Part shown: positions 1 through 64,000 of the stretch, one piece after another
Position numbering within the stretch: the first letter of the stretch is position 1
How the letters are laid out: the number at the start of each line of letters is the position of its first letter
Source of the DNA: Candidatus Chazhemtobacterium aquaticus
GTDB lineage: Bacteria; Patescibacteriota; Microgenomatia; UBA1400; Chazhemtobacteraceae
Reading direction: 5' to 3'
Assembly: GCF_009936135.1 (NCBI RefSeq)
Contig: NZ_CP047901.1
Coordinates: forward strand, 216,984 to 280,983
Length of the DNA stretch: 64,000 bases
Position numbers and translations under genes: made by a program
Notes under the pieces: generated by a model
Told to the model about the DNA's origin: nothing
The model's database searches: none
Seen by the model: only the letters and a program-made list of their open reading frames with translations

Positions 1-943
1 GGTAATTGCCGTAGATTTATATGCACTTCAAGAGCTTATCAAAGCCACTGGACCAGTTCTTATTCCAGAACAAACCAATCCGATAACGTCAGACAATCTG
101 TTGGAAAACATTCAGTTTGGCAATCAAGACAACGAATCCGACTCTCAACAAACTCAACTTCTGCTTTCCCTCGCCAATTCAATCATCTCTAAACTCCAAG
201 AAAAACAAATACACCTAATAACTCTATCCACCGTCTTAACCAAATCACTATCCGAAAACCATCTTCTTATCTACTCAGATCAACCGTCCATCCAATCCAT
301 GCTATCAACCTACAACTGGGATGGATCAATTAATAATCCGTCATGTCCATCACGCTTCAATCAACAGAACTGTACCACCCAGACATTTTCTCTCATAGAA
401 GCCAATGTTGGCATCAATCAAAGCAACTACTATCTCGATCGTCGCTTTAACCACCAAGTTAACATTGGCCAGCAAGGACAAATTGACCATACCATCACCA
501 TAGATTACACCAATAACTCACCCAACAACTCCTGGCCTGGTGGAAAATACAAGACCTTCACCAGAATCTACACACCACTCCATTCTCAGTTAATATCAAC
601 CAATTTTGCCGGACAAGAAATTCAACCAGTTAGAATTACTCCCAATCTCGAACTCGGTCTGCAAGAAATTGCCTATATCTACGAGATATCCCCTCAAACA
701 GAATCATCACTCATCATCTCGCTCCGCTCGTCCCAAATTTTTAATCTTACTCAACTTCCAGGCACACTTGCTGTCAACTGGGAAAAACAACCGGGCACAA
801 ACAAGGATCCTGTAAGCGTCACCTTCAATTACCCGCAAAACCTAACTCCTCGTCAGATATCACAACCAGCTACTACCCAAAACCAACAAACTATCTTCCA
901 CAATCAATTACTCCAAGATACTATCTTTGCTATTCAGTTCTAG
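1..943 (+). CDS. C-terminal part of a larger secreted/surface hypothetical protein (possibly DUF4012-like); the ORF is open at the window start
   Basis: Frame 2 stays open from base 2 (VIAVDLYALQELIKATGPVLIPEQ...) to the stop at 943. Asn/Gln/Thr-rich with no catalytic motifs recognised. The DUF4012 assignment is from memory of CPR surface proteins and is not motif-proven. Confidence 0.45.
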   Translation, partial: VIAVDLYALQELIKATGPVLIPEQTNPITSDNLLENIQFGNQDNESDSQQTQLLLSLANSIISKLQEKQIHLITLSTVLTKSLSENHLLIYSDQPSIQSMLSTYNWDGSINNPSCPSRFNQQNCTTQTFSLIEANVGINQSNYYLDRRFNHQVNIGQQGQIDHTITIDYTNNSPNNSWPGGKYKTFTRIYTPLHSQLISTNFAGQEIQPVRITPNLELGLQEIAYIYEISPQTESSLIISLRSSQIFNLTQLPGTLAVNWEKQPGTNKDPVSVTFNYPQNLTPRQISQPATTQNQQTIFHNQLLQDTIFAIQF

Positions 944-1045
944 GCACCCAAGCTTGCTGTCAAGCTCAAACAATGTTAAACTACTGACCCAGTCACGGAT
1001 TAAAAAGTTAAATATTGCATTCAGACAAATAATTTAAAAACAACC

Positions 1046-1804
1046 ATGTCCACCACCAAAGCAAACACCAAATCTACGACCAAAAAACAGATTGATCTCT
1101 CAGTTGAACCACGAACCCTATCTGGACGTAAGGTAAAAAATTTACGCAGACAAGGGATACTACCCGCCAATATTTTTGGTAATAAAATTACCTCGACATC
1201 GATCCAACTAGATCTCAAAGATTTCCAAAAAACATATGAACAAGCCGGTGAAACGAACATTATTACCCTTTCTTTAAAAGGCGAAAGCAAAACAAGACCT
1301 GTACTGGTCAGTAACGTCCACCTCGACCCTGTCACTGATACTCCTCTTCATGTGGACTTTCATCAAATTGATCTAACCCAAAAGGTGACTGCCACTGTCC
1401 CTGTTGAATTAATCGGAACTGCTCCAGCAGAGGAAGAGAAGGGCGCTGTCATTGTTCAAATAATCAATGAGCTTGATGTTGAGGCTCTTCCAGGAGACCT
1501 TCCTGACTCCTTAGAGGTTGACCTTTCAAGTCTTAAGGAATTTGGGGACTTCCTCTCAGTTAAGGACATTAAGATTGACGCTACCAAAGTGGAGATAGAC
1601 GCGGAACCTGATCAACAAGTTGTCCAAGCCCAAGAACCTAAAGAGGAAGAAGTTGAACCTACTCCCTCACCGGAAGGTGATGAGGGTACAGAGGCCAGCA
1701 CTGATGGTGGTGGCGACAAACCTGACTCAGACGAGCCTCAGACGGATAAACAACCTGACTCGGGCGATAAACCTACCTCAGGCGAGCCATCCAAGTCTGA
1801 ATAA
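1046..1804 (+). CDS. rplY: 50S ribosomal protein bL25 / general stress protein Ctc, with acidic low-complexity C-terminal tail
   Basis: N-terminus LSVEPRTLSGRKVKNLRRQGILPANIFG is typical of the L25/Ctc family. Two beta-barrel domains are followed by a D/E/P/S-rich tail. Confidence 0.85.
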   Translation: MSTTKANTKSTTKKQIDLSVEPRTLSGRKVKNLRRQGILPANIFGNKITSTSIQLDLKDFQKTYEQAGETNIITLSLKGESKTRPVLVSNVHLDPVTDTPLHVDFHQIDLTQKVTATVPVELIGTAPAEEEKGAVIVQIINELDVEALPGDLPDSLEVDLSSLKEFGDFLSVKDIKIDATKVEIDAEPDQQVVQAQEPKEEEVEPTPSPEGDEGTEASTDGGGDKPDSDEPQTDKQPDSGDKPTSGEPSKSE

Positions 1805-1820
1805 ATCTCAACTTTCCAAA

Positions 1821-2393
1821 CTATCTCTCCACATCCAGCAACCATTCCATCCTACTGACTAAACTGTCATTCGGGTCAATTCTAGCCGCCTTTTCCAACG
1901 CCTCTTTTGCCAACTCACTCTCACCCAGACTCCAATAATCAATGGCCAAATTAAGTAATAAGGATCTAGACCTGGGAGCAATATCCTCATCACTCAATCT
2001 CTTCACCTCATCCAAAAGCTTCGTTTCTGGCCATATCAAGTCTTCAATCTCGCTCGATGCTCCCAAGACAGGGGAGTCCTTACTCATATATTTCTCACCC
2101 AATCGATACTCTTTCTCAGCCACTGTATAGTCAAACCTCTTTGCTGATTCACGTGCCAAATCCCAGTGGGCTAGGGTAGAGTAGGGGAACTGTCCAGTCC
2201 GGTGCTGCTCTTTTCTCAGCTCGTCATTAACTGGAAACAGGTTCAAACTAGCTATAACCATCATAACCAGGACAGGGATCAGACCTACTAGACTTTTAAA
2301 TATAGGTGAGTCTACTAACCCATCAGACTTACCCACCCTCAATCGTCTGCGTTTAGCCGTAATTCTGTTTTTTATGGCCACTCTTCTTTTCAC
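1821..2393 (-). CDS. Hypothetical membrane-anchored protein (N-terminal basic region plus one TM, helical/TPR-like C-terminus)
   Basis: ORF of 190 aa. The start overlaps the valS stop by 4 nt (ATGA-type coupling). No recognisable motifs. Confidence 0.45.
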   Translation of the reverse strand: MKRRVAIKNRITAKRRRLRVGKSDGLVDSPIFKSLVGLIPVLVMMVIASLNLFPVNDELRKEQHRTGQFPYSTLAHWDLARESAKRFDYTVAEKEYRLGEKYMSKDSPVLGASSEIEDLIWPETKLLDEVKRLSDEDIAPRSRSLLLNLAIDYWSLGESELAKEALEKAARIDPNDSLVSRMEWLLDVER

Positions 2394-4495
2394 TTTTTCA
2401 TCATATCATCGTACCCAGGCCACGAACTTGCGATCAGAATCCCTTCCTCCTCGTTCAGATTTTGCCAAACAAACTCAGTCACAAATGGAACAAAGGGGTG
2501 AAGTAACTTCAAAAACACTACTAATCCGTTTTTAAGCTCACCTGCTGATATAACTCCTTCTTTACCTTGTTCAATACACTTATCGCAGTACCAGTGCCAA
2601 AACTCGTTATACACCGTCTCGGCTGCCAAACCAACTTTCAAATCGTCCAGCTGCTTTTCAACCTTAGTTACTACTTTACTAAGGCGCTTCCTGAACTTTT
2701 CATCTCCCGGCGCCTGATCATTATTCTTACCAACATCACTCATCTTCACAAACCTAGCCGCATTCCAGATCTTATTTGCAAAATTACGCATTCCTCTTAT
2801 CGTTTCTTCACCCACATTCTTATCAGTTCCAGGTGTCGAACTCATCACCAAAGCCATGCGTAAAGCGTCAGCACCATACTTATCGATCATGTCGATCGGG
2901 TTAAGCACATTACCCTTTGACTTACTCATCTTCACTCCTTTTTCATCTCGCACTAACCCATGCAAATAAACCTGCTCAAACGGTATCTGGTCAGTCAAAT
3001 AAATCCCCAGCATCAACATCCTCATTACCCAAAATACCAAGATGTCATATGCCGTCTCCATCACCGTAGTCGGATAATAATACTCAAAATCGCCTGGCTT
3101 ATTGGTTTTTAACGTCAACACTGGCCATTGACCCGAGCTAAACCAGGTATCAAAAGTGTCCTCCTCCTGAACAAATCCGTCCCCTGGTTTTGTCTTACTC
3201 ACCACATAATCCTCTCCATTACCATCCTCCTTGTACCACACAGGCATTCTAATTCCCCACACAATCTGCCTACTTACATTCCAGTCGCGGAGATTACTTA
3301 ACCAATGCCTCAGGATTTTTTCTCTTCCCGGACCATGAATCCTGATCTTGTTTTGATCCAGTGCCTCGATCGCCCGTTTCGCCAACGGCTTGACCCTGAT
3401 AAAAAATTGTTTCTTAGGTAATGGCTCAATTGCTCTTCCGCATCGATAACAAGTTCCCACTCGACTCACATAATTCTCATCGACCTTTTCTATCAAACCC
3501 TTTTTCTCAAGCTCCTCAACTACCATCTCTCTCGCTTTGTCTACTTTCTCACCGGCTAACCATCCCCCCAACTCAGTAATCCTACCTTTTTCGTCAATAG
3601 CCTGTCTTTTTGGTAGACCATGTCTCTCTGCCACTTCCCAGTCGTTATGATCATGAGCGGGTGTTAGTTTCACCACGCCTGTGCCAAAATCAGGATCCAC
3701 GAAACTATCTTCAATAATCTCCATTTCCTCACCACTCAATGGATTAATTACTTTTTTTCCGACAAGACCCTTCTTGCTCTCATCATTCGGATTAACAGCC
3801 AAGTGTGTATCTGCAAATATTGGTTCTGGCCTGACTGTCGCCACTACCACAAATTCTTTTGGGTTCTCAACCAGGGGATAGCGGATATAGTACAAAGGAA
3901 CTCTTCTTTCTTCATACTCCACCTCTAAATCCGAGTAGCTTGTTCCACATTTTACACAGTAATTAACCAACTTCTCGTCACGATAAATCAGGCCATCCTT
4001 GTTTAGTTTAATAAAGGTTTCTTGTGCCAGCTCAACAATATCTTTATCAAGAGTAAACTTATATCTACTCCAATCTGCACTTGCTCCTAATCGCTTCATT
4101 TGCTCGATAGCTGTCTGGCCATTCTTCTGAACATAGTCCCACAACATCTCATAAAGCTCCGCTCTAGAAAAATCAAATCTACTTTTACCTTCTTTAGCTA
4201 ATTTTTTTTCAAAAACATACTGCGTCTCAATACCTGCATGATCTGTTCCAGGTAACCACAAGACTGCGTCACCTTTCATTCTGTGGTATCTAACTATGAT
4301 GTCCTCAATCGTCACAAACATGGCGTGACCCACATGCATTGGATCATTAGCATTTGGTGGTGGCATAATCACACAAAACGGCTCCTGACCCCTCTTTTTT
4401 GCCTCTTTTGCCTCGGGAGCCGCAAAAATACCCGACTGCTCCCATTTTCTATATACTTTCTCCTCATTATTTTTAAACTCGTATGTCTTGTCCAT
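2390..4495 (-). CDS. valS: Valine--tRNA ligase (compact class I aaRS, 701 aa)
   Basis: Carries the HIGH-type motif PPPNANDPMHVGHA, GTDHAGIETQ, and the KMSKS motif. It lacks the long C-terminal coiled coil of canonical ValRS. Confidence 0.8.
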   Translation of the reverse strand: MDKTYEFKNNEEKVYRKWEQSGIFAAPEAKEAKKRGQEPFCVIMPPPNANDPMHVGHAMFVTIEDIIVRYHRMKGDAVLWLPGTDHAGIETQYVFEKKLAKEGKSRFDFSRAELYEMLWDYVQKNGQTAIEQMKRLGASADWSRYKFTLDKDIVELAQETFIKLNKDGLIYRDEKLVNYCVKCGTSYSDLEVEYEERRVPLYYIRYPLVENPKEFVVVATVRPEPIFADTHLAVNPNDESKKGLVGKKVINPLSGEEMEIIEDSFVDPDFGTGVVKLTPAHDHNDWEVAERHGLPKRQAIDEKGRITELGGWLAGEKVDKAREMVVEELEKKGLIEKVDENYVSRVGTCYRCGRAIEPLPKKQFFIRVKPLAKRAIEALDQNKIRIHGPGREKILRHWLSNLRDWNVSRQIVWGIRMPVWYKEDGNGEDYVVSKTKPGDGFVQEEDTFDTWFSSGQWPVLTLKTNKPGDFEYYYPTTVMETAYDILVFWVMRMLMLGIYLTDQIPFEQVYLHGLVRDEKGVKMSKSKGNVLNPIDMIDKYGADALRMALVMSSTPGTDKNVGEETIRGMRNFANKIWNAARFVKMSDVGKNNDQAPGDEKFRKRLSKVVTKVEKQLDDLKVGLAAETVYNEFWHWYCDKCIEQGKEGVISAGELKNGLVVFLKLLHPFVPFVTEFVWQNLNEEEGILIASSWPGYDDMMKK

Positions 4496-4549
4496 TTTCG
4501 TTTTGATAAAAAATTATTTAATTTATTTCTTTCTTACTTCATCATATTG

Positions 4550-4620
4550 TACAAACACAAAAAACACGCTACCTGCGTGTTGTGGTTTCCCAAGCTAAAA
4601 AGGAAAGGTACCAACCTCAA
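4550..4620 (-). promoter_or_regulatory. T-box-like antiterminator/terminator core in the valS leader
   Basis: The minus strand reads UUGAGGU-UGGUACC-UUUCC...GGAAA-CCACAA then AACACGC-AGGUA-GCGUGUU followed by UUUUGUGUUUG. This is a UGGNACC bulge flanked by two helices, overlapping a 7-bp terminator stem plus U-tract, about 55 nt upstream of the valS AUG. Confidence 0.45.
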
Positions 4621-4816
4621 CCATACTCAACTCCAGCTGTAACGGGCCTACCCGGAAAGCTCTACTCCCTATCTCAAACAACTAATAGGTTTCTTCTTTC
4701 AGCTATCGGATGACTAGTCCAATCATCGCCGTTACCGCCATTCTACCATAGCCTCCGTTCAAACCGTCTGTCCTTATCGCCTCGCACTCTCTCCGCCAAA
4801 GGCAAAAGATACATAA

Positions 4817-5824
4817 TCAGCCAAAAATATCCAAACCTGGATCAGGATTCAATTCAAACACATCTGCCTCCTTTGGTCTTAATACTGCCGCGGCACCAAT
4901 CATCGCCGCATTATCAGTGCAATACTTGATTTCAGGCACGTACATCTCCACCCCCAACTCATCACATATTTTCTTAATTTTTTTTCTCAGCAGCTTGTTT
5001 GCCGCTACCCCTCCTGCCAAAAGAACACTTTTAGGATGTTTTCCCTTTATTGCCTTTTCAGTTTTCTCAACCAGACTCTCCACTACCGCCTCATTCACCT
5101 CTTTTGCCAACCCTGCTCTATCACTCTCATCTAACTCACCTCTACTTTTTACCTCGCGCAACAACGCCGCCTTAAGACCACTAAAACTCATGTCATATCC
5201 AGACCCACCCTTCAGTGGCCTAGGTAACTTCACTCCAATAGACTTCGCATTTTCGGCCACTCTTTCAATCGAAACACCACCTGGGTAGGGTAGACCTAAG
5301 GCTCTTGCACACTTATCAAAACACTCTCCCGCCGCGTCATCTCGAGTCCCTCCTAACTCAAACCATTCACTCATATTCTCAAGCCAAACCAAATCTGTAT
5401 GACCCCCACTAACCACCAGTCCGACTCCAGGTAGTTTTGGCTCATCATCAATCCAATTTGCCAATAAATGTGCCTGCATATGATTAACCGCCAACAACTT
5501 CTTTTGGTGTACATAAGCTAAGGTTTTTGCCGTTTCCACCCCCACTAGTAAACTACCCATTAGCCCAGGACCATAAGCCACCGCAATCGCCTCCAGGTTT
5601 TCATATTTCAATCCAGCTTTGTTCATCGCCTCCTCTATAACCGATCCAATCACTCTCAACTGTTCTCTCGCTGCCACTTCGGGCACAATGCCACCATATT
5701 TGTTATGCATCTCAGCCGAGCTAGCTGTTACATTTGCTATCACCTCCACACCATTCCCACTCTGTTTCTTTTTCACAACCGCTGCACCAGTTTCGTCGCA
5801 CGTACTTTCTATTGCCAAAATCAT
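4817..5824 (-). CDS. tsaD: tRNA N6-adenosine threonylcarbamoyltransferase TsaD (Kae1/Gcp family)
   Basis: MILAIESTCDETGAAVV, the HxxH metal site and GGVAANKLLR match the family. The start was chosen at the internal Met (aa 15 of the ORF) so it does not overlap the upstream gene. Confidence 0.85.
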   Translation of the reverse strand: MILAIESTCDETGAAVVKKKQSGNGVEVIANVTASSAEMHNKYGGIVPEVAAREQLRVIGSVIEEAMNKAGLKYENLEAIAVAYGPGLMGSLLVGVETAKTLAYVHQKKLLAVNHMQAHLLANWIDDEPKLPGVGLVVSGGHTDLVWLENMSEWFELGGTRDDAAGECFDKCARALGLPYPGGVSIERVAENAKSIGVKLPRPLKGGSGYDMSFSGLKAALLREVKSRGELDESDRAGLAKEVNEAVVESLVEKTEKAIKGKHPKSVLLAGGVAANKLLRKKIKKICDELGVEMYVPEIKYCTDNAAMIGAAAVLRPKEADVFELNPDPGLDIFG

Positions 5825-5826
5825 CT

Positions 5827-7677
5827 TTATTGCCCCCCAGTACCTCTCAGGTATACTGCCTGCCAAGGTCTATAATTACTATAAAAAGTCTCATCCTGAA
5901 GCACCTCTCCATCTCTGGTCACCTTGTATTCAAAACTTGTCTTAGCTCCCCACGCTGCCCAATCAATTTGCTTTATCACTCCCGCCGGTAAGCTTGGATC
6001 GTCTTGATACAACGGTGGTGGGGGAGCCGACTGTCCCCAAACCTTAGGTTCGCCCAACGTCACCTCTCTTCCATCATCAGTTCCATACAACTCAAATACT
6101 AGCGTCCGTTCGGCCTCGTTTACTATCGCTTGAATCAATATATAACCCGGTGTATCGTTCCTAAACTTAAAATCAACACTTGGATCATATACTGTCGCAT
6201 CAATCCCTGGTTTGGAATCCTGTTCATAGTAAGAAACCCGATATGAATGTGGCTTTCTTTCAATTATTGGTAAACCAGCATCTAAAACGGATCTAAATAA
6301 AGTGGTTGACACCTGGCACACCCCACCACCATCTCCAAGCACTGTTCTGCCGCTACTAATTACATAAGCCGGTTTGTATCCAGTGGCTTGTGATACCTCG
6401 CCCAATGTTTGGTTAAACGAAAAAACCTCTCCTGGAGCCACCAAAGTCCCCCCTATTCTTCTTGCGGCCAATGATACGTTATGCACCCTGTTAATTATTG
6501 AATGAAGATAGGTTGACTTACCTCTTCCAATCAACTCCTTAATCCCCATGTTATTAACCTCCGCTGTCGACACTACAGGCTCCTTTTTCTCCACCGGTGT
6601 CTCTACTACAATTTTGTTTTTGCCGTTAAAGCTATCCAACGCCTCCACTAATCTATCCATCAAATCATCCTCTTTTACAGTTATCCCTTCCTTACCAGGG
6701 GCAAACTCAACTACCCTACCATTCTCAAATCTAAATACAGCGTTTTGTGGCTCACGATTAACCCCCTCAGAATACACAGTAACTAGCTCGCTAATTCTGT
6801 CGCGACTAGTTGCATCATCCCCGATTGCAATCATTCCAACCAACTCTTCTTCACCCAACACCCACTCATTATCTTCTAGTTTAACTATCAAACTACCACC
6901 TATTAATTTCTCCGCTTTTGTTATTGCCTTTTTTACCGACTCCTCACTCACCTCAGTTCTCAACTGCTTCACCGGTAAGGTGATTTCTCGATCATCGAGC
7001 CAAGCGCGATGTTCCAATATCATTTGCTTTAATCTATCCTCATCTACCTCCAAACCAGCCTGACCCTGCTCGTACACAATCTCTTTATCCCCACCAGCAG
7101 TTTCAATTCTCAAACTTGGCTTAATCTCTGTCACCTCTATCTCAGCTGATATACTCGCCACTACTGGTAACCACAGATCTTCATCAATTGATACCTCAAG
7201 GGGTAGATTAACCCCCTCAAAAAAACTTCTCTGAGCCTCTCCAAATCGCTCCCAAATATTTCCAGATCTAGCCACCATCCACGCCTGATTTATCGTCAAC
7301 GGAACACTAATTTCAATTCCTAAATTATCATCATTTAGCCTCCATGCACGTTCTTCGTGTCTTATCACCAACTCTCTCTCACCATCTCTCTCTAAACGTG
7401 CCTCTAATACTTTAGCCGCCTGCTCTCCGGTCAAGTTTCCCACCTCAACTCCTGAAACCTGCACTCCCGGCACGATCTTGCCGTTATAAGCAGCAAGATA
7501 TGCCATCACTATTACCAACATCAACACTACTCCAAAAACCACAATTCCAAGACCTTTACTGCCATATCTCACCATTTTCCATAAGTTAATCGCTTTCTTG
7601 TTTAAACCTTTCTTTTTTGGCATGTCCTCAATTGTATCAGTCAGCCGTATCACCGTCTTTTTCTTCGCCTTCATCAT
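5827..7677 (-). CDS. VanW-family membrane-anchored protein
   Basis: N-terminal basic region plus one TM. The central VanW-like block is GEVFSFNQTLGEVSQATGYKPAYVISSGRTVLGDGGGVCQVSTTLF. A C-terminal beta-rich domain follows. Confidence 0.7.
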   Translation of the reverse strand: MMKAKKKTVIRLTDTIEDMPKKKGLNKKAINLWKMVRYGSKGLGIVVFGVVLMLVIVMAYLAAYNGKIVPGVQVSGVEVGNLTGEQAAKVLEARLERDGERELVIRHEERAWRLNDDNLGIEISVPLTINQAWMVARSGNIWERFGEAQRSFFEGVNLPLEVSIDEDLWLPVVASISAEIEVTEIKPSLRIETAGGDKEIVYEQGQAGLEVDEDRLKQMILEHRAWLDDREITLPVKQLRTEVSEESVKKAITKAEKLIGGSLIVKLEDNEWVLGEEELVGMIAIGDDATSRDRISELVTVYSEGVNREPQNAVFRFENGRVVEFAPGKEGITVKEDDLMDRLVEALDSFNGKNKIVVETPVEKKEPVVSTAEVNNMGIKELIGRGKSTYLHSIINRVHNVSLAARRIGGTLVAPGEVFSFNQTLGEVSQATGYKPAYVISSGRTVLGDGGGVCQVSTTLFRSVLDAGLPIIERKPHSYRVSYYEQDSKPGIDATVYDPSVDFKFRNDTPGYILIQAIVNEAERTLVFELYGTDDGREVTLGEPKVWGQSAPPPPLYQDDPSLPAGVIKQIDWAAWGAKTSFEYKVTRDGEVLQDETFYSNYRPWQAVYLRGTGGQ

Positions 7678-7709
7678 GATATACTCAAACCAATAACATA
7701 CTCTTTCCT

Positions 7710-9455
7710 ATGCCCGATTTTCCAATGCCGCCCGACCAAAATCAAGATCCCAATCAAAATTCTAATCCTGACCCAAATTCACAAGACACCGGGCCAATTC
7801 CTTCTCCTCTAAACATCCCTCCACCCCCCTCGGACTTTACTCTTGACTCATCCACCCCCCCTAACACGACAGAATCATCACCTACTCCTCAAGAAGCATC
7901 CCCACCACCCTCTCCTGGCTCACCTACCCCGTTCTCAGACCAAACACCGCCTTTCCAGGACAATACCAGTCCCAACTCAACTCCGCCTCCACCTCCTGCA
8001 TTTCCAACTTCCGCCTCACCTTCTTCTTCCATGCCACCGGCTGATCCACCGCCACCTCCTCCTCAAGAAACACCTACTCCTGCCACTACTCCTAAAAAAT
8101 CACCATTCAAATTTTTAATTCCTATCATTCTCGGACTTGTTATCCTAGCTGTCATTGCCTTCGTTGTAATCAAGTTTGTTCTGCCCGGCTCCTCCAACCA
8201 AGCTTCATCAGAAACTACTCCCACATCGCCTAATACCAAAACCACTACGATCACCTACTATGGACTTTGGGAGCCGCCAGAGGTTATGCGTGTTGTCCTT
8301 GATGAGTTTGAACGACAAAATCCCAGTATCAAAGTTGATTATCAAATGCAACAATCCGCCGACTACCGAGAGCGATTACAAACCCTACTTACTCAAAAAG
8401 ACCCACCTGACGTTATCCGTTTTCACTCTACCTGGATACCACAACTTATCTCTCATCTTAAACCAGCTCCAGAAAACATCATTACTCCAACTGAAATTGA
8501 TGCCAACTTCTACCCAGCTGTAAAAGACCTTGTCGTTATCTCCAATCAAGTCTACGCCGTTCCCGCGACTCTGGAAGGCCTTGGTTTATATGTCAATCAA
8601 GAAATATTCAACTCCGCCCAAGAATCTGTCCCTACCACCTGGGTTGATTTAAGAACTGTCGCTAAACGACTAACCCAAATAGATCCTAATACTGGCCAGA
8701 TTTCTCGTGCTGGTATTGCTCTGGGTACTACTACCAATGTTGACCACTGGCCTGACATCGTCTCACTCATGTTGCTTCAAAACGGAGTTTCCATGTCAAG
8801 CTTGACTCCCACTAATCGGGTTTCTGAAGTTTTACGCTACTACACTTTCTTTACCAAAACTGATGCAGTCTGGAGCAACAACCTTCCCTCCTCGGTTCAG
8901 GCCTTTGCTGCCGGAAAAGCTGCCATGATTTTAGCCCCTTCCTGGCAAGCCATTACCATCAAAGAACTCAACCCCTCTCTCTCCTGGAAAATCTACCCCG
9001 TACCCCAGTTACCCGACGCTCCAGTTGTCACCTGGGTCAATTACTGGGTTGAGGGAGTTCCTAAGAACGCTTCTCACCCCAACGAAGCTTGGAAGTTAGT
9101 TAAATTCCTCTCCTCATCCCAAGCTCAACAGCTTCTTTTTGACACCGCAACCAAGCAACGAGGCTTCGGCCAGGCTCCAGCTAACAAAGCCCTTGCCAGC
9201 ACTATTGCTACAAATCCAATAGTCGGCCCTTTTGTTACCCAAGCCGCAACCGCCAAAACTTTTTACACCACCAGTCTCACCCATGACGGCACTACAGGTA
9301 TAAACTCCAGACTAAACAAGTACCTTGAGGACGCTATTAACTCTCACCTCTCTGGAGCTAATGAAGCCTCAGCTGTTACCACTCTCCAACAAGGTTTTTA
9401 CCAAGTACTCTCTCAATACAACCTTGTTTCCATCACCCCCACCCCTGCTAAGTAG
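7710..9455 (+). CDS. Extracellular solute-binding protein (ABC transporter SBP family 1-like) with a ~125-aa Pro-rich N-terminal extension and TM anchor
   Basis: The Pro/Ser/Thr-rich N-terminus is followed by the TM FLIPIILGLVILAVIAFVVI. The remainder is SBP-like (ITYYGLWEPPEV...ILAPSWQ...). Confidence 0.6.
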   Translation: MPDFPMPPDQNQDPNQNSNPDPNSQDTGPIPSPLNIPPPPSDFTLDSSTPPNTTESSPTPQEASPPPSPGSPTPFSDQTPPFQDNTSPNSTPPPPPAFPTSASPSSSMPPADPPPPPPQETPTPATTPKKSPFKFLIPIILGLVILAVIAFVVIKFVLPGSSNQASSETTPTSPNTKTTTITYYGLWEPPEVMRVVLDEFERQNPSIKVDYQMQQSADYRERLQTLLTQKDPPDVIRFHSTWIPQLISHLKPAPENIITPTEIDANFYPAVKDLVVISNQVYAVPATLEGLGLYVNQEIFNSAQESVPTTWVDLRTVAKRLTQIDPNTGQISRAGIALGTTTNVDHWPDIVSLMLLQNGVSMSSLTPTNRVSEVLRYYTFFTKTDAVWSNNLPSSVQAFAAGKAAMILAPSWQAITIKELNPSLSWKIYPVPQLPDAPVVTWVNYWVEGVPKNASHPNEAWKLVKFLSSSQAQQLLFDTATKQRGFGQAPANKALASTIATNPIVGPFVTQAATAKTFYTTSLTHDGTTGINSRLNKYLEDAINSHLSGANEASAVTTLQQGFYQVLSQYNLVSITPTPAK

Positions 9456-9470
9456 ACCCCATTCTCTCCA

Positions 9471-10337
9471 ATGAAACCGAATCTGCGATCTGCCATTATC
9501 GTCACTCTTAACTATGCCCGTTTTTTTGATCTACCACTTAATCTGTCAGAACTTCATTTTTGGCTAATTTATCCCAAAACCATTAGCAAAGCCAACCTTA
9601 CTCGTTCTCTTTCACGTCTTCCCCCCAGCTACACCTATAATCTAGATAAACCATCCCTCAGCCTTCGTCGTCAACGCCGCCAACTAACCAAACAAAAACT
9701 AACCCAACTCTCTCGTCATATACACCTTCTCTCATACATTCCTACCATTCGCTTGATCACCCTCACCGGCTCTCTTGCTGTTAACAACGCCAGGCCCAAA
9801 GATGATATCGATTTAATGATCATCACCACTCGTCACACTCTCTGGCTTACTCGTTTGTTAGTTACCATCTGTCTACTCCTTTTAGGTAAAAAACGTGTTC
9901 CTACCACCAACCGACCACAACCCAACACCCTGTGTATCAACCTTTGGCTTGATACCTCAAGTCTCGCTGTGCCAACCGCAAAACGTAATCTTTATACCGC
10001 ACATGAAGTGCTCCAAGTTAAACCTCTATACGATCGCCATCAAACATATCAACATTTTCTTAATCAAAACTCCTGGACATCTCGATATCTTGCCAATGCA
10101 TATCACCACCTAGTCCTTTCTACCAGATCAGACAACCCCAACCATTCTTCAGTGCTTAACGATCCCTGGACTCATATCCTACTTGCTCCACTCAACCTTA
10201 TCGCCTTCTCTCTCCAATATCTCTATATGAAGCCAAAAATCACCAAGGAATCCATCTCTCTTCATGCCGCCTACTTTCATCCTCGCAATTTGTCTCCACG
10301 AATCAATGCCTTTCTCAAGTCTACAAACACAAACTAA
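9471..10337 (+). CDS. Predicted nucleotidyltransferase-fold protein (Pol-beta superfamily GS...D.D motif)
   Basis: TGSLAVNNARPKDDIDLMIIT fits the minimal nucleotidyltransferase motif hG[GS]-x(9-13)-DhD. No partner HEPN or effector was recognised. Confidence 0.4.
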   Translation: MKPNLRSAIIVTLNYARFFDLPLNLSELHFWLIYPKTISKANLTRSLSRLPPSYTYNLDKPSLSLRRQRRQLTKQKLTQLSRHIHLLSYIPTIRLITLTGSLAVNNARPKDDIDLMIITTRHTLWLTRLLVTICLLLLGKKRVPTTNRPQPNTLCINLWLDTSSLAVPTAKRNLYTAHEVLQVKPLYDRHQTYQHFLNQNSWTSRYLANAYHHLVLSTRSDNPNHSSVLNDPWTHILLAPLNLIAFSLQYLYMKPKITKESISLHAAYFHPRNLSPRINAFLKSTNTN

Positions 10338-10468
10338 CTCGTCTGTTAGTCAAACTAACTATTTTTTGGTATCATACGTACATAAGTCCAGCCTCAGCTA
10401 TCAGCACCAAAGACTGACCAAAGTCTTCACATTATTCAAAAACTGACAAACGCTAGACTCTACATAAT

Positions 10469-11098
10469 ATGGCCGATTTTGACAAACTTGTAGTAGGCTT
10501 TCTCGTTGACGAAGTAGTAGGTGGTTTTTTTGTGTCTGTCCCACCCGGGCATGTAGCCTGCATTTATGATCGAGGTGCAGGCGTCCTTCCTCGAGTTTGG
10601 GGGCCGGGTCTTCATCTAAAACTCCCTTTTTGGCAAGTCGCCAAGCTCTTTAATGCCCAGATTCTTGAATACACCATTAGGAAAGGTTTTGATATAAACC
10701 AGAAAGAAGCCTTAGGTGATGAGCCAATTACAACAGTTACCCAGGATGGCCATCCAATCTCCGTGGAAGGTTCTTTGCTCTTCAAAATCGACAAGGCCAA
10801 TGCTCCAGAGCTCTGGGAAAACATCGGCGACAACTTTGTTAGCAAGGTGGTTCGCCCATTTGCCCGTTCCCGTATTGCTAATATCTTTACTCAAATCACC
10901 GCTGACCAGATTCGCTCATCACGAACCCAAGTAGAAGAAGCACTCAAGCAAGAACTTAATCGGCTTTTTGATGACAAGGGACTTATAGTTGAAGGAGTAC
11001 TCCTCTCTGAAGTAAAGATTCTTGATCAATCAAACCAACCTCAAAAAGAAATTATTTTCGAAAATTCACCCTCTTCGACTCCACTTCCTACACATTAA
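10469..11098 (+). CDS. SPFH/Band-7 (prohibitin/HflKC-like) domain protein
   Basis: The SPFH core pattern is present (YDRGAGVLPRVWGPGLHLKLPFWQVAKLFNAQILEYT...SRTQVEEALKQEL). Confidence 0.7.
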   Translation: MADFDKLVVGFLVDEVVGGFFVSVPPGHVACIYDRGAGVLPRVWGPGLHLKLPFWQVAKLFNAQILEYTIRKGFDINQKEALGDEPITTVTQDGHPISVEGSLLFKIDKANAPELWENIGDNFVSKVVRPFARSRIANIFTQITADQIRSSRTQVEEALKQELNRLFDDKGLIVEGVLLSEVKILDQSNQPQKEIIFENSPSSTPLPTH

Positions 11099-11155
11099 CC
11101 TCTTGTTCCCTTTATAATCATTCCTAAGCAACATCTTATCTGCTAAAAAAACACT

Positions 11156-13672
11156 ATGTCTCGCACTGTCCTCGAGATTCGAACCGCTAAAGACTCTAAA
11201 GAAACTCCTGAAGCTACTGTTCAGCTTCTATCAAGCCTATCGGGCACTTTAAGTACCAGTTTCTGGCAACGTTTCCAGAACAAACAACCAACCCTTTCTC
11301 TCGAAATTGCTAGCCTCAACCAACGTGTCTTTTTCATTGTTACCTGTGACTCTCAAACTGCCCCGCTAGTTAAAAGCCAGATCGCCGCCCAATATCCTAC
11401 GGCTGTTATCACCCCTACTCAAGACTACTTAGGTACCTGGTCTCGTTATGGTACCCAGTCTGCATCACAAATTACCTTAAGCGCACCCTATTATCTACCC
11501 ATAAAGATCTACTCAAAATTTACTGATACAGATCCGTTAGCTGCCCTTCTTGGAGTTCTTGGTAAAACTCAACCAGGTAGCGCCGCCATTATTCAAATCC
11601 TTCTTACTGCAGCTCCCTCCAACTGGGCGAGCACAGGCAAGAGCGTTATTCAAAAAGGAGTAAGTTCTGACCCGGAAACTTTCAAACCTCATCCCCAACA
11701 AGCCCTCATTGAAGAAAAACTTTCCACCAAAGCCTTTCACGTTGGCATTCGTCTCCTTGGTGTCAGCCCACAACATTCCCAAGCACAACTTCTGGTATCT
11801 CAGATGAGTAGTGCTCTCGGCACTTTTGCTTTATCTGAAGGTAACTCATTAGTCCCAACCAAAACTAGCTCAACCTCCAACCTCATTGCCTCCATGGTTG
11901 CTCGCGATCCCCGATTTTTACCCAAAAACCAATACCTCAATGTTCTTGAACTAGCTTCTTTGTATCATTTTCCTGGTGAAAGCCTCTCCGGACTTCGTAA
12001 CATCGCTTGGGGCAAAACCATTAAAGGCGAAGCTCCAGACAATCTTCCCACCAAAGACACTCTTGACCCCACCATCCTTAAAGACACCAATTTTTTTGCC
12101 CGCACCGAATACAAAAACCAACTAGCCGACTTTGGTATCAAGCTTCGAGACCGTCGTCGTCATTTCTATATCCTAGGTAAGTCTGGTACCGGAAAGTCAA
12201 CTCTCCTGGCTAATATGGCTATCTCCGATATGCATAATAATCAAGGTTTTGCCGTCATTGATCCTCACGGTGACCTGGTCGAGCAGACTCTACTTGATTA
12301 TGTCCCAGAGCATCGTCTCGCTGACATCGCCTATCTCGATCCAGCCGATGCTCAGCACCCATTTCACTTGAATCCTCTCGAGGTTAAGCGACCAGAGCAC
12401 AAAGAATTAGTTGCCTCGGGTATTGTCTCGATTTTTCAAAAAATCTTCCATTATTCCTGGGGTCCTCGTCTGGAATACATCCTAAGAAACACCCTTATGA
12501 CCCTAGTTGAAATAGAAGGATCAACCCTGCTTGACATTCCCAAATTACTCACCGACAAAAATTTCCGAACTCAACTTGTCACTCAGCTCAACCCCGAAAC
12601 CCACCAAGTCCTCATCGAGTTCTGGACTCGCGAGTTCGATCAATATGGTGACAAACTGAGAAACGAAGCCATTGCTCCCATCCTTAATAAAGTTGGCCAA
12701 TTCATTGGCAGCCCTACCATCCGCCAAATCTTAAAAAACCCCAAATCCAGTATCGATCTGGAATCAATGATGAATCAGGGTAAAATCGTCCTACTCAATC
12801 TATCCCAGGGTAGGCTAGGGGAGGATAACGCCACTTTGCTTGGCGCCATGTTTATTACCCAATTTCAACTAGCCGCCATGAACCGCATCAATATTCCTGA
12901 AGAACAACGCAAAGACTTCTTTCTCTACGTCGACGAGTTTCAAAACTTTGCTACCACCTCCTTTATAAAAATTCTTGCCGAAGCCAGGAAATACAGACTT
13001 GGTCTCATCCTTGCCAACCAATATACTGCCCAACTTCCTGAAGAAATCCAAAAAGCTATTTTTGGTAACGTTGGCACCATCGCCACCTTTGTCATGGGCG
13101 CAGATGACGCAACCAGTATCTCCAAAGAGTTTGGTGAACTCTATACCGTTGACGACCTAGTCAATCTTGGCAAGTTCCAAATCATTACCAAATTAAGTAT
13201 CGACGATCGCATCAGCAATCCCTTCCCTGCCTACACCCTCCCCTTACCAGATATCAAAAATCAAAACCGACCCCGAGTGCTCGAAGCATCCCACTCTCAA
13301 TACTCACAACCAGTCGATCTCACTCCCGTCTCAACTCCATCACCCAGTTTGCCTCATCCCATGCCTCAACCCCAGACGCAGTCAAACCCCACCTCGGACG
13401 CCAGACCACCCCTTGATCTGTCTCAGTTAGAACTCGGCAAGGTCTATTCCGGCATCGTCAAAAACATCAAAGACTACGGAGCATTCGTTGAAATTCTTCC
13501 TGGATACGAAGGCCTGGTTCATGTCAGTAACTTAAGCAAGTCTCACATTAAAAAACCTCAAGACTTGCTAAAAACCGGCGATCAAGTAAAGGTTAAGCTC
13601 TATGAAATTGATGATAAAAACAGGCTTAACCTAACCATGATTCTTGACCAGGAGCCATCAGCGACAAAATAA
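11156..13672 (+). CDS. FtsK/HerA/TraD(VirD4)-superfamily P-loop ATPase with a long N-terminal domain and a C-terminal S1 nucleic-acid-binding domain
   Basis: Walker A is GKSGTGKST and Walker B-like is FLYVDEFQNF. The FtsK/TraD-like EARKYRLGLILANQYTAQL segment is present. After a Pro-rich linker comes an S1 fold (GKVYSGIVKNIKDYGAFVEILPGYEGLVHVSNLS...GDQVKVKLYEIDDKNRLNLTM). Confidence 0.6.
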   Translation: MSRTVLEIRTAKDSKETPEATVQLLSSLSGTLSTSFWQRFQNKQPTLSLEIASLNQRVFFIVTCDSQTAPLVKSQIAAQYPTAVITPTQDYLGTWSRYGTQSASQITLSAPYYLPIKIYSKFTDTDPLAALLGVLGKTQPGSAAIIQILLTAAPSNWASTGKSVIQKGVSSDPETFKPHPQQALIEEKLSTKAFHVGIRLLGVSPQHSQAQLLVSQMSSALGTFALSEGNSLVPTKTSSTSNLIASMVARDPRFLPKNQYLNVLELASLYHFPGESLSGLRNIAWGKTIKGEAPDNLPTKDTLDPTILKDTNFFARTEYKNQLADFGIKLRDRRRHFYILGKSGTGKSTLLANMAISDMHNNQGFAVIDPHGDLVEQTLLDYVPEHRLADIAYLDPADAQHPFHLNPLEVKRPEHKELVASGIVSIFQKIFHYSWGPRLEYILRNTLMTLVEIEGSTLLDIPKLLTDKNFRTQLVTQLNPETHQVLIEFWTREFDQYGDKLRNEAIAPILNKVGQFIGSPTIRQILKNPKSSIDLESMMNQGKIVLLNLSQGRLGEDNATLLGAMFITQFQLAAMNRINIPEEQRKDFFLYVDEFQNFATTSFIKILAEARKYRLGLILANQYTAQLPEEIQKAIFGNVGTIATFVMGADDATSISKEFGELYTVDDLVNLGKFQIITKLSIDDRISNPFPAYTLPLPDIKNQNRPRVLEASHSQYSQPVDLTPVSTPSPSLPHPMPQPQTQSNPTSDARPPLDLSQLELGKVYSGIVKNIKDYGAFVEILPGYEGLVHVSNLSKSHIKKPQDLLKTGDQVKVKLYEIDDKNRLNLTMILDQEPSATK

Positions 13673-13716
13673 GTTATGATAAGCATCTCTGTTTAGTCCA
13701 ATCATCAATCACCCTC

Positions 13717-13770
13717 TTGACACTCACTAACTGTCTCCCTAAAATAGCAATCGAATAGGTCGAGTGATAA
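13717..13770 (+). promoter_or_regulatory. Sigma-70-like promoter (TTGACA-17-TAAAAT) overlapped by a CIRCE-like operator (ATAGCAATC-N9-GAGTGATAA) upstream of groES
   Basis: TTGACA lies at 13717-13722 and TAAAAT at 13740-13745. The inverted-repeat-like 9-N9-9 element at 13744-13770 matches CIRCE TTAGCACTC-N9-GAGTGCTAA at 7/9 and 8/9 positions. Confidence 0.5.
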
Positions 13771-13815
13771 TCACTCGCTTTCTGTCTTCGAAATTATCAA
13801 TTACACTAATAACTC

Positions 13816-14145
13816 ATGTCCACACAATCAACCCTTACCCTTAACACCCTTAAGCCTACACCTGGCCATCTCTTAGTTCAGCCAGCTGATACTGAAAAAC
13901 AAACCGCTTCTGGTATTTATCTTCCCGAATCTCACGACGAAGCTCCATTATACGGTACTGTGGTAGCCGTAGGATCTGATCTTCTTACTGAGTCCGGTAC
14001 CACCATTAAAGCCCCCGCAAAAATAGGGGATATGGTTGTCTATAAAAAATGGGGCGGCAACGAGTTTACTCTTGGCCAAGTCGACTATCAATTTCTAAAG
14101 TTCGAAGATATCCTAGCCGTAGCTTCAAGCTCGAAAAAACAGTAA
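13816..14145 (+). CDS. groES: Co-chaperonin GroES
   Basis: LKPTPGHLLVQPADTEKQTASGIYLPESHDEAPLYGTVVAVGS matches Cpn10. Confidence 0.9.
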   Translation: MSTQSTLTLNTLKPTPGHLLVQPADTEKQTASGIYLPESHDEAPLYGTVVAVGSDLLTESGTTIKAPAKIGDMVVYKKWGGNEFTLGQVDYQFLKFEDILAVASSSKKQ

Positions 14146-14199
14146 CCACTCTCGAAAATAAATACAAATAATATTAATTAGTTTTACTATCCAATAACC

Positions 14200-15828
14200 A
14201 TGTCAGCCAAACAAATCACCTACTCTGAAGAAGCCCGAAAAAAACTAAAAACGGGTGTTGATAAACTTGCCCGTGCTGTTGTTACTACTCTAGGCCCTCG
14301 TGGCAAAAACGTCGCCATTGATAAGAAATGGGGCGCTCCCGCTGTTCTTCATGATGGTGTCTCTGTTGCCAAAGAAGTCGAACTCGAGGATCCTTTTGAA
14401 AACATGGGCGCACAGCTTGTCAAAGAAGCCGCCGAAAAAACCAATGACGCCGCCGGTGACGGTACGACCACTGCCACTCTTCTCGCCCAACAGATAGTTG
14501 ACGGAGGCATGAAGGCAGTTGCTGCTGGCAGCAACCCAATGCTTATGAAGCGAGGTATTGATAAAGCCGTTGCGGCAGTTACCACCGAACTTAAGAAAAA
14601 TAGCAAAACAGTCAAGGAATCTGACTGGGAGGCGGTAGCTACTATTTCAGCCCAAAACCCTCAAATTGGTAAAACCATCGCTGACGCCCTTAGTAAGGTG
14701 GGTGGTAAAGACGGTCTGGTTGAAGTCGAGGAGGGAAGAGGTCTGGAGATCGAAACCGAACTTAAAGAGGGTATGTCTTTCGACAAAGGCTACTCATCCC
14801 CATATTTCGTGACTGATCCTGACAACATGGAGGCCGTCATCGAAGATGCCAGTATCCTTATTACTGACCAGAAAATATCAGCCGTTAACGACCTTCTCCC
14901 GTTCCTTGAAAACACCGTCAAAACCACCAAAAACCTCGTCATTATTGCTGACGATATCGAAGGTGAGGCTCTGGCTACTTTAGTTGTTAATAAACTACGA
15001 GGTACCTTTAATGTTCTTGCAGTCAAGGCTCCCGGGTTTGGTGATAATCGTAAAGAAATGCTTCAAGATATTGCCATTCTCACCGGAGGGTCATTTATCA
15101 GTGAAGATACTGGTCGAAAACTAGAGTCTGTCACTTTAGAAGACCTAGGTAGAGCTGATCGGGTAGTTTCCGACAAGGATGCCACTAGAATTATCGGTGG
15201 ACAAGGAAGCAAAGACAGCCTTAATACTCGTATTGCTCAGCTTAAAAATGCTATCTCCAAAACCACCTCAGAGTTTGATAAGGAAAAACTTCAAGAGCGT
15301 CTTGCCAAACTCGCCGGTGGCGTTGCCGTTATTAAAGTTGGCGCTGCCTCCGAGACTGAGATGAACGAGCTAAAGGAAAGAGTTAAAGACGCTGTTGGTG
15401 CCACCAAAGCGGCCATTGAGGAAGGCATCGTCCCCGGAGGGGGAGTTGCTCTCCTTCGTGCCGCCAAAGTTCTCGATTCACTTAAATTCGATAACGATGA
15501 CGAAAAGGTTGGTATCAAAATTGTTGCCGACGCTCTCTCTCAACCTCTCCGCTGGTTAGCCAAAAACTCTGGAGCCGAGGAGGGTTGGGTAGTTAAACAA
15601 GTTGAACAACACCCTGACAAATCTTATGGCTTCAATGCCGTCACCCTCGAATTCGGTGACATGCTATCCGCTGGCATTATTGATCCGGTCAAGGTTACCC
15701 GGGCTGCCCTCCAAAACGCCGCCTCTGTGGCCAGCATGATTCTTACCACCGAAGCGCTCATTACCGAGATTCCTCAAAAAGAAGGGGACAAAGACTCAAC
15801 TCCCAATCCCGGAATGATGGGAATGTAA
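14200..15828 (+). CDS. groEL: Chaperonin GroEL
   Basis: [22 protein letters not shown], the [15 protein letters not shown]-binding motif and the C-terminal GMMGM tail are present. Confidence 0.95.
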
Positions 15829-15856
15829 AATCAATTAGACTAAAGATGTTTAAAAC

Positions 15857-15888
15857 AAGCCTCCTTATCGTGGGAGGTTTGTTTTTAT
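15857..15888 (+). terminator. Intrinsic terminator after groEL
   Basis: AAGCCUCC-UUAUCGU-GGGAGGUU forms an 8-bp stem followed by UGUUUUUA. Confidence 0.6.
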
Positions 15889-15904
15889 CGATATAATTTC
15901 TCTG

Positions 15905-16516
15905 ATGCAATCAACTACGCCAGAACAACATCTCTCTCACGATCCAGTTATCAAATCACTAATCAATCAATATCATCTACCTCCACTAGAGGAGTCAACC
16001 AATCTCTATCTCGACCTAGTCAATATCATCATCAGCCAGCAGCTTTCTGTTAAGGCCGCAAAAAGTATTACCAATCGTCTACATCATTTACTCAACTACA
16101 AATCATCTGCCAAGGTTACTCCCCACCGTCTTCTTAAGCTCTCCGCTGAACAACTTCGCTCCGTTGGCTTATCTCAACCCAAGATCACCTACATCCACCA
16201 CCTTTCCCAATCCGTTATCGACAACCAGATCATAATAGATCAGCTTAAAAAAGCCTCCGACGAGTCCGTTTTTGAGCAAATCACCAAGCTCAAGGGTCTT
16301 GGCCCCTGGTCAGCAGACATGTTTCTCATCTTTTCTCTTCAACGACCTGATATTTTCTCCATCCACGATCTAGGCTTGAGAACCGCCGTTAGTCGCCTTT
16401 ACCATCTCGACCGACAAGATTTTGATGCCATAAATCATCTTTCTCAAAAATGGTCACCTTATCGCAGTCTTGCTAGTCGCTATCTCTGGGCTAGTCTTGA
16501 CAACTCTCCGGTCTAG
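15905..16516 (+). CDS. HhH-GPD family DNA-3-methyladenine glycosylase II-like base-excision enzyme
   Basis: The helix-hairpin-helix Gly/Pro-Asp region LKGLGPWSADMFLIFSLQRPDIFSIHDLGLR is present. Confidence 0.7.
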   Translation: MQSTTPEQHLSHDPVIKSLINQYHLPPLEESTNLYLDLVNIIISQQLSVKAAKSITNRLHHLLNYKSSAKVTPHRLLKLSAEQLRSVGLSQPKITYIHHLSQSVIDNQIIIDQLKKASDESVFEQITKLKGLGPWSADMFLIFSLQRPDIFSIHDLGLRTAVSRLYHLDRQDFDAINHLSQKWSPYRSLASRYLWASLDNSPV

Positions 16517-16561
16517 AACTGATCAATCAACTTCAAAAACTGTCCCATCTTCTAAAAACAC

Positions 16562-17659
16562 CTAATCCTTATCTTCCTGCAACTTCTCCATTAAGAGAGA
16601 GTAAAATCTCAAGTTGTGAATAGTTGCTAATCTACCAGCTGTCATGTCCCCAATTCGAAATAAATGAGCTAAATAAGCCCTGCTATATTTCCTACACAAC
16701 AAACAATCACACGCCGTGCTTACCGGTCTATCATCTTTGTAATATTTTTCCTTATCCGGTACATAATACTGCCAGAATTTCTCTTTTCCGACATCGATTT
16801 CGTCAATACTCTCAGCGTTATATACATACAATCGTTTATGCCTCGCATCTCTAGTTGGCAACACACAATCAAAAATGTGATACCCCATTTTTGCCAGTTT
16901 TACTACTTCATCTGGTTTACCAATTCCCAAACCATATAACCAATAACCTTCAGGCGCCTCCTCCGCAATAATTTCAGCAGACCTATAATCAAAACTTCCA
17001 TCATTGTTAATAGGCCAACCTCCATAACCAAAACCATCAAAGCCAATCTTGCCTAACTCTCGAGCACAAAAACGTCTTAAATCCTCATAGAACCCTCCCT
17101 GAACCACCCCTAGCAGGTAAGGTCTATCTTTCACTGCTATTTTTTTTGTTTCACAAATCCTCTCAAACTCTTCCTTAGATCTCCTTGCCCAATCAATTGT
17201 TCTTCTCACTGTCTCTTTTGCTTCCTCGTAACTCGCTGTCGGGGGAGTAAAGTCATCCAGAACCACCACCATGTCAGCTCCGATCTCCATCTGGAAAGCT
17301 ATTGACTTCTCCGGAGTAAATATTATTTTTTTCTTTCTGCTTGGCCTAAACACAATTCCTTCATCATCAACTTTCCCATTTCCGGTTTGTTTTACCAGGC
17401 TCATCAATTGAAAACCCCCAGAGTCTGATATAAGACCACCCTCCCATCCCATAAACCCACGAACTCCACCATGCTTCTTCAACACATCTTTTCCCAGTTC
17501 AAGAAACAAATGATAAGTATTCACCAAAATCCCTGGAGTCCCAGTCTTTCTTATGTCTTCACTGTCCAGCGACTTTAAAACAGCCCTCGTAGCATCTGGG
17601 AAAAACACGGGCGTGTTAATCTTCCCAAACTTACTTATAAACTGTTTTTCTTGAACCAC
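16562..17659 (-). CDS. tgt: Queuine tRNA-ribosyltransferase
   Basis: FFPDATRA, LISDSGGFQ and the zinc site CDCLLCRKYSRAYLAHL match Tgt. Confidence 0.85.
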   Translation of the reverse strand: MVQEKQFISKFGKINTPVFFPDATRAVLKSLDSEDIRKTGTPGILVNTYHLFLELGKDVLKKHGGVRGFMGWEGGLISDSGGFQLMSLVKQTGNGKVDDEGIVFRPSRKKKIIFTPEKSIAFQMEIGADMVVVLDDFTPPTASYEEAKETVRRTIDWARRSKEEFERICETKKIAVKDRPYLLGVVQGGFYEDLRRFCARELGKIGFDGFGYGGWPINNDGSFDYRSAEIIAEEAPEGYWLYGLGIGKPDEVVKLAKMGYHIFDCVLPTRDARHKRLYVYNAESIDEIDVGKEKFWQYYVPDKEKYYKDDRPVSTACDCLLCRKYSRAYLAHLFRIGDMTAGRLATIHNLRFYSLLMEKLQEDKD

Positions 17660-17785
17660 CTCTTAATTGTACCTCACTACATATCCACAAAAAAGACAAG
17701 ATTTCCACACAAAATATTTAACTGGCGTATCAACCAATATCTAAAAAGATATCTGGAAAAACCGAGTCATAACAGATTCATCAAC

Positions 17786-18487
17786 TTACCTCAAATACAA
17801 AGCTGGATTTACACGTCTACCAGACTCAATTACCTCCAAATGCAAGTGAGGACCAGTGGTCCATCCTGTCATGCCAATCTCACCAATTGCTTTATCTCCA
17901 GCAACCTCATCGCCCTCCTGGACATAAATTTTGCCTAAATGGGCATATAATGACTGCACATCACCACCGTGGTCGATTATCAAATGTCGACCATAACCAC
18001 TTCTATGATTTAATACAGCCACCACCTTACCGCTTGCTAATGGCAGTACAACTGATCCTTTAGGTGCCCTAATATCTATACCAGCATGAAACACGTGATA
18101 TGTCTGAGATACGCCAATGGCTTCAGGAACAGGGTAGGTGAGTGAGGAATCAGTTTTTATCTGGATTTCCATTTTTTTCTCTAATCCAACCATCTCACTT
18201 GATACTACTCCCAGCGCTGAAGCTGGAATACTCGAAAACATTCCAGTCAGCAAGGTAACAATAGTGAGCTGTACCCCTACCAAACTCTTGATTTTTGGAG
18301 CCTCAAAAACTGGCCTCAATAGTTTGGATATTGGATTAGACTTTCTGGTTTCAGGCAATAACTTTCTAACCCACAAACCAAGCGATTTGATCCAAGCAAT
18401 CAACATCTTCCCAGCTTCCATATCACCAGGATTTTTCGTCCACAAACCTAACCCCAACAGGCCTAAAGCTTCGATTCGTTGTATCAT
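17786..18487 (-). CDS. M23 family metallopeptidase (LytM-like), N-terminal TM anchor
   Basis: HAGIDIRAPKGSVV...GYGRHLIIDHGG...HLHLEV carries the M23 HxxxD and HxH motifs. Confidence 0.8.
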   Translation of the reverse strand: MIQRIEALGLLGLGLWTKNPGDMEAGKMLIAWIKSLGLWVRKLLPETRKSNPISKLLRPVFEAPKIKSLVGVQLTIVTLLTGMFSSIPASALGVVSSEMVGLEKKMEIQIKTDSSLTYPVPEAIGVSQTYHVFHAGIDIRAPKGSVVLPLASGKVVAVLNHRSGYGRHLIIDHGGDVQSLYAHLGKIYVQEGDEVAGDKAIGEIGMTGWTTGPHLHLEVIESGRRVNPALYLR

Positions 18488-18508
18488 AAGTGCGGCTACT
18501 TAACCGCG

Positions 18509-18650
18509 CTTCAACCACTGTTGTTGTCTTCAAAAGGAAGGGTGAAGTTTCCGGCTGCGGATAGAACTCCACTTCCCGTCATCTCTTTTCAGACCATTGT
18601 GTTATTCTGAATCGAGAACTGACGTCAACAACAACCGTGTTTAGCCATTA
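18509..18650. ncRNA. Candidate structured RNA element of unknown class in the 294-nt divergent intergenic region
   Basis: A long-range helix CAC-U-GUUGUUGU (18509-18520) pairs with ACAACAAC-C-GUG (18635-18650). It encloses about 115 nt containing an imperfect hairpin GGAAGGGUGAAGUU...AACUCCACUUCC. The strand is undetermined. Confidence 0.3.
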
Positions 18651-18781
18651 AGGCTAAAAAACCCTTATATTATCTTTAAGGGTTAATACTAAAAAAGCCT
18701 GTTTATCACAGACTTTCTAAGCAACAAATATACCCTATATTAACCAAAAAGTCAACCATAACAGCCTAGCATCAATCCTTT

Positions 18782-19786
18782 ATGTCACCATACCCACTCC
18801 TAACTTCAGCCTCAATCTCTCATAAATCTCTCATTCTCCGCCTGGATCTTGATGTCCCCATTAAAAACAACCAAGTTCTTGACACCACTCGGCTTGAAGC
18901 CACTCTACCCACGCTACTACTTTGTCTCAAGCACGCTCGCAAAACCTTAATCATTGGACATCGTGGCAGGCCAAAAAAAACTGACCCATCTTACAGCCTT
19001 AAACCAGTTCTAAATACACTTATAGACTTAACCAAACTCAATATCCCCATGCTCAACACGCTTGATGAAATAGAGCAGTGGGGGACCACCACTTCCCCAG
19101 TCGCCCTTCTGGAAAATCTCCGCTTCTGGCCTGGTGAAGCCAATAATGACCCAGAATTTGTTCAAAAACTTGCCCAAAACCAACATCTCTTTGTCAATGA
19201 TTCTTTTGGCACCTCGCATAGGGAAGTGGGCTCTGTAGTTGGTTTGCCACGGCTTCTTTCTACATTATTTGGTCACCAATTTGACCGCGAAATTACCGCA
19301 TTAAACCCTATAATAAATAAACCCAAAAGACCTATAACTCTAATACTAGGTGGAGCCAAGCCTGACAAACTCAAATTTGTGGATAACTTTATCAACCAAT
19401 ACGATAACGTGCTAATTGGAGGTGCCCTCGCTCTTCAGTCTCTAAAAAACCCAAAACTCACCATAGCCAAATTAACTTCTGATCATCTCGATATCACACC
19501 AGATTCCGCCCAATACTTTTCCCAGATTATCTCCCACTCCTCCACTGTCATCTGGAACGGACCCTTAGGAAAATTTGAGGACCCAGACAATCGTAAAGGC
19601 ACTCAGACAGTCGCTCAAGCCATCGCCTCCTCCCCTGCCCTCAAAATTGCTGGTGGAGCTGATACCGAATCTGCTATTTCACTACTAAATCTGAACCCTC
19701 GTTTTGACCATATTAGTACCGGCGGCGGCGCCATGCTTCATTATCTAGCTCACCACACCCTACCCGCACTTGAAGCTATCTCATAA
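18782..19786 (+). CDS. pgk: Phosphoglycerate kinase (compact)
   Basis: LENLRFWPGE, VNDSFGTSHR, GGAKPDKLKF, WNGPLGKFE and GGADTESAI correspond to PGK signature blocks. Confidence 0.8.
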   Translation: MSPYPLLTSASISHKSLILRLDLDVPIKNNQVLDTTRLEATLPTLLLCLKHARKTLIIGHRGRPKKTDPSYSLKPVLNTLIDLTKLNIPMLNTLDEIEQWGTTTSPVALLENLRFWPGEANNDPEFVQKLAQNQHLFVNDSFGTSHREVGSVVGLPRLLSTLFGHQFDREITALNPIINKPKRPITLILGGAKPDKLKFVDNFINQYDNVLIGGALALQSLKNPKLTIAKLTSDHLDITPDSAQYFSQIISHSSTVIWNGPLGKFEDPDNRKGTQTVAQAIASSPALKIAGGADTESAISLLNLNPRFDHISTGGGAMLHYLAHHTLPALEAIS

Positions 19787-19804
19787 ATCAGCCATACTCT
19801 AACT

Positions 19805-20893
19805 ATGCCCAACCTTAAATTCGCCATCAATGGCTTTGGTCGTATCGGTCGCTCGTCATTTCGAGTCTGGCTAAAACGTTTTCAAGACTCTCTTGACTTG
19901 GTTGCCATCAATACCTCTGGATCAATGCCCGTTTCAGGCTGGGCTCATCTTGCCAAATATGACACTGCTTATAGGACACTTGACATACCTCTAGACTATC
20001 GTGAGGTTAAACCACCAGACAAAGCTACCGACGAAGACCCTCTTATAGGATATTTTATTCTTGGCAAAAAAGACATTCCCATCCTAGCACAACGTGACCC
20101 AGAGAAGTTACCCTGGGGAAAATACCAGCCCGATGCTGTAATTGAATCCACTGGTGTTTTTCGCACCCAAGAAGAGGCTGGTAAACACCTCACCGCCGGA
20201 GCCAAACTAGTCATCATCTCTGCTCCAGCCAAAGGAGGCAATACCCCGACCTCCGTCATTGGGGTTAACCATCAAGACCTTCTCTCTGCTCCTCGAGATC
20301 GCACCAACAGCCTCACTGTTATCAGCAACGCCTCCTGTACCACTAACTGTGTCGCTCCAGTCGCCGCTGTTATGCATGCCAAGCTTGGAGTCAAGAAGGC
20401 TGTCCTGAACACTATCCACGGCTATACCGATGATCAAAACCTTCAGGACAACTCTCACAAAGACCTTAGGCGCGCCCGTGCTGCATCAGCCAATATTGTT
20501 CCCACCTCAACCGGAGCGGCTCTCGCTACTACCGAAACCATCCCTGACCTCAAAGGCCTCTTCGATGGTATTGCCTTAAGAGTTCCTGTTATCACGGCCT
20601 CAATAACTGACTTCACCTTCCTGACTCAAAGAACCACTAGTGTAGACGAAGTTAATCAAATGTTTATTGACGCCTCTCAATCTCCACTCTATCGTCACAT
20701 TCTAGCCGTCACTCAAGAACCTCTGGTTTCTTCAGACATCATTGGTCGTCCTGAATCGGCCATCGTTGATCTTGAACTCACCCGCGTAGTCGACGGTGAC
20801 TTAGTCAAAATAATGGCTTGGTACGATAACGAATGGGGTTACGCTAATCGCCTAATTGAGCAAGTCGTCTCAGCCGGGGAATCACTTTCATAA
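19805..20893 (+). CDS. gap: Glyceraldehyde-3-phosphate dehydrogenase (type I)
   Basis: KFAINGFGRIGR and the active-site block SNASCTTNCVAPVAAV are present. Confidence 0.9.
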   Translation: MPNLKFAINGFGRIGRSSFRVWLKRFQDSLDLVAINTSGSMPVSGWAHLAKYDTAYRTLDIPLDYREVKPPDKATDEDPLIGYFILGKKDIPILAQRDPEKLPWGKYQPDAVIESTGVFRTQEEAGKHLTAGAKLVIISAPAKGGNTPTSVIGVNHQDLLSAPRDRTNSLTVISNASCTTNCVAPVAAVMHAKLGVKKAVLNTIHGYTDDQNLQDNSHKDLRRARAASANIVPTSTGAALATTETIPDLKGLFDGIALRVPVITASITDFTFLTQRTTSVDEVNQMFIDASQSPLYRHILAVTQEPLVSSDIIGRPESAIVDLELTRVVDGDLVKIMAWYDNEWGYANRLIEQVVSAGESLS

Positions 20894-20899
20894 ACTTTT

Positions 20900-20971
20900 G
20901 AGGCCTGGACGGGAATCGAACCCGTGAATAAGAGTTTTGCAGACTCCTGCCTTCCCACTTGGCTACCAGGC
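20900..20971 (-). tRNA. tRNA-Cys (anticodon GCA)
   Basis: The minus strand reads GGCCUGG-UA-GCCAAGUGGGAAGGC-A-GGAGU-CUGCAAA-ACUCU-UAUUC-ACGGG-UUCGAUU-CCCGU-CCAGGCC-U. It has a 7-bp acceptor stem, U33, anticodon GCA, A37, a GUUCGAUUC T-loop and discriminator U. CCA is not encoded. Confidence 0.85.
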
Positions 20972-21047
20972 CAGCCACTTAATTGTAACATTCCAGGCTT
21001 AATTTCAGCCTTCCTCATTTGTCAATTCATGGCTAAGCTGATAAACT

Positions 21048-21998
21048 TTGCCTACCATGTTGCGCAAGCTAGTTCCTATTTTCATCTTATCCATTCTTCT
21101 TTCAGGTTGCTCTCTTAAACTACCCAGCCTCACCTCCTCTCAAAAATCTGGCCTTCAAGTAACTTCGAATCCTCAAGCCACCGTCCTTCTTGATGGTCAG
21201 TCGCTTGGTATCACCCCCATTCAAGAAGAGGGTATAAAATCAGGCACTTATACCATTAAGCTTGTTCCGTCTGACAACTCGCTCCAACCATGGGAGACTC
21301 AGATAACTCTAGTGCCTGGTGTTCTCACTGTTATTGATCGAAAATTAGCCGCCTCGCTTGATCAATCGCATGGCTACAGTCTCTCCTTCGAAAAACTCCA
21401 GTCTTCAGATCAATCCCGGCTTGCGGTGACCACCATTCCCGACTCGGTCACTGTTACTGTTGATGGCAATCCTCAGGGCTTCACCCCTGTTTCTCTCGAT
21501 ACTCTCACTGAGGGTGAACACACCATTCTCTTAACCTCGCCAGGTTTTGAAGATAAAACCATAAGAGCCAGGACTGTCGCTGGCTATAGTCTCACGATCT
21601 CCGCTCAATTGGCCAAAAAAGGTTCACCCGACCTATTAGGTCTCAATACCGAAGCCTCCCCATCAGCCTTTTTAGCTACCCCCTCCGCCAATCTTTCGCC
21701 AACCCCTTCATCTCCACCCAAGCCAACCACTACCCCCAGCCTAAAACCTACCGCCAACCTCTCCCCATCTCCCGCTTCTACCTCATCAGCCATTCCCAAA
21801 CCTTACATTGAGATCGATAGCTCTGTTGGCTGGGTTAATATTCGCACTGAGCCAGGTGGCGGCTCAATCATATCTACTGCTAACAATGGTGAGCGTTTTT
21901 CATATCTTAATCAATCCACCAACGGCTATTACAAGATTCAATACTCTCCTACTCAAATAGGCTGGGTCTCTTCTCAATACTCCACTCTCGTAAACTAA
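21048..21998 (+). CDS. Lipoprotein with two PEGA domains, a Pro/Ser/Thr linker and a C-terminal bacterial SH3 domain
   Basis: Lipobox LLSGC. PEGA-like repeats are SNPQATVLLDGQSLGITP and TIPDSVTVTVDGNPQGFTP. The SH3b-like tail is GWVNIRTEPGGGSII...GWVSSQYSTL. Confidence 0.6.
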   Translation: MPTMLRKLVPIFILSILLSGCSLKLPSLTSSQKSGLQVTSNPQATVLLDGQSLGITPIQEEGIKSGTYTIKLVPSDNSLQPWETQITLVPGVLTVIDRKLAASLDQSHGYSLSFEKLQSSDQSRLAVTTIPDSVTVTVDGNPQGFTPVSLDTLTEGEHTILLTSPGFEDKTIRARTVAGYSLTISAQLAKKGSPDLLGLNTEASPSAFLATPSANLSPTPSSPPKPTTTPSLKPTANLSPSPASTSSAIPKPYIEIDSSVGWVNIRTEPGGGSIISTANNGERFSYLNQSTNGYYKIQYSPTQIGWVSSQYSTLVN

Positions 21999-22047
21999 TC
22001 TTCTATCCCCGCCTTTACCACCACACTACTTGATACGACCGTTTAAC

Positions 22048-22980
22048 TTAAGCTACATAAAGAAGTCCTAACACCATCACCCCCCACAACACCACTGTTA
22101 TGATCAGCGGCTTATCAGACAACAGTATTCTCTCCGGGCTTTCACCCTCGTTCTTCTCGTAAATCAACTGCATGTATCGCATCACACCATATACTACCAA
22201 CGGGATTGTTGCCATAAGCCACTTTTCAGATAAAAAAGTTTTTGGTAACAGTGACAGAAAGGTTAAAACCTTACCCTCAAACTCAATTCTTGGCTGATTA
22301 AAAGTAAACAAGGCGTACGACAACCACGAAGCCGTAGCAAACATCGCCGTATAAATATTCAACAGCTCCTCAGTGTATCGTTTCAAAGTCTCCCTGACAG
22401 CTGCAGTGTTTCCGCTTCCACGAAGTAAAGTCATCTCGCTTTTTCTTTTGCCCACAGCCAAAAACAATGAAAGTGAAATCACAGTCAACAAAAACCACAC
22501 ATTCATATGAGCGTCAATGACCACCGCTCCCGCATACACCCTCAAAATATATCCTGTTGCAATCGTAATCACATCCAAAATCGGGATATTTTTCAGCCAA
22601 TAAGTGTACAACAAGCCTGAAACGACTAAATAGGTCAAACATATACCAAAGAAAAACATATTCATGGCATATGCCCAGGCCAAGCCAATTATCACACCAG
22701 CCAACATCGCAAATACTGCTAAAGACACCGGTAACTCACCAGACGCCAAAGGACGTTTTCTTTTAAACGGGTGTTTACGATCAGCCTCTATGTCCAACAA
22801 ATCATTGAAAATATAAACACTCGCACTTATCAAGGTAAATACCACTATTGCCTCCACCACCTTCTCCAACCTGCCTGGCACTAACAACAGACCGCTGAAA
22901 ACCACTGGCGCCAACAACGCCGCATTCTTTATCCACTGTCTCGGTCTCGCCGTCCTAAATAACGCCCATAAGATACCCAT
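22048..22980 (-). CDS. UbiA-family prenyltransferase resembling decaprenyl-phosphate phosphoribosyltransferase (DPPR synthase)
   Basis: RPRQWIKN and NDLLDIEADRKHPFKRKRPLASGE (the Asp-rich UbiA motif in the DPPR-synthase arrangement) are present, with about 8 TM helices. Confidence 0.65.
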   Translation of the reverse strand: MGILWALFRTARPRQWIKNAALLAPVVFSGLLLVPGRLEKVVEAIVVFTLISASVYIFNDLLDIEADRKHPFKRKRPLASGELPVSLAVFAMLAGVIIGLAWAYAMNMFFFGICLTYLVVSGLLYTYWLKNIPILDVITIATGYILRVYAGAVVIDAHMNVWFLLTVISLSLFLAVGKRKSEMTLLRGSGNTAAVRETLKRYTEELLNIYTAMFATASWLSYALFTFNQPRIEFEGKVLTFLSLLPKTFLSEKWLMATIPLVVYGVMRYMQLIYEKNEGESPERILLSDKPLIITVVLWGVMVLGLLYVA

Positions 22981-24008
22981 AACAAAAAGGCTCCTAATAA
23001 TAAACTTACTAACACCATTGTATAAAATTTTTGTCTACTGTCTAATCTTAAAGCCATAAACCCCAACACCGCTGTCACCAACCAATAAAACACGGCCACC
23101 TTTCTCTTTCCCCAACCCAAATCCATCAACTTATGGTGCAAGTGACCCCGATCCCCCCACACTGGAGATTTACCTTGAAATATCCTTCTAATTCCAATAT
23201 AGACAGCGTCTATTAACGGTATTCCTAACACTACCAAGGCGGTTCCAATCTTTGTCGTCGATAGTATTGCCAACGTAGCTAGCATGAATCCTGCAAAACT
23301 ACCCCCTCCATATCCTGGCATACTTTTCTGCGGGTAGAAATTAAACGGCAAATAGCCTGCATAAGAACCCGCCAGAGCAAAAGCCAACACGGCCACCGGC
23401 CATTGAGCCACGTCAGCACTATATCTAAAACTCAACACCCCAATTACCACTCCGGCAACCACCACAATTCCTGGCAACTGTCCGTCAAGACCCTTGCTCC
23501 AGTTGACTGCATTCATCACAAACGGTATCCAAAGCAATGCTAGCAAGTCTGCCAAAACCAGCACTTGCCTCTCTCCTCCCCACGAAATTCCCTTATCTAG
23601 CATAATCACACCACCACCCAAAGGGTTAGTTATATAAGAAATTCCAATTCCAGCGCCTACTACCATCAAGGCTGCCAATAAATTGGTGACCAGTCTTAAA
23701 TATGGACTCAAGTCATAAATATCATCCAAAACACCCACTATCATCACAAGAGCTCCTACCAACATTATGGCCAGTAAATGTTTATCAATAGGCAGTAAGA
23801 CAACTACTGTCAACAACGTCCCCAACACTACCGAAATCCCCCCACCTTTTGGTACTGGCTCCTTGTGAGTGTGTGCTGGATGCTTTGTCCGATTAGGATC
23901 AACCACCCACCCAAATTTCTTATAGACCCTAATCACTACTGGCGTTATCACTCCAGCTATGACTGCAGCTATCAAAAAAGGAAAAATAGTTAAATTCCAG
24001 CTATTCAT
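22929..24008 (-). CDS. Glycosyltransferase family 4 polyprenyl-phosphate sugar-1-phosphate transferase (WecA/MraY-like)
   Basis: Carries the LGVLDDIYDLSP and NAVNWSKGLDGQLPGIVVV (NAxNxxDGxDGL) motifs and is polytopic. Confidence 0.8.
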   Translation of the reverse strand: MNSWNLTIFPFLIAAVIAGVITPVVIRVYKKFGWVVDPNRTKHPAHTHKEPVPKGGGISVVLGTLLTVVVLLPIDKHLLAIMLVGALVMIVGVLDDIYDLSPYLRLVTNLLAALMVVGAGIGISYITNPLGGGVIMLDKGISWGGERQVLVLADLLALLWIPFVMNAVNWSKGLDGQLPGIVVVAGVVIGVLSFRYSADVAQWPVAVLAFALAGSYAGYLPFNFYPQKSMPGYGGGSFAGFMLATLAILSTTKIGTALVVLGIPLIDAVYIGIRRIFQGKSPVWGDRGHLHHKLMDLGWGKRKVAVFYWLVTAVLGFMALRLDSRQKFYTMVLVSLLLGAFLLWVSYGRYLGRRDRDSG

Positions 24009-24362
24009 TTACAGCACCACCATTATTACTCTAATCAGGCTTAAAACCATTAACAGCTCGCACGTTACTCCACCCCAAATCAAAACCCGTTTCAACAACT
24101 CCTCACCACCCCCAATCAACCTCACCAACAATCCGTTCACAATCATCACTCCTCCAAAAGTAAACACCATCACCCCTAACCAAGTTTTTTCAATTAGTTG
24201 TTGTTCTCCCCAGGGCATCGAGAAAAACCAAGGCATTTCCGGCGGTAACCTCTGCCAATTGACTACCAACAAAATCACCGCCATCAACCAACAGCCCAAG
24301 CCCGTCAACATTCCCGCCATCACCCCTTTCTCACTTAGCCAACCTCCTTTATTCATAAACAC
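24009..24362 (-). CDS. Small 3-4 TM membrane protein, function unknown
   Basis: ORF of 117 aa. The stop abuts the upstream gene start (24008/24009), implying an operon. Confidence 0.4.
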   Translation of the reverse strand: MFMNKGGWLSEKGVMAGMLTGLGCWLMAVILLVVNWQRLPPEMPWFFSMPWGEQQLIEKTWLGVMVFTFGGVMIVNGLLVRLIGGGEELLKRVLIWGGVTCELLMVLSLIRVIMVVL

Positions 24363-24370
24363 ATTCTACC

Positions 24371-25945
24371 TCAATCACTCGCTTCCCAACGTCGCCACAC
24401 CACTGCCCCGCCATCTTCCATTACCTGCAGGTAGTATGCCGATAGATATGCATCAAGCTCTCTATCAACCAGCTCACCCTCTATGGTCACAATGTATTTT
24501 GGTCCCTCTTTAGTCAGGGCAGCCATTGTTTCACTCATACCATCAAAATCCCTAATGTGATAATTCACCGTATATCTACCAACTGGCAATCTATCACTTA
24601 AAACATATATCGCCGGTTCGGTCCCCCACACAAAAATCTTAGCGTCCTGATCGGTTCTTTGTCTAATATACTCAGCTACCCTCATATTTCGCACCACTCC
24701 ATTCCCAAAGAAATCATAAAAATCTTCTCTGGTTTTTTGGCCAGTAACATACATAACAAAATTGACATAATAATCAACACTCTTGTAATACCAGTACTCG
24801 TATCTCCATATGGCTACTCCCACAGTCAGCGCCAAAACGAAAGCCACCCCTGCCTTTATCAATTTAAATCTATCAATTACTAGTCCTATCAACAAGCTGG
24901 CTGGTGCCACAATCTCAATTAGATAATGTGGATACGGCCGACCAGCTAAATTAGCTCCAAACAGACCCCCTACCAACCATAAACTAGCCAGTCCAAACTC
25001 TCTGCCCAACCTCTTTCTTAAACACCAAATAGCTATCAGCCAAACCAAGAGCACGACTCCTCTCTGAAACAACCCGTTTTCATAAAATGCCCCACTTCCC
25101 CCCTCCCAAGAAGATAAATAGCCAATATTTTGCCCCAAAGCAGAGCGCAAATACCTCTCACCAGCTCCTTCCGCTACATAATAAACAATACTTAACAACA
25201 CCGGAACCAGAAACCCTATTAACACGAGCCAAAGCCTTCTATCCACAATCCACTTAAACCACCCACGCCAATCACTCACTTGATAAACACTTAACCAAAA
25301 CAACACCCCGAACAAATCAAACAAAACCGGCACCTTAAACAAAAATCCTAAAGAAAACAAAACCCCAGCCATTATCCACTTTTTCCAAACTATGACTCTT
25401 TTATTACTCTCAACCCACATCAACAACACTCCCGCAGTCACTGGCATAATCATAAACACCTCACCATTGGCGATATTGCCCTCAGTTAACGGTATTGATG
25501 TAAAAACTCCAAATACACCCGTTACCAACACCATCAACCACCTACTCTTAATTAACTTTTCTGCCAGCTTCCATACCAACACCACATTCACCAAGTTCCA
25601 AGCCATCAAAATCAATCTAAACCACATCACACTCCCTGCCATTGCCGCTACTAAATACAATAAAGGCGGCTTATTATCATGAATATCTCGGTAAAAAACT
25701 AATCCCTTGCGCAAACCCTGACCTAAGGTTAAGTAAATGTCCTCGTCAGCATACCGGTTAGGCTCAAATAATCCTGGAATCCTCAAAACTGCCACCAGTA
25801 ACAAAATAAGAATCAGCCCTTCATTTTTCTCTATTCCAGTCTTAAGTTTTAACCACCAATCCCGAAATAACAATCTTTGCTTTCCCATATCTTCATCTAG
25901 TCTACTAAATCTTACACCAGCCCAAAAGCTCCAAAACCCTTTCAC
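24371..25945 (-). CDS. GT-C fold polytopic glycosyltransferase (ArnT/PMT/Emb-like, polyprenyl-phosphate-sugar dependent)
   Basis: About 12 TM helices. There is an early acidic ADEDIY loop motif and the general ArnT-like architecture. Confidence 0.55.
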   Translation of the reverse strand: MKGFWSFWAGVRFSRLDEDMGKQRLLFRDWWLKLKTGIEKNEGLILILLLVAVLRIPGLFEPNRYADEDIYLTLGQGLRKGLVFYRDIHDNKPPLLYLVAAMAGSVMWFRLILMAWNLVNVVLVWKLAEKLIKSRWLMVLVTGVFGVFTSIPLTEGNIANGEVFMIMPVTAGVLLMWVESNKRVIVWKKWIMAGVLFSLGFLFKVPVLFDLFGVLFWLSVYQVSDWRGWFKWIVDRRLWLVLIGFLVPVLLSIVYYVAEGAGERYLRSALGQNIGYLSSWEGGSGAFYENGLFQRGVVLLVWLIAIWCLRKRLGREFGLASLWLVGGLFGANLAGRPYPHYLIEIVAPASLLIGLVIDRFKLIKAGVAFVLALTVGVAIWRYEYWYYKSVDYYVNFVMYVTGQKTREDFYDFFGNGVVRNMRVAEYIRQRTDQDAKIFVWGTEPAIYVLSDRLPVGRYTVNYHIRDFDGMSETMAALTKEGPKYIVTIEGELVDRELDAYLSAYYLQVMEDGGAVVWRRWEASD

Positions 25946-25985
25946 TTTTCAATCAACTGATAGCCAAACAAACTCATGCAGACCC

Positions 25986-27503
25986 TTATACCTTCTCGGT
26001 CACTCTATACTCTAAATATCTTCCCATCATTAGTCTTGTATGAGCCTCCAGACCGGGTAATGCCGTAAACAAAAGACCAACTACTGGTAATAACACAAAC
26101 TCAAACGGCGACAAAACCTTTCTCCATAAGGGCAAATCTTTCACTCCTGGCCTTGCTTTCATGTCAACAAACACTATCAATAGCAAACCAATCAACGATG
26201 CTGTCAGAATGGCACTCGCCACCTGCGGCAATGTCTTTCCCATTATCGTTCTTGCGAAATCTTCATTAAGCAGGGGTGGTAATGTGGCGCCAAGTGTAAT
26301 TGCAAACCAGTTTACTGGCCACAAGAAATGATCCTCTAATACCTTTAATACCCTTAAAGTCTTGTCCCAAAAATCTGCTCGCTGATCCATGATATACCCC
26401 TTTAAAAAATATGCATCATCACTTGCTCCCCACGCCCACCGCTTCACTTGTTGATAAGTGTTATTAAAGGTTTTTATAAACGAAGTTGACTCAGCCGCGT
26501 CGGCATATATGGGTAAAAAGATTGGCTCGACCTCCACCTCTCCTCCAGTGGCAAAATACGCCTTAAAAAACATTCGATAATCCTCCGGGATAACATCAGT
26601 ATCCCAATAACCCACCTCATCCATTAACTTCAGTGACAAGGTGTATGTCGAAAAATTTATTAATCTTTCAGGTCTCATCAACATTCCCATCTGGACAATT
26701 GAAGAGGCTCGATTAAACACCCTCATCAACCAAGGAATTTGTTCAATATTGTTGTAATAAAGAATTGCCCCTTGCCATACTCGCCTATAGCGATGAGGAG
26801 AATCTAGAAACTTATATGTCAAAGCTGCCATATGATTGGGGTGAAGCTGAACATCGGCGTCTGCTGAAGATATTGTCATGTAATCAATATCCCAGTCGTC
26901 TTTATGATTTTTCTTCCACACCCTTACAAACTCCTTAGCTCCCCATGCCGCGTTAGACGACTTACCTACTACCTCACCAGCAATACCAGGAGGATGAACT
27001 GCAAATATCAAATCATCAAACACCCCCTCAAACCGCTTCTTAAGGGCTTTCATTCTTGGCTCATTAATCTCCTCACCTGCACGTTCCTCAAAAGCTAACA
27101 CTGGAATTATTTGCTTTGCCGGAAAGGTCTGTTTAGCCAAAGCTTCCAAGTTCCTCTCTAATGTATGTAGTGGTTCTTTATAGTTAGGAATCACCACCAC
27201 ATGTCTAACCCTTTTCCAATCCTTAAAACCTCTTACATCCCCCATCCAATCATATTTTTCTGACGCCCTGATCCTGTAATAAGCCAACAACGACAATACT
27301 GCCATAGACACAGATCTATAAAACCAATACACATAGAACGCAATAATGTAATATGCCACCACCACGGGAATAAAAAACGAGCCCCACACCGGGAACAAAA
27401 TCAAGTTCCACGATACAAATCCGGGCAGTATTTCAAGTAGTCTTTGCGACAACCTCGGATATCTAATCAAAAACAATCGAAAAGGAATCAATACTCTGTT
27501 CAT
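25986..27503 (-). CDS. Membrane-integrated processive family-2 glycosyltransferase (QxxRW motif)
   Basis: VVIPNYKE, the DAD motif and QQVKRWAWG (Q-x-x-R-W) are present, with N- and C-terminal TM bundles. Confidence 0.65.
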   Translation of the reverse strand: MNRVLIPFRLFLIRYPRLSQRLLEILPGFVSWNLILFPVWGSFFIPVVVAYYIIAFYVYWFYRSVSMAVLSLLAYYRIRASEKYDWMGDVRGFKDWKRVRHVVVIPNYKEPLHTLERNLEALAKQTFPAKQIIPVLAFEERAGEEINEPRMKALKKRFEGVFDDLIFAVHPPGIAGEVVGKSSNAAWGAKEFVRVWKKNHKDDWDIDYMTISSADADVQLHPNHMAALTYKFLDSPHRYRRVWQGAILYYNNIEQIPWLMRVFNRASSIVQMGMLMRPERLINFSTYTLSLKLMDEVGYWDTDVIPEDYRMFFKAYFATGGEVEVEPIFLPIYADAAESTSFIKTFNNTYQQVKRWAWGASDDAYFLKGYIMDQRADFWDKTLRVLKVLEDHFLWPVNWFAITLGATLPPLLNEDFARTIMGKTLPQVASAILTASLIGLLLIVFVDMKARPGVKDLPLWRKVLSPFEFVLLPVVGLLFTALPGLEAHTRLMMGRYLEYRVTEKV

Positions 27504-28283
27504 CTAATTCATTTTATTAAACAATTCTAGAGCGTTTTTACTTGTTATTTCGTTAATTTCTTCAACTGACTTTTCATACAAACCCGCCAAGAAGCTCGCC
27601 ACTATTCTAACATTTTTCGGCTCATTCACCCTTCCTCGCAACTCTCCAGGAGCCAAATAAGGCGAGTCTGTTTCCAAAACCAGTCTCTCAAGAGGTGTTT
27701 GTCTAACCAAATCAACCAAAACCCCATTTTTCTTGTAAGTTACATTTCCCCCAAAGCTAACATAAAAACCCTTGCTCAACACCAATTTTAGAAAATCCCC
27801 CCCGCTCGACCAACAATGAAACTGGCCCCTAGGTACGCGATCCATGGACTTGATTACCTCCATCATCTCCTCCTCAGCTTCTCTCATGTGTATTACCACC
27901 GGCAAACTCATCACAACAGCCAACTCCAACTGTTTTTTGAACAGCTCGACCTGCGCCTTCTTTGTCTTTTTCTGCTTGTCCCAATAAAAATCCATCCCGA
28001 TCTCACCAATTCCCACTACCCTTTCCTCACCTTTTATCAATTTCACCAGCTTGTCAATCTCGAGCTTGAATTCTGGTTCATTAATTACTTTCTCCGGATG
28101 AACACCAACCAGTGCGTAAACACCTTTGTATTGTTTAGCAATGCTCTTTACCTTGATCGCATCTTGTAAGTCAACACTGGGTACGATTATTCTCTCCACT
28201 CCCACATCCTCCGCCGACCTAACCACCTCATCCAACCTTCCCTCGAATGCTTGATCGCTCAGATGAGCGTGCGTATCTATCAT
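27504..28283 (-). CDS. tatD: TatD-family metal-dependent DNase/hydrolase
   Basis: MIDTHAHL plus the downstream His/Asp/Glu pattern is present. The start was taken at the internal Met. Confidence 0.8.
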   Translation of the reverse strand: MIDTHAHLSDQAFEGRLDEVVRSAEDVGVERIIVPSVDLQDAIKVKSIAKQYKGVYALVGVHPEKVINEPEFKLEIDKLVKLIKGEERVVGIGEIGMDFYWDKQKKTKKAQVELFKKQLELAVVMSLPVVIHMREAEEEMMEVIKSMDRVPRGQFHCWSSGGDFLKLVLSKGFYVSFGGNVTYKKNGVLVDLVRQTPLERLVLETDSPYLAPGELRGRVNEPKNVRIVASFLAGLYEKSVEEINEITSKNALELFNKMN

Positions 28284-28305
28284 CTTCAGACAGTATAATC
28301 CTTTT

Positions 28306-29160
28306 ATGGCGCCCAAAACCATTATTATCACCGGATGTTCCTCGGGTCTTGGTTACCATACAGCCATTTATCTTGCCCAACAAGACTATCAAGTTTATGC
28401 CTCAGTTCGTCGCAACTCAGATCTTAATCTTTTTACTCACCTTCCCCCCCAACACCAACCCCAACCTTTCTTACTCGATCTGCGTTGGAGCCAATCTAGG
28501 ATTTCAAAAATCATCTCCTCACTACCAACACCACCTGAGGTTCTAATTAACAACGCAGGCTACGGATTCTTTGGTACCCTTGACACCATTTCAGTCGATC
28601 ATCTCCAGCAACAACTCGAAGTTAATCTCTATGGAACCTACAAGGTTATCAAGGCTGTCCTTCCCTCAATGAGGTCTCGTCGAGCCGGATTAATAATAAA
28701 CATCAGCTCCATTCTTGGTTTATTCTCTTTACCAGGCTACGGGCCATACTCAATCTCCAAGTTCTCTATCGAAGCCTTGACCCAGACCTTACGTCACGAA
28801 GAAACACCATTTGGTATCAAGACTGTTTCTCTCAATCCAGGATCATTTAGTACAAATTTCTGGAAAAACAGTCAGCTACCCCGCTTAAACTCAAAGAGAA
28901 CACTTTCTCCTCACCAGCAGTTTAATTCAAACTTAAAAGCATCTTTCGCCAACCCGAGACGTCAACATACACGATCTCACCCTCTCCAAGTTGCCAAAGT
29001 AATTAATCAACTTATCTCCACCCAAAACTATCCTGCCAATGTTCCAATCGGTCTTGACGCCCAGTTACTCTATTATCTCCACCGACTTCTTCCAAGACCA
29101 CTCTTCTTTTGGATTGTTAAAACCATTGCTCACGCCCCCCGTCCTCAACAAAACGCCTAA
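28306..29160 (+). CDS. Short-chain dehydrogenase/reductase (SDR) family oxidoreductase
   Basis: TGCSSGLG, NNAG and the catalytic YxxxK block (YSISK) are present. Confidence 0.8.
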   Translation: MAPKTIIITGCSSGLGYHTAIYLAQQDYQVYASVRRNSDLNLFTHLPPQHQPQPFLLDLRWSQSRISKIISSLPTPPEVLINNAGYGFFGTLDTISVDHLQQQLEVNLYGTYKVIKAVLPSMRSRRAGLIINISSILGLFSLPGYGPYSISKFSIEALTQTLRHEETPFGIKTVSLNPGSFSTNFWKNSQLPRLNSKRTLSPHQQFNSNLKASFANPRRQHTRSHPLQVAKVINQLISTQNYPANVPIGLDAQLLYYLHRLLPRPLFFWIVKTIAHAPRPQQNA

Positions 29161-30596
29161 CTCTTCAGTCTCGGAAACAACTGCTCACCTTTAACAACCT
29201 GTTTATTTCCAAAAATCTTCATTATTTTCTCTGCCGTTTCTGGCATAAACGGCTGCAGACTAACACCGATGTTCCTTATTCTTAACACAATCTCTTCCAA
29301 TGCAAAATTCTTATCCCTACCACTCAACTTCCAAATCTCCTTTTGATTAATCAAAGCATTTGTCTGCCTAACCTCATCCCAAATTATATTTATCGCCTTA
29401 TCAAACTCATAACCATCTAAGGCTTTTGTAATCAAATCATTCCTTCCTTCCCACTTTAGAATCTTATCTTCATCAATTTTAATCTCCAGTCCGTCACACA
29501 TCGCCATCGTTCGCGCAATCAAGTTTCCCAAGCCATTCGCCAAATCATTCATATAGTTCTCCTCAAAACGCTCCTGTGTAAAATCGCTATCGTCAAATGG
29601 ATTTATTTTGGCCAGCAGAAAATATCTAACCGCATCCGTTCCGTACTTATCTGTATACTCAATCGGATTAACCACATTGCCAAGCGATTTACTTATCTTT
29701 TGCCCCTGCGAAGTTATAAAACCGTTAATTAAAATCTGTTTGCTATTATCAAGGTCAGCCGCCATCAACATAGCCTGCCACATCGCCGCTTGCTGTCTCA
29801 AGTTATCCTTGCCCGCAATTTGAAACCCTGGCCACCACTGACTGTAATTTTCTAAATCATCAGGCCAGCCTAATGTCGAAACATAATTGACCAAAGCATC
29901 AAACCATACATACATTACCTGGCTATCATCACCAGGAACCGGCACACCCCAAGGCATTTTTTCTCTTACTCTGGAAATAGAAAAATCACTAAGCCCGCCT
30001 TCTACAAAATTTCTTATTTCTTTAAGTCGATTAGCTGGTACCACAAATTCACCACGCTCCTTATACAAACTCAATAGCCGTTCCTGAAAAGCCGAAAACT
30101 TAAAAAAATAATTTTCCTCTTCGATTACTTCTAACTCTTTGTTCGGGTGAATTGGACATCTACCATTTTCCAACTCAGAATCTTGTTTCTCAAGCTCGCA
30201 ACCAACACAATACTTAACCCGATAATTTTTTTTGTAAATATATCCATTTTCTTCCACCCTTCGCCAAAACTCCTGAGCCGCCATCCGGTGGTGCTGATCT
30301 GTGGTTCTGATAAACTTGTCATAAGACAAATTCAACGCTGACCTTAACAGCTCAAATTTGCCTGCATACTCATCAACATATTTCTGAGGATCCATTTTTC
30401 TTGCAAGCGCCATCTGGAAAATTTTTTGCCCGTGTTCATCCGTCCCGGTATTAAAAAATACCCTTTCCCCCAATAAACGATGATATCTGGCTAAAACATC
30501 AGCTCTCACTATCTCTAAGGCAAAACCGATATGCGGCTCTGCGTTTACATAAGGTAGAGTCGTTGAAATATAATATCCTCGCTTCATTCTCCTCAT
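29157..30596 (-). CDS. metG: Methionine--tRNA ligase (short form)
   Basis: PYVNAEPHIGFA (HIGH-like), a CxxC...CP zinc knuckle and KISKSLGN (KMSKS) are present. Confidence 0.85.
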   Translation of the reverse strand: MRRMKRGYYISTTLPYVNAEPHIGFALEIVRADVLARYHRLLGERVFFNTGTDEHGQKIFQMALARKMDPQKYVDEYAGKFELLRSALNLSYDKFIRTTDQHHRMAAQEFWRRVEENGYIYKKNYRVKYCVGCELEKQDSELENGRCPIHPNKELEVIEEENYFFKFSAFQERLLSLYKERGEFVVPANRLKEIRNFVEGGLSDFSISRVREKMPWGVPVPGDDSQVMYVWFDALVNYVSTLGWPDDLENYSQWWPGFQIAGKDNLRQQAAMWQAMLMAADLDNSKQILINGFITSQGQKISKSLGNVVNPIEYTDKYGTDAVRYFLLAKINPFDDSDFTQERFEENYMNDLANGLGNLIARTMAMCDGLEIKIDEDKILKWEGRNDLITKALDGYEFDKAINIIWDEVRQTNALINQKEIWKLSGRDKNFALEEIVLRIRNIGVSLQPFMPETAEKIMKIFGNKQVVKGEQLFPRLKS

Positions 30597-30619
30597 ATTG
30601 TATCTAACCCAACCAACCT

Positions 30620-30985
30620 TTATCTAGGTAAAACTTTTTTTACCAAGTCAGATATTTTTCCGCTCACTTCATCTGCCCATTGCTCGGCCTTAATCCTATT
30701 CAAAGCAGACTGAATTCCTGGATTTCCCATTTGCTCAGCCACTGAGGCAATTGTCGCCGAACTCACCTTCAAATGGTTCTTGATATCCTCATAACTTCTT
30801 CCCTTATCTAAATAAACTGCAATTGCTAAACGTTTAGCCATTGCAGTTAACTCCGAACTCGTCAGCAAGTCATCCATCACAATCTTCACCTCTCGAGGAT
30901 CTTTTATATCCGCCATCAACCCAAAAAGCATCTTATAAATTTGACTCTCAATTGTTCTATTTAACCGCCTGCTCGAAACCTGCAT
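30620..30985 (-). CDS. TrpR-related YerC/YecD-family DNA-binding protein
   Basis: LTSSELTAMAKRLAIAVYLDKGRSYEDIKNHLKVSSATIASV fits the TrpR-like HTH. Lies 23 nt downstream of its neighbour metG. Confidence 0.55.
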   Translation of the reverse strand: MQVSSRRLNRTIESQIYKMLFGLMADIKDPREVKIVMDDLLTSSELTAMAKRLAIAVYLDKGRSYEDIKNHLKVSSATIASVAEQMGNPGIQSALNRIKAEQWADEVSGKISDLVKKVLPR

Positions 30986-31118
30986 AATCCGCCTTTCTGG
31001 GCAGAAATTTACTTAATCAAACTGGCTACTTTATATCCTATCCTAGACCCTACTGTCAACCGTTAATAACACGCTCAACCCAACAATCCAAAGAACAAGA
31101 TCAATTCTTACCTTTCTG

Positions 31119-31472
31119 CTAACCCCTTTTTAATTTACCGCCGCCCTTATATATCTCTAACGCAACCAAAGCTCCTGTCAATAACCCCATGTTTACCAAA
31201 TTTGCTAACCCCCAAATTTGTAGATAACCAATCAACACAAACCAAATAGCAACCAACAACCCCCTTCTGCTGTTTGACAAAACTAAACTTGCCAAAAACC
31301 AAACACCTAAAAATAAAAAAAGAAAAAACAATCCATAACTTCCCGGTAAAGGATAATCTGCCACCACCTCAGGGTCAACCCATAAAATCATTCCGCCTAA
31401 AATAAACCACCAAGTTAGTGTAATGATCGCTGTCATCCAATAGTTCCCAACCCTTCTCTCTGGCTTGCTCAC
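31119..31472 (-). CDS. Hypothetical small membrane protein (3 TM)
   Basis: Hydrophobic ORF of 117 aa. Confidence 0.4.
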   Translation of the reverse strand: MSKPERRVGNYWMTAIITLTWWFILGGMILWVDPEVVADYPLPGSYGLFFLFLFLGVWFLASLVLSNSRRGLLVAIWFVLIGYLQIWGLANLVNMGLLTGALVALEIYKGGGKLKRG

Positions 31473-31528
31473 ACTACTATTTTACTTTAACTCTCCACCA
31501 CCATCTCCCATGTGCGATAATTGACCTC

Positions 31529-32557
31529 ATGCCAGATCAGTTTTCACTAACCCTAACTCTCATCTTCCTTGGTTTTGTGGCTCTCTACCTCTTGATTCGC
31601 CGCCAACTTCAACAAATATTTCAAAGCAGGGATGACGACACCCTTATAGAATGGCTAAAAACAACTCAGGGTGATCTTAACCAACTTCAGCAATCACTTA
31701 CTCAAACACTAAACACCTCCAATCAAAACGTAACTAATACCTTGCAGCAAAGCTATCAACAGCTTCACCAGCGTCTTGATAATGCAGCCAAAGTAATAAG
31801 TGAGCTAAAAAATGAAACTGGTAAATTTTCTGAAATTGGACGATCAATGCAAGACCTTCAAGATTTTCTCAACTCACCCAAACTACGCGGCAACCTTGGA
31901 GAAACAGTCCTTAACGATCTTCTCAGTCAAATCCTTCCCAAACAAGCTTTCTCTCTTCAACATCGTTTTCAGTCTGGAGACATTGTTGATGCAGCTATCA
32001 AGACTCAATCAGGCATAATACCCATTGACAGCAAATTTCCTATGGAGAACTTTACCAAAATGAACCAATCAGACTCCTCAAAGGAGCGCGATCAATACCA
32101 CCGCCAGTTCATCAATGATGTCAAAAAACACATTCGCACCATTTCCACTAAATATATTCGCACCGAAGAAGGAACACTGGACTTTGCTCTCATGTATATT
32201 CCGTCTGAAACCATTTACTATGACATTGCCGCCACATCTCCCGAGATCCAGGACTACTCTCAAGCCAAGAGGGTCTTACCTGTATCTCCATCCACGTTCT
32301 ACGCGTTCTTGCGCACTATTCTAGTTTCTTTTGAAGGTCAGCGTATTGCTCAAGAGGCCCAGTTAATCCTCAAAAGTCTAAGAGACATCCAAAAAACCTC
32401 TCACGAGTTCGCAGACAAACTATCTGTCCTTCAAAAACACATTACCAACGCCAATTCCAACATGACTGCTATTAGCTCTGACTTTCACAAACTTCAAACT
32501 AAAATAGACTCAACTTCTTCCCTTCCCGCCCCAGAAGAAAAACTCCTTTCCGACTAG
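31529..32557 (+). CDS. rmuC: DNA recombination protein RmuC
   Basis: N-terminal TM, a coiled coil, and the RmuC core KLRGNLGETVLNDLL...IPIDSKFP are present. Confidence 0.75.
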   Translation: MPDQFSLTLTLIFLGFVALYLLIRRQLQQIFQSRDDDTLIEWLKTTQGDLNQLQQSLTQTLNTSNQNVTNTLQQSYQQLHQRLDNAAKVISELKNETGKFSEIGRSMQDLQDFLNSPKLRGNLGETVLNDLLSQILPKQAFSLQHRFQSGDIVDAAIKTQSGIIPIDSKFPMENFTKMNQSDSSKERDQYHRQFINDVKKHIRTISTKYIRTEEGTLDFALMYIPSETIYYDIAATSPEIQDYSQAKRVLPVSPSTFYAFLRTILVSFEGQRIAQEAQLILKSLRDIQKTSHEFADKLSVLQKHITNANSNMTAISSDFHKLQTKIDSTSSLPAPEEKLLSD

Positions 32558-32575
32558 AATTCGCCTTTTCTTTGG

Positions 32576-33001
32576 GTGTATACTGACCCCAGCATGGCCA
32601 AAAAATCTTCCAAGACAGATAATGACACTACTCTCCAGGATCTTCGGGACGCGGTAGAACACTTTTCCACAGAACGCAACTGGGTCAACAATGATCCTAA
32701 GCAACTTCTTCTTTCTGCCTTTATCGAATTAGGCGAACTCGCGGAACACTATCAGTGGTCATCAGACGGCGCATGGCAAACAAGAGCCAATAAAAAGAAA
32801 GAAATAGCTTACGAATTGGTAGATGTTTTCTTTTATCTTCTTCGTTTCATCAATAAGAGCGGTTTCGATTTCTCCAGTAACTTCTACCAGAAAACTGAAA
32901 AACTCGCCAAGAAATATCCTGTGACTTTAAAAACAAGAGAAGAATACCAGCAAGCTAAAGATTCATATCGCCGTAGCGGTAAAAATAAACTCTATGACTA
33001 A
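32576..33001 (+). CDS. MazG-like nucleotide pyrophosphohydrolase domain protein
   Basis: FIELGELAEHYQW...ELVDVFFYLLRF is the EExxE/D MazG helix pattern. Confidence 0.65.
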   Translation: MYTDPSMAKKSSKTDNDTTLQDLRDAVEHFSTERNWVNNDPKQLLLSAFIELGELAEHYQWSSDGAWQTRANKKKEIAYELVDVFFYLLRFINKSGFDFSSNFYQKTEKLAKKYPVTLKTREEYQQAKDSYRRSGKNKLYD

Positions 33002-36000
33002 GCAACCCAAGCTCACACCCGCCTTCCAAAAAGCCTTAGACTCTCTTAACCCTGCCCAAAGAGAAGCTGTGACCTCAATCGAGGGACCTGTCATGGTCAT
33101 CGCCGGTCCTGGTACTGGTAAAACCCAGATCATCGCGACTCGCATCGCCAATATTCTTAGACAAACTGACACCGACCCTTCCGCCATTCTTGCTCTTACC
33201 TTCACTGACTCCGGCGCCACTGCCATGCGAGAACGGCTCATCTCGCTTATTGGCCCTGATGCATACAAGGTTCACATCTCGACCTTCCACACCTTCGCCT
33301 CTGGAGTGATCCAATCTTTTCCAGAATATTTCATTCGCTCCCAATCTGCCCAGCCACTTGCCGATCTAGAGAGATATCAAATCATCAACCAAATTATTGA
33401 CGACGTACAACTAGAACTTCTAAAACCAATCAACGCTCCTCACTACTACACCTCTGCCATCATCTCCTCAATTCAAACTCTTAAACGTGAGGCCATCGAC
33501 CCAGAGGAACTTGCCTCCGTCCTCAAACTTCAGCTGAAAAAGCTAGAAAAAGACAAAGACGATTTGTCAAAAACTGAGTTCTCCAACCAACAAAAAAACC
33601 TTACCAAAAACCTCGATCTCCTCAAAATCTACCAGGCATACCAACAGGCACTTGAAAAAACGGGTCGTTATGACTTTGAAGACATGATCAATTGGGTCAT
33701 CGACGCCTTTACAACCAACAATGAACTACTAAGCATCTTCCAAGAACGGTTCCAATATTTTCTCGCTGATGAGTACCAAGACACCAACTCAGCTCAAAAT
33801 CAGATTCTCACCCTTCTCACTTCTTTCTGGGGACCTCAAGCAAACCTCTTTGTCGTTCTTGATGATGAGCAAAGTATTTACCGTTTTCAGGGCGCCTCAC
33901 TCGAGAATGCTCTCAACTTCAAAAACTCCTTCCCGCAAGCAAAAATTATCACCCTAACTGATAACTATCGTTCCCAACAACTCATTCTTGACGCTGCTAG
34001 ATCGGTCATTAACAACAACACAATCAGTCTTCAGCGCTCTTTTCCCGAAATCAAGCGCGAACTCAAAGCCCGAACCAACTCCCCCGTCAGAAAAATCAAC
34101 ATTCACGCAGCCAGCCACTCACTTTTGGAGAATCTTTACCTCGCTAAAGAAATCTCCCAACTAATTTCCTCAGGTACCTCACCCGAGGACATCGTCATCA
34201 TCGCTCGTAATAACGCCGACCTTCTCCCTGTCTCCGACTTCTTCAATCACTACAAGATTCCCCACCAAATCCTTGGTGGACAAAATATCCTCAACACACT
34301 TGTTGTCAAATATTTCGTTAAACTTCTCAGGGTAACTCACCAGTCCAGACAAGCCATCGAAGATCTTGACCTTTTTATCCTCCTTCATTACCCATTTATG
34401 GAGATAAACCCTCTTGATATTCTCAAGCTTTCAAGACTCGCCGCCAAAAACAAAGCCACTATTCTCGACACTATCAACTCTCTCTCTGAGAGTAACAGTG
34501 ACATAGAACAACCACAAAAATTTATAGATTTCATTCAAAAACTTGCAACTTGGAATGAGCTTGATAGCAATCATATTTTTACAGAAACCGCTCAACTCAT
34601 TCTCGAACAATCCTCTCTCCTTGACTGGCTCCTTTCACAAAAAGACTCTCCCGAGCATCTCAAGAACCTTAACGCCTTTTTCGAAATGATCAAACAGCTT
34701 AACCATAATGACGCCAAGCTTAATCTTGCATCATTTCTAAATTCTCTCGACCTCATGATCGAAAATAACATCATCATTTCACCACCCGACGTCGACCTTA
34801 CTACTGATCGTGTCACACTCACCACTGCCCATAAATCTAAGGGCCTGGAGTGGGGACATGTCTACATTGTTAACTGCATTGACGGCAAATGGGGTAATCA
34901 GTCTACCCGAGAACTCATCAAACTTCCTCCTAATATCCTCCAAAACAGCCATCATGCACCTCATGATCAAATAGAGGACGAGCGTCGCTTGTTTTACGTC
35001 GCCATGACCCGAGCTAAAGACTCAATTCACATCTCTTACCCTCTCTCCCACCTCTCTTACGGCCGCACCCAAACCACCATTCCTTCTCAGTTCATTCACG
35101 AGCTCCCCCAAAAGTTAGTCAATCAAAAAAACACCCAGCCCGATCAAGATGAAATAAACCAACTTCTCCAGAAGCTAATCACTCCTTCCAGCGATAAGAT
35201 ATCATCTCCGGAGTCTGCCTTTCTTAATTCAGTTCTCGCTAACTTTCGGCTATCAGTCACCGCCCTTAACTCCTATCTTGAATGTCCGTATAAATTTAAA
35301 CTCAACACCCTCCTCCGAGTTCCCAAAGCCAAGGAATCGTATCTCTCTTTTGGTACTGCTGTTCACGCCGCTCTCGAGCGGTTCCATAACCAATTTAAAA
35401 CCGAAGCTAAACTACCGTCAAAAGACTTCCTCATCACACACTTTTCTACTGCTCTTCAGCGAGAAATCATGACTGAATCTGACTACCACGCCAGGTTAAA
35501 ACAAGGTAAAAAAGTTCTTTCCGCCTATTACGATCTCCACCAAAACGACTTCACCCCCCCTCTCTTTACCGAAAAATTTTTTGGCTATGGATTCTCATCG
35601 GTCACCCTAGATGATATTCCTCTTGCTGGAAAAATTGATCGGATTGATCTTGTTGATCCAAACAATCAAACTGTTCGCGTCATAGACTACAAGACTGGCA
35701 AAAGAAAAACCCGAGGACAGATAGAGGGCAATACCCAGGACTCCGACGGCGCCTACAAGAGACAACTGGTTTTCTATCAGCTCTTAACCGATCTTGACTC
35801 TAGTTTTTCTCCCAAAGTTGTCCAAACCGAACTCGATTTTGTCGAGTCCCCCCAACAAGAAAAAAAAACTGGTAAAGAGGTGTTTACCATAACTCAAGAG
35901 GAAGTTGAAGAACTCAAAAACGTCATCCGTTCCACCATGAAAGACATTCGCTCTCTCAAATTTAATCGCACCAAAGACTACTCAATCTGCCAAAGCTGCG

Positions 36001-36098
36001 AATTCAAAGACCACTGCTGGCCTCAAGGTATACCGCAATACTCTAGTGAACAACTATCTCTACTCAAAACCACTGACGGTAACTCAAAGGATAGATAA
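32994..36098 (+). CDS. UvrD/Rep-family SF1 helicase fused to a C-terminal PD-(D/E)xK RecB/Cas4-like nuclease with a Cys cluster (AddA/AdnB-like single polypeptide)
   Basis: The helicase carries VMVIAGPGTGKT (Walker A) and DEYQDTN. The C-terminus has RIDLVD...VIDYKTGK nuclease motifs and CQSCEFKDHC. Confidence 0.75.
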   Translation: MTKQPKLTPAFQKALDSLNPAQREAVTSIEGPVMVIAGPGTGKTQIIATRIANILRQTDTDPSAILALTFTDSGATAMRERLISLIGPDAYKVHISTFHTFASGVIQSFPEYFIRSQSAQPLADLERYQIINQIIDDVQLELLKPINAPHYYTSAIISSIQTLKREAIDPEELASVLKLQLKKLEKDKDDLSKTEFSNQQKNLTKNLDLLKIYQAYQQALEKTGRYDFEDMINWVIDAFTTNNELLSIFQERFQYFLADEYQDTNSAQNQILTLLTSFWGPQANLFVVLDDEQSIYRFQGASLENALNFKNSFPQAKIITLTDNYRSQQLILDAARSVINNNTISLQRSFPEIKRELKARTNSPVRKINIHAASHSLLENLYLAKEISQLISSGTSPEDIVIIARNNADLLPVSDFFNHYKIPHQILGGQNILNTLVVKYFVKLLRVTHQSRQAIEDLDLFILLHYPFMEINPLDILKLSRLAAKNKATILDTINSLSESNSDIEQPQKFIDFIQKLATWNELDSNHIFTETAQLILEQSSLLDWLLSQKDSPEHLKNLNAFFEMIKQLNHNDAKLNLASFLNSLDLMIENNIIISPPDVDLTTDRVTLTTAHKSKGLEWGHVYIVNCIDGKWGNQSTRELIKLPPNILQNSHHAPHDQIEDERRLFYVAMTRAKDSIHISYPLSHLSYGRTQTTIPSQFIHELPQKLVNQKNTQPDQDEINQLLQKLITPSSDKISSPESAFLNSVLANFRLSVTALNSYLECPYKFKLNTLLRVPKAKESYLSFGTAVHAALERFHNQFKTEAKLPSKDFLITHFSTALQREIMTESDYHARLKQGKKVLSAYYDLHQNDFTPPLFTEKFFGYGFSSVTLDDIPLAGKIDRIDLVDPNNQTVRVIDYKTGKRKTRGQIEGNTQDSDGAYKRQLVFYQLLTDLDSSFSPKVVQTELDFVESPQQEKKTGKEVFTITQEEVEELKNVIRSTMKDIRSLKFNRTKDYSICQSCEFKDHCWPQGIPQYSSEQLSLLKTTDGNSKDR

Positions 36099-36891
36099 CC
36101 CTCTCTCCGCCAAAATTCATCTTAAAACGGCTAAATCCTACCCAGCTTTTTCTTGGATTTCTAGAATCATCAATTCCCTCAAAGTCCCAAGATTTAACTC
36201 CTCTTTCCTTCATCCTCATCATTCCCTCCCACACTAGTTTTGCCTGAGCCCCAATTCTCCGCCCACTCTGTGAAGTCCAGGCATAATAATAGTAAGCTTT
36301 CTTTTCGCAAATCAATAACACTTCACCTGCTACAATCTTTTCTCGGTCACGTCCCACCACCATCACCATGTCTTTTCCAAAACTCTTCGCCATGTTTTCA
36401 AACGCTTGATATCTCGGTACATAACCTCTTCCAAATTGTTGCCACGACTTCCACGCTAACCAGCGTTTTTTAGCCTCCGTGATTTGTTCAACCTCCACCC
36501 TCGAAGCTTTCCTTATCACCCTTCTTGTATCTTTACTCACCCCTAACCAGATTTCTTTCTTACTTCGTCTCAGGTCTACCACAACGCTCGCCCCAGGAAG
36601 ATAACCGCTCTCTTTTCGTTCCATCTTTTCTCGAATGCAATAATCCTCGGCCTTATCATTAGCTGGCTCCCAAATCGAATAGATCACCCCATGCTTTCGC
36701 TTCAGTTGATTAAGACATCTACCCTCTGGCTCGTGCGCAAAACGTTGACACTTCATTATCGAAATCGGCAACATCGGTATTTTTTTTATCGCTACCTGCA
36801 CAAAGTTTCCTTTTTTGGTTTTCACCCTTTCTACCTTCCAGCCCTGACGTCGTAAAAACGCGCCATATTTCCTACACTGTCTTAAGTCCAT
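36064..36891 (-). CDS. FemAB-family aminoacyl-tRNA-dependent peptidoglycan peptidyltransferase-like protein (paralog 2)
   Basis: C-terminal similarity to its upstream paralog (AWTSQSGRRIGAQ...WDFEGIDD...GFSRFKMNFGGE). Confidence 0.55.
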   Translation of the reverse strand: MDLRQCRKYGAFLRRQGWKVERVKTKKGNFVQVAIKKIPMLPISIMKCQRFAHEPEGRCLNQLKRKHGVIYSIWEPANDKAEDYCIREKMERKESGYLPGASVVVDLRRSKKEIWLGVSKDTRRVIRKASRVEVEQITEAKKRWLAWKSWQQFGRGYVPRYQAFENMAKSFGKDMVMVVGRDREKIVAGEVLLICEKKAYYYYAWTSQSGRRIGAQAKLVWEGMMRMKERGVKSWDFEGIDDSRNPRKSWVGFSRFKMNFGGERVIYPLSYRQWF

Positions 36892-37898
36892 TATCTTTTC
36901 CTAGCCCTCAAATACACCCAACGCGCTTCATTCAAAGCCCGATACGGAGGGTAAAGCCACTTATCTATCACCAAATCATATGTTCCCACAAACTCAACCA
37001 GTTCAGCCCCAAACCCTAACTTAAAACGATGAAACCCATACCAGCTATCGCTAGGCTTTGGATTAGGTCCAGGTGATCCCCACATATCAAAAATCTTTGC
37101 CCCCTGGCTCTTTCCCCACTTAATCACTTCCCACATCATCGCGTCCGAAGGATAAACCTCACGGAACTCTCTTGTTGAAGCTCCGTAAGGGTAATAAATT
37201 ACTCCGTTTAATATAAACACCACCCAAGCTACTAATGTCTTGCCCTTATACTCCGCCCGAAACAACCTCGCCATACCACTCTTACTTAACGTCTCAAACA
37301 TCAGCCTGTGATACTCACGATTATGTGCATAAAATTTTTGTCTATTTGTTGTTTCCTCGGTTAGTTTCCAATACTGCTCAAACGACTCCTTTGAGTTATC
37401 CTCGACTACTTTTACCCCCCTCCTCTCGGCGTATCTCACATTGTATCTGGTCTTACTCTTCATCCCCGCCATGAGCTCCTCCTCTGTTTTAGTTAAATCA
37501 AGCCAAAAACTCCACCTTGTAAATAAAGGCCTTCCCCCATAAACAACATATTTTTCTCTCAACTCCTCAATCCTTGGCATTCCCTGACCTTTTAACACAT
37601 TCGGCTCCATTGTTACCAATATCCCACCCTTCTTTCTAACCTCCTTCTCTACCGCACTCACCATTTCTTCACTTGGTATTCCTCCTTTGGGCCAATAACC
37701 AACCTTCCAGGGCAAACGAGGTATCGGGTGCAGTGTTACCTGAGCAGTTTCCTCTAGATTGTCATCTCGATACCAACCCAATCGAATTACTTCCACACCA
37801 GTCTTCTCACGAAACTCACCCCACTCCCAACTTTGCAAGGGATGTGTTGCCAGTAAGTTAAACCTATCTTTATCAACCTCTTTTACCTCTTGAATCAT
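36891..37898 (-). CDS. FemAB-family (FemX-like) peptidoglycan interpeptide-bridge peptidyltransferase
   Basis: HPLQSWEWGEF, KSKTRYNVRYAERRG and C-terminal GFHRFKLGFG are present. Confidence 0.65.
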   Translation of the reverse strand: MIQEVKEVDKDRFNLLATHPLQSWEWGEFREKTGVEVIRLGWYRDDNLEETAQVTLHPIPRLPWKVGYWPKGGIPSEEMVSAVEKEVRKKGGILVTMEPNVLKGQGMPRIEELREKYVVYGGRPLFTRWSFWLDLTKTEEELMAGMKSKTRYNVRYAERRGVKVVEDNSKESFEQYWKLTEETTNRQKFYAHNREYHRLMFETLSKSGMARLFRAEYKGKTLVAWVVFILNGVIYYPYGASTREFREVYPSDAMMWEVIKWGKSQGAKIFDMWGSPGPNPKPSDSWYGFHRFKLGFGAELVEFVGTYDLVIDKWLYPPYRALNEARWVYLRARKR

Positions 37899-37907
37899 GC
37901 TTCAATT

Positions 37908-39818
37908 CTACCAGCTGTCTATTTCATCAAAATCATCACTTACCAATTCCTCCACCACTCTTCCGTTCACCGGCTTTGGAGCCGTCTCCCACTCGTTTAC
38001 TACCCTCCAACCATTACTTTCCTTTTTTCTACCCCTGTCCACATAGGCGGGAGTTCGGCTTCGTATCGTTTCCATCAAGCTCTCGGGTATCTCGCTTAAG
38101 AACCGGCTCGGACTACCATTGTTTCTTTGTCCAAAAAACAGTCTTTGTCTGGCATAGCTTAAATACAACTTTTCTTTAGCTCTTGTCATGGCCACATACA
38201 TTAACCTTCTTTCCTCCTCCAACTGCTCCTTGTCAATTATTGACCTTGAGTGTGGAAACAATCCTTCCTCCAGGCCTACCACAAACACCTCAGAAAACTC
38301 CAAACCCTTTGCTGCGTGTACTGTCATTAAAGTCACCACTCCTTTATCCAGATCCAGGCTTGATTGAGCCTCACTTTGCACTAATGCCACATTTTCCAAG
38401 AAACTATTAAGATCCGAAAACTCTTTTGCCACACTCATCAACTCCTGAATGTTCTCCAATCTTGCTAAGTCTGCCTCATTGTTTCGATCAAACTTCTCAA
38501 CAAATCCACTATTCTCAAGCACTCCCATCAAAAGCTCCTCAGTGCTCAACTCACCTCCACCTCTCACCGTTTCCAACCAACCCTTAAACTTATCCGCCCT
38601 CCTCTTTCCCAGTTTCTCTATCCGCTGCCAGCTCAACATATCCACTTCATTAGCTATTACCCGTAAATACGCCAAAACATCTTTAATCTCTTTTCTTTCA
38701 TAAAACTTAACTCCTCCCACCAATACATAAGGCACACCCGCTCTAATCATTGCCTCCTCAAGGGATCTTGACTGAGCATTCGTCCTATACAGCACCGCAT
38801 ATTTCCCGTACTCACCATTCATCTTTTCTATTACAAATTTGGCTTCCTCTCGTTCGTTCTTTGCTTCATATGTCATCACCTTATCACCCAACTTACCAAT
38901 AGCCTTCAACTCTAGAATTGGATGACCAGTATTATTCCCAATTACCCCGTAGGCCGCATCCAAGATCCGCTGTGTACTTCGATAATTCTCCTCCAGCTTA
39001 ACTGTCTCCAAATTAGCATACTCCTGCTTCAATAAATTTAAATTACGATAATCAGCTCCTCGCCAACTGTAAATCGACTGGGAAAAATCCCCAACTACAG
39101 TTAAATTACCTCGCTTTCCATCCAACAACGTAGTTAACCGGTACTGAGCCCTATTAGTATCCTGGTATTCATCAATCAAAATTTGACTATACTCAGCCCT
39201 CATTCTTTCCCCAACCTCATCTATTTCCAACAACCTTACCCCCAACCTTAATAAATCATCAAAGTCAACGGCATTACTTTCTCTCATTCTCATCTCGTAT
39301 CTCTCCCATACTTGCGCTACTTGTTTTTGACTAAAACCCCTTGCCATTTCGGCATAATCACCTACTCCCAACATCTCATTTTTAGCATTACCAATCATGG
39401 CCATCACCATTGCTGGTTTTAACTCCCTCTCATCAAATCCCAACTCTTTAACGATCGTCTTAATCAGTTCTTTTTTATCAGTTTCATCGTAAATTACATA
39501 ATTTCGACCTAGACCAACTCGCTCGCCATATTTTCTCAATAACTGTGCACAAAAAGCATGAAAAGTCCCCGCAAAACCAATCCTTTTTCCAACTAATTGC
39601 TCCACCCTCTGTCTCATCTCACCCGCCGCCTTGTTTGTAAACGTCAACAGTATAATCTCCTCGGCCCTCACCTTACCCTGGTCAATCAGCCAAGCCACTC
39701 GATAAGTTAACACCCTAGTTTTTCCTGAACCAGCCCCTGCCAGTACCAATAAAGGCCCTTTGTCATAACAAACAGCCCTCAACTGTTGTTCGTTTAGTTC
39801 GTTTTTCCAATCAATCAT
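37908..39818 (-). CDS. uvrD: ATP-dependent DNA helicase PcrA/UvrD (compact)
   Basis: LNEQQLRAV, LVLAGAGSGKTRVLT, DEYQDTN and the VHAAKGLEF motif VI are present. Confidence 0.85.
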   Translation of the reverse strand: MIDWKNELNEQQLRAVCYDKGPLLVLAGAGSGKTRVLTYRVAWLIDQGKVRAEEIILLTFTNKAAGEMRQRVEQLVGKRIGFAGTFHAFCAQLLRKYGERVGLGRNYVIYDETDKKELIKTIVKELGFDERELKPAMVMAMIGNAKNEMLGVGDYAEMARGFSQKQVAQVWERYEMRMRESNAVDFDDLLRLGVRLLEIDEVGERMRAEYSQILIDEYQDTNRAQYRLTTLLDGKRGNLTVVGDFSQSIYSWRGADYRNLNLLKQEYANLETVKLEENYRSTQRILDAAYGVIGNNTGHPILELKAIGKLGDKVMTYEAKNEREEAKFVIEKMNGEYGKYAVLYRTNAQSRSLEEAMIRAGVPYVLVGGVKFYERKEIKDVLAYLRVIANEVDMLSWQRIEKLGKRRADKFKGWLETVRGGGELSTEELLMGVLENSGFVEKFDRNNEADLARLENIQELMSVAKEFSDLNSFLENVALVQSEAQSSLDLDKGVVTLMTVHAAKGLEFSEVFVVGLEEGLFPHSRSIIDKEQLEEERRLMYVAMTRAKEKLYLSYARQRLFFGQRNNGSPSRFLSEIPESLMETIRSRTPAYVDRGRKKESNGWRVVNEWETAPKPVNGRVVEELVSDDFDEIDSW

Positions 39819-39874
39819 GCAACCACCTAGTGTAAACTAATTAATAAATCATATCCACGCATCTACGTATAAAT

Positions 39875-40540
39875 ATGCAATATTTCATCGCCAACTGGAA
39901 ACAAAACTTTAGCCTCAAAGAAGCTCAAGAATGGTTCTCTCGGTTCGCCCCACCCTCAACTAAAGACCAGATTATCGTTGCCACTTCACATATCCACCTT
40001 GGTTCAATCACCCCCTCACCTCAACTATCTCTAGCCGCTCAATTTGTTTCTCCATATGACAACGGGGCTCACACTGGGCAAATTGGGGCACAGCAACTCC
40101 GCGGCCTAGTTGATTATTGCTTAGTCGGTCATTCCGAAACCAGAAAAGACCTCCAAGAAACTGACCAACTGGTGGCTCAAAAGGTCAGACTTCTCCAAAA
40201 AGCTAACATTACCCCTATTGTTTGTCTAGATTTACCGTATCTCGAATCCCAAATTCGAGTGCTTCTACTTGAGCTTCTTGAAATCAAGAATTTAATTTTT
40301 GCCTATGAACCATTATCCGCTATCGGTACTGGCCAATCCGAGTCACCACAACGAGCCAATGAAATTGCCTTCAAAATAACTACCCTAGCCCACAATCGTT
40401 CTCTCCCCATACTCTATGGTGGTTCTGTCGACCCATTTAACGTGACAGATTATCTCTCCCAAGAGTATATCTCTGGAGTTTTGGTTGGCTCAGCCTCTCT
40501 TGATCCAGAAGAATTTGCTAAAATTATCAAGCCTAGCTAG
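39875..40540 (+). CDS. tpiA: Triose-phosphate isomerase
   Basis: ANWKQN, GHSETR, AYEPLSAIGTG and YGGSV are present. Confidence 0.8.
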   Translation: MQYFIANWKQNFSLKEAQEWFSRFAPPSTKDQIIVATSHIHLGSITPSPQLSLAAQFVSPYDNGAHTGQIGAQQLRGLVDYCLVGHSETRKDLQETDQLVAQKVRLLQKANITPIVCLDLPYLESQIRVLLLELLEIKNLIFAYEPLSAIGTGQSESPQRANEIAFKITTLAHNRSLPILYGGSVDPFNVTDYLSQEYISGVLVGSASLDPEEFAKIIKPS

Positions 40541-40569
40541 CCTTTTCTATTAACCTGTAAAAAATATTT

Positions 40570-41655
40570 ATGTCTCGTTCTAATAACATCTTCTCTCGTC
40601 TGAAACGAAAACTGCCTCAACATTCATCAAAAATCAAACTCACACTTCTGCTTGCAGGACTAGGTCTGGGCATTTTTTTTCTCTACTCTCTTGTTGCCCC
40701 ACTAACCCACCTGGTCCAAACTCTTCTTAAGGGTCCCTCTGCTATTATCTCGTTTACTCAAGACGCATCCCAGAACCTCAAGACTACTCAAGGTCGTACC
40801 AATATTCTTCTTCTCGGTATGGGCGGAGAGGGTCACGAAGGTGCCCTTCTTACTGACTCAATCATTGTAATTTCCTACAACCACGACCAAAAAGCTGCCA
40901 CCCTTATTTCCCTGCCCCGAGATCTGTGGGTCGACTCTCTCAAAACGAAAATTAATGCTGTTTACTACTACGGTGAGCAAAAACAAGCCGGCGGCGGACT
41001 CATCTTAGCAAAATCTGCCGTCGCCGAAATCACCGATCTACCCATTCATTATGGATTTGCCATTAATTTTGATGGATTCAAGGAGGCTATTGATCTAGTT
41101 GGCGGAGTCGATGTTGATATCAAGAGAACCTTTGACGACTATCGTTATCCCATTCCTGGTATGGAGAATGCTTATCCTGAAGAGCTCCGTTATGAACATT
41201 TACACTTTGATGCCGGCCTAGCACATCTTGACGGAGAACTTGCCTTAAAATATGTTCGCTCTCGCCACGCTCAAGGAGAGGAGGGGACTGACTTCGCCAG
41301 AAGCCAAAGGCAACAACAGGTTCTCATTGCCTTCAAAGACAAGCTTATCTCAAGTAAAACCTTGCTTGATTTACCCAAAATCAATCAACTTCTTGGTCTT
41401 TATCAAGTCTACATCGATACCGATATTCTTGACACCGAGTACGCTTCCTTTGCCAAAATTGCCCTAAACCTCAAATCTGACAAGATCCGCTCAATAAGCC
41501 TTGCTACTGACGACTCCAAAACCGGCGAAATCGGCATCCTTGAGGTTCCTCAAGATAAGCAGCCTTACCAAAATCAATGGGTTCTCATCGCCAAAGACAA
41601 CAACTGGAATGCCCTAAAACTATACATTCAAAACCAACTCAATCAACAAGACTAA
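40570..41655 (+). CDS. LCP (LytR-CpsA-Psr) family cell-wall glycopolymer ligase
   Basis: One TM, then TNILLLGMGGEG...TDSIIVISYN...ISLPRDLWV, which is the LCP core. Confidence 0.8.
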   Translation: MSRSNNIFSRLKRKLPQHSSKIKLTLLLAGLGLGIFFLYSLVAPLTHLVQTLLKGPSAIISFTQDASQNLKTTQGRTNILLLGMGGEGHEGALLTDSIIVISYNHDQKAATLISLPRDLWVDSLKTKINAVYYYGEQKQAGGGLILAKSAVAEITDLPIHYGFAINFDGFKEAIDLVGGVDVDIKRTFDDYRYPIPGMENAYPEELRYEHLHFDAGLAHLDGELALKYVRSRHAQGEEGTDFARSQRQQQVLIAFKDKLISSKTLLDLPKINQLLGLYQVYIDTDILDTEYASFAKIALNLKSDKIRSISLATDDSKTGEIGILEVPQDKQPYQNQWVLIAKDNNWNALKLYIQNQLNQQD

Positions 41656-43652
41656 TAAATCGTCTCTCTCAAACCATCTCCTATCTCAACAATCGTCGTC
41701 CCTTCCTGCATATAAACTACTCTACCCAACTCTTTCAATCCATTCTCATCAAGACTTTCGTAAGCCTCTCGTTCTTTGGTCCCAACAAATACGTATCTCA
41801 CCCCATATCTCTCCAAAACCTCCCAAGCCGCCCTAGACCCAGGATCTTCATAAACAACCCTCACCTCCTCAGTTCTTTCTCCGGGAATATCAAATCCCCC
41901 GCGCCACAACCATTCATGAACCCTCCAACCTAATACTGTTGGTAGCCCTGTAAACGCCGACACTCTAGCGTTTTTAGTGTAACTTTCTCCTACTGCCTCC
42001 AATACCACCTCTCCACCCCTGGCATTGTTCCTCAGCCACAATATTCCCCCATAATCACCCGGTACCTCTTTTGCTAACCACTTCTCCCCATTTATGCCCC
42101 GATAACTCCCTGAACTTGAGTAATAGCCCAAGTACGCTTGGGGGGTATATGCCAAAAAACCACACAAACCCAATATCACCAAGCTCCACATTACTATTCT
42201 CTGCCCAGTTGATCTGGTCAAACCTAACCCAACTCCAATCATGATCGACATCAACACAAACGACTGATACGTCAGCTTAAACATTGTATTTGCTCTAGGA
42301 TGAGACGGATAAATATCTTTCACGTATATCAACTCCGGTATAACCAGCAACATCCACGCCGTTATCACTCCTGCAACGACCAACCAGTTCTTCTGTCTGT
42401 TTTTAAACGACCACCATAATGCCAAACCACTTAAAACCAAATGTCCCAACCACAAAATCATAAAATCTCCCAACCTCGACCTTTCCTCTACTATTCTTGC
42501 GCCCTGACCAATCGAGTCAAACTCTATTAACCAAGGAGCCGCCACCGCCATTGTTACCACCAACCCCATCAAGCCTGTTAAGGCCAACTCTCCCAGCGTT
42601 ACTCTTCTAGATATCAACATCATCAAACCAAACATTACCGCCAGCAAGCCATACACCATTACATCCCATGTATTGGTCATCACCATCACCCCCATTACCA
42701 CACCCATTCCTATAGACCATACCGACCTTTTTTTCGCCTTTCCCCAACCTGCCAACATACTCACAAACAGTAATACTATTGGCAAATTCCACAGATGTGC
42801 ATGCAAATCACTTACCACAAAGCTATAGCTTGGAAACTCGTGAATCGTGTTTTCAATAAACCTGGTCGCATCGGCATACCAATAGCCCTCAAAACCCCCA
42901 TATCTAATCCAATACCAAGCAGCATGGCTATTCCCCCCAAATACGACCAACAAAGCTCCAATCACCCCCGCTACCAACACAGTTTTTTCTACCCCGCTTT
43001 TAGCCTTAACCTCGCCTCTTGCCCAGTATGCCAAATTAACCACCGCCGAAAACGCTCCCGACATTACCAATCCCATCAGCCATCCTAATAACAAGTTATA
43101 TCCCCAAGCAATCTCAACCCCCCACAACCTTATCATCACACTCCCCAAAAAATGACCAAAACTATAATAATTTATCGAATTCCCAGCCAGCCACATATCC
43201 CCAGTCGGGAGAGTCTCTGCCCTCAAGTAGCTGTTAATAAATCCCATATCCATAAACTTCTCCAGATCCAAGATGTCTGGGTTATAGCCTCGAACCAACA
43301 CCATAAAAACCAGTCCCGCCAAAAACAAAACCTCCTCCATCATTACCACCCGCCACCGTTTCCCCAACCACCCCAACACCTCTTTTCTACCCACCCAAAT
43401 CCATTTTGCGGCCAACAATAACCACAGCCACGACACTACTCCCACTCCTACCACACTATTAACCGGTAACTGCATATGGCCACCAAACCACACTGTCAAT
43501 CCAACAACCAACCAGCCCACCACCCTTCCCATCCCCCAACCACCATCTATCAGCTCATCCTTTGCCGCCCTCACCATTACCAGACCAGCGCTCAACTGCA
43601 TCACTAAGCCTATCAACCACACCACCATGATCAATACCAAATCATTCACCAT
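41652..43652 (-). CDS. Large polytopic membrane protein with a C-terminal soluble domain (GT-C-like / DUF2298-like)
   Basis: ORF of 666 aa with more than 12 TM helices and a C-terminal globular region of about 130 aa. No catalytic motif is assigned. Confidence 0.45.
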   Translation of the reverse strand: MVNDLVLIMVVWLIGLVMQLSAGLVMVRAAKDELIDGGWGMGRVVGWLVVGLTVWFGGHMQLPVNSVVGVGVVSWLWLLLAAKWIWVGRKEVLGWLGKRWRVVMMEEVLFLAGLVFMVLVRGYNPDILDLEKFMDMGFINSYLRAETLPTGDMWLAGNSINYYSFGHFLGSVMIRLWGVEIAWGYNLLLGWLMGLVMSGAFSAVVNLAYWARGEVKAKSGVEKTVLVAGVIGALLVVFGGNSHAAWYWIRYGGFEGYWYADATRFIENTIHEFPSYSFVVSDLHAHLWNLPIVLLFVSMLAGWGKAKKRSVWSIGMGVVMGVMVMTNTWDVMVYGLLAVMFGLMMLISRRVTLGELALTGLMGLVVTMAVAAPWLIEFDSIGQGARIVEERSRLGDFMILWLGHLVLSGLALWWSFKNRQKNWLVVAGVITAWMLLVIPELIYVKDIYPSHPRANTMFKLTYQSFVLMSIMIGVGLGLTRSTGQRIVMWSLVILGLCGFLAYTPQAYLGYYSSSGSYRGINGEKWLAKEVPGDYGGILWLRNNARGGEVVLEAVGESYTKNARVSAFTGLPTVLGWRVHEWLWRGGFDIPGERTEEVRVVYEDPGSRAAWEVLERYGVRYVFVGTKEREAYESLDENGLKELGRVVYMQEGTTIVEIGDGLRETIY

Positions 43653-43661
43653 AATTTAATC

Positions 43662-44930
43662 TTAAAGTTTTTCTCTCTGCTCATCCAACATTAACTGAGC
43701 CACTCTTGTTCCCAGATCTACTGCATAATTAGTACCTCTGTCCCACGGATAAACCATACTCATATTCGCCAACCATAAACCTTTTTTTCCACCGCTCATC
43801 CTTGGCAGGTTTCTAGAATAATTAACAGGAAAAACCGGTTGAGCAAACGGTGACTGGAACTTCCACATTCGCCTTACCCACCCTTTCTTAAATCGGGGAT
43901 TAACCTGCTTCAAATATGGCTCAAATAACCCTAACAACTCCCCCTCCGACATCGTAAGTCTCACATCATCCGCCGCCAAGTAATTGCCAACATAAACGAC
44001 TCGCTTGCCCCCATAATGTCTCTTGTCTACCAATCTAGTGTGTTCAACCACCACCAAAAAAGGCCAGTCCTTCTCCAAAATATTTAGCCAATAACAATCC
44101 ATCAAGCTTTCATCAAGTTCCATCACCAGTGTTTGGCCCCACAAATACCCGATTTTTTTTCTAGCTACCTTTTGCTCTAACAATTCCTCCGCCAAAGGCA
44201 TCGGCGCCGTTATCAACACCTGATCATATCTCTCTCCATTCACTCTCCAACTCTTTTCTTCACGCTTAACCTCCTTAATATTTGTCTGCATTCTAATTTG
44301 CCCACCTTTTTTCTCAACATACTCACCCATTTTCTCCGCCAATCTCTCAAAACCTTCATTAAAGTAACCCAGCTTCTTTGTTCGCTTGTACACCCTTGCC
44401 CAAAACCAGGCCAAATTAACTTGACCAACCTCCCTGCCAAACTTTGCCATAAGCATCGGCTTCCAGATTTTTTCATACCCCTCCCTGCCTACCAACAATG
44501 GTAGAGTTTTCACTACCAAGAACCTTTCAAATAACACTCCTAATCTCGGCCACATTACCAGCTTCAATACAACCAGGCCCATTGCCATCCGCAGTCTTCC
44601 CCAAACACTCAACTGGCCATATCTAAGCAACGCTAAAGGCGAGTCCAGCTCCTTCATCACCCCTTTTTTCCAGGTTTTCGTAACCGGGCTCAAGAAAAAA
44701 GCAGGCCAACCAACTTTCTTGGCCACTCGAATAATCTCCTTGTCATTAGTAAAAATATGGTGATAATACTTCTCTAGACTCCACTTCCACCCTTTCGGTT
44801 TAAAACCACCCGCCAAGCCCCCCAGTCTCTCCTCGGCCTCATAAACCTCTACTTCACAACCGTTACCCACCAACTCAATTGCTGCCGCCAAACCCGTAAA
44901 ACCACCACCAATGATTGCAACTTTCATCAC
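43662..44930 (-). CDS. FAD-dependent oxidoreductase resembling UDP-galactopyranose mutase (Glf-like)
   Basis: The Rossmann motif VAIIGGGFTGL...E.EERLGG is present. YHHIFTNDKEI resembles the UGM GAHIFHTNDK block, and C-terminal DRGTNYAVDLGTRVA resembles the UGM GRLAEYKYYDM region. It is longer than canonical Glf. Confidence 0.45.
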   Translation of the reverse strand: MMKVAIIGGGFTGLAAAIELVGNGCEVEVYEAEERLGGLAGGFKPKGWKWSLEKYYHHIFTNDKEIIRVAKKVGWPAFFLSPVTKTWKKGVMKELDSPLALLRYGQLSVWGRLRMAMGLVVLKLVMWPRLGVLFERFLVVKTLPLLVGREGYEKIWKPMLMAKFGREVGQVNLAWFWARVYKRTKKLGYFNEGFERLAEKMGEYVEKKGGQIRMQTNIKEVKREEKSWRVNGERYDQVLITAPMPLAEELLEQKVARKKIGYLWGQTLVMELDESLMDCYWLNILEKDWPFLVVVEHTRLVDKRHYGGKRVVYVGNYLAADDVRLTMSEGELLGLFEPYLKQVNPRFKKGWVRRMWKFQSPFAQPVFPVNYSRNLPRMSGGKKGLWLANMSMVYPWDRGTNYAVDLGTRVAQLMLDEQREKL

Positions 44931-45041
44931 CTCATTCTAACTAAAGACAACACTTTCTTCCATCAATAAATCACAAAACAGCAAACTAAAACAAACAACA
45001 AATCCTTGAAAAACAACCTATCCTTCAACTCTATAACATCA

Positions 45042-46139
45042 TCACAGAGCCAGTAACACTCCCAACAATACCATAATCAAACCACCTCCAAATGCCGCCA
45101 GTGTTGGCAAGGATATCCCGGCTTCTGGTAGTTGAGCCTGAGTAACCGTTGTCGTTGGAGTCGCAGTAGGTGTCTTTGTTGATGTACCAGTTGGGGTGGC
45201 AGTCGCTGTTGGTGTGCTCGTACCTGTAGGAGTACTGGTCGGACATACACAATCAGTCTCAGGTGTACATGAAGGATTACGACACGATCCGCCAGAGCAA
45301 ATCAAACCCTCTACACAATCGCTGTTAACTGTACACGACTGGTTGCATGATGACTTAATCACTTCGCAAGTACAATCAGTCTCCGCACTACACTCAGGGT
45401 TGCGACACGCCCCCCCCACACATTCCAATCCATCAGAACAGTCAGTATTACTACTACAACCGTCATTGCATGACAACGGTTCATACTGATTCAACACCAC
45501 CAAAGTCACCACTGGATTTGTTACCGTCAAAGTAATCACTCCGTCCGAATACGCATTAGTCCCATATTTGGTCAAGTTAGATCCAGTCAATGAATTCCCG
45601 GGTAGCAAATAGTCGTAATATCTAGGCTCTACCCATCCAGTAGAAGGATTAATTACCTCCTTACTATATTCATAGTTACCAAATGCCAAGTTATTAAAAC
45701 TAACACACTCTGCATCCTTAAATCCGTCCTTGTCCAGCACATCAGTACCAAGGCTTAGTGGAGTGTCAAGGTCTGATCTTAATCCTCCACTCACAGTCAC
45801 TTCGTCAGAAGTTATCACCTCCAATTTGTTCGTCTCAGGCATTAATGAACCATCTACCACCTTGCCGGTCGGATCAATAATCACTGTACATATATTAATC
45901 GTTCCACTTGTCGGCCCATCTATAGTGAAAGTCGCATTACACGCTTCTCCTCCATACCACTCAGCTGCTCGCGGTCTACTCTCTGGAGCTGTTGGTGCCA
46001 CCGACTCCTCCGTCGTTGACAATCTAGTCACCACGATAATCGTCCCCAAACCCACACCCAAGATCAAAGCAATGATTCCGAGCAGTGTTAATGTTTTTTT
46101 CTGTTTAATTGTCATACTTCTACTTAAATACTTCTGCAT
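45042..46139 (-). CDS. Surface protein with an N-terminal signal anchor, a beta-rich domain, two Cys-rich about 36-aa repeats, a Thr/Pro linker and a C-terminal LPEAG + TM sorting-signal-like tail
   Basis: Repeats are C..GC...TDCSDGLECVGGACRNPEC..ETDCTC. The tail is LPEAGISLPTLAAFGGGLIMVLLGVLLAL. Confidence 0.5.
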   Translation of the reverse strand: MQKYLSRSMTIKQKKTLTLLGIIALILGVGLGTIIVVTRLSTTEESVAPTAPESRPRAAEWYGGEACNATFTIDGPTSGTINICTVIIDPTGKVVDGSLMPETNKLEVITSDEVTVSGGLRSDLDTPLSLGTDVLDKDGFKDAECVSFNNLAFGNYEYSKEVINPSTGWVEPRYYDYLLPGNSLTGSNLTKYGTNAYSDGVITLTVTNPVVTLVVLNQYEPLSCNDGCSSNTDCSDGLECVGGACRNPECSAETDCTCEVIKSSCNQSCTVNSDCVEGLICSGGSCRNPSCTPETDCVCPTSTPTGTSTPTATATPTGTSTKTPTATPTTTVTQAQLPEAGISLPTLAAFGGGLIMVLLGVLLAL

Positions 46140-47880
46140 TAACCGTATGCGATCCGGCAGTACTCACCTGATAATCCCAGTAAAAATTACCATTAAACTT
46201 CTCAGTAGTCTCAGTCCACTCTCCATTATTAATTCTAAACCTAGCCTTAGTAAATGTCCCATGAGCTCCACTCACAGTAAACCTAATCGTATCTCCAATC
46301 TCTACATTCTCCGCTATCTCATTCCAAGCAATCTCCACCCAACTCCTATTATCACCACTACTTTCAGGATCTAAAATCCACACCTTAACCAAAGCACACA
46401 TCGGCGTCGGGGTAGGCGTCTGCGTCCCTGTCGGAGTATTAGTCGCAGTTGGAGTCCTCGTAGCCGTCGGAGTTCTAGTTCCGGTTGGCGTCTGTGTTGG
46501 CTGAGAACCACAACTATTATTAATCACAGCAAAATCACCACAAAGCTGACCTTCCCTGCTCCCTCCCACACATACCTGATCCCACTGACCACAACCAGTC
46601 GCCCCAGCTCTTGAAACCGCCGCTGACCTATTTGTTCCATGAAATACTGGATTATTCAAACACTGTCCATTACTCAAGCTACTACATTGAAAACTGTAAT
46701 AGCCGGTACATGAACCACCAGGACACGAATCTCCCCCACCTGTCTGATTACACACCCTACTTCCCGCTACCCCAGTACAATACAGATTCTGACCCGAACA
46801 ACAAGGCCTTGATTCACAAGACTCTAACACTCCAGCACAAGACCCCCCACCACCAGTCGGAGTCGCCGTCGGAGTCCCTCCACCCCCACCACACAAACTC
46901 GCGCTAACCTCTCTTCTTCCGCACAATGTTGCAGAATTCTTGAAACACTGCAGACATAATCCACCGGTCGAAAAAATATGCCCATCAGGTTGACCGGCAC
47001 AACCACTCGCTGAACCTGAGCCACAAACAAAAGCCCCTGGAGTAGGAGTGCTTCCACCTCCACCCCCAGAACACGACCCACCTCCACTGGCAGGACCTCC
47101 ATGACTGGCACATGCCTCTTGTTTTCTTTGTTCACAAGTGGCTTGTGGGGCATTTTCGTCTCGGCCGTAGGACCAGCCATCATTACAACTACCAGCTTCA
47201 CAACAAATACCAGCCCTGGAACGAGTATCCTGAGACGTTGCTAAATCACTCACTCTTGAGCTAAAAAAGATCGCTCCTCCAGCTCCAATCGCTGCTACTG
47301 TCACCAGAGCCAATACCGCTACCACCAATCCCATCTTCGATTTACTTCTCCCTCTCTTTACATCACCCATGTCATCATTAGCCTTAAGATCACCCTTACT
47401 GTCATCTTCCTTTACTCCCAAGTCTCCACCTGCATCACCCGCCTCAGGTTCATCAAGATCCATCTCCGGCAAGCTATCTGCTATTGATGGCACTTCTTCT
47501 GCTCCTGGCAATGCTGAATCCGGCAATGGTGGTAATCCCGCTGTCGGGCCACCATTTAACCTCATCTTCTTCTCAGTCGTATCACCATTCTCATCTCCCC
47601 ATCCGTTATTTTCTCTCCCAATAGAATCGACTTCATCAGCTCCGATTCCACTTTTCACTTCCACCATTTCGTCTAGCACCTCCTGAGCCTTAGTAGACTC
47701 ATCCTCAACTTTTGTATCATCTACCTCATCTCCTCGAGACAAACTCGGTGCTTGGTCATCTACTTTCCTCTCTTTTTGGTTTCCGTTGTCATCAAAAGGC
47801 AAATCACCATATCTGACCTGATCATCAAGATTTTGATCATTTCCATTGCTCTGGTTTTGATTAGCAGGCTTATTATCCAT
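46120..47880 (-). CDS. Membrane-anchored secreted protein with an acidic disordered N-terminal region (about 190 aa), a Cys/Gly-rich region, a Thr/Pro linker and a C-terminal beta-sandwich-like domain
   Basis: The TM is MGLVVAVLALVTVAAIGAGGAIFF. There are many Cys pairs and GGGG runs, and a (TPTx)n linker. Confidence 0.45.
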   Translation of the reverse strand: MDNKPANQNQSNGNDQNLDDQVRYGDLPFDDNGNQKERKVDDQAPSLSRGDEVDDTKVEDESTKAQEVLDEMVEVKSGIGADEVDSIGRENNGWGDENGDTTEKKMRLNGGPTAGLPPLPDSALPGAEEVPSIADSLPEMDLDEPEAGDAGGDLGVKEDDSKGDLKANDDMGDVKRGRSKSKMGLVVAVLALVTVAAIGAGGAIFFSSRVSDLATSQDTRSRAGICCEAGSCNDGWSYGRDENAPQATCEQRKQEACASHGGPASGGGSCSGGGGGSTPTPGAFVCGSGSASGCAGQPDGHIFSTGGLCLQCFKNSATLCGRREVSASLCGGGGGTPTATPTGGGGSCAGVLESCESRPCCSGQNLYCTGVAGSRVCNQTGGGDSCPGGSCTGYYSFQCSSLSNGQCLNNPVFHGTNRSAAVSRAGATGCGQWDQVCVGGSREGQLCGDFAVINNSCGSQPTQTPTGTRTPTATRTPTATNTPTGTQTPTPTPMCALVKVWILDPESSGDNRSWVEIAWNEIAENVEIGDTIRFTVSGAHGTFTKARFRINNGEWTETTEKFNGNFYWDYQVSTAGSHTVNAEVFK

Positions 47881-47883
47881 CTA

Positions 47884-49620
47884 TCAACTACTATACCTTT
47901 TTATTAGTCTATATTGCCATACCACGCCTCCCGCAAACAGACCTACTCCCATCATAAATATCGCCAGGGTCAAGGTCAACACACCAGATTCTGGTACTCC
48001 ACTCTCAGTAGAAGGCATTGTCGCTCTGCCTGAATCAGTTGCCGAACCTGTCGCTGTTGGTGTTGGAGTCAAACTCATTGTTGGAGTCAAGGTCGCTGAA
48101 GGTGTTGCCGAGAAGGCCGGTAACCCACCTTGTCCAGTCGTTGGTTCATCAGCCAGAACCACAAAGCTTCTTACAATTTTCTGCCACACTCCATTTTCAT
48201 CCTGATACTCAATTTCTAATGTATGCTCACCCGGCTCCAACCCCTCCGGAGGAGTCCAATCTATCTCCCCATCTTCTCCAATTGTCACCTCCTCCGTCTG
48301 AGGGTCAGAATGAACCGTAATCTTGATTTTCTGTCCAACAGGGCCGGCCACTTTAATTTCAGGCGTGCTGGTTGCCACATTTTCTCCTGGATCAATCTCT
48401 GTCACTAACTTTACTGACAAAGTTGCCTCATAAGCCTCATCAATCTCTGGATAACTACCTCCAATATCTCCAAAACCTGACCCCAACTCAGCTGCCTCTG
48501 TTGCCTCCTGAGTCTCTTCCACCATCTGTGCAATCACCACAATTTCCCCTTTCATCACCTCCAAATCTGGATTAACACTATCATAAAATGCATAAGTCCC
48601 TGCTTCATCAGGTGCACTAAAACTCCCCTCACTTCCTCCTCCAATCACCCCCGTATCAAACTCTCTTCCCACCGCTGTCACTGAGTGATTTTCCCCATCC
48701 TTGTTAATCACCATCACCAACGTACCTGCTACCACCGTCAACTGTCTTTGTACTAACGCCCCATCAACAATCTCCAATCTACTTTGCTGTAGCTCACCGC
48801 TACTCGTTGCTCCCTCTCCAACATCCTCCACCACCTCCAAGCTCTCACCCAACACAATATCAGGAACCGGACTATCGTTTCCTGTTGTTACCACTGCCGT
48901 CGCCGTGCCCAACTCAGCCGCCTGTACAAAAACATTTAACTGCGTAGTTTCTCGATCATAGGCTACATAACTACTTAAATCCTCCGTTCTTGTCAGTGAC
49001 AAAGGCAAAGTCCACACTCCTGAGTTTTTTGTTTGAGCTGATCTTAATACTCCTCCTTCTATCTCCACATAAACCACCGCTCCGGGTACTGGCTGCCCAT
49101 CGGCCATAACCACCTTCCCGCTAATTATGTCACTTTCTGGCGCACTCGCCGTTGGAGCAGTCCTTATTTTATACACCGCTTCATTCTCATCCTTGTATGT
49201 TTCCGAACCAGACCCGATTACAAAGTAGTAATCCGTATTAGCCATCAAACCTCTCACTGTAATGTAATGAGTTGTGTACAGTCCGACACTTCCAGACAAC
49301 TGATCTCTATCATCACTAATAGTCTTCTTCAGATCACTAGGAGACTCACCGTACTTAACAAACCCACTCACCTGAGTATCAGATATCCAAGACACCGTAA
49401 AACTTTCACTATCAACATTGCTAATCTCAACCTGTCTTGGCGTTGCCGTCGGCCCAGCCTTGGATACCAAACTAAAACTTCCCTGATTAGCGATCAGAAA
49501 CACTCCCACCAACATTCCCACTACTACCACTAAGACACCGCCTATAGCCAACAATCGTTTTTTATTTAGCCAATCTTTCATATTTATCGTTTCAACTTCA
49601 TCTCGTAAATACACCAACAA
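47884..49620 (-). CDS. Surface protein with an N-terminal TM, an FN3/purple-acid-phosphatase-N-like domain, a carboxypeptidase-regulatory-like domain and a C-terminal VPESG + TM + basic-tail sorting signal
   Basis: FTVSWISDTQVSGFVKYGESP...TDYYFVIGSG is FN3-like, and ISGKVVMADGQPVPGAVVYVE is CarboxypepD_reg-like. The tail is VPESGVLTLTLAIFMMGVGLFAGGVVWQYRLIKRYSS. Confidence 0.5.
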   Translation of the reverse strand: MLVYLRDEVETINMKDWLNKKRLLAIGGVLVVVVGMLVGVFLIANQGSFSLVSKAGPTATPRQVEISNVDSESFTVSWISDTQVSGFVKYGESPSDLKKTISDDRDQLSGSVGLYTTHYITVRGLMANTDYYFVIGSGSETYKDENEAVYKIRTAPTASAPESDIISGKVVMADGQPVPGAVVYVEIEGGVLRSAQTKNSGVWTLPLSLTRTEDLSSYVAYDRETTQLNVFVQAAELGTATAVVTTGNDSPVPDIVLGESLEVVEDVGEGATSSGELQQSRLEIVDGALVQRQLTVVAGTLVMVINKDGENHSVTAVGREFDTGVIGGGSEGSFSAPDEAGTYAFYDSVNPDLEVMKGEIVVIAQMVEETQEATEAAELGSGFGDIGGSYPEIDEAYEATLSVKLVTEIDPGENVATSTPEIKVAGPVGQKIKITVHSDPQTEEVTIGEDGEIDWTPPEGLEPGEHTLEIEYQDENGVWQKIVRSFVVLADEPTTGQGGLPAFSATPSATLTPTMSLTPTPTATGSATDSGRATMPSTESGVPESGVLTLTLAIFMMGVGLFAGGVVWQYRLIKRYSS

Positions 49621-49735
49621 CCCGCTTTTTTAAAGCAGGCCATATTAGTACCACCTCCAGCATAACCAATTTCTCCACCAAATTAAAGCAATCTCCATAT
49701 CTAGTATATTCAACCCCTTTATTTGTCATGTATCA

Positions 49736-50161
49736 TCAGTTGTTCGCCGACTCAGTCGCCTCTTGAGAACTTAACTCTGCGCTACCACTTGTTCCTGTGC
49801 CCTCTTCCAAATCCAAAACCAACTCTTGGACACCGCCAGCCTCCTCAGTTTCTGTCACTACCCCACTTTGACTAGCCTCGCTCACTTCTCCTACTCCTCC
49901 CATTTTTTCACTCGGCACAGCCCTAGACTCAACCGAGTTAAGATAAAAATCCTCGATCCTTCTCCTCGATCTTAATTTCCCTACCATCTCTTCATCTACA
50001 CTTACCCGTAAAGGTCGAATTTGTTTCTGCTGCACCTCAGTTAAGGTGGTATTAGTTAGACCCCTGTATATATCAAAACCAACCCAACTTCCCACCGCCA
50101 ACAAAGTAAACACGCCAACAATCAACAATCCTTGTGACTTACTCTTTTTTTTACTTGCCAT
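49736..50161 (-). CDS. Small membrane-anchored protein with an acidic C-terminus (possible pilus-assembly accessory)
   Basis: ORF of 141 aa with an N-terminal basic region plus TM. Sits between pilO-like and the surface-protein genes. Confidence 0.35.
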   Translation of the reverse strand: MASKKKSKSQGLLIVGVFTLLAVGSWVGFDIYRGLTNTTLTEVQQKQIRPLRVSVDEEMVGKLRSRRRIEDFYLNSVESRAVPSEKMGGVGEVSEASQSGVVTETEEAGGVQELVLDLEEGTGTSGSAELSSQEATESANN

Positions 50162-50177
50162 CTCTCTTTACCTCTCT

Positions 50178-50861
50178 CTACTCTGGTAAATAATAAACTG
50201 TCGCCTTACCGGATGCAGCCAAGAAAAAAGTTTTCTTGTACGAGCTTTCAGGAACGGAAAAACCCGCTTGGGTAAGCAAAACCACTCGATCTAAATTTTC
50301 AATATCCTCAAAAAAACCAATCACTCCTTCCTGTGCTCCTCCAATCGCAAAACTAAAAGTCACAAAATTACCCCCTCCTGACTCCACTCCCCGGTTTGTT
50401 GTATTAACCAAACTTGACCTGCCTCCTACCAACGGCGATGCTTGAAACTCAAGCGAGGTAATATAAACATTATTCTCATTTGCGATTACCTCAATCTGTT
50501 TACTTAATCGATCAACCTCTGGGGTTACCGGTACTGCAATTAACCCCAGTCTTTTTAACTCAGGTCCCGACTCACTTAGTATCTCTTGAGCCTGTGCCAA
50601 TTGAGCGATTTTTGTATCTAACTTTAAACTAGCCTCTTCCATGTCCTCGATTTTTTTCAGTAACGTTGAGATTGTTCCCAGTGTCGGCCTTATTGCAAAA
50701 AATACAAAAAACGCCACCGTAAAAATCGACAAAATCAACTGAACTGAAACCTGAATCAATGGTTCTCTGTCATAAAACCGCTGTACGTTCCTTAAATATC
50801 CGGCGTACATTCTTGGTTCCTGCCAGGTCGTTGTGGTTGTCCCCTTTTTCTCGTTACTCAT
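50178..50861 (-). CDS. Type IV pilus assembly PilO-like inner-membrane protein
   Basis: Short cytoplasmic N-terminus, one TM, a coiled coil (LKKIEDMEEASLKLDTKIAQLAQAQ), then two alpha/beta domains. Overlaps the upstream PilN-like gene by 8 nt. Confidence 0.5.
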   Translation of the reverse strand: MSNEKKGTTTTTWQEPRMYAGYLRNVQRFYDREPLIQVSVQLILSIFTVAFFVFFAIRPTLGTISTLLKKIEDMEEASLKLDTKIAQLAQAQEILSESGPELKRLGLIAVPVTPEVDRLSKQIEVIANENNVYITSLEFQASPLVGGRSSLVNTTNRGVESGGGNFVTFSFAIGGAQEGVIGFFEDIENLDRVVLLTQAGFSVPESSYKKTFFLAASGKATVYYLPE

Positions 50862-51441
50862 TGGTACCTATACCTCCCTGTGTTTTATTGTTAACACTCG
50901 CCTTACCATTGATCGTGAATATCACCCCACCCTGTCTTTGGCTAAACTCAATATCACCCAAGCTTATCTGTGTCCAATCACCACTCTGTCTAATACTATT
51001 CAACAATGCAGCAAAACCCCTCTCGGATCCAGCCATACCAATTAGTGTCATGCTTGTCCTAGACAAATCAACCCTTTCATATCTCACATCAAGTGGAGTG
51101 TTTGCCATTAACTTGGCCAAGGACTCACTTGCACCCAAAGTATCGCTGTCTGCTTGATCAATTACATCAAGCCTATCCTGCAATGCTCTCATCTCATTCT
51201 CAGTTGCGGCATAGCTTTCTACCACCGCTTGTTTGTATATCACTTCTTCGTTTAAATCGTTCAAGTCACGATCCAGCTTGAATCTTGATAAAAACGCCAG
51301 AATAACTACGAACTCAGTCAAAATCACAATTGACTTGCCAGCCGACAACGACCATCTCAGGGTTTTGCCCACAAAACTCCGCTCAAAATCATCCTGAGGT
51401 AACAAATTCACCTTGGTAAAAAAACTTCCTCGAGCAGGCAC
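50854..51441 (-). CDS. Type IV pilus assembly PilN-like protein
   Basis: N-terminal VNLLP motif (the PilN hallmark INLLP), then a TM (IVILTEFVVILAFL) and a coiled coil. Confidence 0.55.
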   Translation of the reverse strand: MPARGSFFTKVNLLPQDDFERSFVGKTLRWSLSAGKSIVILTEFVVILAFLSRFKLDRDLNDLNEEVIYKQAVVESYAATENEMRALQDRLDVIDQADSDTLGASESLAKLMANTPLDVRYERVDLSRTSMTLIGMAGSERGFAALLNSIRQSGDWTQISLGDIEFSQRQGGVIFTINGKASVNNKTQGGIGTNE

Positions 51442-51493
51442 ACTCCCATTGTAGCAATTATCACCAACAACTTATCTGAAGATCCTCTAAACT

Positions 51494-51814
51494 TTACTTT
51501 GACTTCTTACTTGACACCTTTTTCTGCTTAGCTCCACTCTTGGTCGGTTTCTCCACTTTCTCCTGCTTACCCTCTTCTGATTTCGCCACTAAAAGACTCA
51601 ACCTAGACTTAAGTCGATTCACTTTTCCTTCATGGATAACTCGTTTCTTAGCGGCTCGATCAAGAGCTGAGAAAGCCTGTTTCAGACTCTCTTGGCTTGG
51701 ATCAGTTCGAACAGACTTAACCGCTTTTTTGGTAATCGTTCGCACTCTTTTATTTACCTGCGTCCGACGAGCATCGACCCGCAACTTCTTTATAGCATGG
51801 CGTAATATTGGCAT
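51494..51814 (-). CDS. rpsT: 30S ribosomal protein bS20
   Basis: MPILRHAIKKLRVDARRTQVNKRVRT fits S20. The start was taken at the internal Met. Confidence 0.8.
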   Translation of the reverse strand: MPILRHAIKKLRVDARRTQVNKRVRTITKKAVKSVRTDPSQESLKQAFSALDRAAKKRVIHEGKVNRLKSRLSLLVAKSEEGKQEKVEKPTKSGAKQKKVSSKKSK

Positions 51815-52025
51815 ACCGCCATATTCTATCACAACAGCCTCAATTTGCCATCTGCCACTCACAAGTTACCCTTCTTTCTTGTCTCTTCTGCAGTTATAAT
51901 CAATCCAGCAAATTAAAAAAAAGTATTTGCTACCAGCTTGATCACCGGGAAATCCCGAAGTATCAAGCGTACAAACCAGCCTATCGGTTCACGCACCCTA
52001 CCCCTATGTAATCCAATCCGTCACT

Positions 52026-53675
52026 ATGGTCAAAAATATTATCAACAACTCCAGAAACCTATTTAATCAACAGAATAATAGCATTCTCTCTGCAGCTATC
52101 ATCATTGCCGCATCATATGCTGCTTCTGCCATCCTCGGACTTGTTCGCAACCGTCTTCTAGCGGGCACTTTTTTCGGTGGTCAAGAATCAGAGCTTGATG
52201 TCTATTTTGCCGCCTTTGTCATTCCTGACACCATCTTCCAACTCTTAGTTGTTGGTGCCCTCTCGGCTGCCTTTATCCCAGTCTATAGTCGCTATCTAAA
52301 ACAAGGCAGTCGTCAGGCAAATCATTTAGCCAATGCCACTCTAAACTCTCTTCTTATCATTCTTTCCTCGGCCACCTTGCTTGTCGCCATCTTTGCCCAT
52401 CCCATCAGCAACTTAGTTGCCCACTTTCCACCAGCCCAAACTAGTCTCATGGCCAGTTTGATGCGTCTTATGCTTCTAAGTCAAGTCTTCTTCACCATCT
52501 CCACTTTTCTCACTGGTATCATTCAGTCACATCGACGCTTTTTGATTCCCGCTATTGCACCTCTACTTTATAACCTTGGCATCATTATCGGCGTTATCTT
52601 CCTTACTCCCACCCTGGGTATTTACGGAGCTGCTTGGGGTGTTGTCATCGGCGCCATTCTTCATTTGCTCATTCAAGTCCCCTTGGCTCGCCATCTTGGC
52701 TATTCCTATCGACTTATCTTTTCTTTTCGTCACCCTGGTGTTCGTACTATCAGCCGACTCATGCTTCCCCGCACTCTCGCTTTAGCCGTTTCTCAAGCAG
52801 AACGTTGGATCGCAGTTGTAATCACTTCATTGTTATCCGCTGGTTCTCTCTCAATCTTTAACTTTGCCAGGCAGCTCTACACCATGCCAATTACTCTCTT
52901 TGGTGTCTCTCTTGGGCAAGCCTCATTCCCCAATCTCTCTTCTCAAGCCGATGGAGACTTGGTCCGCTTCAACCAAACCCTAAGCCAAACCCTTCTCCAA
53001 ATTCTCTTCTTTTCTCTACCTGCCAGCGCCCTCCTTTTAATTTTAAGAATACCTATTGTGCGTCTCGCTTTTGGGGCAGACAGTTTTCCTTGGTCAGCCA
53101 CTCTTCTCACTGGTAAAACCTTAGCTCTTTTCACTCTTTCCATCGCTCCTCAAGCTGCTTCTCACTTACTTGTTCGTGCCTATTATGCCCTTGAGGACAC
53201 CAAAACCCCCCTCATCATCAGTCTCCTCACAGTTGCTCTTAACGTGATTTTAAGCTTGAGTCTCTCACTTTCACTAGGACTAGGCATACTAGGTATCGCT
53301 TTAGCTGTTTCCATCTCCGATATTCTAAGTTTCCTCCTTCTGTCTTTCTTAATTCAACGTCGAACTGGTCTGCTTCACGTCTACGGTCCCGCATTTAAAA
53401 TGTTTGTCGCCACCTTCTTTACCCTCGCCTCCCTCTGGCTGCCCTTTAGACTGCTTGATCAGTTTGTTTTTGACACCACCAGAACCATCCCCCTTATTGC
53501 CTTAACACTTATCACCTCGCTCATCGGCTTGCTTGTTTACTTTGCCTTTAGTTACCTTCTTGGTGTTAAAGAACTTGATGCCGTTGCCCGTATTTTCCAT
53601 CGCCTCGGAAACTGGCGCAAAATCCTTTCTCGCTCTGAAGAAGTTATTGAACCGCCCGCCTTGTCATCTGAATAG
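52026..53675 (+). CDS. murJ: Lipid II flippase MurJ/MviN
   Basis: LLAGTFFGGQESELDVYFAAFVIPD is present, and the protein is a 14-TM MOP-superfamily protein. Confidence 0.85.
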   Translation: MVKNIINNSRNLFNQQNNSILSAAIIIAASYAASAILGLVRNRLLAGTFFGGQESELDVYFAAFVIPDTIFQLLVVGALSAAFIPVYSRYLKQGSRQANHLANATLNSLLIILSSATLLVAIFAHPISNLVAHFPPAQTSLMASLMRLMLLSQVFFTISTFLTGIIQSHRRFLIPAIAPLLYNLGIIIGVIFLTPTLGIYGAAWGVVIGAILHLLIQVPLARHLGYSYRLIFSFRHPGVRTISRLMLPRTLALAVSQAERWIAVVITSLLSAGSLSIFNFARQLYTMPITLFGVSLGQASFPNLSSQADGDLVRFNQTLSQTLLQILFFSLPASALLLILRIPIVRLAFGADSFPWSATLLTGKTLALFTLSIAPQAASHLLVRAYYALEDTKTPLIISLLTVALNVILSLSLSLSLGLGILGIALAVSISDILSFLLLSFLIQRRTGLLHVYGPAFKMFVATFFTLASLWLPFRLLDQFVFDTTRTIPLIALTLITSLIGLLVYFAFSYLLGVKELDAVARIFHRLGNWRKILSRSEEVIEPPALSSE

Positions 53676-53695
53676 TCTCATCAGGAATACAAAAC

Positions 53696-55468
53696 ATGAA
53701 TCAATCTCAAATTCGCAACTTCGCTGTCATTGCCCATATTGACCACGGAAAAACCACTCTTACCGACCGTCTCATCGAGATCGTTACCCCCAATAATCGT
53801 AAATCACAAACCAGATTACTAGACAGCCACCCCATTGAGCAAGAACGGGGCATCACTATTAAGCTGGCCCCCATTACTCTTTCCTATACACATCAATCAT
53901 CTCCATACTATCTCAATCTTATTGACACACCAGGCCACATCGACTTCAACTATGAAGTAGAGCGCTCCCTAGCTGCTTGCGAAGGGGCCCTTCTACTTGT
54001 CGACGCTACTCAAGGTGTTCAAGCCCAAACTTTGGGCAATCTCAACTTGGCTCGTCAGCAAAATCTCACCATAATCCCCGTTATCAACAAAATTGATCTT
54101 CCTCAAGCTCAACCAGAAGCTGTAATCAAATCACTAAAACAACTAGTTCCCGAGTCCATTCAACCCATTCTTCTTTCGGCTAAAACCGGACAAGGAGTCA
54201 GTCAGTTGCCTGCCACTATAATCAACTCAATTCCTTCTCCAAATGGCAATACCAATGCTCCTCTTCGGGCTCTAGTCTTCAACTCAGTATTTCACCCCCA
54301 TCTCGGTGTTGTCGCCTTTATCAAAGTTGTTGATGGCAGCCTAAGCTCTAATCGTCTCTTTTTAATGCAAACCAACCAATCCTTTACTCCGCAAGAAATT
54401 GGCATCTTTACTCCTAACATGACCGCAACCTCAACGCTTGAGACTGGTCAGGTTGGCTATGTTGCCACAGGCTTAAAAAATATTCACTCAGTTAAGGTTG
54501 GTGACACTCTCACAAATGATGGACACGTGCCTACACCTCTACCCGGCTACCGCACTATTAAACCCAACCTCTTCTTGGACATATACCCGACCGACAGCTC
54601 TCAATACAAAGCCTTAGTCACCGCCGTTGAAAAAATCAAGCTTCACGACTCAGCTCTCACCACCTCCCCTACAGACTCGCCTTCAATGGGTCATGGACTG
54701 CAAGTTGGCTTTTTGGGGCTACTTCATGCTGATATCTTTCGTGAGCGCCTTGAGCGAGATTTTAACCTCAGCGCCACCCTCGTCAGCCCATCTGTTCAGT
54801 ATCGCGTTTTGACTACTTCTGGAGAAAGTCTGGATATAACCAGGGCCAGCGACTTTCCCGACCCTACCACTATTAAACAAAGTTTAGAACCTATGGCCCA
54901 AGTCACTATTATTACTCCTCCCGACTATCTCGGTAACCTCATCAATCTGCTTGAAGAACTCCGTGGTGTCATGGTCAACACTGAGTACCTTGACACTAAC
55001 ACCGTAAAACTGAGTTACGGAATCCCGTTAATCGAAGTCATCACCAAACTACACGACAGTGTCAAATCAATTTCCTCAGGATATGCCTCTGTTGACTATC
55101 GTCTCGACGGCTATCAAGCTACAGATCTTGTTCGTCTTGACGTATTCCTTAATCACGTCATTATTGAGCCACTTTCTCGAATTGAAGTAAAATCAAAATC
55201 ATCCAACACCGCCCGTCGTCTTGCCACCCAACTAAAAGATACTGTTCCCCGTCACCAATTTGAGATTCCCATTCAGGTTCAGGTTGGGGGCACCATCATT
55301 GCCCGAGAAACTGTCAAGGCATTTAGAAAAGATGTCACTGCCAAACTCTATGGAGGTGATCGCACCAGACGCCTCAAGCTACTCGAAAAGCAAAAAAAGG
55401 GCAAAGCCAAAATGAAATCATTTGGTCAAGTTAACCTTCCACCAGAGGTATTTCGCATAAACCTTTGA
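53696..55468 (+). CDS. lepA: Elongation factor 4 (LepA)
   Basis: IRNFAVIAHIDHGKTTL, DTPGHIDF, and the LepA-specific C-terminal domain ending KGKAKMKSFGQVNLPPEVF are present. Confidence 0.95.
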   Translation: MNQSQIRNFAVIAHIDHGKTTLTDRLIEIVTPNNRKSQTRLLDSHPIEQERGITIKLAPITLSYTHQSSPYYLNLIDTPGHIDFNYEVERSLAACEGALLLVDATQGVQAQTLGNLNLARQQNLTIIPVINKIDLPQAQPEAVIKSLKQLVPESIQPILLSAKTGQGVSQLPATIINSIPSPNGNTNAPLRALVFNSVFHPHLGVVAFIKVVDGSLSSNRLFLMQTNQSFTPQEIGIFTPNMTATSTLETGQVGYVATGLKNIHSVKVGDTLTNDGHVPTPLPGYRTIKPNLFLDIYPTDSSQYKALVTAVEKIKLHDSALTTSPTDSPSMGHGLQVGFLGLLHADIFRERLERDFNLSATLVSPSVQYRVLTTSGESLDITRASDFPDPTTIKQSLEPMAQVTIITPPDYLGNLINLLEELRGVMVNTEYLDTNTVKLSYGIPLIEVITKLHDSVKSISSGYASVDYRLDGYQATDLVRLDVFLNHVIIEPLSRIEVKSKSSNTARRLATQLKDTVPRHQFEIPIQVQVGGTIIARETVKAFRKDVTAKLYGGDRTRRLKLLEKQKKGKAKMKSFGQVNLPPEVFRINL

Positions 55469-55474
55469 TTAATC

Positions 55475-56857
55475 TCAAAACTCTAACGTCAACACCATCG
55501 CACTATTTGGTCTCATTGGTTCCTCTGTTTTCCATTGAGCTGATGTAGTTGCTACTGAAACCGTTTTTACCCCTCCTCCCCAATCGCTCCTCTTATATAC
55601 AAACTCACCCCCAGGCAGGTTATCAAACGTTATAGGTACCAGCTCATTATGACTCCCCCTGGGGTCATAATTCACCAACAACACCTGATAAACCCCTTCT
55701 TTTCTAGCCGCAATCCCTTTTACCCAGGAGCCTTCACCATCAAGTGATACTCGTTCATCACCTAGAGTATTCAAATACACCAACGCATTATACCTGGGTT
55801 TTTTTGCCACCTCTCCGTTTTTCTCATGAGTTAGTAATCCCCATCTTCCCCAGTACTGTTCCACTCCTGGCCCGTCTTTTATCTCAAAAACAAACGCTCG
55901 ATTTACCCTGCCCATCATTACCCGCGAGGCCGCTATTGTATGAATGGCTCCAAACCCATTGTCATATCCAGAATCGTTCTCACTGTCATGACCCCACTCG
56001 CTCACAATTAACTCTAAATCAATTTTTTCTGGATGGCTTTCTAGCCATGCATCAATCTCAGCCACATCTTTCTCATACTGTTCCAGGTCTCTGCTATAAC
56101 GATGCCACGAATAAAAATCTAGTCTCAAATTATTCTCCACCACGTAATCTAGAAACTGATCTACCCAATTCTTATACAAAGCCGTTGTCGCTGGTCCTCC
56201 CAGCTTAAAACTGTTTACATTCCCAGCTCTCGCCGCTCCTCTAGCTGCCGCAGCATACAAATTTAAATAATTCTTCTCACCATAAACTTTCCAGCCTCCA
56301 AACAAATCGGGCTCGTTCCAGACCTCGTAATAAACACCATCAATATTAAGACCCCCTCTTCCTGAGTAATGCTCGATTGTCGCCTTAACCAATTCTTCCC
56401 AATCACCCCAATTCCTTGGCTGGTCAATAATATCGCCCTTGGATATTGCCGGTGGCATATATGACAATGCCAAGAAAGGCTTGGCCCCGGCCTCGAGTAT
56501 TGATCTGACTGTCTCATCCAACCTGCTCCAGTCATATCTCAATCCACCTCCATCTTGACTTACCACTTCGTACATATCATATATATGATCTAGCCTAATA
56601 TACTCTGGTCTCAAAGCTTTCGTCTCTCCCACAACGTTATCCAACATATTTCCAGCTTCCTCTCCACCTTGAGCCAAGTTTCTCCATGGTGTTGGCATTG
56701 GACCGATTATCGCTTCCAAATCAACCACTATCTCAGCTTTCTCACCACTTGCCTTACTCAGCATTCTTACTGCCTCAGGCAAAGCGTACAAACTCACCCC
56801 TAGCCCAATCAGCAACAACACCATCGGTACAAACTTTTTTAGCTCTCTCCTCCTCAT
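55475..56857 (-). CDS. Secreted clan GH-A glycoside hydrolase (GH39/GH5-like)
   Basis: Signal anchor, then YEVWNEPD (the catalytic acid/base NEP) and a later SEWG nucleophile-like block. Confidence 0.5.
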   Translation of the reverse strand: MRRRELKKFVPMVLLLIGLGVSLYALPEAVRMLSKASGEKAEIVVDLEAIIGPMPTPWRNLAQGGEEAGNMLDNVVGETKALRPEYIRLDHIYDMYEVVSQDGGGLRYDWSRLDETVRSILEAGAKPFLALSYMPPAISKGDIIDQPRNWGDWEELVKATIEHYSGRGGLNIDGVYYEVWNEPDLFGGWKVYGEKNYLNLYAAAARGAARAGNVNSFKLGGPATTALYKNWVDQFLDYVVENNLRLDFYSWHRYSRDLEQYEKDVAEIDAWLESHPEKIDLELIVSEWGHDSENDSGYDNGFGAIHTIAASRVMMGRVNRAFVFEIKDGPGVEQYWGRWGLLTHEKNGEVAKKPRYNALVYLNTLGDERVSLDGEGSWVKGIAARKEGVYQVLLVNYDPRGSHNELVPITFDNLPGGEFVYKRSDWGGGVKTVSVATTSAQWKTEEPMRPNSAMVLTLEF

Positions 56858-56905
56858 TTATTAAGCATAGCAAACTCAATCCCGCCCCAACCATCTTTAC
56901 TCAGA

Positions 56906-56943
56906 TTAGCAATCTTGACATCTTACTGCTAAATCCTTATATT
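56906..56943 (+). promoter_or_regulatory. CIRCE-like operator (TTAGCAATC-N9-TACTGCTAA) embedded in a sigma-70-like promoter (TTGACA-17-TATATT) upstream of hrcA
   Basis: The arms TTAGCA/TGCTAA are perfectly inverted. TTGACA lies at 56915-56920 and TATATT at 56938-56943. Confidence 0.55.
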
Positions 56944-56988
56944 TAACTTGCTCAATACTCAAAGAGCGGATTATCATTCAAGATCATT

Positions 56989-57714
56989 ATGAACCTATCC
57001 GATCGTCAGATTCGCATCATCAAGGCCATTGTCGAGGAATACACCAATACTGGTGAGCCGGTTGGGTCACTCACACTTGATCAAAAATACCGCCTTGGTG
57101 TTTCACCCGCCACCATTAGAAACGAAATGAGCACTCTGGCCGATAAGGGGTTTCTAGCCAAGACTCACTCTTCCTCAGGCCGGATACCCACTCCTGTTGC
57201 CATCAAGTTTTATGTCTCTGAACTCTTAAGAGAAAGGGAGCTATCTGTTGCCGAAGAAGTTGCCATTAAAGAAAGAGTTTGGCAGGTTAGAAATGATCTC
57301 GACACCCTTCTAATAGAAGCAACTCGAGTTCTGGCAGAACGCACCAAATCACTATCTATTGCAGCCACCGATACAGGCCGTGTCTATCACTCAGGCTATC
57401 CAAATCTTCTCAATAATCCAGAGTTTTACGACATCAACCTTTTTCGGGAAGTCCTCATTCTCCTTGATGAGCATCAACGAGTTATTACTCTTTTTTCCAG
57501 AGCTGCTGGATCAGACTCTATTCATCTCCTTCTTGGTGATGAGCTAGGTAATGCTGAGATGGAGCCCGCTAGCTGTCTTTTTGCCGATATCCAAATCAAT
57601 GATCACCGCGGCTCCTTGGGCATTATTGCTCCCAACCGTCAGCAATATGATCAAAACATACCCATCGTCCGCTATGTGGCTAGCTTAATTAATCAAATCG
57701 CCCAATCAGCCTAA
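56989..57714 (+). CDS. hrcA: Heat-inducible transcription repressor HrcA (short, 241 aa)
   Basis: LSDRQIRIIKAIVEEYTNTGEPVGS...SPATIRNEMSTLADKGFL is the HrcA winged-HTH. Confidence 0.8.
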   Translation: MNLSDRQIRIIKAIVEEYTNTGEPVGSLTLDQKYRLGVSPATIRNEMSTLADKGFLAKTHSSSGRIPTPVAIKFYVSELLRERELSVAEEVAIKERVWQVRNDLDTLLIEATRVLAERTKSLSIAATDTGRVYHSGYPNLLNNPEFYDINLFREVLILLDEHQRVITLFSRAAGSDSIHLLLGDELGNAEMEPASCLFADIQINDHRGSLGIIAPNRQQYDQNIPIVRYVASLINQIAQSA

Positions 57715-57721
57715 AAATATT

Positions 57722-58171
57722 ATGCTATCTTCAAAAAAAACATCATCCAAAACGATCCACCTTCAAAATCAAATTCAAGACCTAGAAAATCGTTTTAAAA
57801 GAGCTCTCGCTGATTACCAAAACCTAGAGAAACGCCACGCTTCCCAAAAAGGCGATCTCATCAAGTTTGCCAATCAGGGACTACTAGATAAACTTCTTCC
57901 CCTACTCGACGACCTCGAGCGAGCCCAAGCACATCTACAAGACTCAGGTCTCGAGTTGATCATCGGCCAGTTTCGCCAACTGCTAATCTCTGAAGGAGTC
58001 ACTCCCATCATCTCCGACAGACAAATATTTGACCCTCAAACCATGGATTGTGCCGAGGTAGTTCCTGGACCAAAAAACAAAGTCGTCACCACTCTTGCCA
58101 AAGGTTACTACTATCATGACCGTGTTCTTAGACCCGCTCGCGTTGAGGTTGGTAGCGGTCAGAAGAAATAA
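57722..58171 (+). CDS. grpE: Nucleotide exchange factor GrpE
   Basis: RALADYQNLEKR and the C-terminal GrpE beta domain are present. Confidence 0.85.
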   Translation: MLSSKKTSSKTIHLQNQIQDLENRFKRALADYQNLEKRHASQKGDLIKFANQGLLDKLLPLLDDLERAQAHLQDSGLELIIGQFRQLLISEGVTPIISDRQIFDPQTMDCAEVVPGPKNKVVTTLAKGYYYHDRVLRPARVEVGSGQKK

Positions 58172-58257
58172 CAATTAAATCTACCAGTTATTTTTACAAT
58201 CAACTCACTAAACAAAACCCAGTAAATTATTATTAGCAATTACTTATACCTACACTT

Positions 58258-60168
58258 ATGAGCAAAATTATCGGTATAGATCTAGGTACAACTAACTCGG
58301 CAGTTGCTGTTATGGAAGGAGGCACTGCCAAAATTATTCCCACCGCTGAGGGTAGAAATTTAATTCCTTCTGTGGTTAATCCCAAAGACAATTTGGTTGG
58401 AGACGTGGCCAAGCGTCAAATGGTTCTTAAACCCTCAGAAACAGTTTCCTCGGTCAAACGTCTGATGGGCCAGCGCTTTGACTCTCCAGCCGTTAAGAAA
58501 ACCATGGGACAAGTCGGCTATCAGATAGTTAAAGGTAAAAACGATCTCGCTGCCATTGAAGTTGACGGCAAGCAATACTCTCCTCAAGAAATCAGTGCCC
58601 GCGTCCTCCAAAAGGCAAAAAAGGATGCTAGTGATTATCTCGGCGAGGAGGTTACAGAGGCGGTCATTACCGTCCCTGCTTACTTCGATGACTCTCAACG
58701 CCAAGCCACTAAACAAGCTGGTGAAATAGCTGGTCTAAAAGTCAAACGCATTGTTAATGAACCCACCGCCGCCGCCTTAGCCTACGGACTAGATAAAGGC
58801 AAAAATGAAACCATCGCCGTCTACGATCTTGGTGGGGGAACCTTTGATATCTCCATACTTGAACTTGGTGATGGTGTATTTGAAGTCAAATCAACCAACG
58901 GAGACACTTTTCTCGGTGGCGATGATTTTGATCAAGCCATCATTGACTGGGTCGTCTCGGAATTCAAAGCTGAACATGGTGTAGATCTTTCCCAAGACAA
59001 ACAAGCCCTTCAGCGAATTAAAGACGCTGCCGAAAAAGCTAAAATCGAATTAAGCTCGACCACTGAAACAGAAATCAATCAACCCTTCATTACTCAAAGT
59101 AAAGACGGCCAGCCACTTCACCTCACCCTCAAGCTTTCTAGGGCCAAGCTCGAAGAGCTGGTCGACGATCTGGTCAAAAGAACCATTAAGCCGTGCGAAG
59201 CAGCCCTTAAGGATGCCGGCATCAACAAACAAGATATTGCCCAAGTTATTCTAGTTGGTGGCATGACCCGCATGCCCAAGGTTCAACAAGCAGTTAAAGA
59301 TTTCTTTGGCAAAGAGCCCAACAAAACCGTCAATCCTGACGAAGCGGTCGCCCTCGGTGCTGCCATTCAGGGAGGAATTATCGCCGGTGATGTCAAAGAC
59401 GTCCTTCTCCTGGATGTTACCCCGCTTACTCTAGGACTTGAGACACTTGGTGGTGTTATGACCCCTCTAATTGATCGAAATACCACTATTCCTACTCAAA
59501 AATCTCAAGTCTTTTCAACCGCCTCAGACAATCAACCCCAAGTTGAGATTCATATACTTCAAGGCGAACGTCCCATGGCTGCTGACAACAAATCGCTAGG
59601 CCGCTTTATATTAGATGGCATTCCTCCCGCCCCCCGAGGTATTCCTCAAATTGAGGTTACCTTTGACATTGACGCCAATGGCATTCTCAATGTTTCAGCC
59701 AAAGACAAGGGGACTGGTAAAGAGCAGAAAATCACTATCCAAAATGCTACCAATCTTACCGATGAAGAGGTGGAAAAGATGAAGGCTGAAGCTGAAAAAC
59801 ATGCCGACGAAGATGCCCAGAAAAAAGCCTTAGTCGACAAGAGAAATGAGGCTGAAACCTTGATTATTACCACCCAAAAAACTCTCAAAGAAGCCGGCGA
59901 CAAAATCGACAAAGAAACTGAAAAATCAATCAATCAAGCTCTTGAATCTCTAAAAGAGGTTAAAGACAAGCAAGATGCTACCGTTGAGTCAATTGACTCA
60001 GAGCTTAAAAAAGCCACCGAAGTGATTCAAAAATACGGTGAGTCACTTTACAAGGCAGCTTCACAAGCGCAATCTCAGTCAGCCGACTCAAAAACAGAAT
60101 CAAACTCCAAAAACTCAGACGATTCACCTAAAAAAGAATCGGCCGAAGAGGGGGAAGTTGTTGAGTAA
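58258..60168 (+). CDS. dnaK: Molecular chaperone DnaK (Hsp70)
   Basis: [22 protein letters not shown] and the C-terminal EEVE-like tail are present. Confidence 0.95.
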
Positions 60169-60203
60169 TAGTTTCCGATCTATCCTCAGACCACAGCTCA
60201 TTC

Positions 60204-60230
60204 TTAGCAGTTGTCAACAATGAGTGCTAG
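60204..60230 (+). promoter_or_regulatory. CIRCE operator (TTAGCAGTT-N9-GAGTGCTAG) upstream of dnaJ
   Basis: Closest match to the consensus TTAGCACTC-N9-GAGTGCTAA, at 7/9 and 8/9 positions with a 9-nt spacer. Confidence 0.6.
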
Positions 60231-60264
60231 ATAATATCGTATTTGGCTGATAAAATCTTCTTGT

Positions 60265-61119
60265 ATGACTATTAAGCGTGATCCCTACGATATTCTTGGT
60301 GTCTCCAAAAACGCCTCTGGTACCGAAATCAAAAAAGCATATCGACAAAAAGCTCTCGAGTACCATCCAGATCGAAACAAAGCTGCCGATGCCGAGGATA
60401 AGTTTAAAGAGATCAACGAAGCCTACGAAATCTTAAGCGATCCTCAAAAAAAACAAGCATATGACCAGTTTGGTCATAGTGCTTTCGACCCATCCTCTGG
60501 CGGTCCCTTTAGTCGTTCAGGTCAGGCCAGCGGCCCATATCGATATACCTACTACACCTCAGGTAGTCCAGCTGATTTCTCCTTCGATTTTTCCGACCCC
60601 TTTGACATATTTGAAACTTTCTTTGGGTCAGCCAACCCTTTTCGTAGCGGACCCCAAAAACCCCACTACTCCATTAAAGTCAGCTTCCTAGACGCCGCCT
60701 TAGGCGCAGAAAAAACCATCCTTCATCAAGGCAAACAATACAAGATCAAAGTCCCGGCTGGCGCTTCTGACGGCACCCGCATTCGTTTTTCCGATTTTGA
60801 CGTCTCCTTTAACGTCGAACCTCACCATCAGTTTCAGCGTGACGGTTATGACGTATTCATTGACTATCCAATTTCCCTAACTACAGCTGTTCTTGGTGGC
60901 CAGATTCAAGTCCCTTCTCTTGAAGGCGACCACATCTCCCTTAAAATCAGACCAGGCACTCAGCCAGGCAGCGTAATCCGACTTTCAGGCAAAGGTGTCA
61001 AACACCTTAACTCCGCTCGTCACGGCGACTTTTACGTTAAGCTACGTATCTCTATTCCCAAAAAACTCAACCGTCGTCAAAAGATTCTCTTCCAAGAACT
61101 TGCCCAAACTCTTAAGTAA
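60265..61119 (+). CDS. dnaJ: DnaJ-family co-chaperone, type II (J domain + G/F region + C-terminal domains, no CxxCxGxG zinc finger)
   Basis: DPYDILGVSKNASGTEIKKAYRQKALEYHPDRN is the J domain with HPD. No Cys repeats are present. Confidence 0.8.
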   Translation: MTIKRDPYDILGVSKNASGTEIKKAYRQKALEYHPDRNKAADAEDKFKEINEAYEILSDPQKKQAYDQFGHSAFDPSSGGPFSRSGQASGPYRYTYYTSGSPADFSFDFSDPFDIFETFFGSANPFRSGPQKPHYSIKVSFLDAALGAEKTILHQGKQYKIKVPAGASDGTRIRFSDFDVSFNVEPHHQFQRDGYDVFIDYPISLTTAVLGGQIQVPSLEGDHISLKIRPGTQPGSVIRLSGKGVKHLNSARHGDFYVKLRISIPKKLNRRQKILFQELAQTLK

Positions 61120-61176
61120 CCTTCCTCTAACTTGCTCTTCACCACTGCCTTCGGTTATAATTAACCCGCTTAATCA

Positions 61177-61197
61177 GGTGGCTACTCGCCACCTTTT
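61177..61197 (+). terminator. Intrinsic terminator after dnaJ
   Basis: GGUGGC-UACUC-GCCACC is followed by UUUUAA. Confidence 0.5.
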
Positions 61198-61230
61198 AAC
61201 TAGCTGTAGTTAACAACATAGATAAAGATC

Positions 61231-62568
61231 ATGTCAGACCCAATTATGGCCCGCACTGAATTTGCGGCCGCACTAAATCAAATTTGTACTGAACGAGGCA
61301 TTGAGCCCTCTGCTGTTCTCAACAGCCTTAAACAAGCCTTACTTGCTGCTTTTCGTAAAGATTACCCTCAAATTTACGCCCAGTACGAGATAGGTGAAGA
61401 AACAGAGAGCCAGGAAGAACTTTCCCCTCCTCAAACGAGTCTCTCGGTCGTTCTAGATGACCAAACCGGTGAGTTCAAAATCATCACCACCGACCCCAAA
61501 ACCAAAAAGGATAAAGACATAACCCCTCCTGGCTTTGGTCGCATCGCCGCCCAAACAGCCAAACAAGTCATCCTTCAACAAGTCAGAGAAGCAGAAAAAT
61601 CATCCATTATCGACGAATATCGCTCTCGTTTAGGTGAGCTTATTACAGCCCAGGTTCTCCGTCTTGACGGTAAAAACGTCATTCTCGACATTGGTCGAGG
61701 CCAAGGAGTTATGCCTCCCGAGGAGCAAATCCGTGGCGAATTCTACAGGCTCAACTCTCGAATAGCCGTTGTCATTGCGGATATTAGAGACACTTTCCGT
61801 GGTGAATCAGTAGTTGTTTCTCGCTCCGACCCGCGACTGGTAACCCAACTCTTTGCTCGCGAAGTTCCCGAGGTTGGAACTGGAGTTGTTGTCATTGAAA
61901 AAATCGCTAGAGACCCCGGGGTACGAACCAAGGTAGCCGTCAAATCAACTCAAGAAGGAGTCGACCCGGTCGGTTCCTGTGTTGGACAAAAAGGAGTCAG
62001 GGTCCAAGCTGTTATCAACGAGTTAAACGGTGAAAGGGTTGATATAATCCAATACTCTCAAGATCCACAGGAATTTATCTCAGCCGCCCTCTCACCTGCA
62101 GAGAATCTCCAAATTACTCTCAATGAAACCAAAAAAACCGCTACAGTCTCTGTTCCTGAAGACCAGCTTTCGCTTGCTATTGGTCGTTCGGGACAGAATG
62201 TCAAACTAGCCGCTAAACTAACCGGATATAAAATCAAAGTTCAGGCAGGCGACAAATCAACCATTCAAGTTACCGGTAATGAAGAATATGAAATCGATCT
62301 GTTAGACCTTGATACCAAAACCAGAAACAAACTTGTGGAAGCTGGGATAGTCTTACTTGAGCAAATTATGGGTGATAATTTAGAGCGTCTTAAGGAAGTA
62401 AAGGGCATTGGCTCAAAAACCATCACCGAAATCAAAAACAAACTTGCTACCTACCAACAATCGGACTCACCAGAAGGATCTCAATCAGACGAAGGCAGCT
62501 CCCAGTCAGACACTATCGACACCTCAACACCTCAGGACAGCTCTTCCATGACCAACTCGTCCAAGTAA
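61231..62568 (+). CDS. nusA: Transcription termination/antitermination factor NusA
   Basis: NusA N-terminal domain, S1 domain ([16 protein letters not shown]) and two KH domains ([18 protein letters not shown]...) are present. Confidence 0.9.
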
Positions 62569-62615
62569 ACTGACTAGCTCTCTTCTGTTATTACTCATTA
62601 CCGCTTTTAACCCGC

Positions 62616-64000
62616 ATGGATGACAAAACATCTTCTCCTTTGCGATCTCGTCCACCGATCATCGCCGTTTTGGGTCACGTGGATCATGGTAAAACCTCTT
62701 TACTAGATGCCATCAGAAGTACCAACGTTCAAGCTGGAGAAACAGGCGGAATTACCCAACACATAGGTGCCTATCAAATTGTCTACAACCAACATCCACT
62801 AACCTTTATTGACACTCCAGGACACGCTGCCTTTACCTCTATGCGCGCCCGTGGCGGACAAACGGCCGATCTTGCAATTTTAGTAGTAGCTGCTGACGAT
62901 GGTGTCATGCCTCAGACTAAAGAATCTCTTGCCCACATAAACTCCGCCAACATCCCCTATATTGTTGCTCTAAACAAGATTGATCTTCCCCAGGCCCAGC
63001 CAGATAGAGTTAAAACTCAATTAGTTGAAGCCGGTGTCTTGGTGGAGGGCTATGGTGGTAATGTTCCCATTGTCGAAGTCTCAGCCACCCGCAAAACCAA
63101 TCTAGACCTATTATTAGAAAACCTTCTTCTCTTAGCTGAGCTCCAAGAGCTTAAGGCTGATCCCGAAGGTACTCTTGAAGCCATTGTCATTGAATCAACC
63201 CTCGATAAACACCAGGGACCCTTAGCCACGGTTATTCTTAAGAACGGCTCACTGGCTCCCGGCCAAGATATCACCACTGTTCCCAACAAACCCCAAGAGA
63301 CACCTCTCTCAGGTCGTGTTCGAGCCCTTACCGATTGGCAGGGACAACCTGTCCCCCAAGCCATACCCTCGACTCCCTGTCGTATCTTAGGTTTCTCGCA
63401 AGTGCCACCAGTCGGCTCCATAATCACCCATAAACACTCTCTTTCCCAGTTCTCAACCAAAACCCAACATATCACCCAAACCGAAATCAACTCTCCATCA
63501 TCTGATCAGTCACAACAAGGTATTCTCTTAAAAACTGATGTGGTTGGTACTCTCGAAGCCATTAGCCACAATTTGCCTGAGAAAATCCACCTCGTCCACG
63601 CCGGTGCCGGTGCAATTTCCGAATCAGATATCCTTCTTGCCCAAACCTCTTCTGTCCCTGTCTACGGTTTTCGTACCAAACCAACTCCGTCGGCTAAAAA
63701 ACTAGCCCAAATCGAACACATTCCCATTCACACCTTTGACACCATTTATGATCTACTTGATCACCTGCAACTTCTCTCAACCAAAACCATCTCAAAACAC
63801 CAACAAGAAACCATAAATGGTCAAGCCACCATCATTAAGATATTTAACTTACCCCAATCAACTGTTTTCGGTTGTAAATCTGATTCAGGAGTAATCAAAA
63901 CCGGAGATCAGATTCACCTAAAAAGATCAGATGGATCAAGCAAGAACGCACGCATAACCTCTCTCAAGATTGGTTCAAAAGACGTCTCAAAAGTTTCTCC
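62616..64000 (+). CDS. infB: Translation initiation factor IF-2 (5' part; starts directly with the G domain, continues past the window end)
   Basis: [39 protein letters not shown] and NKIDLP match IF-2. There is no stop before 64000. Confidence 0.9.

Follow-up and report, generated by a model that had tools for sequence, protein, structure and literature searches.

The closest described class of T-box riboswitches to the leader analysed here is formed by the actinobacterial ileS T-boxes with an ultrashort Stem I (US, class II), of which those of Mycobacterium tuberculosis, M. smegmatis and Nocardia farcinica are examples. The US class is described for ileS and tRNA-Ile only, in Actinobacteria, and is translational, acting via Shine-Dalgarno sequestration (bioRxiv 10.1101/2023.02.28.530422); its action on translation is also reported in PMC11297988. 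A second point of reference is given by the canonical transcriptional T-boxes of the Rfam family RF00230, e.g., Bacillus subtilis tyrS and glyQS. The T-box bulge is described as 7 nt long with UGGN fixed beside helix A1, the third codon position of the specifier as following a “C rule” that the S-turn of Stem II imposes, the F-box as belonging with a 21-nt pseudoknot, and Stem III as “indispensable for function” (PMC7583486). The role of the RAG motif has been described as well (PMC11297988). In TBDB, the search for short-Stem-I forms was confined to Actinobacteria or to hits of RF00230 (PMC7778990). A full-text literature search found nothing linking T-boxes with Patescibacteria, CPR, Microgenomates or Saccharibacteria, which, as its coverage was incomplete, is absence of evidence only.

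Here we describe the leader of valS in a Patescibacteria genome. The element lies at 4552-4733 on the minus strand of a 64-kb stretch of DNA (the window), directly upstream of valS and on the valS strand. We are highly confident that it is a real T-box homologue, and it probably functions as a tRNA-Val-responsive transcription attenuator of valS.

A long untranslated gap upstream of valS

The genes tsaD and valS are separated by a long untranslated gap, as the original prediction had claimed. It measures exactly 321 nt and ranks second largest among the 53 intergenic gaps in the window, for which the median is 29 nt. The gap and its surroundings comprise the following features:

4817-5866, minus strand: tsaD, directly 5′ of the valS gap
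4496-4816, minus strand: the gap between tsaD and valS
4740-4748, minus strand: putative extended -10 promoter element TGGTAGAAT, read from the sequence
4496-4551, minus strand: AT-rich spacer from the terminator to the valS start codon, fast-evolving relative to locus L131
2390-4495, minus strand: valS, 701 aa, the putatively regulated gene (ORF table; Pfam tRNA-synt_1 at 6e-119, and Anticodon_1)
1821-2393: TPR gene downstream of valS, overlapping it by 4 nt

In the place corresponding to the putative extended -10 box, L131 has TGGTAAAAT, and boxes resembling TGnTAnAAT are found 8-12 nt 5′ of the K-turn in L005, L019, L020, L069, L025, L143, L138 and L124. A promoter scan that required a -35 box did not call the box at 4740-4748. 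The transcript start would lie at about 4733, a few nucleotides before the K-turn. We rejected the idea that the gap encodes a leader peptide or other small ORF, as the only ORFs wholly inside it are at most 43 aa long, are mostly non-ATG and overlap conserved RNA.

NusA is encoded within the window, which we count in favor of a T-box attenuator. The only other aminoacyl-tRNA synthetase found there is MetRS (29157-30596), with an upstream gap of 23 nt. The window holds no tRNA-Val gene, the only tRNA found in it being tRNA-Cys. Running Aragorn on 160 valS loci, taken from genomes and metagenomes, likewise gave no tRNA-Val; the single tRNA reported was a tRNA-Met, a number that may be an undercount by the parser.

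Homology to T-box leaders

The original prediction was that a T-box-like leader precedes valS, and that this would show as a match to the Rfam T-box model. The match did not materialize: RF00230 gave none in the whole window at the gathering score (93 bits) and none in 4400-4900 at E ≤ 10. It also gave no match in L131, L143, L138, L092 or L095.

The leader itself is nevertheless supported by a covariance model (R1) that was built from the relatives L005, L095, L020, L069 and L025, leaving out the window and its near-twin L131. On both strands of the window, R1 had a single significant match, 4598-4730 on the minus strand (38.8 bits, E = 1.9e-8). The second-best match had E = 1.6, so that no further T-boxes were found in the window with this model. 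The significance thus comes from the whole architecture and not from UGGNACC alone. Among the 160 valS loci R1 recovered 14, and L124 was added by eye.

Five of the relatives do align end-to-end with RF00230 below the gathering score: L043 (48.2 bits), L025 (40.9), L026 (36.0), L069 (28.7) and L020 (25.8), E ranging from 1.5e-7 to 0.08. The alignments delete about 70 positions of distal Stem I, of which 2-3 nt are left, and those of L043 and L025 delete Stem III as well. As a whole-leader MAFFT alignment misaligned L043 and L026, module and model-based alignments were used. In 14 leaders, 94% of the cells of the family-wide structure are paired, as compared to 32-56% in slid controls, in an alignment that was fitted to the model; in the same alignment, which leans towards the model, 15 of 18 pairs show compensatory changes.

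Other Rfam models gave sub-threshold matches only, which we rejected. The match of isrK (23 bits vs. a gathering score of 50, 4559-4637) rests on the terminator and U-run, and those of sroH and sR38 are noise.

An ultrashort Stem I with a valine specifier

Stem I and the specifier, which the original prediction had left unplaced, could be located in a gapless alignment of 14 leaders over 28 columns:

4702-4729, minus strand: K-turn-like base and ultrashort Stem I, GC-GAU-GA-UUGGA-CUAGUCA-UCCGA-UA-GC
4711-4717, minus strand: 7-nt specifier loop CUAGUCA, with the Val codon GUC (4714-4712) and the conserved purine A4711

A helix of 5 bp (UUGGA/UCCGA, 4722-4718/4710-4706) sits atop the K-turn-like base and closes the specifier loop. 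The expected GUC followed by a purine is therefore present, but the distal AG bulge and distal loop that were to accompany it are absent, as is the double T-loop platform for the tRNA elbow; Stem I stops at the 7-nt loop. The motif was to be regarded as a chance match beside a boundary terminator should there be neither an RF00230 match nor a Stem I with a specifier. The former is indeed lacking, but the latter can be built. The codon agrees with the downstream gene, valS, and its third position obeys the T-box “C rule” (PMC7583486).

The alignment gives this hairpin strong backing. The only invariant columns are the G, U, C and A of the loop, and compensatory changes are seen in 7/7 pairs. 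Of the Stem I cells 88% are paired, compared to 35-42% in slid controls, and the observed score was matched by 0/500 shuffles. The 3′ dinucleotide of the K-turn is UA in the window and L131 and GA in the relatives.

Stem II, Stem IIA/B and linker

Stem I is followed by elements that have counterparts in RF00230:

4655-4700, minus strand: Stem II, with a lower helix GAAAG/CUUUC (4700-4696/4659-4655), an S-turn, an upper helix and a 12-nt apical loop
4695-4690 (AAGAAA) and 4667-4660 (GAGUAGAG), minus strand: S-turn strands of Stem II, flanking the upper helix
4689-4685/4672-4668, minus strand: upper helix of Stem II, CCUAU/AUAGG
4635-4654, minus strand: Stem IIA/B pseudoknot CGG-GUA-GGC-CCG-UUACA-GCU (CGGGUAGGCCCGUUACAGCU), with the F-box CCGUUA at 4645-4640
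4622-4634, minus strand: linker GGAGUUGAGUAUG, 13 nt, with the RAG motif as GAG at 4628-4626

The S-turn signature GAA...AGUAGA is kept family-wide and, in the relatives, aligns with the S-turn that RF00230 has in Stem II. The lower helix of Stem II shows compensatory changes in all 3 pairs counted. In Stem IIA/B, positions 4654-4652 pair with 4645-4643 (IIA), and in our own parse 4648-4646 pair with 4637-4635 (IIB). The sequence CGGGNARGCCCGUNAYAGC is common to the window, L025, L043, L026, L110, L151 and L124, and in relatives the element is aligned with the IIA element and CCGUUA of RF00230. There is no covariation in IIA/B, because its pairs are nearly invariant.

Stem III is absent, and a hairpin is impossible in the 13 nt between IIA/B and A1 (4634-4622). 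RAG...AUG is kept 5′ of helix A1 in all members of the family.

Antiterminator and terminator

The antiterminator (discriminator) was parsed explicitly against 14 leaders, and the terminator was located by a terminator scan:

4579-4621, minus strand: antiterminator, consisting of A1, the bulge and A2
4621-4614/4586-4579, minus strand: helix A1, GUUGAGGU/ACCACAAC, with an A4617.A4583 mismatch inside
4613-4606, minus strand: bulge UGGUACCU, of which UGGU (4613-4610) is proposed to pair with the tRNA 3′ ACCA
4605-4602/4590-4587, minus strand: helix A2, UUCC/GGAA, with an 11-nt loop
4552-4581, minus strand: intrinsic terminator AACACGC-AGGUA-GCGUGUU (4581-4563) and U-tract UUUUGUGUUUG

All strings on which the prediction of an antiterminator had been founded are present on the minus strand, i.e., UUGAGGU (4620-4614), UGGUACC (4613-4607), UUUCC (4606-4602), the 11-nt loop (4601-4591), GGAAA (4590-4586) and CCACAA (4585-4580). 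The strong intrinsic terminator, with its U-run, was found independently by the scan. The 7-nt UGGNACC bulge between two helices needs correction, however. Both helices and UGGUACC are there, and UGGUACC abuts A1 provided that U4614 pairs with A4586. As A4586 cannot serve both helices, the bulge is effectively 8 nt (UGGUACC plus U), and A1 contains the A.A mismatch. The T-box sequence agrees at 10/14 positions (GAGGUUGGUACCUUU vs. AGGGUGGNACCGCG), and A2 of the window is AU-rich and misses its terminal G.U pair.

The bacterial tRNA-Val has A73 as its discriminator base. In all 14 leaders the N of UGGN is U, which is what is expected for pairing with A73. Eight distinct A2 sequences occur in the 14-leader parse, and these are complementary in every case.

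The first 3 nt of the terminator (AAC, 4581-4579) double as the end of the 3′ strand of A1. Mutual exclusion of the two structures, as it was originally proposed, thus has the right layout, and this layout is kept in two distant lineages, but the overlap is slim: 2 nt in the earlier parse and 3 nt when the G4621-C4579 pair is counted. The energy computed for the antiterminator is -6.5 kcal/mol, as against -9.1 kcal/mol for the terminator, and in L143 the values are -13.8 for the antiterminator state and -24.8 for the terminator state. The terminator is more stable than the antiterminator, which is the usual T-box relation, with an antiterminator that needs the tRNA.

Folding energy did not single out the leader. 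Taken whole, the 321-nt gap folds no more stably than its shuffles do (z = -0.43), and RNAfold minimum free energy (MFE) structures favor other, non-conserved local pairings for the discriminator, including the A1 5′ strand. Energy alone can therefore not place the structure. We set aside, as an idea only, a “register-shift” OFF helix in which UGG pairs with CCRC; it appears in the MFE structures of L143 and L138 but gains only ∼1 kcal/mol in the window.

Conservation in relatives

By its ValS the window belongs to Patescibacteria. The best genome matches of ValS are MAGs with 61-63% identity, and the named relatives listed include Pacebacteria, Collierbacteria, Woesebacteria and Chisholmbacteria. 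In a subset of the 160 valS loci, TGGTACC is found at 47-185 nt upstream of the gene, N being T in every case. These leaders are evident T-boxes with AGGUGGUACCGC and a terminator, and with a small hairpin that has a 7-nt loop YYAGUCA. The modules in between vary. The window has both Stem II and IIA/B, L143 carries just Stem II, and both modules are missing from L138 and L092, in which Stem II is lacking altogether; some relatives lack IIA/B, and L110, L151 and L026 carry long insertions or a Stem III. In the leader-less loci L081, L002 and L146, tsaD and valS are adjacent, ∼12 nt apart, and there is no terminator between them. The hairpin in the window is thus not simply the tsaD terminator, and as the leader-less loci keep the tsaD-valS adjacency, the leader is a patchy insertion or loss.

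The unusual 3′ half of the window leader recurs in L143 and L138. Their ValS is only 57% identical to that of the window, yet they keep its type of discriminator and terminator. Both read GUUGAGG-UGGUAUCU-A2-CCGCAAC, followed by ACGC-loop-GCGUGUU and a U-run. The position of the purine-purine mismatch in A1, the 8-nt bulge with its extra 3′ U and the AAC overlap are common to all three, and the terminator stem AACACGC/GCGUGUU has the same sequence in each, whereas the A2 helices and terminator loops of L143 and L138 are entirely different from those of the window. At closer range, L131 (ValS 96% identical) has 0 changes over the 120 nt from 4552 to 4671, the terminator stem included. Third codon positions of valS differ by 10.7% between L131 and the window; in the 56 nt of the spacer (4496-4551) there are 4 substitutions and 1 indel, a difference of 8.9%. 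Within the element, L131 departs from the window in the apical loop of Stem II and, in the upper helix of that stem, by a single U-A to U.G change. Going by these sequence comparisons, the odd 3′ half of the window leader is conserved rather than decayed.

This bears on the suggestion that the leader is a decaying T-box relic, in which the tRNA response has been lost and the terminator, between tsaD and valS, attenuates partially and constitutively. The 8-nt bulge, the K-turn with UA for GA, the weak AU-rich A2, the 3-nt overlap and the missing Stem III would all fit with decay, as would the nil score with RF00230 and the clear loss of the leader from many related genomes. We nonetheless regard a relic as unlikely: the odd discriminator is kept in L143 and L138 even though A2 and the terminator loop wholly differ, the 120 nt without substitutions in L131 stand against spacer and synonymous sites that changed by 9-11%, and both GUCA and UGGU are intact.

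Proposed mechanism and alternatives

The homology to T-box leaders is seen in the sequence and structure elements, the covariation and the conservation. From these we infer how the leader could bind tRNA, sense its charging and control valS. The leader RNA (∼4733-4552, minus strand) would fold into the K-turn Stem I with its GUC+A loop, Stem II, IIA/B, the GAG and the discriminator. By analogy with solved ileS T-boxes, the S-turn of Stem II together with the IIA/B pseudoknot may form a groove that binds the anticodon. Uncharged tRNA-Val (anticodon GAC, 3′ end ACCA) would pair with GUC and UGGU, stabilizing the weak antiterminator, so that the A1 3′ strand captures the AAC at the base of the terminator. 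With A1 formed, the terminator would be left with a 4-bp hairpin, shifted by 3 nt from the U-tract; RNA polymerase could then read through into valS. Charged tRNA-Val would be unable to stabilize the antiterminator, the 7-bp terminator would form, and transcription would stop.

A T-box in this position might instead act mainly on translation or mRNA stability, as does the actinobacterial short-Stem-I class. The previously described ultrashort-Stem-I T-boxes are all translational (bioRxiv 10.1101/2023.02.28.530422; PMC7583486), and the U-run abuts the AUG in L043, L026 and L138, with AAGGAG inside the terminator stem of L043. In the window, however, a canonical hairpin and U-tract lie 56 nt upstream of the AUG; the spacer in between shows neither conservation nor structure, and the discriminator has no Shine-Dalgarno sequence as a pairing partner. 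All members of the family also have a hairpin with a U-run after it. With a canonical terminator at such a distance from the start codon, we consider a purely translational mode very improbable here.

Hardly any credence is left for there being no riboswitch but a chance UGGUACC beside an ordinary terminator at the tsaD/valS boundary, which would agree with UGGNACC not being enriched in the window (20 occurrences vs. 24 expected), with the missing Rfam T-box match and with a fold energy no better than that of shuffles, but which is contradicted by the R1 match (E ∼ 2e-8), by a specifier hairpin, S-turn, F-box and discriminator common to the family, with covariation, and by the 12-nt tsaD-valS gap without a terminator in T-box-less relatives.

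Implications

With a functional tRNA-Val attenuator at this locus, T-box regulation would reach into the candidate phyla radiation. The Rfam model misses a whole T-box lineage, and riboswitch censuses of CPR would therefore be underestimates. The combination of an ultrashort Stem I with an intrinsic terminator is treated as unfavorable in the literature, since fast capture of tRNA via the elbow platform is considered a requirement of transcriptional T-boxes (PMC7583486). If functional, the Patescibacteria leaders of this type would contradict the view that a long Stem I is necessary for kinetically controlled (transcriptional) T-boxes, and the view that Stem III is indispensable, and they would define the smallest natural tRNA-sensing riboswitch. 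The natural series of modules (window, L143, L138/L092) provides a ready deletion set for the minimal needs of a T-box, and a small modular tRNA sensor would be of interest for engineering.

We also put forward, tentatively and at somewhat less than even chances, that Patescibacteria (CPR) hold an uncatalogued class of transcription-attenuating T-boxes without tRNA-elbow platform or Stem III, in L092 and L138 even without Stem II, and with the 8-nt bulge and the 3-nt overlap.

Comparison with known T-boxes

The nearest comparison is with the other Patescibacteria valS leaders (L005, L095, L092, L019, L020, L069, L025, L043, L026, L110, L151, L124, L143 and L138). The window shares with them the valS gene, often the tsaD-valS synteny, the GUC-A loop, N = U, and a terminal hairpin with U-run. 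Unlike the window, most of them have the canonical AGGUGGUACCGC with a 7-nt bulge, and a terminator that overlaps the entire A1 3′ strand.

With the US class II ileS T-boxes, the window leader has in common a short Stem I with the specifier in its terminal loop and no distal platform for the tRNA elbow. In both, the S-turn of Stem II and the IIA/B pseudoknot with the F-box follow directly, and both have the RAG motif, the UGGN bulge and a C in the third codon position. In contrast to that class, the window leader has a GUC (Val) specifier, precedes valS and is found in a Patescibacteria genome; between its intrinsic terminator and the start codon lie 56 nt, Stem III is absent, and the bulge measures 8 nt.

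Like the canonical transcriptional T-boxes, it is a 5′ leader of an aminoacyl-tRNA synthetase gene with a Stem I based on a K-turn, a specifier made of codon and purine, a Stem II S-turn, an F-box, a UGGNACC bulge between A1 and A2, and a weaker antiterminator that competes with a terminator and U-tract. It differs from them in missing ∼70 nt of Stem I (the specifier internal loop, the AG bulge and the distal loop) and Stem III, in a T-box sequence that agrees at 10/14 positions, in the 8-nt bulge and internal A.A mismatch of A1, and in having no RF00230 score. Its terminator shares 3 nt with the antiterminator, whereas the canonical terminator shares most of the antiterminator's 3′ strand.

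Genes downstream of the leader and other gaps in the window

The genes and gaps of note in the window are:

1821-2393, minus strand: TPR protein gene, 190 aa
2390-4495, minus strand: valS, encoding a short ValRS of 701 aa
29157-30596, minus strand: MetRS, the only other aaRS found in the window
62569-63049: intergenic gap of 481 nt, the largest in the window, following nusA (61231-62568)

The stop of valS overlaps the start of the TPR protein gene by 4 nt, and the latter would therefore be co-regulated with valS by the leader. The gap upstream of MetRS is only 23 nt and holds no T-box-like match. Thus, the leader is specific to valS within the window. The gap downstream of nusA gave zero Rfam matches at the gathering score.

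The K-turn and the 5′ part of the gap before valS

The 3′ strand of the K-turn (4702-4705, minus strand) reads UA in the window and in its near-twin L131, vs GA in the relatives, which places a potential A-U pair where the second sheared A.G pair would be. One further element is predicted in the additional 5′ stretch of the gap:

4773-4808, minus strand: predicted hairpin CUUUUGCCUU...GAGGCGAUAAG

Placed after the tsaD stop and ahead of the putative promoter, this hairpin lacks a U-tract. It is conserved in L131 and was not noticed in the sequences upstream in the relatives with a T-box.

Distribution and size of the valS T-box family

Three close relatives (L081, L002 and L146; region ~260 nt upstream of valS) lack the leader; tsaD still precedes valS there, and only about 12 nt separate the two genes. 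The T-box is repeatedly gained or lost while synteny stays conserved. The leaders of individual relatives, named by valS locus, are:

L124, 1808-1990: valS T-box missed at E<=0.1 by R1, the covariance model built from five relatives
L110, 1508-1830: T-box leader with long AU-rich repeat-like insertions
L151, 1160-1420: the same
L045, 600-870: the same
L019, 2816-2960: valS T-box with an insertion of ~85 nt inside helix A2
L092, 1873-1990: valS leader consisting only of K-turn, 5-bp Stem I, linker, discriminator and terminator
L138, 1878-2000: the same parts only

The L124 leader comprises a GUC-A loop, an extra hairpin, an S-turn, IIA/B and GAG, followed by the discriminator UAGG-UGGUACC-UUCUG..CAGAA-CCU. 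In its terminator the T-box sequence itself (AGGUGGUACC) is paired to GGUAACACCU, and seven U follow. As R1 missed this leader, the valS T-box family is larger than its 14 model hits.

The insertions of L110, L151 and L045 are of the UUAUUAAC type and occupy two sites, Stem II and the position of Stem III. The distance from these three leaders to the valS match downstream is 200-430 nt, so that a further small ORF, or a longer 5′ region, may separate the two. The L019 insertion forms several hairpins; the A1 3′ strand comes after it, followed by the terminator.

The L092 and L138 leaders total about 85 nt and lack Stem II, IIA/B, Stem III and the distal Stem I. Their Stem I carries the GUC-A loop and is joined to the discriminator by an unstructured linker of 19-23 nt with RAG. 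According to the literature, Stem II is essential in T-boxes with a truncated Stem I. These two leaders would rank as the smallest natural T-boxes if they are functional.

Follow-up and report, generated by a model that had tools for sequence, protein, structure and literature searches.

Extracytoplasmic pentofuranose glycosylation by 'three-component' systems, with Citrobacter youngae O1/O2 ORF12-15 as the prototype, is widespread, and its pathway logic has been shown by experiment (Kelly et al., PNAS 2024; PMC11127046). These systems contain a PRPP-using UbiA-type polyprenyl-phosphate phosphoribosyltransferase and a GT-C glycosyltransferase outside the membrane; epimerases are optional, and systems without one add ribofuranose (Ribf). 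In an annotated Lactococcus plasmid example, GT-C-like, DPPRS, HAD and GtrA genes adjoin an LCP gene. The mycobacterial and corynebacterial system, in which DPPRS is the first committed enzyme of the DPA pathway, comprises the UbiA protein Rv3806c, the PAP2 protein Rv3807c, DprE1/DprE2, the GtrA-like Rv3789, AftA/B/D, EmbA/B/C, Glf, GlfT2, WecA and Lcp1.

Here, we analyze a 64,000-nucleotide stretch (the window) of the 801-kb genome of Candidatus Chazhemtobacterium aquaticus (Microgenomates), in which an earlier note had described an operon-like block of glycopolymer genes resembling the mycobacterial arabinogalactan toolkit. Our preferred reading, to which we give a probability of about 0.55, is that the core of the locus is a polyprenyl-phosphate-dependent pentofuranose glycosylation module conserved across the class Microgenomatia.

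Gene content of the locus

All seven open reading frames of the block were found with the coordinates and strands previously assigned to them, under GenBank gene names close to those in the earlier note. They are listed here with two further genes of the window:

22048..22980, minus: UbiA-superfamily polyprenyl-phosphate 5-phosphoribosyltransferase (DPPRS/PPPRS type), 310 aa
22929..24008, minus: MraY/WecA-superfamily polyprenyl-phosphate sugar-1-phosphate transferase (GT4 in Pfam naming), 359 aa
24009..24362, minus: small three-helix membrane protein, distantly DUF1648-like, 115-117 aa
24371..25945, minus: GT-C fold glycosyltransferase (ArnT/PMT-like), 505-524 aa, start probably 25888
25986..27503, minus: membrane-embedded processive-type GT2 (cellulose/hyaluronan-synthase-like), 505 aa
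27504..28283, minus: TatD-family metal-dependent hydrolase (PF01026, TIGR00010)
28306..29160, plus: classical SDR oxidoreductase (adh_short)
40570..41655, plus: LCP-family glycopolymer-to-peptidoglycan ligase (PF03816, TIGR00350)
43662-44930: Amino_oxidase/DAO-type flavoenzyme, noted earlier as 'Glf-like' (NCBIfam PRK07233)

The motifs and the tight minus-strand spacing also checked out: TatD/GT2 and small membrane protein/GT4 abut (0 nt), GT2/GT-C and GT-C/small membrane protein are 40 and 8 nt apart, and GT4 and UbiA overlap by 52 nt. The proposed family calls were matched by UbiA (PF01040), Glycos_transf_4 (PF00953), Glyco_trans_2_3 (PF13632), TatD (PF01026) and adh_short (PF00106), with the GT-C reached only through homologues that carry PMT_2 (PF13231). 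A block of polyprenyl-phosphate-dependent glycan enzymes remains the reading of the cluster.

Sequence comparison supports the window UbiA as a DPPRS-type polyprenyl-phosphate phosphoribosyltransferase, as the earlier note had proposed. NCBIfam NF008978 scored 212.9 bits (cut-off 207) and NF008977 228.3 bits, under its cut-off of 234; DPPRS models overall reached 143-228 bits versus less than 60 for all other UbiA models. The top PDB match was Mtb Rv3806c (8j8j, E 1.5e-34), both motifs (RPRQWIKN and NDLLDIEADRKHP..RPLASGE) are present, and NCBI annotates the protein as DPPRS. Annotated DPPRS of Haloterrigena, Chondrinema, Rhodococcus and Lactococcus matched it at 138-179 bits, with about 32% identity to actinobacterial DPPRS (tblastn). 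Ten of the 12 PRPP-binding residues of Rv3806c are retained; a one-residue insertion costs the protein its counterpart of Q135, a Gln that contacts ribose O3, and K208 is not conserved. Across 40 CPR homologues, the positions matching R22, K28, Y70, N73, D77, K87, R90, Y138, K143 and Y157 do not vary. In Rv3806c these residues contact the pyrophosphate, Mg2+ and 5-phosphate of PRPP, and the 5-phosphate contacts K28, Y70 and Y157 are not conserved in prenyltransferases (PMC10994848).

That the enzyme is instead an aromatic prenyltransferase of the MenA, UbiA or heme O synthase type, with no sugar role, is extremely improbable. Pfam gives the generic UbiA family alone, and '4-hydroxybenzoate polyprenyltransferase' is the label that many homologues receive from JGI pipelines, but models for heme O synthase, UbiA, MqnP and ChlG scored just 15-59 bits, placing the protein outside the quinone and chlorophyll groups. 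The invariant 5-phosphate contacts argue the same way, and the host has neither a respiratory chain nor quinone use (PMC7143001).

The GT4 is likewise supported by sequence as a member of the WecA/MraY superfamily. It matched PF00953 at 82 bits, the WecA model TIGR02380 at 96 bits (cut-off 326) and the MraY model at 50.6 bits (cut-off 192), and MraY proteins are its nearest solved relatives (E 9e-13). Its sequence contains HLHH, which resembles the HIHH motif of WecA.

The small membrane protein has three predicted transmembrane helices and a conserved TM1-TM2 loop motif (LPPxxPxxYSxPWGExQL in the alignment). It is found in all clusters, always stand-alone across 461 of them (91-178 aa), and 5 of 33 members matched PF07853 (DUF1648; best E 3e-5). 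This DUF1648-like protein, the only cluster member without an assigned role, has no catalytic-looking invariant residues.

As a 524-aa protein, the GT-C had no Pfam, NCBIfam or PDB sequence match of its own; the GenBank start at 25888 (505 aa) is probably the true one. Its AlphaFold model (pLDDT 94) has a clear GT-C fold with closer likeness to ArnT, PMT and ALG3 than to Emb or Aft, and an acidic loop motif is present. The GT2 carries QVKRW, an instance of QxxRW, and is a membrane synthase of the BcsA/HAS (cellulose/hyaluronan-synthase) type, so divergent that it falls outside every curated family (PgaC model, 19.9 bits). A GlfT2-like role is not supported; GlfT2 is of the soluble type. Unlike synthase-dependent systems (BcsA, class I hyaluronan synthase, NodC/chitin synthase), the window GT2 lacks a PilZ domain and a BcsB-like partner.

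Among the flanking genes, TatD (PF01026, 244.6 bits; TIGR00010, 251 bits) directly follows MetRS in relatives, and metG-tatD pairing is common in bacteria; TatD is probably a co-oriented neighbor belonging with MetRS, not the glycan genes. Gene callers place its start at 28283 (259 aa), so that it does not overlap the SDR. The SDR, encoded on the other strand, is an insertion that separates MetRS from TatD in the window lineage, and occurs near the cluster in just 3 of about 83 related genomes, with orthologues (40-45% identity) there only in L030 and L031. The LCP gene (PF03816, 112.8 bits; TIGR00350, 91 bits, cut-off 62), 12 kb away, may act downstream as a partner. The window's MurJ gene and its two FemAB genes were also confirmed.

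Conservation across Microgenomates

The order GT2-[GT-C]-small membrane protein-GT4-UbiA recurs in species-level Microgenomates genomes. Among the species-level loci whose upstream sequence is long enough, the small membrane protein-GT4-UbiA core is present in 49/49, a recurrence that is more than chance. In all of these loci the small membrane protein/GT4 and GT4/UbiA pairs are directly adjacent or overlapping (by 4 and 52 nt, the latter the median where GT4 adjoins UbiA), implying co-translation. GT2 is present in 46 and GT-C in 29; the remaining 20 (about 40%) lack a GT-C in the cluster. The GT-C-small membrane protein-GT4-UbiA unit is unbroken despite neighboring gene insertions (L008, L019) or loss of GT2 (L060), and some clusters (L007, L039, L033) hold a second GT-C of about 435 aa. 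The order of TrpR-like, MetRS, TatD, PEGA, GAPDH and PGK genes is also kept across the class, and because the whole region is syntenic, conserved order alone is a weak sign of a functional link.

Outside CPR, the closest DPPRS found (168-179 bits) are on plasmids of Chondrinema litorale (NZ_CP111066) and Haloterrigena (NZ_CP149788), where they adjoin GT-C genes of the GT39 type; the second GT-C of L007, L039 and L033 is a homologue of the Haloterrigena GT39 (E 3e-24). Chondrinema has DprE1-like and DprE2-like genes beside DPPRS, and in Haloterrigena an epimerase and a PHP phosphoesterase are present; all of these, like the second GT-C, are missing from the window. Annotations also pair DPPRS with GT-C in Rhodococcus, Lactococcus and Rhizobium. 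The earlier note considered such a pathway unexpected here, but DPPRS and GT-C clusters in Lactococcus, Bacteroidota, rhizobia and haloarchaea make it less so (PMC11127046).

Rival readings of the cluster

A mycobacterial-type arabinogalactan pathway would combine a DPPRS and DprE1/DprE2 donor route, galactofuran synthesis by Glf and a GlfT-like GT2, and an Emb/Aft-like GT-C for arabinan. One window does hold DPPRS, a WecA-like enzyme, GT-C, GT2, SDR and LCP ligase, in an order superficially like the canonical Rhodococcus locus glf-glfT2-PAP2-DPPRS-aftB. However, Rhodococcus DprE1, Glf, GlfT2, PAP2, GtrA, AftA, AftB and Emb had no match in six-frame translations of the window and 83 related loci. 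The SDR, proposed as a DprE2-like epimerase subunit, is generic (adh_short, 120 bits; PRK06914, 186 bits, as top NCBIfam match; 17-beta-HSD1 as top PDB match), aligns with Rhodococcus DprE2 at 24.7% identity over 81 aa (28 bits) and is missing from the locus in nearly all relatives; we reject it as DprE2, and its part in the pathway is doubtful. The supposed Glf-like flavoenzyme is of the amine-oxidase type (Amino_oxidase/DAO, PRK07233), with no GLF domain and no match to a genuine Glf query, and is rejected as UDP-galactopyranose mutase. The GT2, too, is a BcsA/HAS-like membrane synthase. The analogy breaks down at the arabinose and galactofuranose steps; an arabinogalactan pathway is largely refuted for the window and very unlikely.

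The same donor could serve a protein acceptor: the PMT/ArnT-like GT-C would O-glycosylate type IV pilin, or surface proteins rich in Ser/Thr, with a pentofuranose, in the manner of Pseudomonas aeruginosa TfpW and its D-Araf; we regard this as unlikely, if credible. Pilin arabinosylation by way of a DPPRS homologue has been cited (PMC11127046). Pilus genes (PilN-like) lie in the window, and the convergent downstream neighbor in every locus encodes a PEGA-SH3 surface protein whose linker is rich in Pro, Thr and Ser (densest 40 aa 70% S/T/P in the window, about 56% median in relatives). Yet linker richness is uncorrelated with a GT-C in the cluster, the lipid- and glycan-acceptor enzymes ArnT, ALG3 and GPI-MT1 match the GT-C as well as Pmt4 does, and the close linkage of UbiA with both a polymer synthase and an initiating enzyme of the WecA-like kind favors a glycan as the acceptor. 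Alternatively, the order could be frozen synteny without a common pathway: the GT2 would produce an exopolysaccharide of its own, the GT4 would initiate some other glycan, and UbiA would supply a GT-C elsewhere. The conserved housekeeping order, the 20/49 clusters without GT-C, and the separation (L008, L019) or loss (L060) of GT2 fit this account, and HAS/BcsA-type synthases are not known to need a lipid-linked primer. Five genes in a row all acting on polyprenyl-phosphate or membrane glycan substrates, the 4- and 52-nt overlaps in essentially all genomes, and recurrence of DPPRS-GT-C adjacency in unrelated phyla nonetheless make it decidedly improbable.

A putative lipid-linked ribofuranose pathway

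The best reading is that a GT-C working outside the membrane draws on a pentofuranose donor carried by a lipid; most likely the cluster makes a lipid-linked ribose donor used to decorate a surface glycan. On the cytoplasmic face, UbiA would move 5-phosphoribose from PRPP onto polyprenyl phosphate, an activity suggested by its family membership and conserved active site. A phosphatase would then remove the 5-phosphate and a flippase carry polyprenyl-P-ribofuranose to the outer face. Neither phosphatases (PAP2, HAD, PHP) nor known flippase types (GtrA, SMR, MATE) were found in the window or 83 related loci, which leaves these two required steps without a candidate. The GT-C, with its fold and acidic loop motif, may hand the pentofuranose to an extracytoplasmic acceptor, a role that a GT-C encoded elsewhere would take in genomes without one in the cluster. 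The WecA-like enzyme, translationally coupled to UbiA, would start a polyprenyl-PP-linked glycan and the GT2 make or extend a beta-linked polymer; one or other product would probably serve as acceptor, and its later attachment to peptidoglycan may fall to the LCP ligase. Because the cluster has no conserved epimerase alongside it, the added sugar is most likely ribofuranose rather than arabinofuranose.

Three-component systems are the nearest known counterpart, sharing the PRPP-using UbiA-type transferase and the GT-C outside the membrane. In contrast to them, the window cluster lacks phosphatases of the HAD (PRP) and PAP2 types as well as MATE, SMR and GtrA flippases, its ArnT/PMT-like GT-C is not similar in sequence to those of Lactococcus or Rhizobium, and it adds the conserved DUF1648-like protein, the coupled WecA-like enzyme and the BcsA/HAS-like GT2. 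With the mycobacterial system it shares DPPRS, a WecA-family initiating enzyme, a polyprenyl-P-sugar GT-C and an LCP ligase in the genome; it differs in having no detected DprE1, DprE2, PAP2, GtrA, Glf or GlfT2 homologues, a GT-C nearer ArnT/PMT than Emb/Aft, a membrane rather than soluble GT2 and a predicted sugar that is ribose, not arabinose. The window has the opening step of mycobacterial arabinan synthesis in common without the parts needed for arabinogalactan, and its cluster is best read as a new form of the three-component pentofuranose kind that probably adds ribofuranose.

A DPPRS-type protein in a conserved gene cluster

The window derives from Candidatus Chazhemtobacterium aquaticus Ch65, a Microgenomates/CPR bacterium with a genome of 801,504 bp, and its UbiA-family protein matches the NCBI entry for this organism at 100% identity; several metagenome contigs carry the same locus. 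The seven ORFs described in the earlier note were all found where it had placed them, and Pfam and NCBIfam agreed with its family calls (UbiA, Glycos_transf_4, Glyco_trans_2_3, TatD and adh_short). Automatic annotation already names the individual genes correctly.

Genes of the cluster and its surroundings, with GenBank/RefSeq names in quotation marks and, where counted, occurrence among the 49 related loci with at least 6.5 kb of upstream sequence
22048-22980, minus: UbiA protein, 'decaprenyl-phosphate phosphoribosyltransferase' (DPPRS in PGAP); 49/49
22929-24008, minus: GT4, 'MraY family glycosyltransferase / Und/dec-P GlcNAc-1-P transferase'; 49/49
24009-24362, minus: small transmembrane protein, 'DUF1648 domain-containing protein'; 45/49, plus 4 divergent copies
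24371-25945, minus: GT-C, 'ArnT family glycosyltransferase'; 29/49
25986-27503, minus: GT2, 'glycosyltransferase family 2 protein'; 46/49
27504-28283, minus: TatD
28306-29160, plus: SDR, 'SDR family oxidoreductase'
40570-41655: LCP ligase
43662-44930: flavoenzyme

The UbiA protein scored 228.3, 212.9 and 143.1 bits on three NCBIfam models of DPPRS, a polyprenyl-phosphate 5-phosphoribosyltransferase (EC 2.4.2.45); the match to the equivalog NF008978 (212.9 bits) exceeds its cut-off of 207, and that to the sister model NF008977 (228.3 bits) falls narrowly under its cut-off of 234. Models for heme O synthase, UbiA, MqnP and ChlG reached at most 59 bits, and the grouping with quinone or chlorophyll prenyltransferases that the earlier note had named as fatal to its assignment was not observed. 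The only PDB relatives were two structures of the Mycobacterium tuberculosis DPPRS Rv3806c (E 1.5e-34).

We compared residues using the PDB alignment, the Rv3806c residue roles of PMC10994848 and an alignment of 40 Microgenomates homologues. Rv3806c residues R22, K28, Y70, N73, D77, K87, R90, Y138, K143 and Y157 are conserved in the UbiA protein and invariant in all 40 homologues. These include the Mg2+/pyrophosphate site (N73 and D77 of the NDxxD motif, the K/R cluster R22, K87, R90 and K143, and Y138), which aligns identically and corresponds to R12, N59, D63, K73, R76, Y125 and K130 in homologue numbering, and the 5-phosphate contacts K28, Y70 and Y157 (K18, Y56 and Y144), which aromatic prenyltransferases lack according to the structure paper (PMC10994848). 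K208 of Rv3806c is not conserved and is a glutamate in the window protein, where a one-residue insertion (YLVVSGLLY) has also removed the glutamine equivalent to Q135, a ribose O3 contact; the family consensus retains it (YLxxQxLY). On these sequence comparisons, the predicted DPPRS-type identity of the window protein stands.

The minus-strand genes are tightly packed, with gaps of 0 nt (TatD/GT2), 40 nt (GT2/GT-C), 8 nt (GT-C/small transmembrane gene) and 0 nt (small transmembrane gene/GT4), and the GT4 and UbiA genes overlap by 52 nt. Gene callers start TatD at 28283, giving no overlap with the SDR gene, and GenBank starts GT-C at 25888, giving a protein of 505 aa. A promoter and terminator scan of 21800-30800 returned counts no higher than in shuffled sequence and is uninformative about operon structure. 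GC skew is negative across the whole window (1-64000) and extreme (−0.03 to −0.52, mostly −0.3 to −0.5) regardless of gene strand; the published strand composition disparity of this genome and of Collier- and Beckwithbacteria accounts for it (PMC7143001).

In a scan that took a single genome for each species, 289 genomes encoded a close UbiA relative. Among the best 80, those with a named lineage all belong to Microgenomates/Patescibacteria (Collier-, Woese-, Chisholm-, Beckwith- and Cerribacteria), a statement limited to named records since many have placeholder titles only. ORFs were called in the related loci (numbered with the prefix L) and searched with the window proteins, revealing a nearly universal order of TrpR-like, MetRS, TatD, GT2, GT-C (where present), small transmembrane protein, GT4, UbiA, a convergent PEGA-SH3 gene and GAPDH. 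Gene order by itself is weak functional evidence, since housekeeping genes with no relation to the cluster are just as syntenic. More weight is carried by the overlaps (median 52 nt for GT4/UbiA and 4 nt for small transmembrane gene/GT4 in the related loci) and by the survival of the GT-C to UbiA block through rearrangement in L008, L019 and L060.

Some clusters carry additional genes (L007 8655-10004; L008 8101-9408 and 6270-8051; L019; L039; L086). One, placed between the genes for GT2 and the main GT-C, encodes a second GT-C (about 435 aa) that matches PMT_2 and shares homology with the GT39 protein adjoining haloarchaeal DPPRS (E 3e-24). Another, on the opposite strand in L008 and L019, encodes an ABC_membrane+ABC_tran exporter of MsbA/PglK type that could be a lipid-linked glycan flippase. 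Neither gene occurs in the window. In the Chisholmbacteria-like L009, genes for an intein-containing UvrD/PD-(D/E)XK helicase and for LAGLIDADG endonucleases sit within the syntenic block (1-3737, 5896-6906 and 15453-16100).

The glycosyltransferases and the arabinogalactan comparison

The GT-C protein (524 aa) has no sequence match of its own in Pfam, NCBIfam or the PDB. It has more than 1,800 homologues, all from Patescibacteria where the source is named, some of which reach PF13231 PMT_2 or bear the name GT39. The catalytic acidic residues of GT-C enzymes sit after the first membrane helix, and an invariant Y65-x-D67-E68 motif lies just there in the window protein; a second invariant motif, R336-P-Y-x-H-Y, would plausibly be a phosphate-binding element, both roles being putative. 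With its many membrane helices and an acidic motif in extracytoplasmic loop 1, the protein has the fold of ArnT/PMT-like GT-C enzymes of the GT39/GT83 type. Comparison with known enzymes gave table figures of 21.6 for both GPI-MT1 and ALG3, 19.9 for both Pmt4 and ArnT (388 aligned residues for ArnT), 19.1 for AglB, 14.3 for AftA, 12.7 for AftB, 11.8 for AftD and 8.7 for EmbA. The window protein is thus a GT-C, and on these figures ArnT and PMT come nearer to it than the Emb and Aft enzymes do. Its family HMM did not match the GT-C proteins adjoining DPPRS in Lactococcus, Rhizobium, Chondrinema, Haloterrigena or Rhodococcus.

GT2 has the features of the processive BcsA/HAS/chitin synthase class: D, DxD, ED and QxxRW motifs, with a GT-A domain that packs against a transmembrane channel. 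D215xD217, E307-D308 and Q352xxR355-W356 are invariant in 58 homologues with 59-84% identity to it. It is a synthase-type enzyme and no analogue of GlfT; the earlier note had itself listed this outcome as counting against its proposal.

GT4 belongs to the PNPT (MraY/WecA) superfamily (PF00953, 82 bits against a cut-off of 27). Among curated models the nearest is WecA TIGR02380, on which its 96 bits are far under the cut-off of 326; it is no MraY equivalog (50.6 bits against a cut-off of 192), and among solved structures MraY proteins come nearest to it. The small transmembrane protein (117 aa) has three predicted helices and a conserved loop motif, LPPxxPxxYSxPWGExQL. A Pfam scan of 33 homologues returned some weak matches to DUF1648, a domain with no function attached. 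Its invariant residues beyond the start methionine are prolines and leucines only, making it unlikely, on its sequence, to be an enzyme. A search for fusions that might hint at function found none, all 461 clusters being stand-alone proteins of 91-178 aa.

The earlier note had proposed an arabinogalactan-like pathway for the window. We searched six-frame translations of the window and 83 related loci with annotated proteins, taken as references from public records to which the UbiA protein had led: glf, glfT2, PAP2, DPPRS, aftB, emb, aftA, dprE2, dprE1 and gtrA from Rhodococcus ruber; a GT-C-like protein, DPPRS, HAD, GtrA and LCP from a Lactococcus plasmid; and further proteins from Rhizobium sp. 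CCGE531, Chondrinema litorale and Haloterrigena. The DPPRS proteins were the only references to match (61-179 bits in the window). No match was obtained in the window or the 83 loci for Glf, GlfT2, AftA, AftB, Emb, GMC oxidase or epimerases, for the phosphatases (Rhodococcus PAP2, Lactococcus HAD, Haloterrigena PHP), for the flippases (GtrA from Rhodococcus and Lactococcus, Rhizobium SMR) or for Rhodococcus DprE1 (nothing at E<=0.01). The small transmembrane protein, being DUF1648-like, is neither GtrA nor SMR. Single-sequence phmmer negatives are short in reach, as the Lactococcus LCP missed the genuine LCP of the window; we therefore draw the absence of PAP2, HAD and GtrA mainly from Pfam scans of window ORFs of at least 120 aa, among which no PAP2 or HAD was found.

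The SDR, read earlier as DprE2, aligned with DprE2 over only 81 aa (24.7% identity, 28 bits). It is a classical SDR whose best matches are generic (PRK06914 at 186 bits, 17-beta-HSD1). Its gene lies between MetRS and TatD in the window and L031 only, is 3 kb away in L030 and is absent at L007-L009; confinement to these three lineages marks it as a lineage-specific insertion. In the window and the 83 loci, neither enzyme of the proposed DprE1/DprE2 conversion step was found. We also weighed whether the SDR could act as the sole epimerase, in the manner of ORF13 of C. youngae, and rejected this, as ORF13 is a GalE-type extended SDR and the window protein is classical and missing in most relatives.

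The flavoenzyme described as Glf-like is an Amino_oxidase/DAO-type protein (NCBIfam PRK07233, 365 bits) without a GLF domain, and its PDB matches span the FAD-binding motif only. Past its first enzyme, DPPRS, the arabinogalactan analogy is unsupported, and the finding is no demonstration of an arabinogalactan-like wall in CPR bacteria. Rhizobium pentofuranose clusters include an FAD (GMC) oxidase other than DprE1, and by analogy a role of the window flavoenzyme in sugar-lipid oxidation is conceivable.

Further genes lie elsewhere in the window:
41652-47880, minus: possible second envelope locus, with the PRK07233 FAD protein, a 12-helix DUF2298/'chlor_Arch_YYY' membrane protein (415 bits) and proteins of 365 and 586 aa without family match
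47884-49620 and 49736-51441, minus: large secreted-type protein (purple-acid-phosphatase-N, CarboxypepD_reg, Big_13 and cupredoxin-like domains), then genes for small proteins, one PilN-like, with a probable role in type IV pilus assembly
36064-37898 and 55475-56857, minus: a tandem pair of FemAB-family genes that probably act in forming peptidoglycan cross-bridges, and a GH39 glycoside hydrolase; the genome paper (PMC7143001) notes just five such hydrolases, this one included
11156-13672, plus: 838-aa ATPase of DUF87/TrwB/TraG type (VirB4/coupling-protein-like) with S1 and DUF8128 domains in precomputed Pfam, an unusual combination

A proposed pentofuranose pathway and its acceptor

The UbiA gene lies 1.4 kb from the GT-C gene on the same strand, a pairing shared with the three-component pentofuranose glycosylation system. 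The best-supported reading, by analogy, is that the module would follow two schemes established by experiment, that of Kelly et al. (PMC11127046) and the mycobacterial DPA pathway. UbiA, whose family and active site are observed, is predicted to convert PRPP and polyprenyl phosphate into polyprenyl-P-ribose-5-P. Dephosphorylation and then flipping of polyprenyl-P-ribose would follow, steps for which there is no candidate. The GT-C, with its established fold, would then transfer the pentofuranose on the outer side of the membrane from a presumed lipid donor to a presumed acceptor. Characterized systems deliver Araf with DprE1/E2 or Xylf with an ORF13-type epimerase (PMC11127046); since none of the genes conserved with the cluster encodes an epimerase, ribofuranose would be the default sugar.

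TatD was considered as the missing 5-phosphatase, prompted by a PHP metallo-phosphoesterase in the haloarchaeal cluster, and rejected: its gene comes after MetRS, a position it has in many bacteria, and it matches the TatD/YchF exonuclease subfamily strongly, at 251 bits.

As a conjecture, the WecA-like GT4 and the synthase-type GT2 probably provide an acceptor glycan, which the LCP ligase could link to peptidoglycan. Two Chisholmbacteria-type loci retain UbiA, the small transmembrane gene and GT-C with an altered GT4: it is absent from L075 (507-3650) and split into two ORFs in L009 (12001-13129), indicating that UbiA may not strictly require the WecA-like enzyme.

A live alternative is that the acceptor is a protein, and the equal standing of Pmt4 and ArnT in the GT-C comparison is consistent with it. 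A candidate O-glycosylation substrate is the PEGA-SH3_3 surface protein (21048-21998, plus strand), the convergent neighbor of UbiA in nearly all related loci examined, whose conserved Pro/Thr/Ser-rich linker is 70% S/T/P over 40 aa. However, linker richness does not track GT-C presence (medians 0.56 and 0.57, Mann-Whitney p 0.064), the trend being opposite to that expected.

Relation to known systems and significance

DPPRS-plus-GT-C modules are known or annotated in Corynebacteriales, Pseudomonas (pilin Araf), Citrobacter and other Gram-negatives, rhizobia, Lactococcus, Bacteroidota and haloarchaea. Because they are so widespread, their occurrence in CPR is less surprising than the earlier note had held. 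On this subject the genome paper says no more than '29 glycosyl transferases', with no gene tables in its supplements (PMC7143001), and our literature searches combining DPPRS, decaprenyl or pentofuranose with CPR, Patescibacteria or Microgenomates returned nothing relevant. Four features, none mentioned in the literature searched, appear to be new: conservation of the module across the class Microgenomatia; an accessory set with a DUF1648-like partner and without the recognizable phosphatase and dedicated flippase (MATE/SMR/GtrA) of the three-component pentofuranose system; a GT-C family that, judged by its HMM, stands apart from those adjoining other DPPRS genes; and tight coupling to a WecA-like enzyme and a synthase-type GT2.

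We tentatively propose, with a probability of roughly 0.3, that Microgenomates, which are ultra-small and host-dependent with genomes of about 0.8-1 Mb, universally keep a lipid-linked pathway for ribofuranose or another pentofuranose that modifies either a surface protein or an essential glycan of the envelope, using a previously unrecognized GT-C family and with the usual phosphatase and flippase replaced, possibly by the DUF1648-like three-helix protein. If true, this would define pentofuranose glycosylation of a new architecture, with its sugar as a surface hallmark of this CPR class. The finding also takes the recently defined PRPP-to-lipid-to-GT-C pentofuranose route (PNAS 2024) to a new phylum with different accessory parts. 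CPR/Patescibacteria envelopes are almost uncharacterized, although these cells live attached to other cells or depend on them, and a putative pentofuranose donor pathway in at least 289 species-level genomes of less than 1 Mb suggests a surface glycoconjugate important for survival or host contact.

Follow-up and report, generated by a model that had tools for sequence, protein, structure and literature searches.

In the 64-kb window (the whole stretch of DNA that was analysed), a flavoenzyme of family NF005560 and a GT-C-fold membrane protein of family DUF2298 are encoded side by side, and the two may constitute a conserved module for extracytoplasmic glycosylation that tailors a polyprenyl-phosphate-linked donor, probably a pentofuranose, a reading to which we give about an even chance. 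Such a module would offer two orphan families, for which a literature search found no biochemical characterisation, a testable role in cell-surface decoration. The DUF2298 protein would carry out its glycosyl transfer on the outer side of the membrane, with a polyprenyl-phosphate-linked sugar as donor, and the flavoenzyme, cytoplasmic and probably membrane-peripheral, would tailor the lipid-linked donor prior to flipping. This donor would most likely be a polyprenyl-phospho-pentofuranose derived from the UbiA-family polyprenyl-phosphate phosphoribosyltransferase (PPPRS) whose gene lies 20 kb from the module. In this scheme, the flavoenzyme may act as an auxiliary redox or isomerising enzyme with a role comparable to that of DprE1/DprE2 or the SDR epimerase of three-component pentofuranose systems, in addition to these enzymes rather than as their substitute.

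Layout and products of the locus

The host is a tiny uncultured CPR/Microgenomates bacterium. As the initial annotation described, the locus at 40570-44930 contains three ORFs: an LCP gene on the plus strand (40570..41655), and genes for a 666-aa membrane protein (41652..43652) and a 422-aa flavoprotein (43662..44930; likely true start, the ATG at 44927) on the minus strand. The LCP and membrane-protein genes converge, with their 3' ends overlapping by 4 nt. The strands and the convergence were thus read correctly, but the flavoprotein gene does not follow the membrane-protein gene: it lies 5' of it, separated by a 9-nt gap, and is transcribed first. Because database searches (E <= 0.001) returned 2,684 homologues of the flavoprotein and 2,340 of the membrane protein, and because all three products pass curated profile cut-offs, these are not chance ORFs. 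The flavoenzyme and GT-C genes are the last two of a minus-strand surface-protein operon; a TIM gene (39875-40540) is co-directional with the LCP gene.

The 361-aa plus-strand product is assigned to the LCP (LytR-CpsA-Psr) glycopolymer transferases by both PF03816 (112.8 bits, cut-off 24.6, profile positions 2-148 of 150) and TIGR00350 (91.2 bits, cut-off 62.3), and a single N-terminal transmembrane (TM) anchor was predicted from its hydrophobic segments. Its tie to the other two genes is weaker than had been implied. A convergent LCP gene lies within 300 nt of the DUF2298 gene in 38 of 43 loci, but none is found in loci L086-L088, where the module is conserved in a second layout; moreover, being convergent, the gene is not co-transcribed with those for the flavoenzyme and GT-C protein. 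We regard its product as a genuine LCP enzyme and a conserved neighbour only, outside the core of the module.

The 666-aa protein belongs to the DUF2298/Chlor_Arch_YYY family (PF10060, E = 2.7e-84; TIGR03662, 415 bits, cut-off 300), whose spread is of the Chloroflexi/Archaea type, going by the NCBIfam model name. More than 12 TM helices had been expected, and its AlphaFold2 model (pLDDT 93.9) has 14 membrane-length helices. The modelled protein has a GT-C fold, as had also been anticipated: all seven significant Foldseek matches in the PDB are GT-C enzymes (STT3, AftA, DPY19 and AglB), with AftA the best by TM-score (0.50-0.55). A large acidic loop (residues 122-180), predicted to face outward, carries the invariant residues E131, K132, D135, D152 and N161-Y162-Y163. 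The family's invariant loop residues all fall within acidic, predicted extracytoplasmic loops, and the short K/R-rich loops contain none; residues 500-666 form a C-terminal extracytoplasmic domain in the predicted topology. All known GT-C enzymes use sugar donors linked to a lipid (polyprenyl phosphate) rather than to UDP.

The flavoenzyme matches NF005560 (PRK07233, "hypothetical protein") at 365.1 bits (cut-off 252) and, over its full length (residues 11-414), Pfam Amino_oxidase (PF01593) at 63.5 bits; no signal peptide was found. Its AlphaFold2 model (pLDDT 92.5) has the three-domain fold of protoporphyrinogen oxidase (PPOX), phytoene desaturase and amine oxidases, including a helical domain of the kind with which PPOX and phytoene desaturase bind membranes. 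Among the top 50 Foldseek PDB matches, it resembles PPOX, phytoene desaturase and MAO structures with TM-scores of 0.73-0.81, the best being PPOX 3lov and 2ive (0.77-0.78) and phytoene desaturase 5mog (0.81). Isoprenoid enzymes lead its secondary profile matches (HpnE at 70.9 bits, zeta-carotene desaturase, CrtI and CrtD). Unlike these relatives, however, it scores far below each functional equivalog cut-off (PPOX, 29 against 98; HpnE, 71 against 283; CrtI, 40 against 238), and its context is glycan assembly rather than tetrapyrrole or carotenoid synthesis. Sugar hydroxyls are not the usual target of enzymes with the PPOX/amine-oxidase fold, which mostly oxidise C-N or C-C bonds. The residues invariant in NF005560 are mainly aromatic or polar (W, Y, H, R, K, D and N) and include a basic cluster, a pattern that would be more in keeping with the binding of a sugar phosphate than with a tunnel lined by hydrophobic residues alone.

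Genomic context of the module

Of the 66 Patescibacteria loci whose sequence extends far enough, 61 encode a protein with 7 or more TM segments that begins between -200 and +150 nt from the end of the flavoenzyme gene, mostly at -26 to +12 nt. This partner is itself a DUF2298 protein in 29 of the 61, and 48 of 53 loci have a DUF2298 gene at some position. The downstream membrane proteins that were checked belong to DUF2298 or PMT_2, the latter, another GT-C family, being the partner in L034, L047, L079, L086 and L087. In the Gottesmanbacteria-type loci L086-L088, DUF2298 is encoded upstream of the flavoenzyme gene on the opposite strand, adjacent in L086 and one or two genes off in L087 and L088, with PMT_2 downstream in L086 and L087; this block adjoins rho and lacks both LCP and TIM genes. 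A YfhO-type membrane protein, likewise of a GT-C family, is encoded divergently upstream of the flavoenzyme gene in L083, with a PPPRS gene beside both, and Wzx flippases flank the flavoenzyme on both sides in L036. Further glycan-assembly neighbours include GT2 and GT1 glycosyltransferases, methyltransferases and, in 8 loci, an SDR epimerase. A PF03706 flippase-like gene and UDP-glucose dehydrogenase lie near the flavoenzyme in Ardenticatenales. The conserved surroundings also include MurJ, a PilN-like gene, TIM, UvrD and FemAB, and common descent of gene order could account for much of the linkage within Microgenomates.

A link to pentofuranose metabolism is suggested by four proteobacterial plasmids (Burkholderia and Rhizobium among the hosts), on which a full-length flavoenzyme homologue lies in an operon of the order PPPRS - DprE1 - DprE2 - extended SDR - flavoenzyme - GtrA. 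The DprE1 protein matches PDB DprE1 at E = 1.4e-60, DprE2 is assigned at E = 2.5e-31, and the flavoenzyme homologues retain the family motifs at 23-27% identity (an alignment that includes three of the four). In related PPPRS, flippase and GT-C systems, auxiliary epimerases work on undecaprenyl-P-ribofuranose (PMC11127046).

In the window, the functional link that had been proposed to a glycosyltransferase block at 22-29 kb can be made specific, as this block encodes a PPPRS, maker of lipid-linked pentofuranose donors for GT-C enzymes. The PPPRS/DPPRS-type protein (22048..22980, minus strand) exceeds the cut-off of NF008978 (212.9 against 207 bits) and falls just below that of NF008977 (228.3 against 234), and its only PDB sequence matches are the M. 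tuberculosis-type DPPRS structures 8j8j/8j8k (E = 1.5e-34). Its expected product is polyprenyl-P-ribofuranose-5-P, from which lipid-linked pentofuranose donors derive. Its gene overlaps that of a Glycos_transf_4 (WecA/MraY family) polyprenyl-phosphate sugar-1-phosphate transferase (22929..24008, minus strand; PF00953, 82.2 bits; TIGR02380 WecA, 96 bits, under the cut-off). Also on the minus strand are a 524-aa membrane protein (24371..25945), which has 10 TM segments by hydropathy, a soluble C-terminal domain and the motif EPNRYADEDIY after TM segment 1, matches no Pfam or NCBIfam profile and may be GT-C-like, and a synthase-like, 505-aa GT2 glycosyltransferase that has four TM segments (25986..27503; PF13632, 37.8 bits).

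Upstream in the flavoenzyme operon, which starts with PilN-like genes, three surface proteins are encoded on the minus strand. The nearest (45042..46139, 365 aa) is anchored at its N terminus, contains two Cys-rich repeats and a Thr/Pro-rich linker, and has an LPEAG motif with a TM segment at its C terminus; in 29 loci, homologues are encoded immediately 5' of the flavoenzyme, and the protein is a candidate glycosylation acceptor. The second (46120..47880, 586 aa) combines a Gly/Cys-rich region with a Thr/Pro-rich linker and has no Pfam match. The third (47884..49620, 578 aa), with homologues in 50 related loci, contains fn3/Pur_ac_phosph_N, CarboxypepD_reg, Cupredoxin_1 and Big_13 domains and ends in a Thr/Pro-rich tail, VPESG and a TM segment. 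The Thr/Pro-rich stalks of these proteins are the favoured acceptor, if only tentatively; somewhat less probably, the acceptor would be a glycopolymer of the wall, to be ligated to peptidoglycan by the neighbouring LCP enzyme.

Alternative roles for the flavoenzyme

The initial annotation took the flavoenzyme for a UDP-galactopyranose mutase (UGM, Glf); in this reading such an enzyme, or one closely similar in function that uses a nucleotide sugar, would supply UDP-Galf for a galactofuranose-containing polymer, which the GT-C protein extends and the LCP enzyme attaches to peptidoglycan. The motifs that it quoted are present (IIGGGFTGL at residues 6-14 and YYHHIFTNDKEII at 55-67), and the enzyme shares with Glf (PF03275) a broad superfamily of two-dinucleotide-binding-domain FAD enzymes, the N-terminal GxGxxG and HIF..TNDK motifs and an occurrence in clusters for glycan assembly, whose usual flavoenzyme is Glf. 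The resemblance is real but limited to the N-terminal, FAD-binding part; the first 67 residues of the enzyme align with the K. pneumoniae and E. coli UGMs, including the HIF(H)TNDK block. Although hhalign aligns 258 columns (85% probability), placing invariant R179, F164 and Y189 opposite R170, W156 and Y181 of Glf, alignment confidence is low over the substrate-binding region; of the two essential UGM arginines, one is aligned, with low confidence, while Glf R278 lies opposite a valine that is invariant in the flavoenzyme family (V293), and HIFHT lacks its second His. No GLF match was obtained at E <= 0.01 (E. coli Glf, 287.7 bits), no UGM model is among the best 25 of 52 NCBIfam matches, and no UGM structure is among the top 50 Foldseek PDB matches; the amine-oxidase profile fits better. 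Furthermore, it is established that GT-C enzymes, the flavoenzyme's partners, use lipid-linked rather than UDP-linked donors. We therefore reject the UGM assignment, any such activity being very improbable, and supply of UDP-Galf is accordingly not indicated.

Action on the carrier rather than on the sugar would fit the enzyme's closest structural relative and its leading secondary profiles: by saturating, desaturating or hydrating the isoprenoid tail of polyprenyl phosphate, it could create a dedicated, for example dolichol-like, carrier preferred by these GT-C enzymes. Hydroxyarchaeol in Methanosarcina is made by a phytoene-desaturase homologue, according to work cited in PMC10821996, and offers a precedent; the polyprenyl carrier is common to the several families of GT-C partners, and the Chloroflexi/Archaea-type distribution in the DUF2298 model name is compatible. 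We nevertheless consider this unlikely, in that all other genes of the proteobacterial operons serve flipping or changes to the sugar head group, the invariant residues do not suggest a hydrophobic tunnel lining, and saturated polyprenols are not known from CPR bacteria. Distinctly unlikely is a CPR arabinan pathway in which the flavoenzyme replaces DprE1 without homology to it, oxidising C2' of polyprenyl-P-ribose for a reductase to yield polyprenyl-P-arabinofuranose as donor for GT-C enzymes resembling arabinosyltransferases. The window has a PPPRS and lacks a DprE1-type (FAD_binding_4) gene, the arabinosyltransferase AftA is the closest DUF2298 structure, an SDR gene is present in 8 clusters, and the order of FAD enzyme and GT-C gene resembles the dprE1-dprE2-aftA order of M. 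tuberculosis. However, the absence of DprE1 concerns 64 kb of the genome only, the SDR partner is missing from most CPR clusters, and genuine DprE1 and DprE2 homologues already accompany the flavoenzyme in the four proteobacterial operons, where it therefore does something else. Equally doubtful is an adjacency devoid of functional meaning, a gene order inherited within Microgenomates around an enzyme whose function lies elsewhere, for example in a reaction of the PPOX or amine-oxidase type. Long syntenic blocks are indeed kept in CPR, as the other conserved neighbours illustrate, the Thermoflexus homologues lack a glycan context, and tetrapyrrole genes lie near one Ardenticatenales homologue, on the opposite strand. 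Against this, the linkage outlasts rearrangement (divergent in L086-L088, with differing GT-C partner families) and recurs in Proteobacteria in a wholly different operon devoted to lipid-linked pentose, and the PPOX, HpnE and CrtI equivalog scores are far under their cut-offs.

Comparison with known glycosylation systems

The donor-tailoring module that we favour resembles the three-component pentofuranose systems, such as those for the Citrobacter youngae O1/O2 antigens, which comprise a PPPRS, a flippase, a GT-C enzyme (GT136) and auxiliary epimerases (Kelly et al. 2024, PMC11127046). Here too, a UbiA-type PPPRS and one or more GT-C proteins with predicted outward catalytic loops are encoded, an extra cytoplasmic enzyme clusters with the GT-C gene, and flavoenzyme homologues occur in PPPRS operons that also have a GtrA-type flippase. 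The auxiliary enzyme, however, is a PPOX/phytoene-desaturase-fold FAD protein rather than a GalE-like SDR (ORF13) or DprE1/DprE2, and the GT-C protein is DUF2298 rather than GT136. No dedicated GtrA/MATE-type donor flippase or phosphoribose phosphatase was identified near the module, and only one locus of the roughly 87 from CPR and Chloroflexi has a PPPRS gene within 9 kb of the flavoenzyme. As the host is a monoderm CPR bacterium, the acceptor, unlike that in Citrobacter, cannot be an O antigen.

Mycobacterial arabinogalactan is assembled by WecA, DPPRS (Rv3806c), DprE1/DprE2, the GtrA-like Rv3789 and the AftA/Emb GT-C enzymes, and is ligated to peptidoglycan by Lcp1. The window likewise has a WecA-family gene, a DPPRS homologue, GT-C enzymes and an LCP gene, and the same logic, from lipid-linked pentofuranose donor through external GT-C transfer to LCP attachment, would apply. 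In contrast to the mycobacterial pathway, no DprE1 or DprE2 was seen in the CPR loci, nor Glf or GlfT here; the FAD enzyme is of an unrelated fold family, and the LCP gene is convergent and not kept in the alternative arrangement of the module.

Group IV pilins of Pseudomonas aeruginosa are O-arabinofuranosylated by the GT-C enzyme TfpW together with the D-Araf genes PsPA7_6246-6249 (bioRxiv 10.1101/2020.04.19.049825). The upstream proteins of the present operon are large, anchored surface proteins rather than type IV pilins, TPR domains are absent here, the GT-C family differs, and a flavoenzyme is added; protein glycosylation would be the shared outcome. As with TfpW, the GT-C gene lies directly 3' of genes for surface or pilus-associated proteins, in an operon headed by PilN-like genes, the putative acceptor segments are rich in Ser/Thr, and the genes for the lipid-linked pentofuranose are unlinked, elsewhere in the genome.

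The gene trio and the surface-protein operon

The initial annotation described a cluster comprising an LCP ligase, a GT-C-like membrane protein and a flavoenzyme resembling UDP-galactopyranose mutase (UGM), and ORF calls in the window bore out the coordinates of all three genes exactly. The LCP gene (40570-41655, plus strand) follows a triosephosphate isomerase gene and is convergent, with a 4-nt overlap, with the gene for a 666-aa membrane protein (41652-43652, minus strand). A 9-nt gap separates the latter from the gene for a 422-aa flavoprotein (43662-44930, minus strand), which is transcribed first. Homologues retrieved in database searches carry the names Woesebacteria, Collierbacteria, Microgenomates and Patescibacteria, which places the window in a CPR bacterium of the Microgenomates class. 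The identity of the LCP protein is supported by its matches to PF03816 (112.8 bits, profile positions 2-148 of 150) and TIGR00350 (91.2 bits against a cut-off of 62.3), together with a single N-terminal transmembrane (TM) anchor at residues 20-38. A promoter and terminator scan from 39.5 to 52.2 kb returned nothing that exceeds shuffled expectation.

Besides the flavoenzyme and the membrane protein, the operon codes for three surface proteins that have Thr/Pro-rich linkers (45042-49620, minus strand); its first genes are PilN-like and PilO-like (50178-51441, minus strand). Homologues of the surface proteins precede the flavoenzyme gene in most Microgenomates loci, and the start and stop codons often overlap. 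At the C-terminus of two of the three, a TM segment comes after LPEAG or VPESG, and this combination is a possible sortase-type sorting signal. The 365-aa member carries a pair of Cys-rich repeats with the pattern C..C....DC..GL.C.GG.CRNP.C..ETDC.C.

A flavoenzyme of the NF005560 family

The motifs quoted in favor of a UGM, GGGFTGL and YHHIFTNDKEI, are indeed found in the flavoprotein. Its family matches, however, lie elsewhere: PF01593 (Amino_oxidase) scores 63.5 bits against 19.8 over residues 11-414, and NF005560 (PRK07233, "hypothetical protein") scores 365.1 bits against a cut-off of 252 over residues 2-419. The GLF profile PF03275 did not match the flavoenzyme at E <= 0.01; E. coli Glf, the positive control for this profile, scored 287.7 bits. 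In Foldseek comparisons with the PDB, the structures most similar to the AlphaFold model (pLDDT 92.5) were those of protoporphyrinogen oxidases (PPOX, TM 0.77-0.78), phytoene desaturase (PDS, 0.81) and monoamine oxidases, and UGM, absent from the best 50 matches, is not its nearest structural neighbor. The profile search and structure comparison proposed in the initial annotation thus returned an amine-oxidase/PPOX-type match, not UGM.

The resemblance to UGM is confined largely to the N-terminus. A PDB sequence profile search aligned UGM over residues 2-67 only; here, GGGFTG and YHHIF-TNDK align to UGM residues 5-70, the second His of the G-x-H-I-F-H-T block is missing, and the alignment of this FAD-binding region to PPOX, L-amino-acid oxidase and PDS is just as good. 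Comparison of the flavoenzyme profile with E. coli Glf (hhalign, 85% probability, 258 columns) aligned the HIF(H)TNDK block with a one-residue gap. R170 and R278 (E. coli numbering) are the two essential substrate-binding arginines of Glf; the former lies opposite R179 of the flavoenzyme in a low-confidence stretch, and the latter opposite the invariant V293. In the C-terminal half, QPVFPVNY and YPWDRG compare with PYYPVN and YYDM of UGM, respectively, but this comparison is uninformative because equivalent superfamily motifs occur in PPOX and CrtI. The motif likeness is therefore real but reflects superfamily-level homology, and the enzyme does not belong to the UGM family. Its identity as a true UGM is refuted by the lack of a GLF match, the structural matches and the Val at the R278 position. 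Scores also fell below the equivalog cut-offs for PPOX (TIGR00562, 29.4 against 97.85), HpnE (TIGR03467, 70.9 against 283) and CrtI (TIGR02734, 39.9 against 238), and a Pfam search did not find the VAO-type FAD_binding_4 domain of DprE1.

The DUF2298 protein and its conserved pairing with the flavoenzyme

The 666-aa protein belongs to TIGR03662 ("Chlor_Arch_YYY", 415 bits against a cut-off of 300.25) and PF10060 (DUF2298, 284.3 bits against 27.8). Its YYYxG-type motif reads N161-Y-Y-S-F-G, with N, Y, Y and G invariant in a 57-sequence alignment, A1, which also served as input for an AlphaFold model (pLDDT 93.9, 14 membrane-length helices). All seven Foldseek hits of this model in the PDB at E <= 0.001 were GT-C enzymes, each with probability 1.00: yeast STT3, mycobacterial AftA, DPY19 and AglB. 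AftA gave the best TM-score (0.50-0.55), and hits weaker than these seven matched the C-terminal domain of AglB. In A1, loop 122-180 contains the invariant residues E131, K132, D135, D152 and N161-Y-Y, of which E131 and D135 sit in D129-L-E131-K-F-M-D135; the acidic residues are retained even in the distant DUF2298 protein of locus L040. The invariant loop residues all fall in the alternating long acidic loops and the C-terminal domain, and the short K/R-rich loops have none. Because the positive-inside rule puts the loops with invariant residues outside, the catalytic face is predicted to be extracytoplasmic, as in GT-C enzymes. The acidic loop comes after the fourth helix, whereas the hallmark loop of GT-C enzymes is expected near the N-terminus, after the first. 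The GT-C-like nature suggested initially is thus supported by exclusively GT-C structural matches and a conserved acidic extracytoplasmic loop; for the DxD-type loop that had been proposed as a test, E131, D135 and D152 are present in a large, predicted non-cytoplasmic loop.

Gene context was scanned with one genome per species, yielding 80 loci (72 from Patescibacteria and eight from Chloroflexi). Of the Patescibacteria loci, 66 extend far enough downstream to be judged, and in 61 of these a protein with seven or more TM segments starts between -200 and +150 nt from where the flavoenzyme gene ends, in most cases between -26 and +12 nt. The direct downstream partner is DUF2298 in 29 of those 61, and DUF2298 occurs somewhere within the locus in 48/53. 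In Levybacteria-type loci the two genes are separated by one to four others, among them genes for PMT_2-type GT-C proteins, an SDR epimerase (eight loci) and a methyltransferase. The flavoenzyme is paired with PMT_2 and GT2 proteins in two other loci (L034 and L079), has a Wzx flippase on either side in a third (L036), and faces a YfhO-type GT-C protein and a polyprenyl-phosphate phosphoribosyltransferase (PPPRS) in a fourth (L083). Membrane proteins of ~545 aa come after the flavoenzyme in the Levybacteria-type loci. Their assignment as simple DUF2298 members was considered and rejected, as the A1 HMM does not detect them. An hhalign comparison, with a set of 32 sequences that includes three non-membrane Chloroflexi proteins, found only the C-terminal domain in common with DUF2298 (91% probability), and profile searches gave one weak PF10060 match, one sub-threshold PMT_2 match and one protein without a match.

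One alternative considered was that the adjacency of flavoenzyme and GT-C protein is mere synteny, devoid of function. LCP adjacency is kept in 38 of the 43 loci of the main arrangement. A second, Gottesmanbacteria-type subfamily (loci L086-L088) is arranged differently, adjoining rho, and these loci contain no LCP, TIM or surface-protein gene. DUF2298 is nonetheless encoded upstream of the flavoenzyme on the opposite strand: in L086 the two genes are immediate neighbors, and in L087 and L088 the distance is one or two genes. A PMT_2 protein follows the flavoenzyme in L086 and L087. The pairing of flavoenzyme and GT-C protein therefore survives rearrangement, whereas LCP adjacency does not.

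In Ardenticatenales, a PF03706 flippase-like gene precedes the flavoenzyme gene and a UDP-glucose dehydrogenase gene follows it. Glycan context is absent around the Thermoflexus homologues, and in the flanks of an Embleya homologue (33% identity, unannotated record) the probe proteins match no other ORF. In an Ardenticatenaceae MAG (L035, 10296-13049), an intein that contains a LAGLIDADG homing-endonuclease domain interrupts the UDP-glucose dehydrogenase gene, whose product is 917 aa long. In one Ardenticatenales MAG (L055, 1171-6820, minus strand), a tetrapyrrole gene set (glutamyl-tRNA reductase, a CobB/CobQ-like amidotransferase, part of sirohaem synthase and TP_methylase) lies divergently upstream of the PF03706-flavoenzyme pair; this adjacency is probably coincidental, because the related locus L035 is without it.

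A probable link to lipid-linked pentofuranose

At 22048-22980 (minus strand), 20 kb from the flavoenzyme/GT-C module, the window encodes a UbiA-family PPPRS. This protein passes the equivalog cut-off for decaprenyl-phosphate phosphoribosyltransferase (NF008978, 212.9 against 207), and DPPRS was its only match in a PDB sequence search (8j8j, E = 1.5e-34). Its gene overlaps a WecA/MraY-family GT4 gene in a glycan block (22048-27503, minus strand) that continues with a GT-C-like 524-aa protein of 10 TM segments, bearing EPNRYADEDIY after the first and matching no profile, followed by a 505-aa GT2 that has four TM segments. Systems composed of a PPPRS, a flippase and a GT-C enzyme add pentofuranoses outside the membrane, and auxiliary epimerases act on the undecaprenyl-P-ribofuranose donor (Kelly et al., PMC11127046). 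The PPPRS of this three-component system is thus matched in the window, whereas its MATE/GtrA donor flippase and phosphoribose phosphatase were not found within the 64 kb; GtrA homologues were likewise absent from the CPR loci. MurJ (52026-53675) is the only flippase-type gene near the module. In Pseudomonas aeruginosa, the GT-C enzyme TfpW, encoded beside pilA, O-arabinosylates pilin (bioRxiv 10.1101/2020.04.19.049825).

A tblastn search of plasmids uncovered full-length flavoenzyme homologues in Burkholderia, Rhizobium, Agrobacterium and a Rhodobacteraceae strain, with 23-27% identity to the window flavoenzyme and the family motifs kept (alignment of three). Four annotated records share a six-gene operon of UbiA/PPPRS, DprE1, DprE2, an extended SDR, the flavoenzyme and GtrA: plasmids of Burkholderia stagnalis (L089, 3500-9739), Rhizobium tumorigenes (L090, 3372-9562), the Rhodobacteraceae strain (L091, 3505-9672) and Agrobacterium salinitolerans (L093, 3371-9553). 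DprE1 matches PDB DprE1 at E = 1.4e-60, and DprE2 was detected at E = 2.5e-31. The operon PPPRS has an extra N-terminal region of ~185 aa, and NDUFA9 is the best PDB sequence match of the extended SDR.

These operons bear on the possibility that the flavoenzyme substitutes for DprE1, which is downgraded by the true DprE1 and DprE2 homologues adjoining its family in all four; because all co-occur in Proteobacteria, it would be additional to DprE1/DprE2 rather than a replacement. Modification of the polyprenyl carrier tail was also considered, given the similarity to phytoene desaturase and HpnE and the precedent of hydroxyarchaeol. In the preferred reading, the flavoenzyme acts instead on the sugar. 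What the data show is to which folds and families the proteins belong, how their genes are linked and that the window encodes a PPPRS. With the PPPRS as context we infer that DUF2298 would move a sugar from a polyprenyl-P-linked donor, most probably polyprenyl-P-pentofuranose, on the external side of the cell membrane, and that the flavoenzyme would tailor that donor at the cytoplasmic face, with oxidation paired with an SDR and redox-neutral isomerization as candidate reactions. The Thr/Pro-rich surface proteins in the operon, and their homologues upstream of the flavoenzyme, favor protein O-glycosylation as the acceptor route; the LCP protein, WecA-like gene and GT2 would also allow a wall polymer, as in mycobacterial arabinogalactan.

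Flavoenzyme and GT-C protein form a conserved, so far undescribed module that would link two orphan families to lipid-linked glycosylation, probably with pentofuranose. A broader proposal is tentative, and we give it somewhat less than an even chance: NF005560 would be a new class of enzymes tailoring polyprenyl-phosphate-linked sugars from CPR bacteria to Proteobacteria; on polyprenyl-P-pentofuranose, for example, they might serve as 3-oxidase or epimerase partner, or else catalyze a redox-neutral isomerization. DUF2298 would be a new GT-C family, which in CPR bacteria, Chloroflexi and Archaea would use the tailored donor to glycosylate wall polymers or surface proteins rich in Thr and Pro. 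Both families are large (over 2,000 homologues each in a database search, as 90%-identity clusters) and have been assigned no function, and a literature search on DUF2298, PF10060, TIGR03662, Chlor_Arch_YYY and PRK07233/NF005560 found no functional study. The surface chemistry of CPR bacteria is thought to mediate their epibiotic lifestyle; placing both families in lipid-linked glycosylation would give a conserved CPR envelope module a concrete, testable role. The sixth gene of the PPPRS-DprE1-DprE2 operons may likewise mark an enzymatic step still missing from pentofuranose glycan pathways, and as the Burkholderia, Rhizobium and Agrobacterium carriers are cultivable, the role of the flavoenzyme is genetically testable. 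With a role in lipid-linked glycosylation, DUF2298 would constitute a new GT-C family for CAZy.

Other features of the window merit mention. Two tandem FemAB-family genes beside uvrD (36064-37898, minus strand) keep this arrangement in 21 related loci, which suggests that these CPR bacteria build an interpeptide bridge into their peptidoglycan. An 838-aa protein (11156-13672, plus strand) joins a TrwB/HerA/TraG-type coupling-ATPase region to a C-terminal S1 RNA-binding domain, an unusual fusion. GC skew across the window (1-64000) is extreme: it is negative almost throughout, with most values between -0.3 and -0.45 and a minimum of -0.52, and depends little on gene orientation. It leaves a visible imprint on protein composition, with a high content of G, V, W and M in proteins of the minus strand and of L, S, T, Q and P in those of the plus strand.
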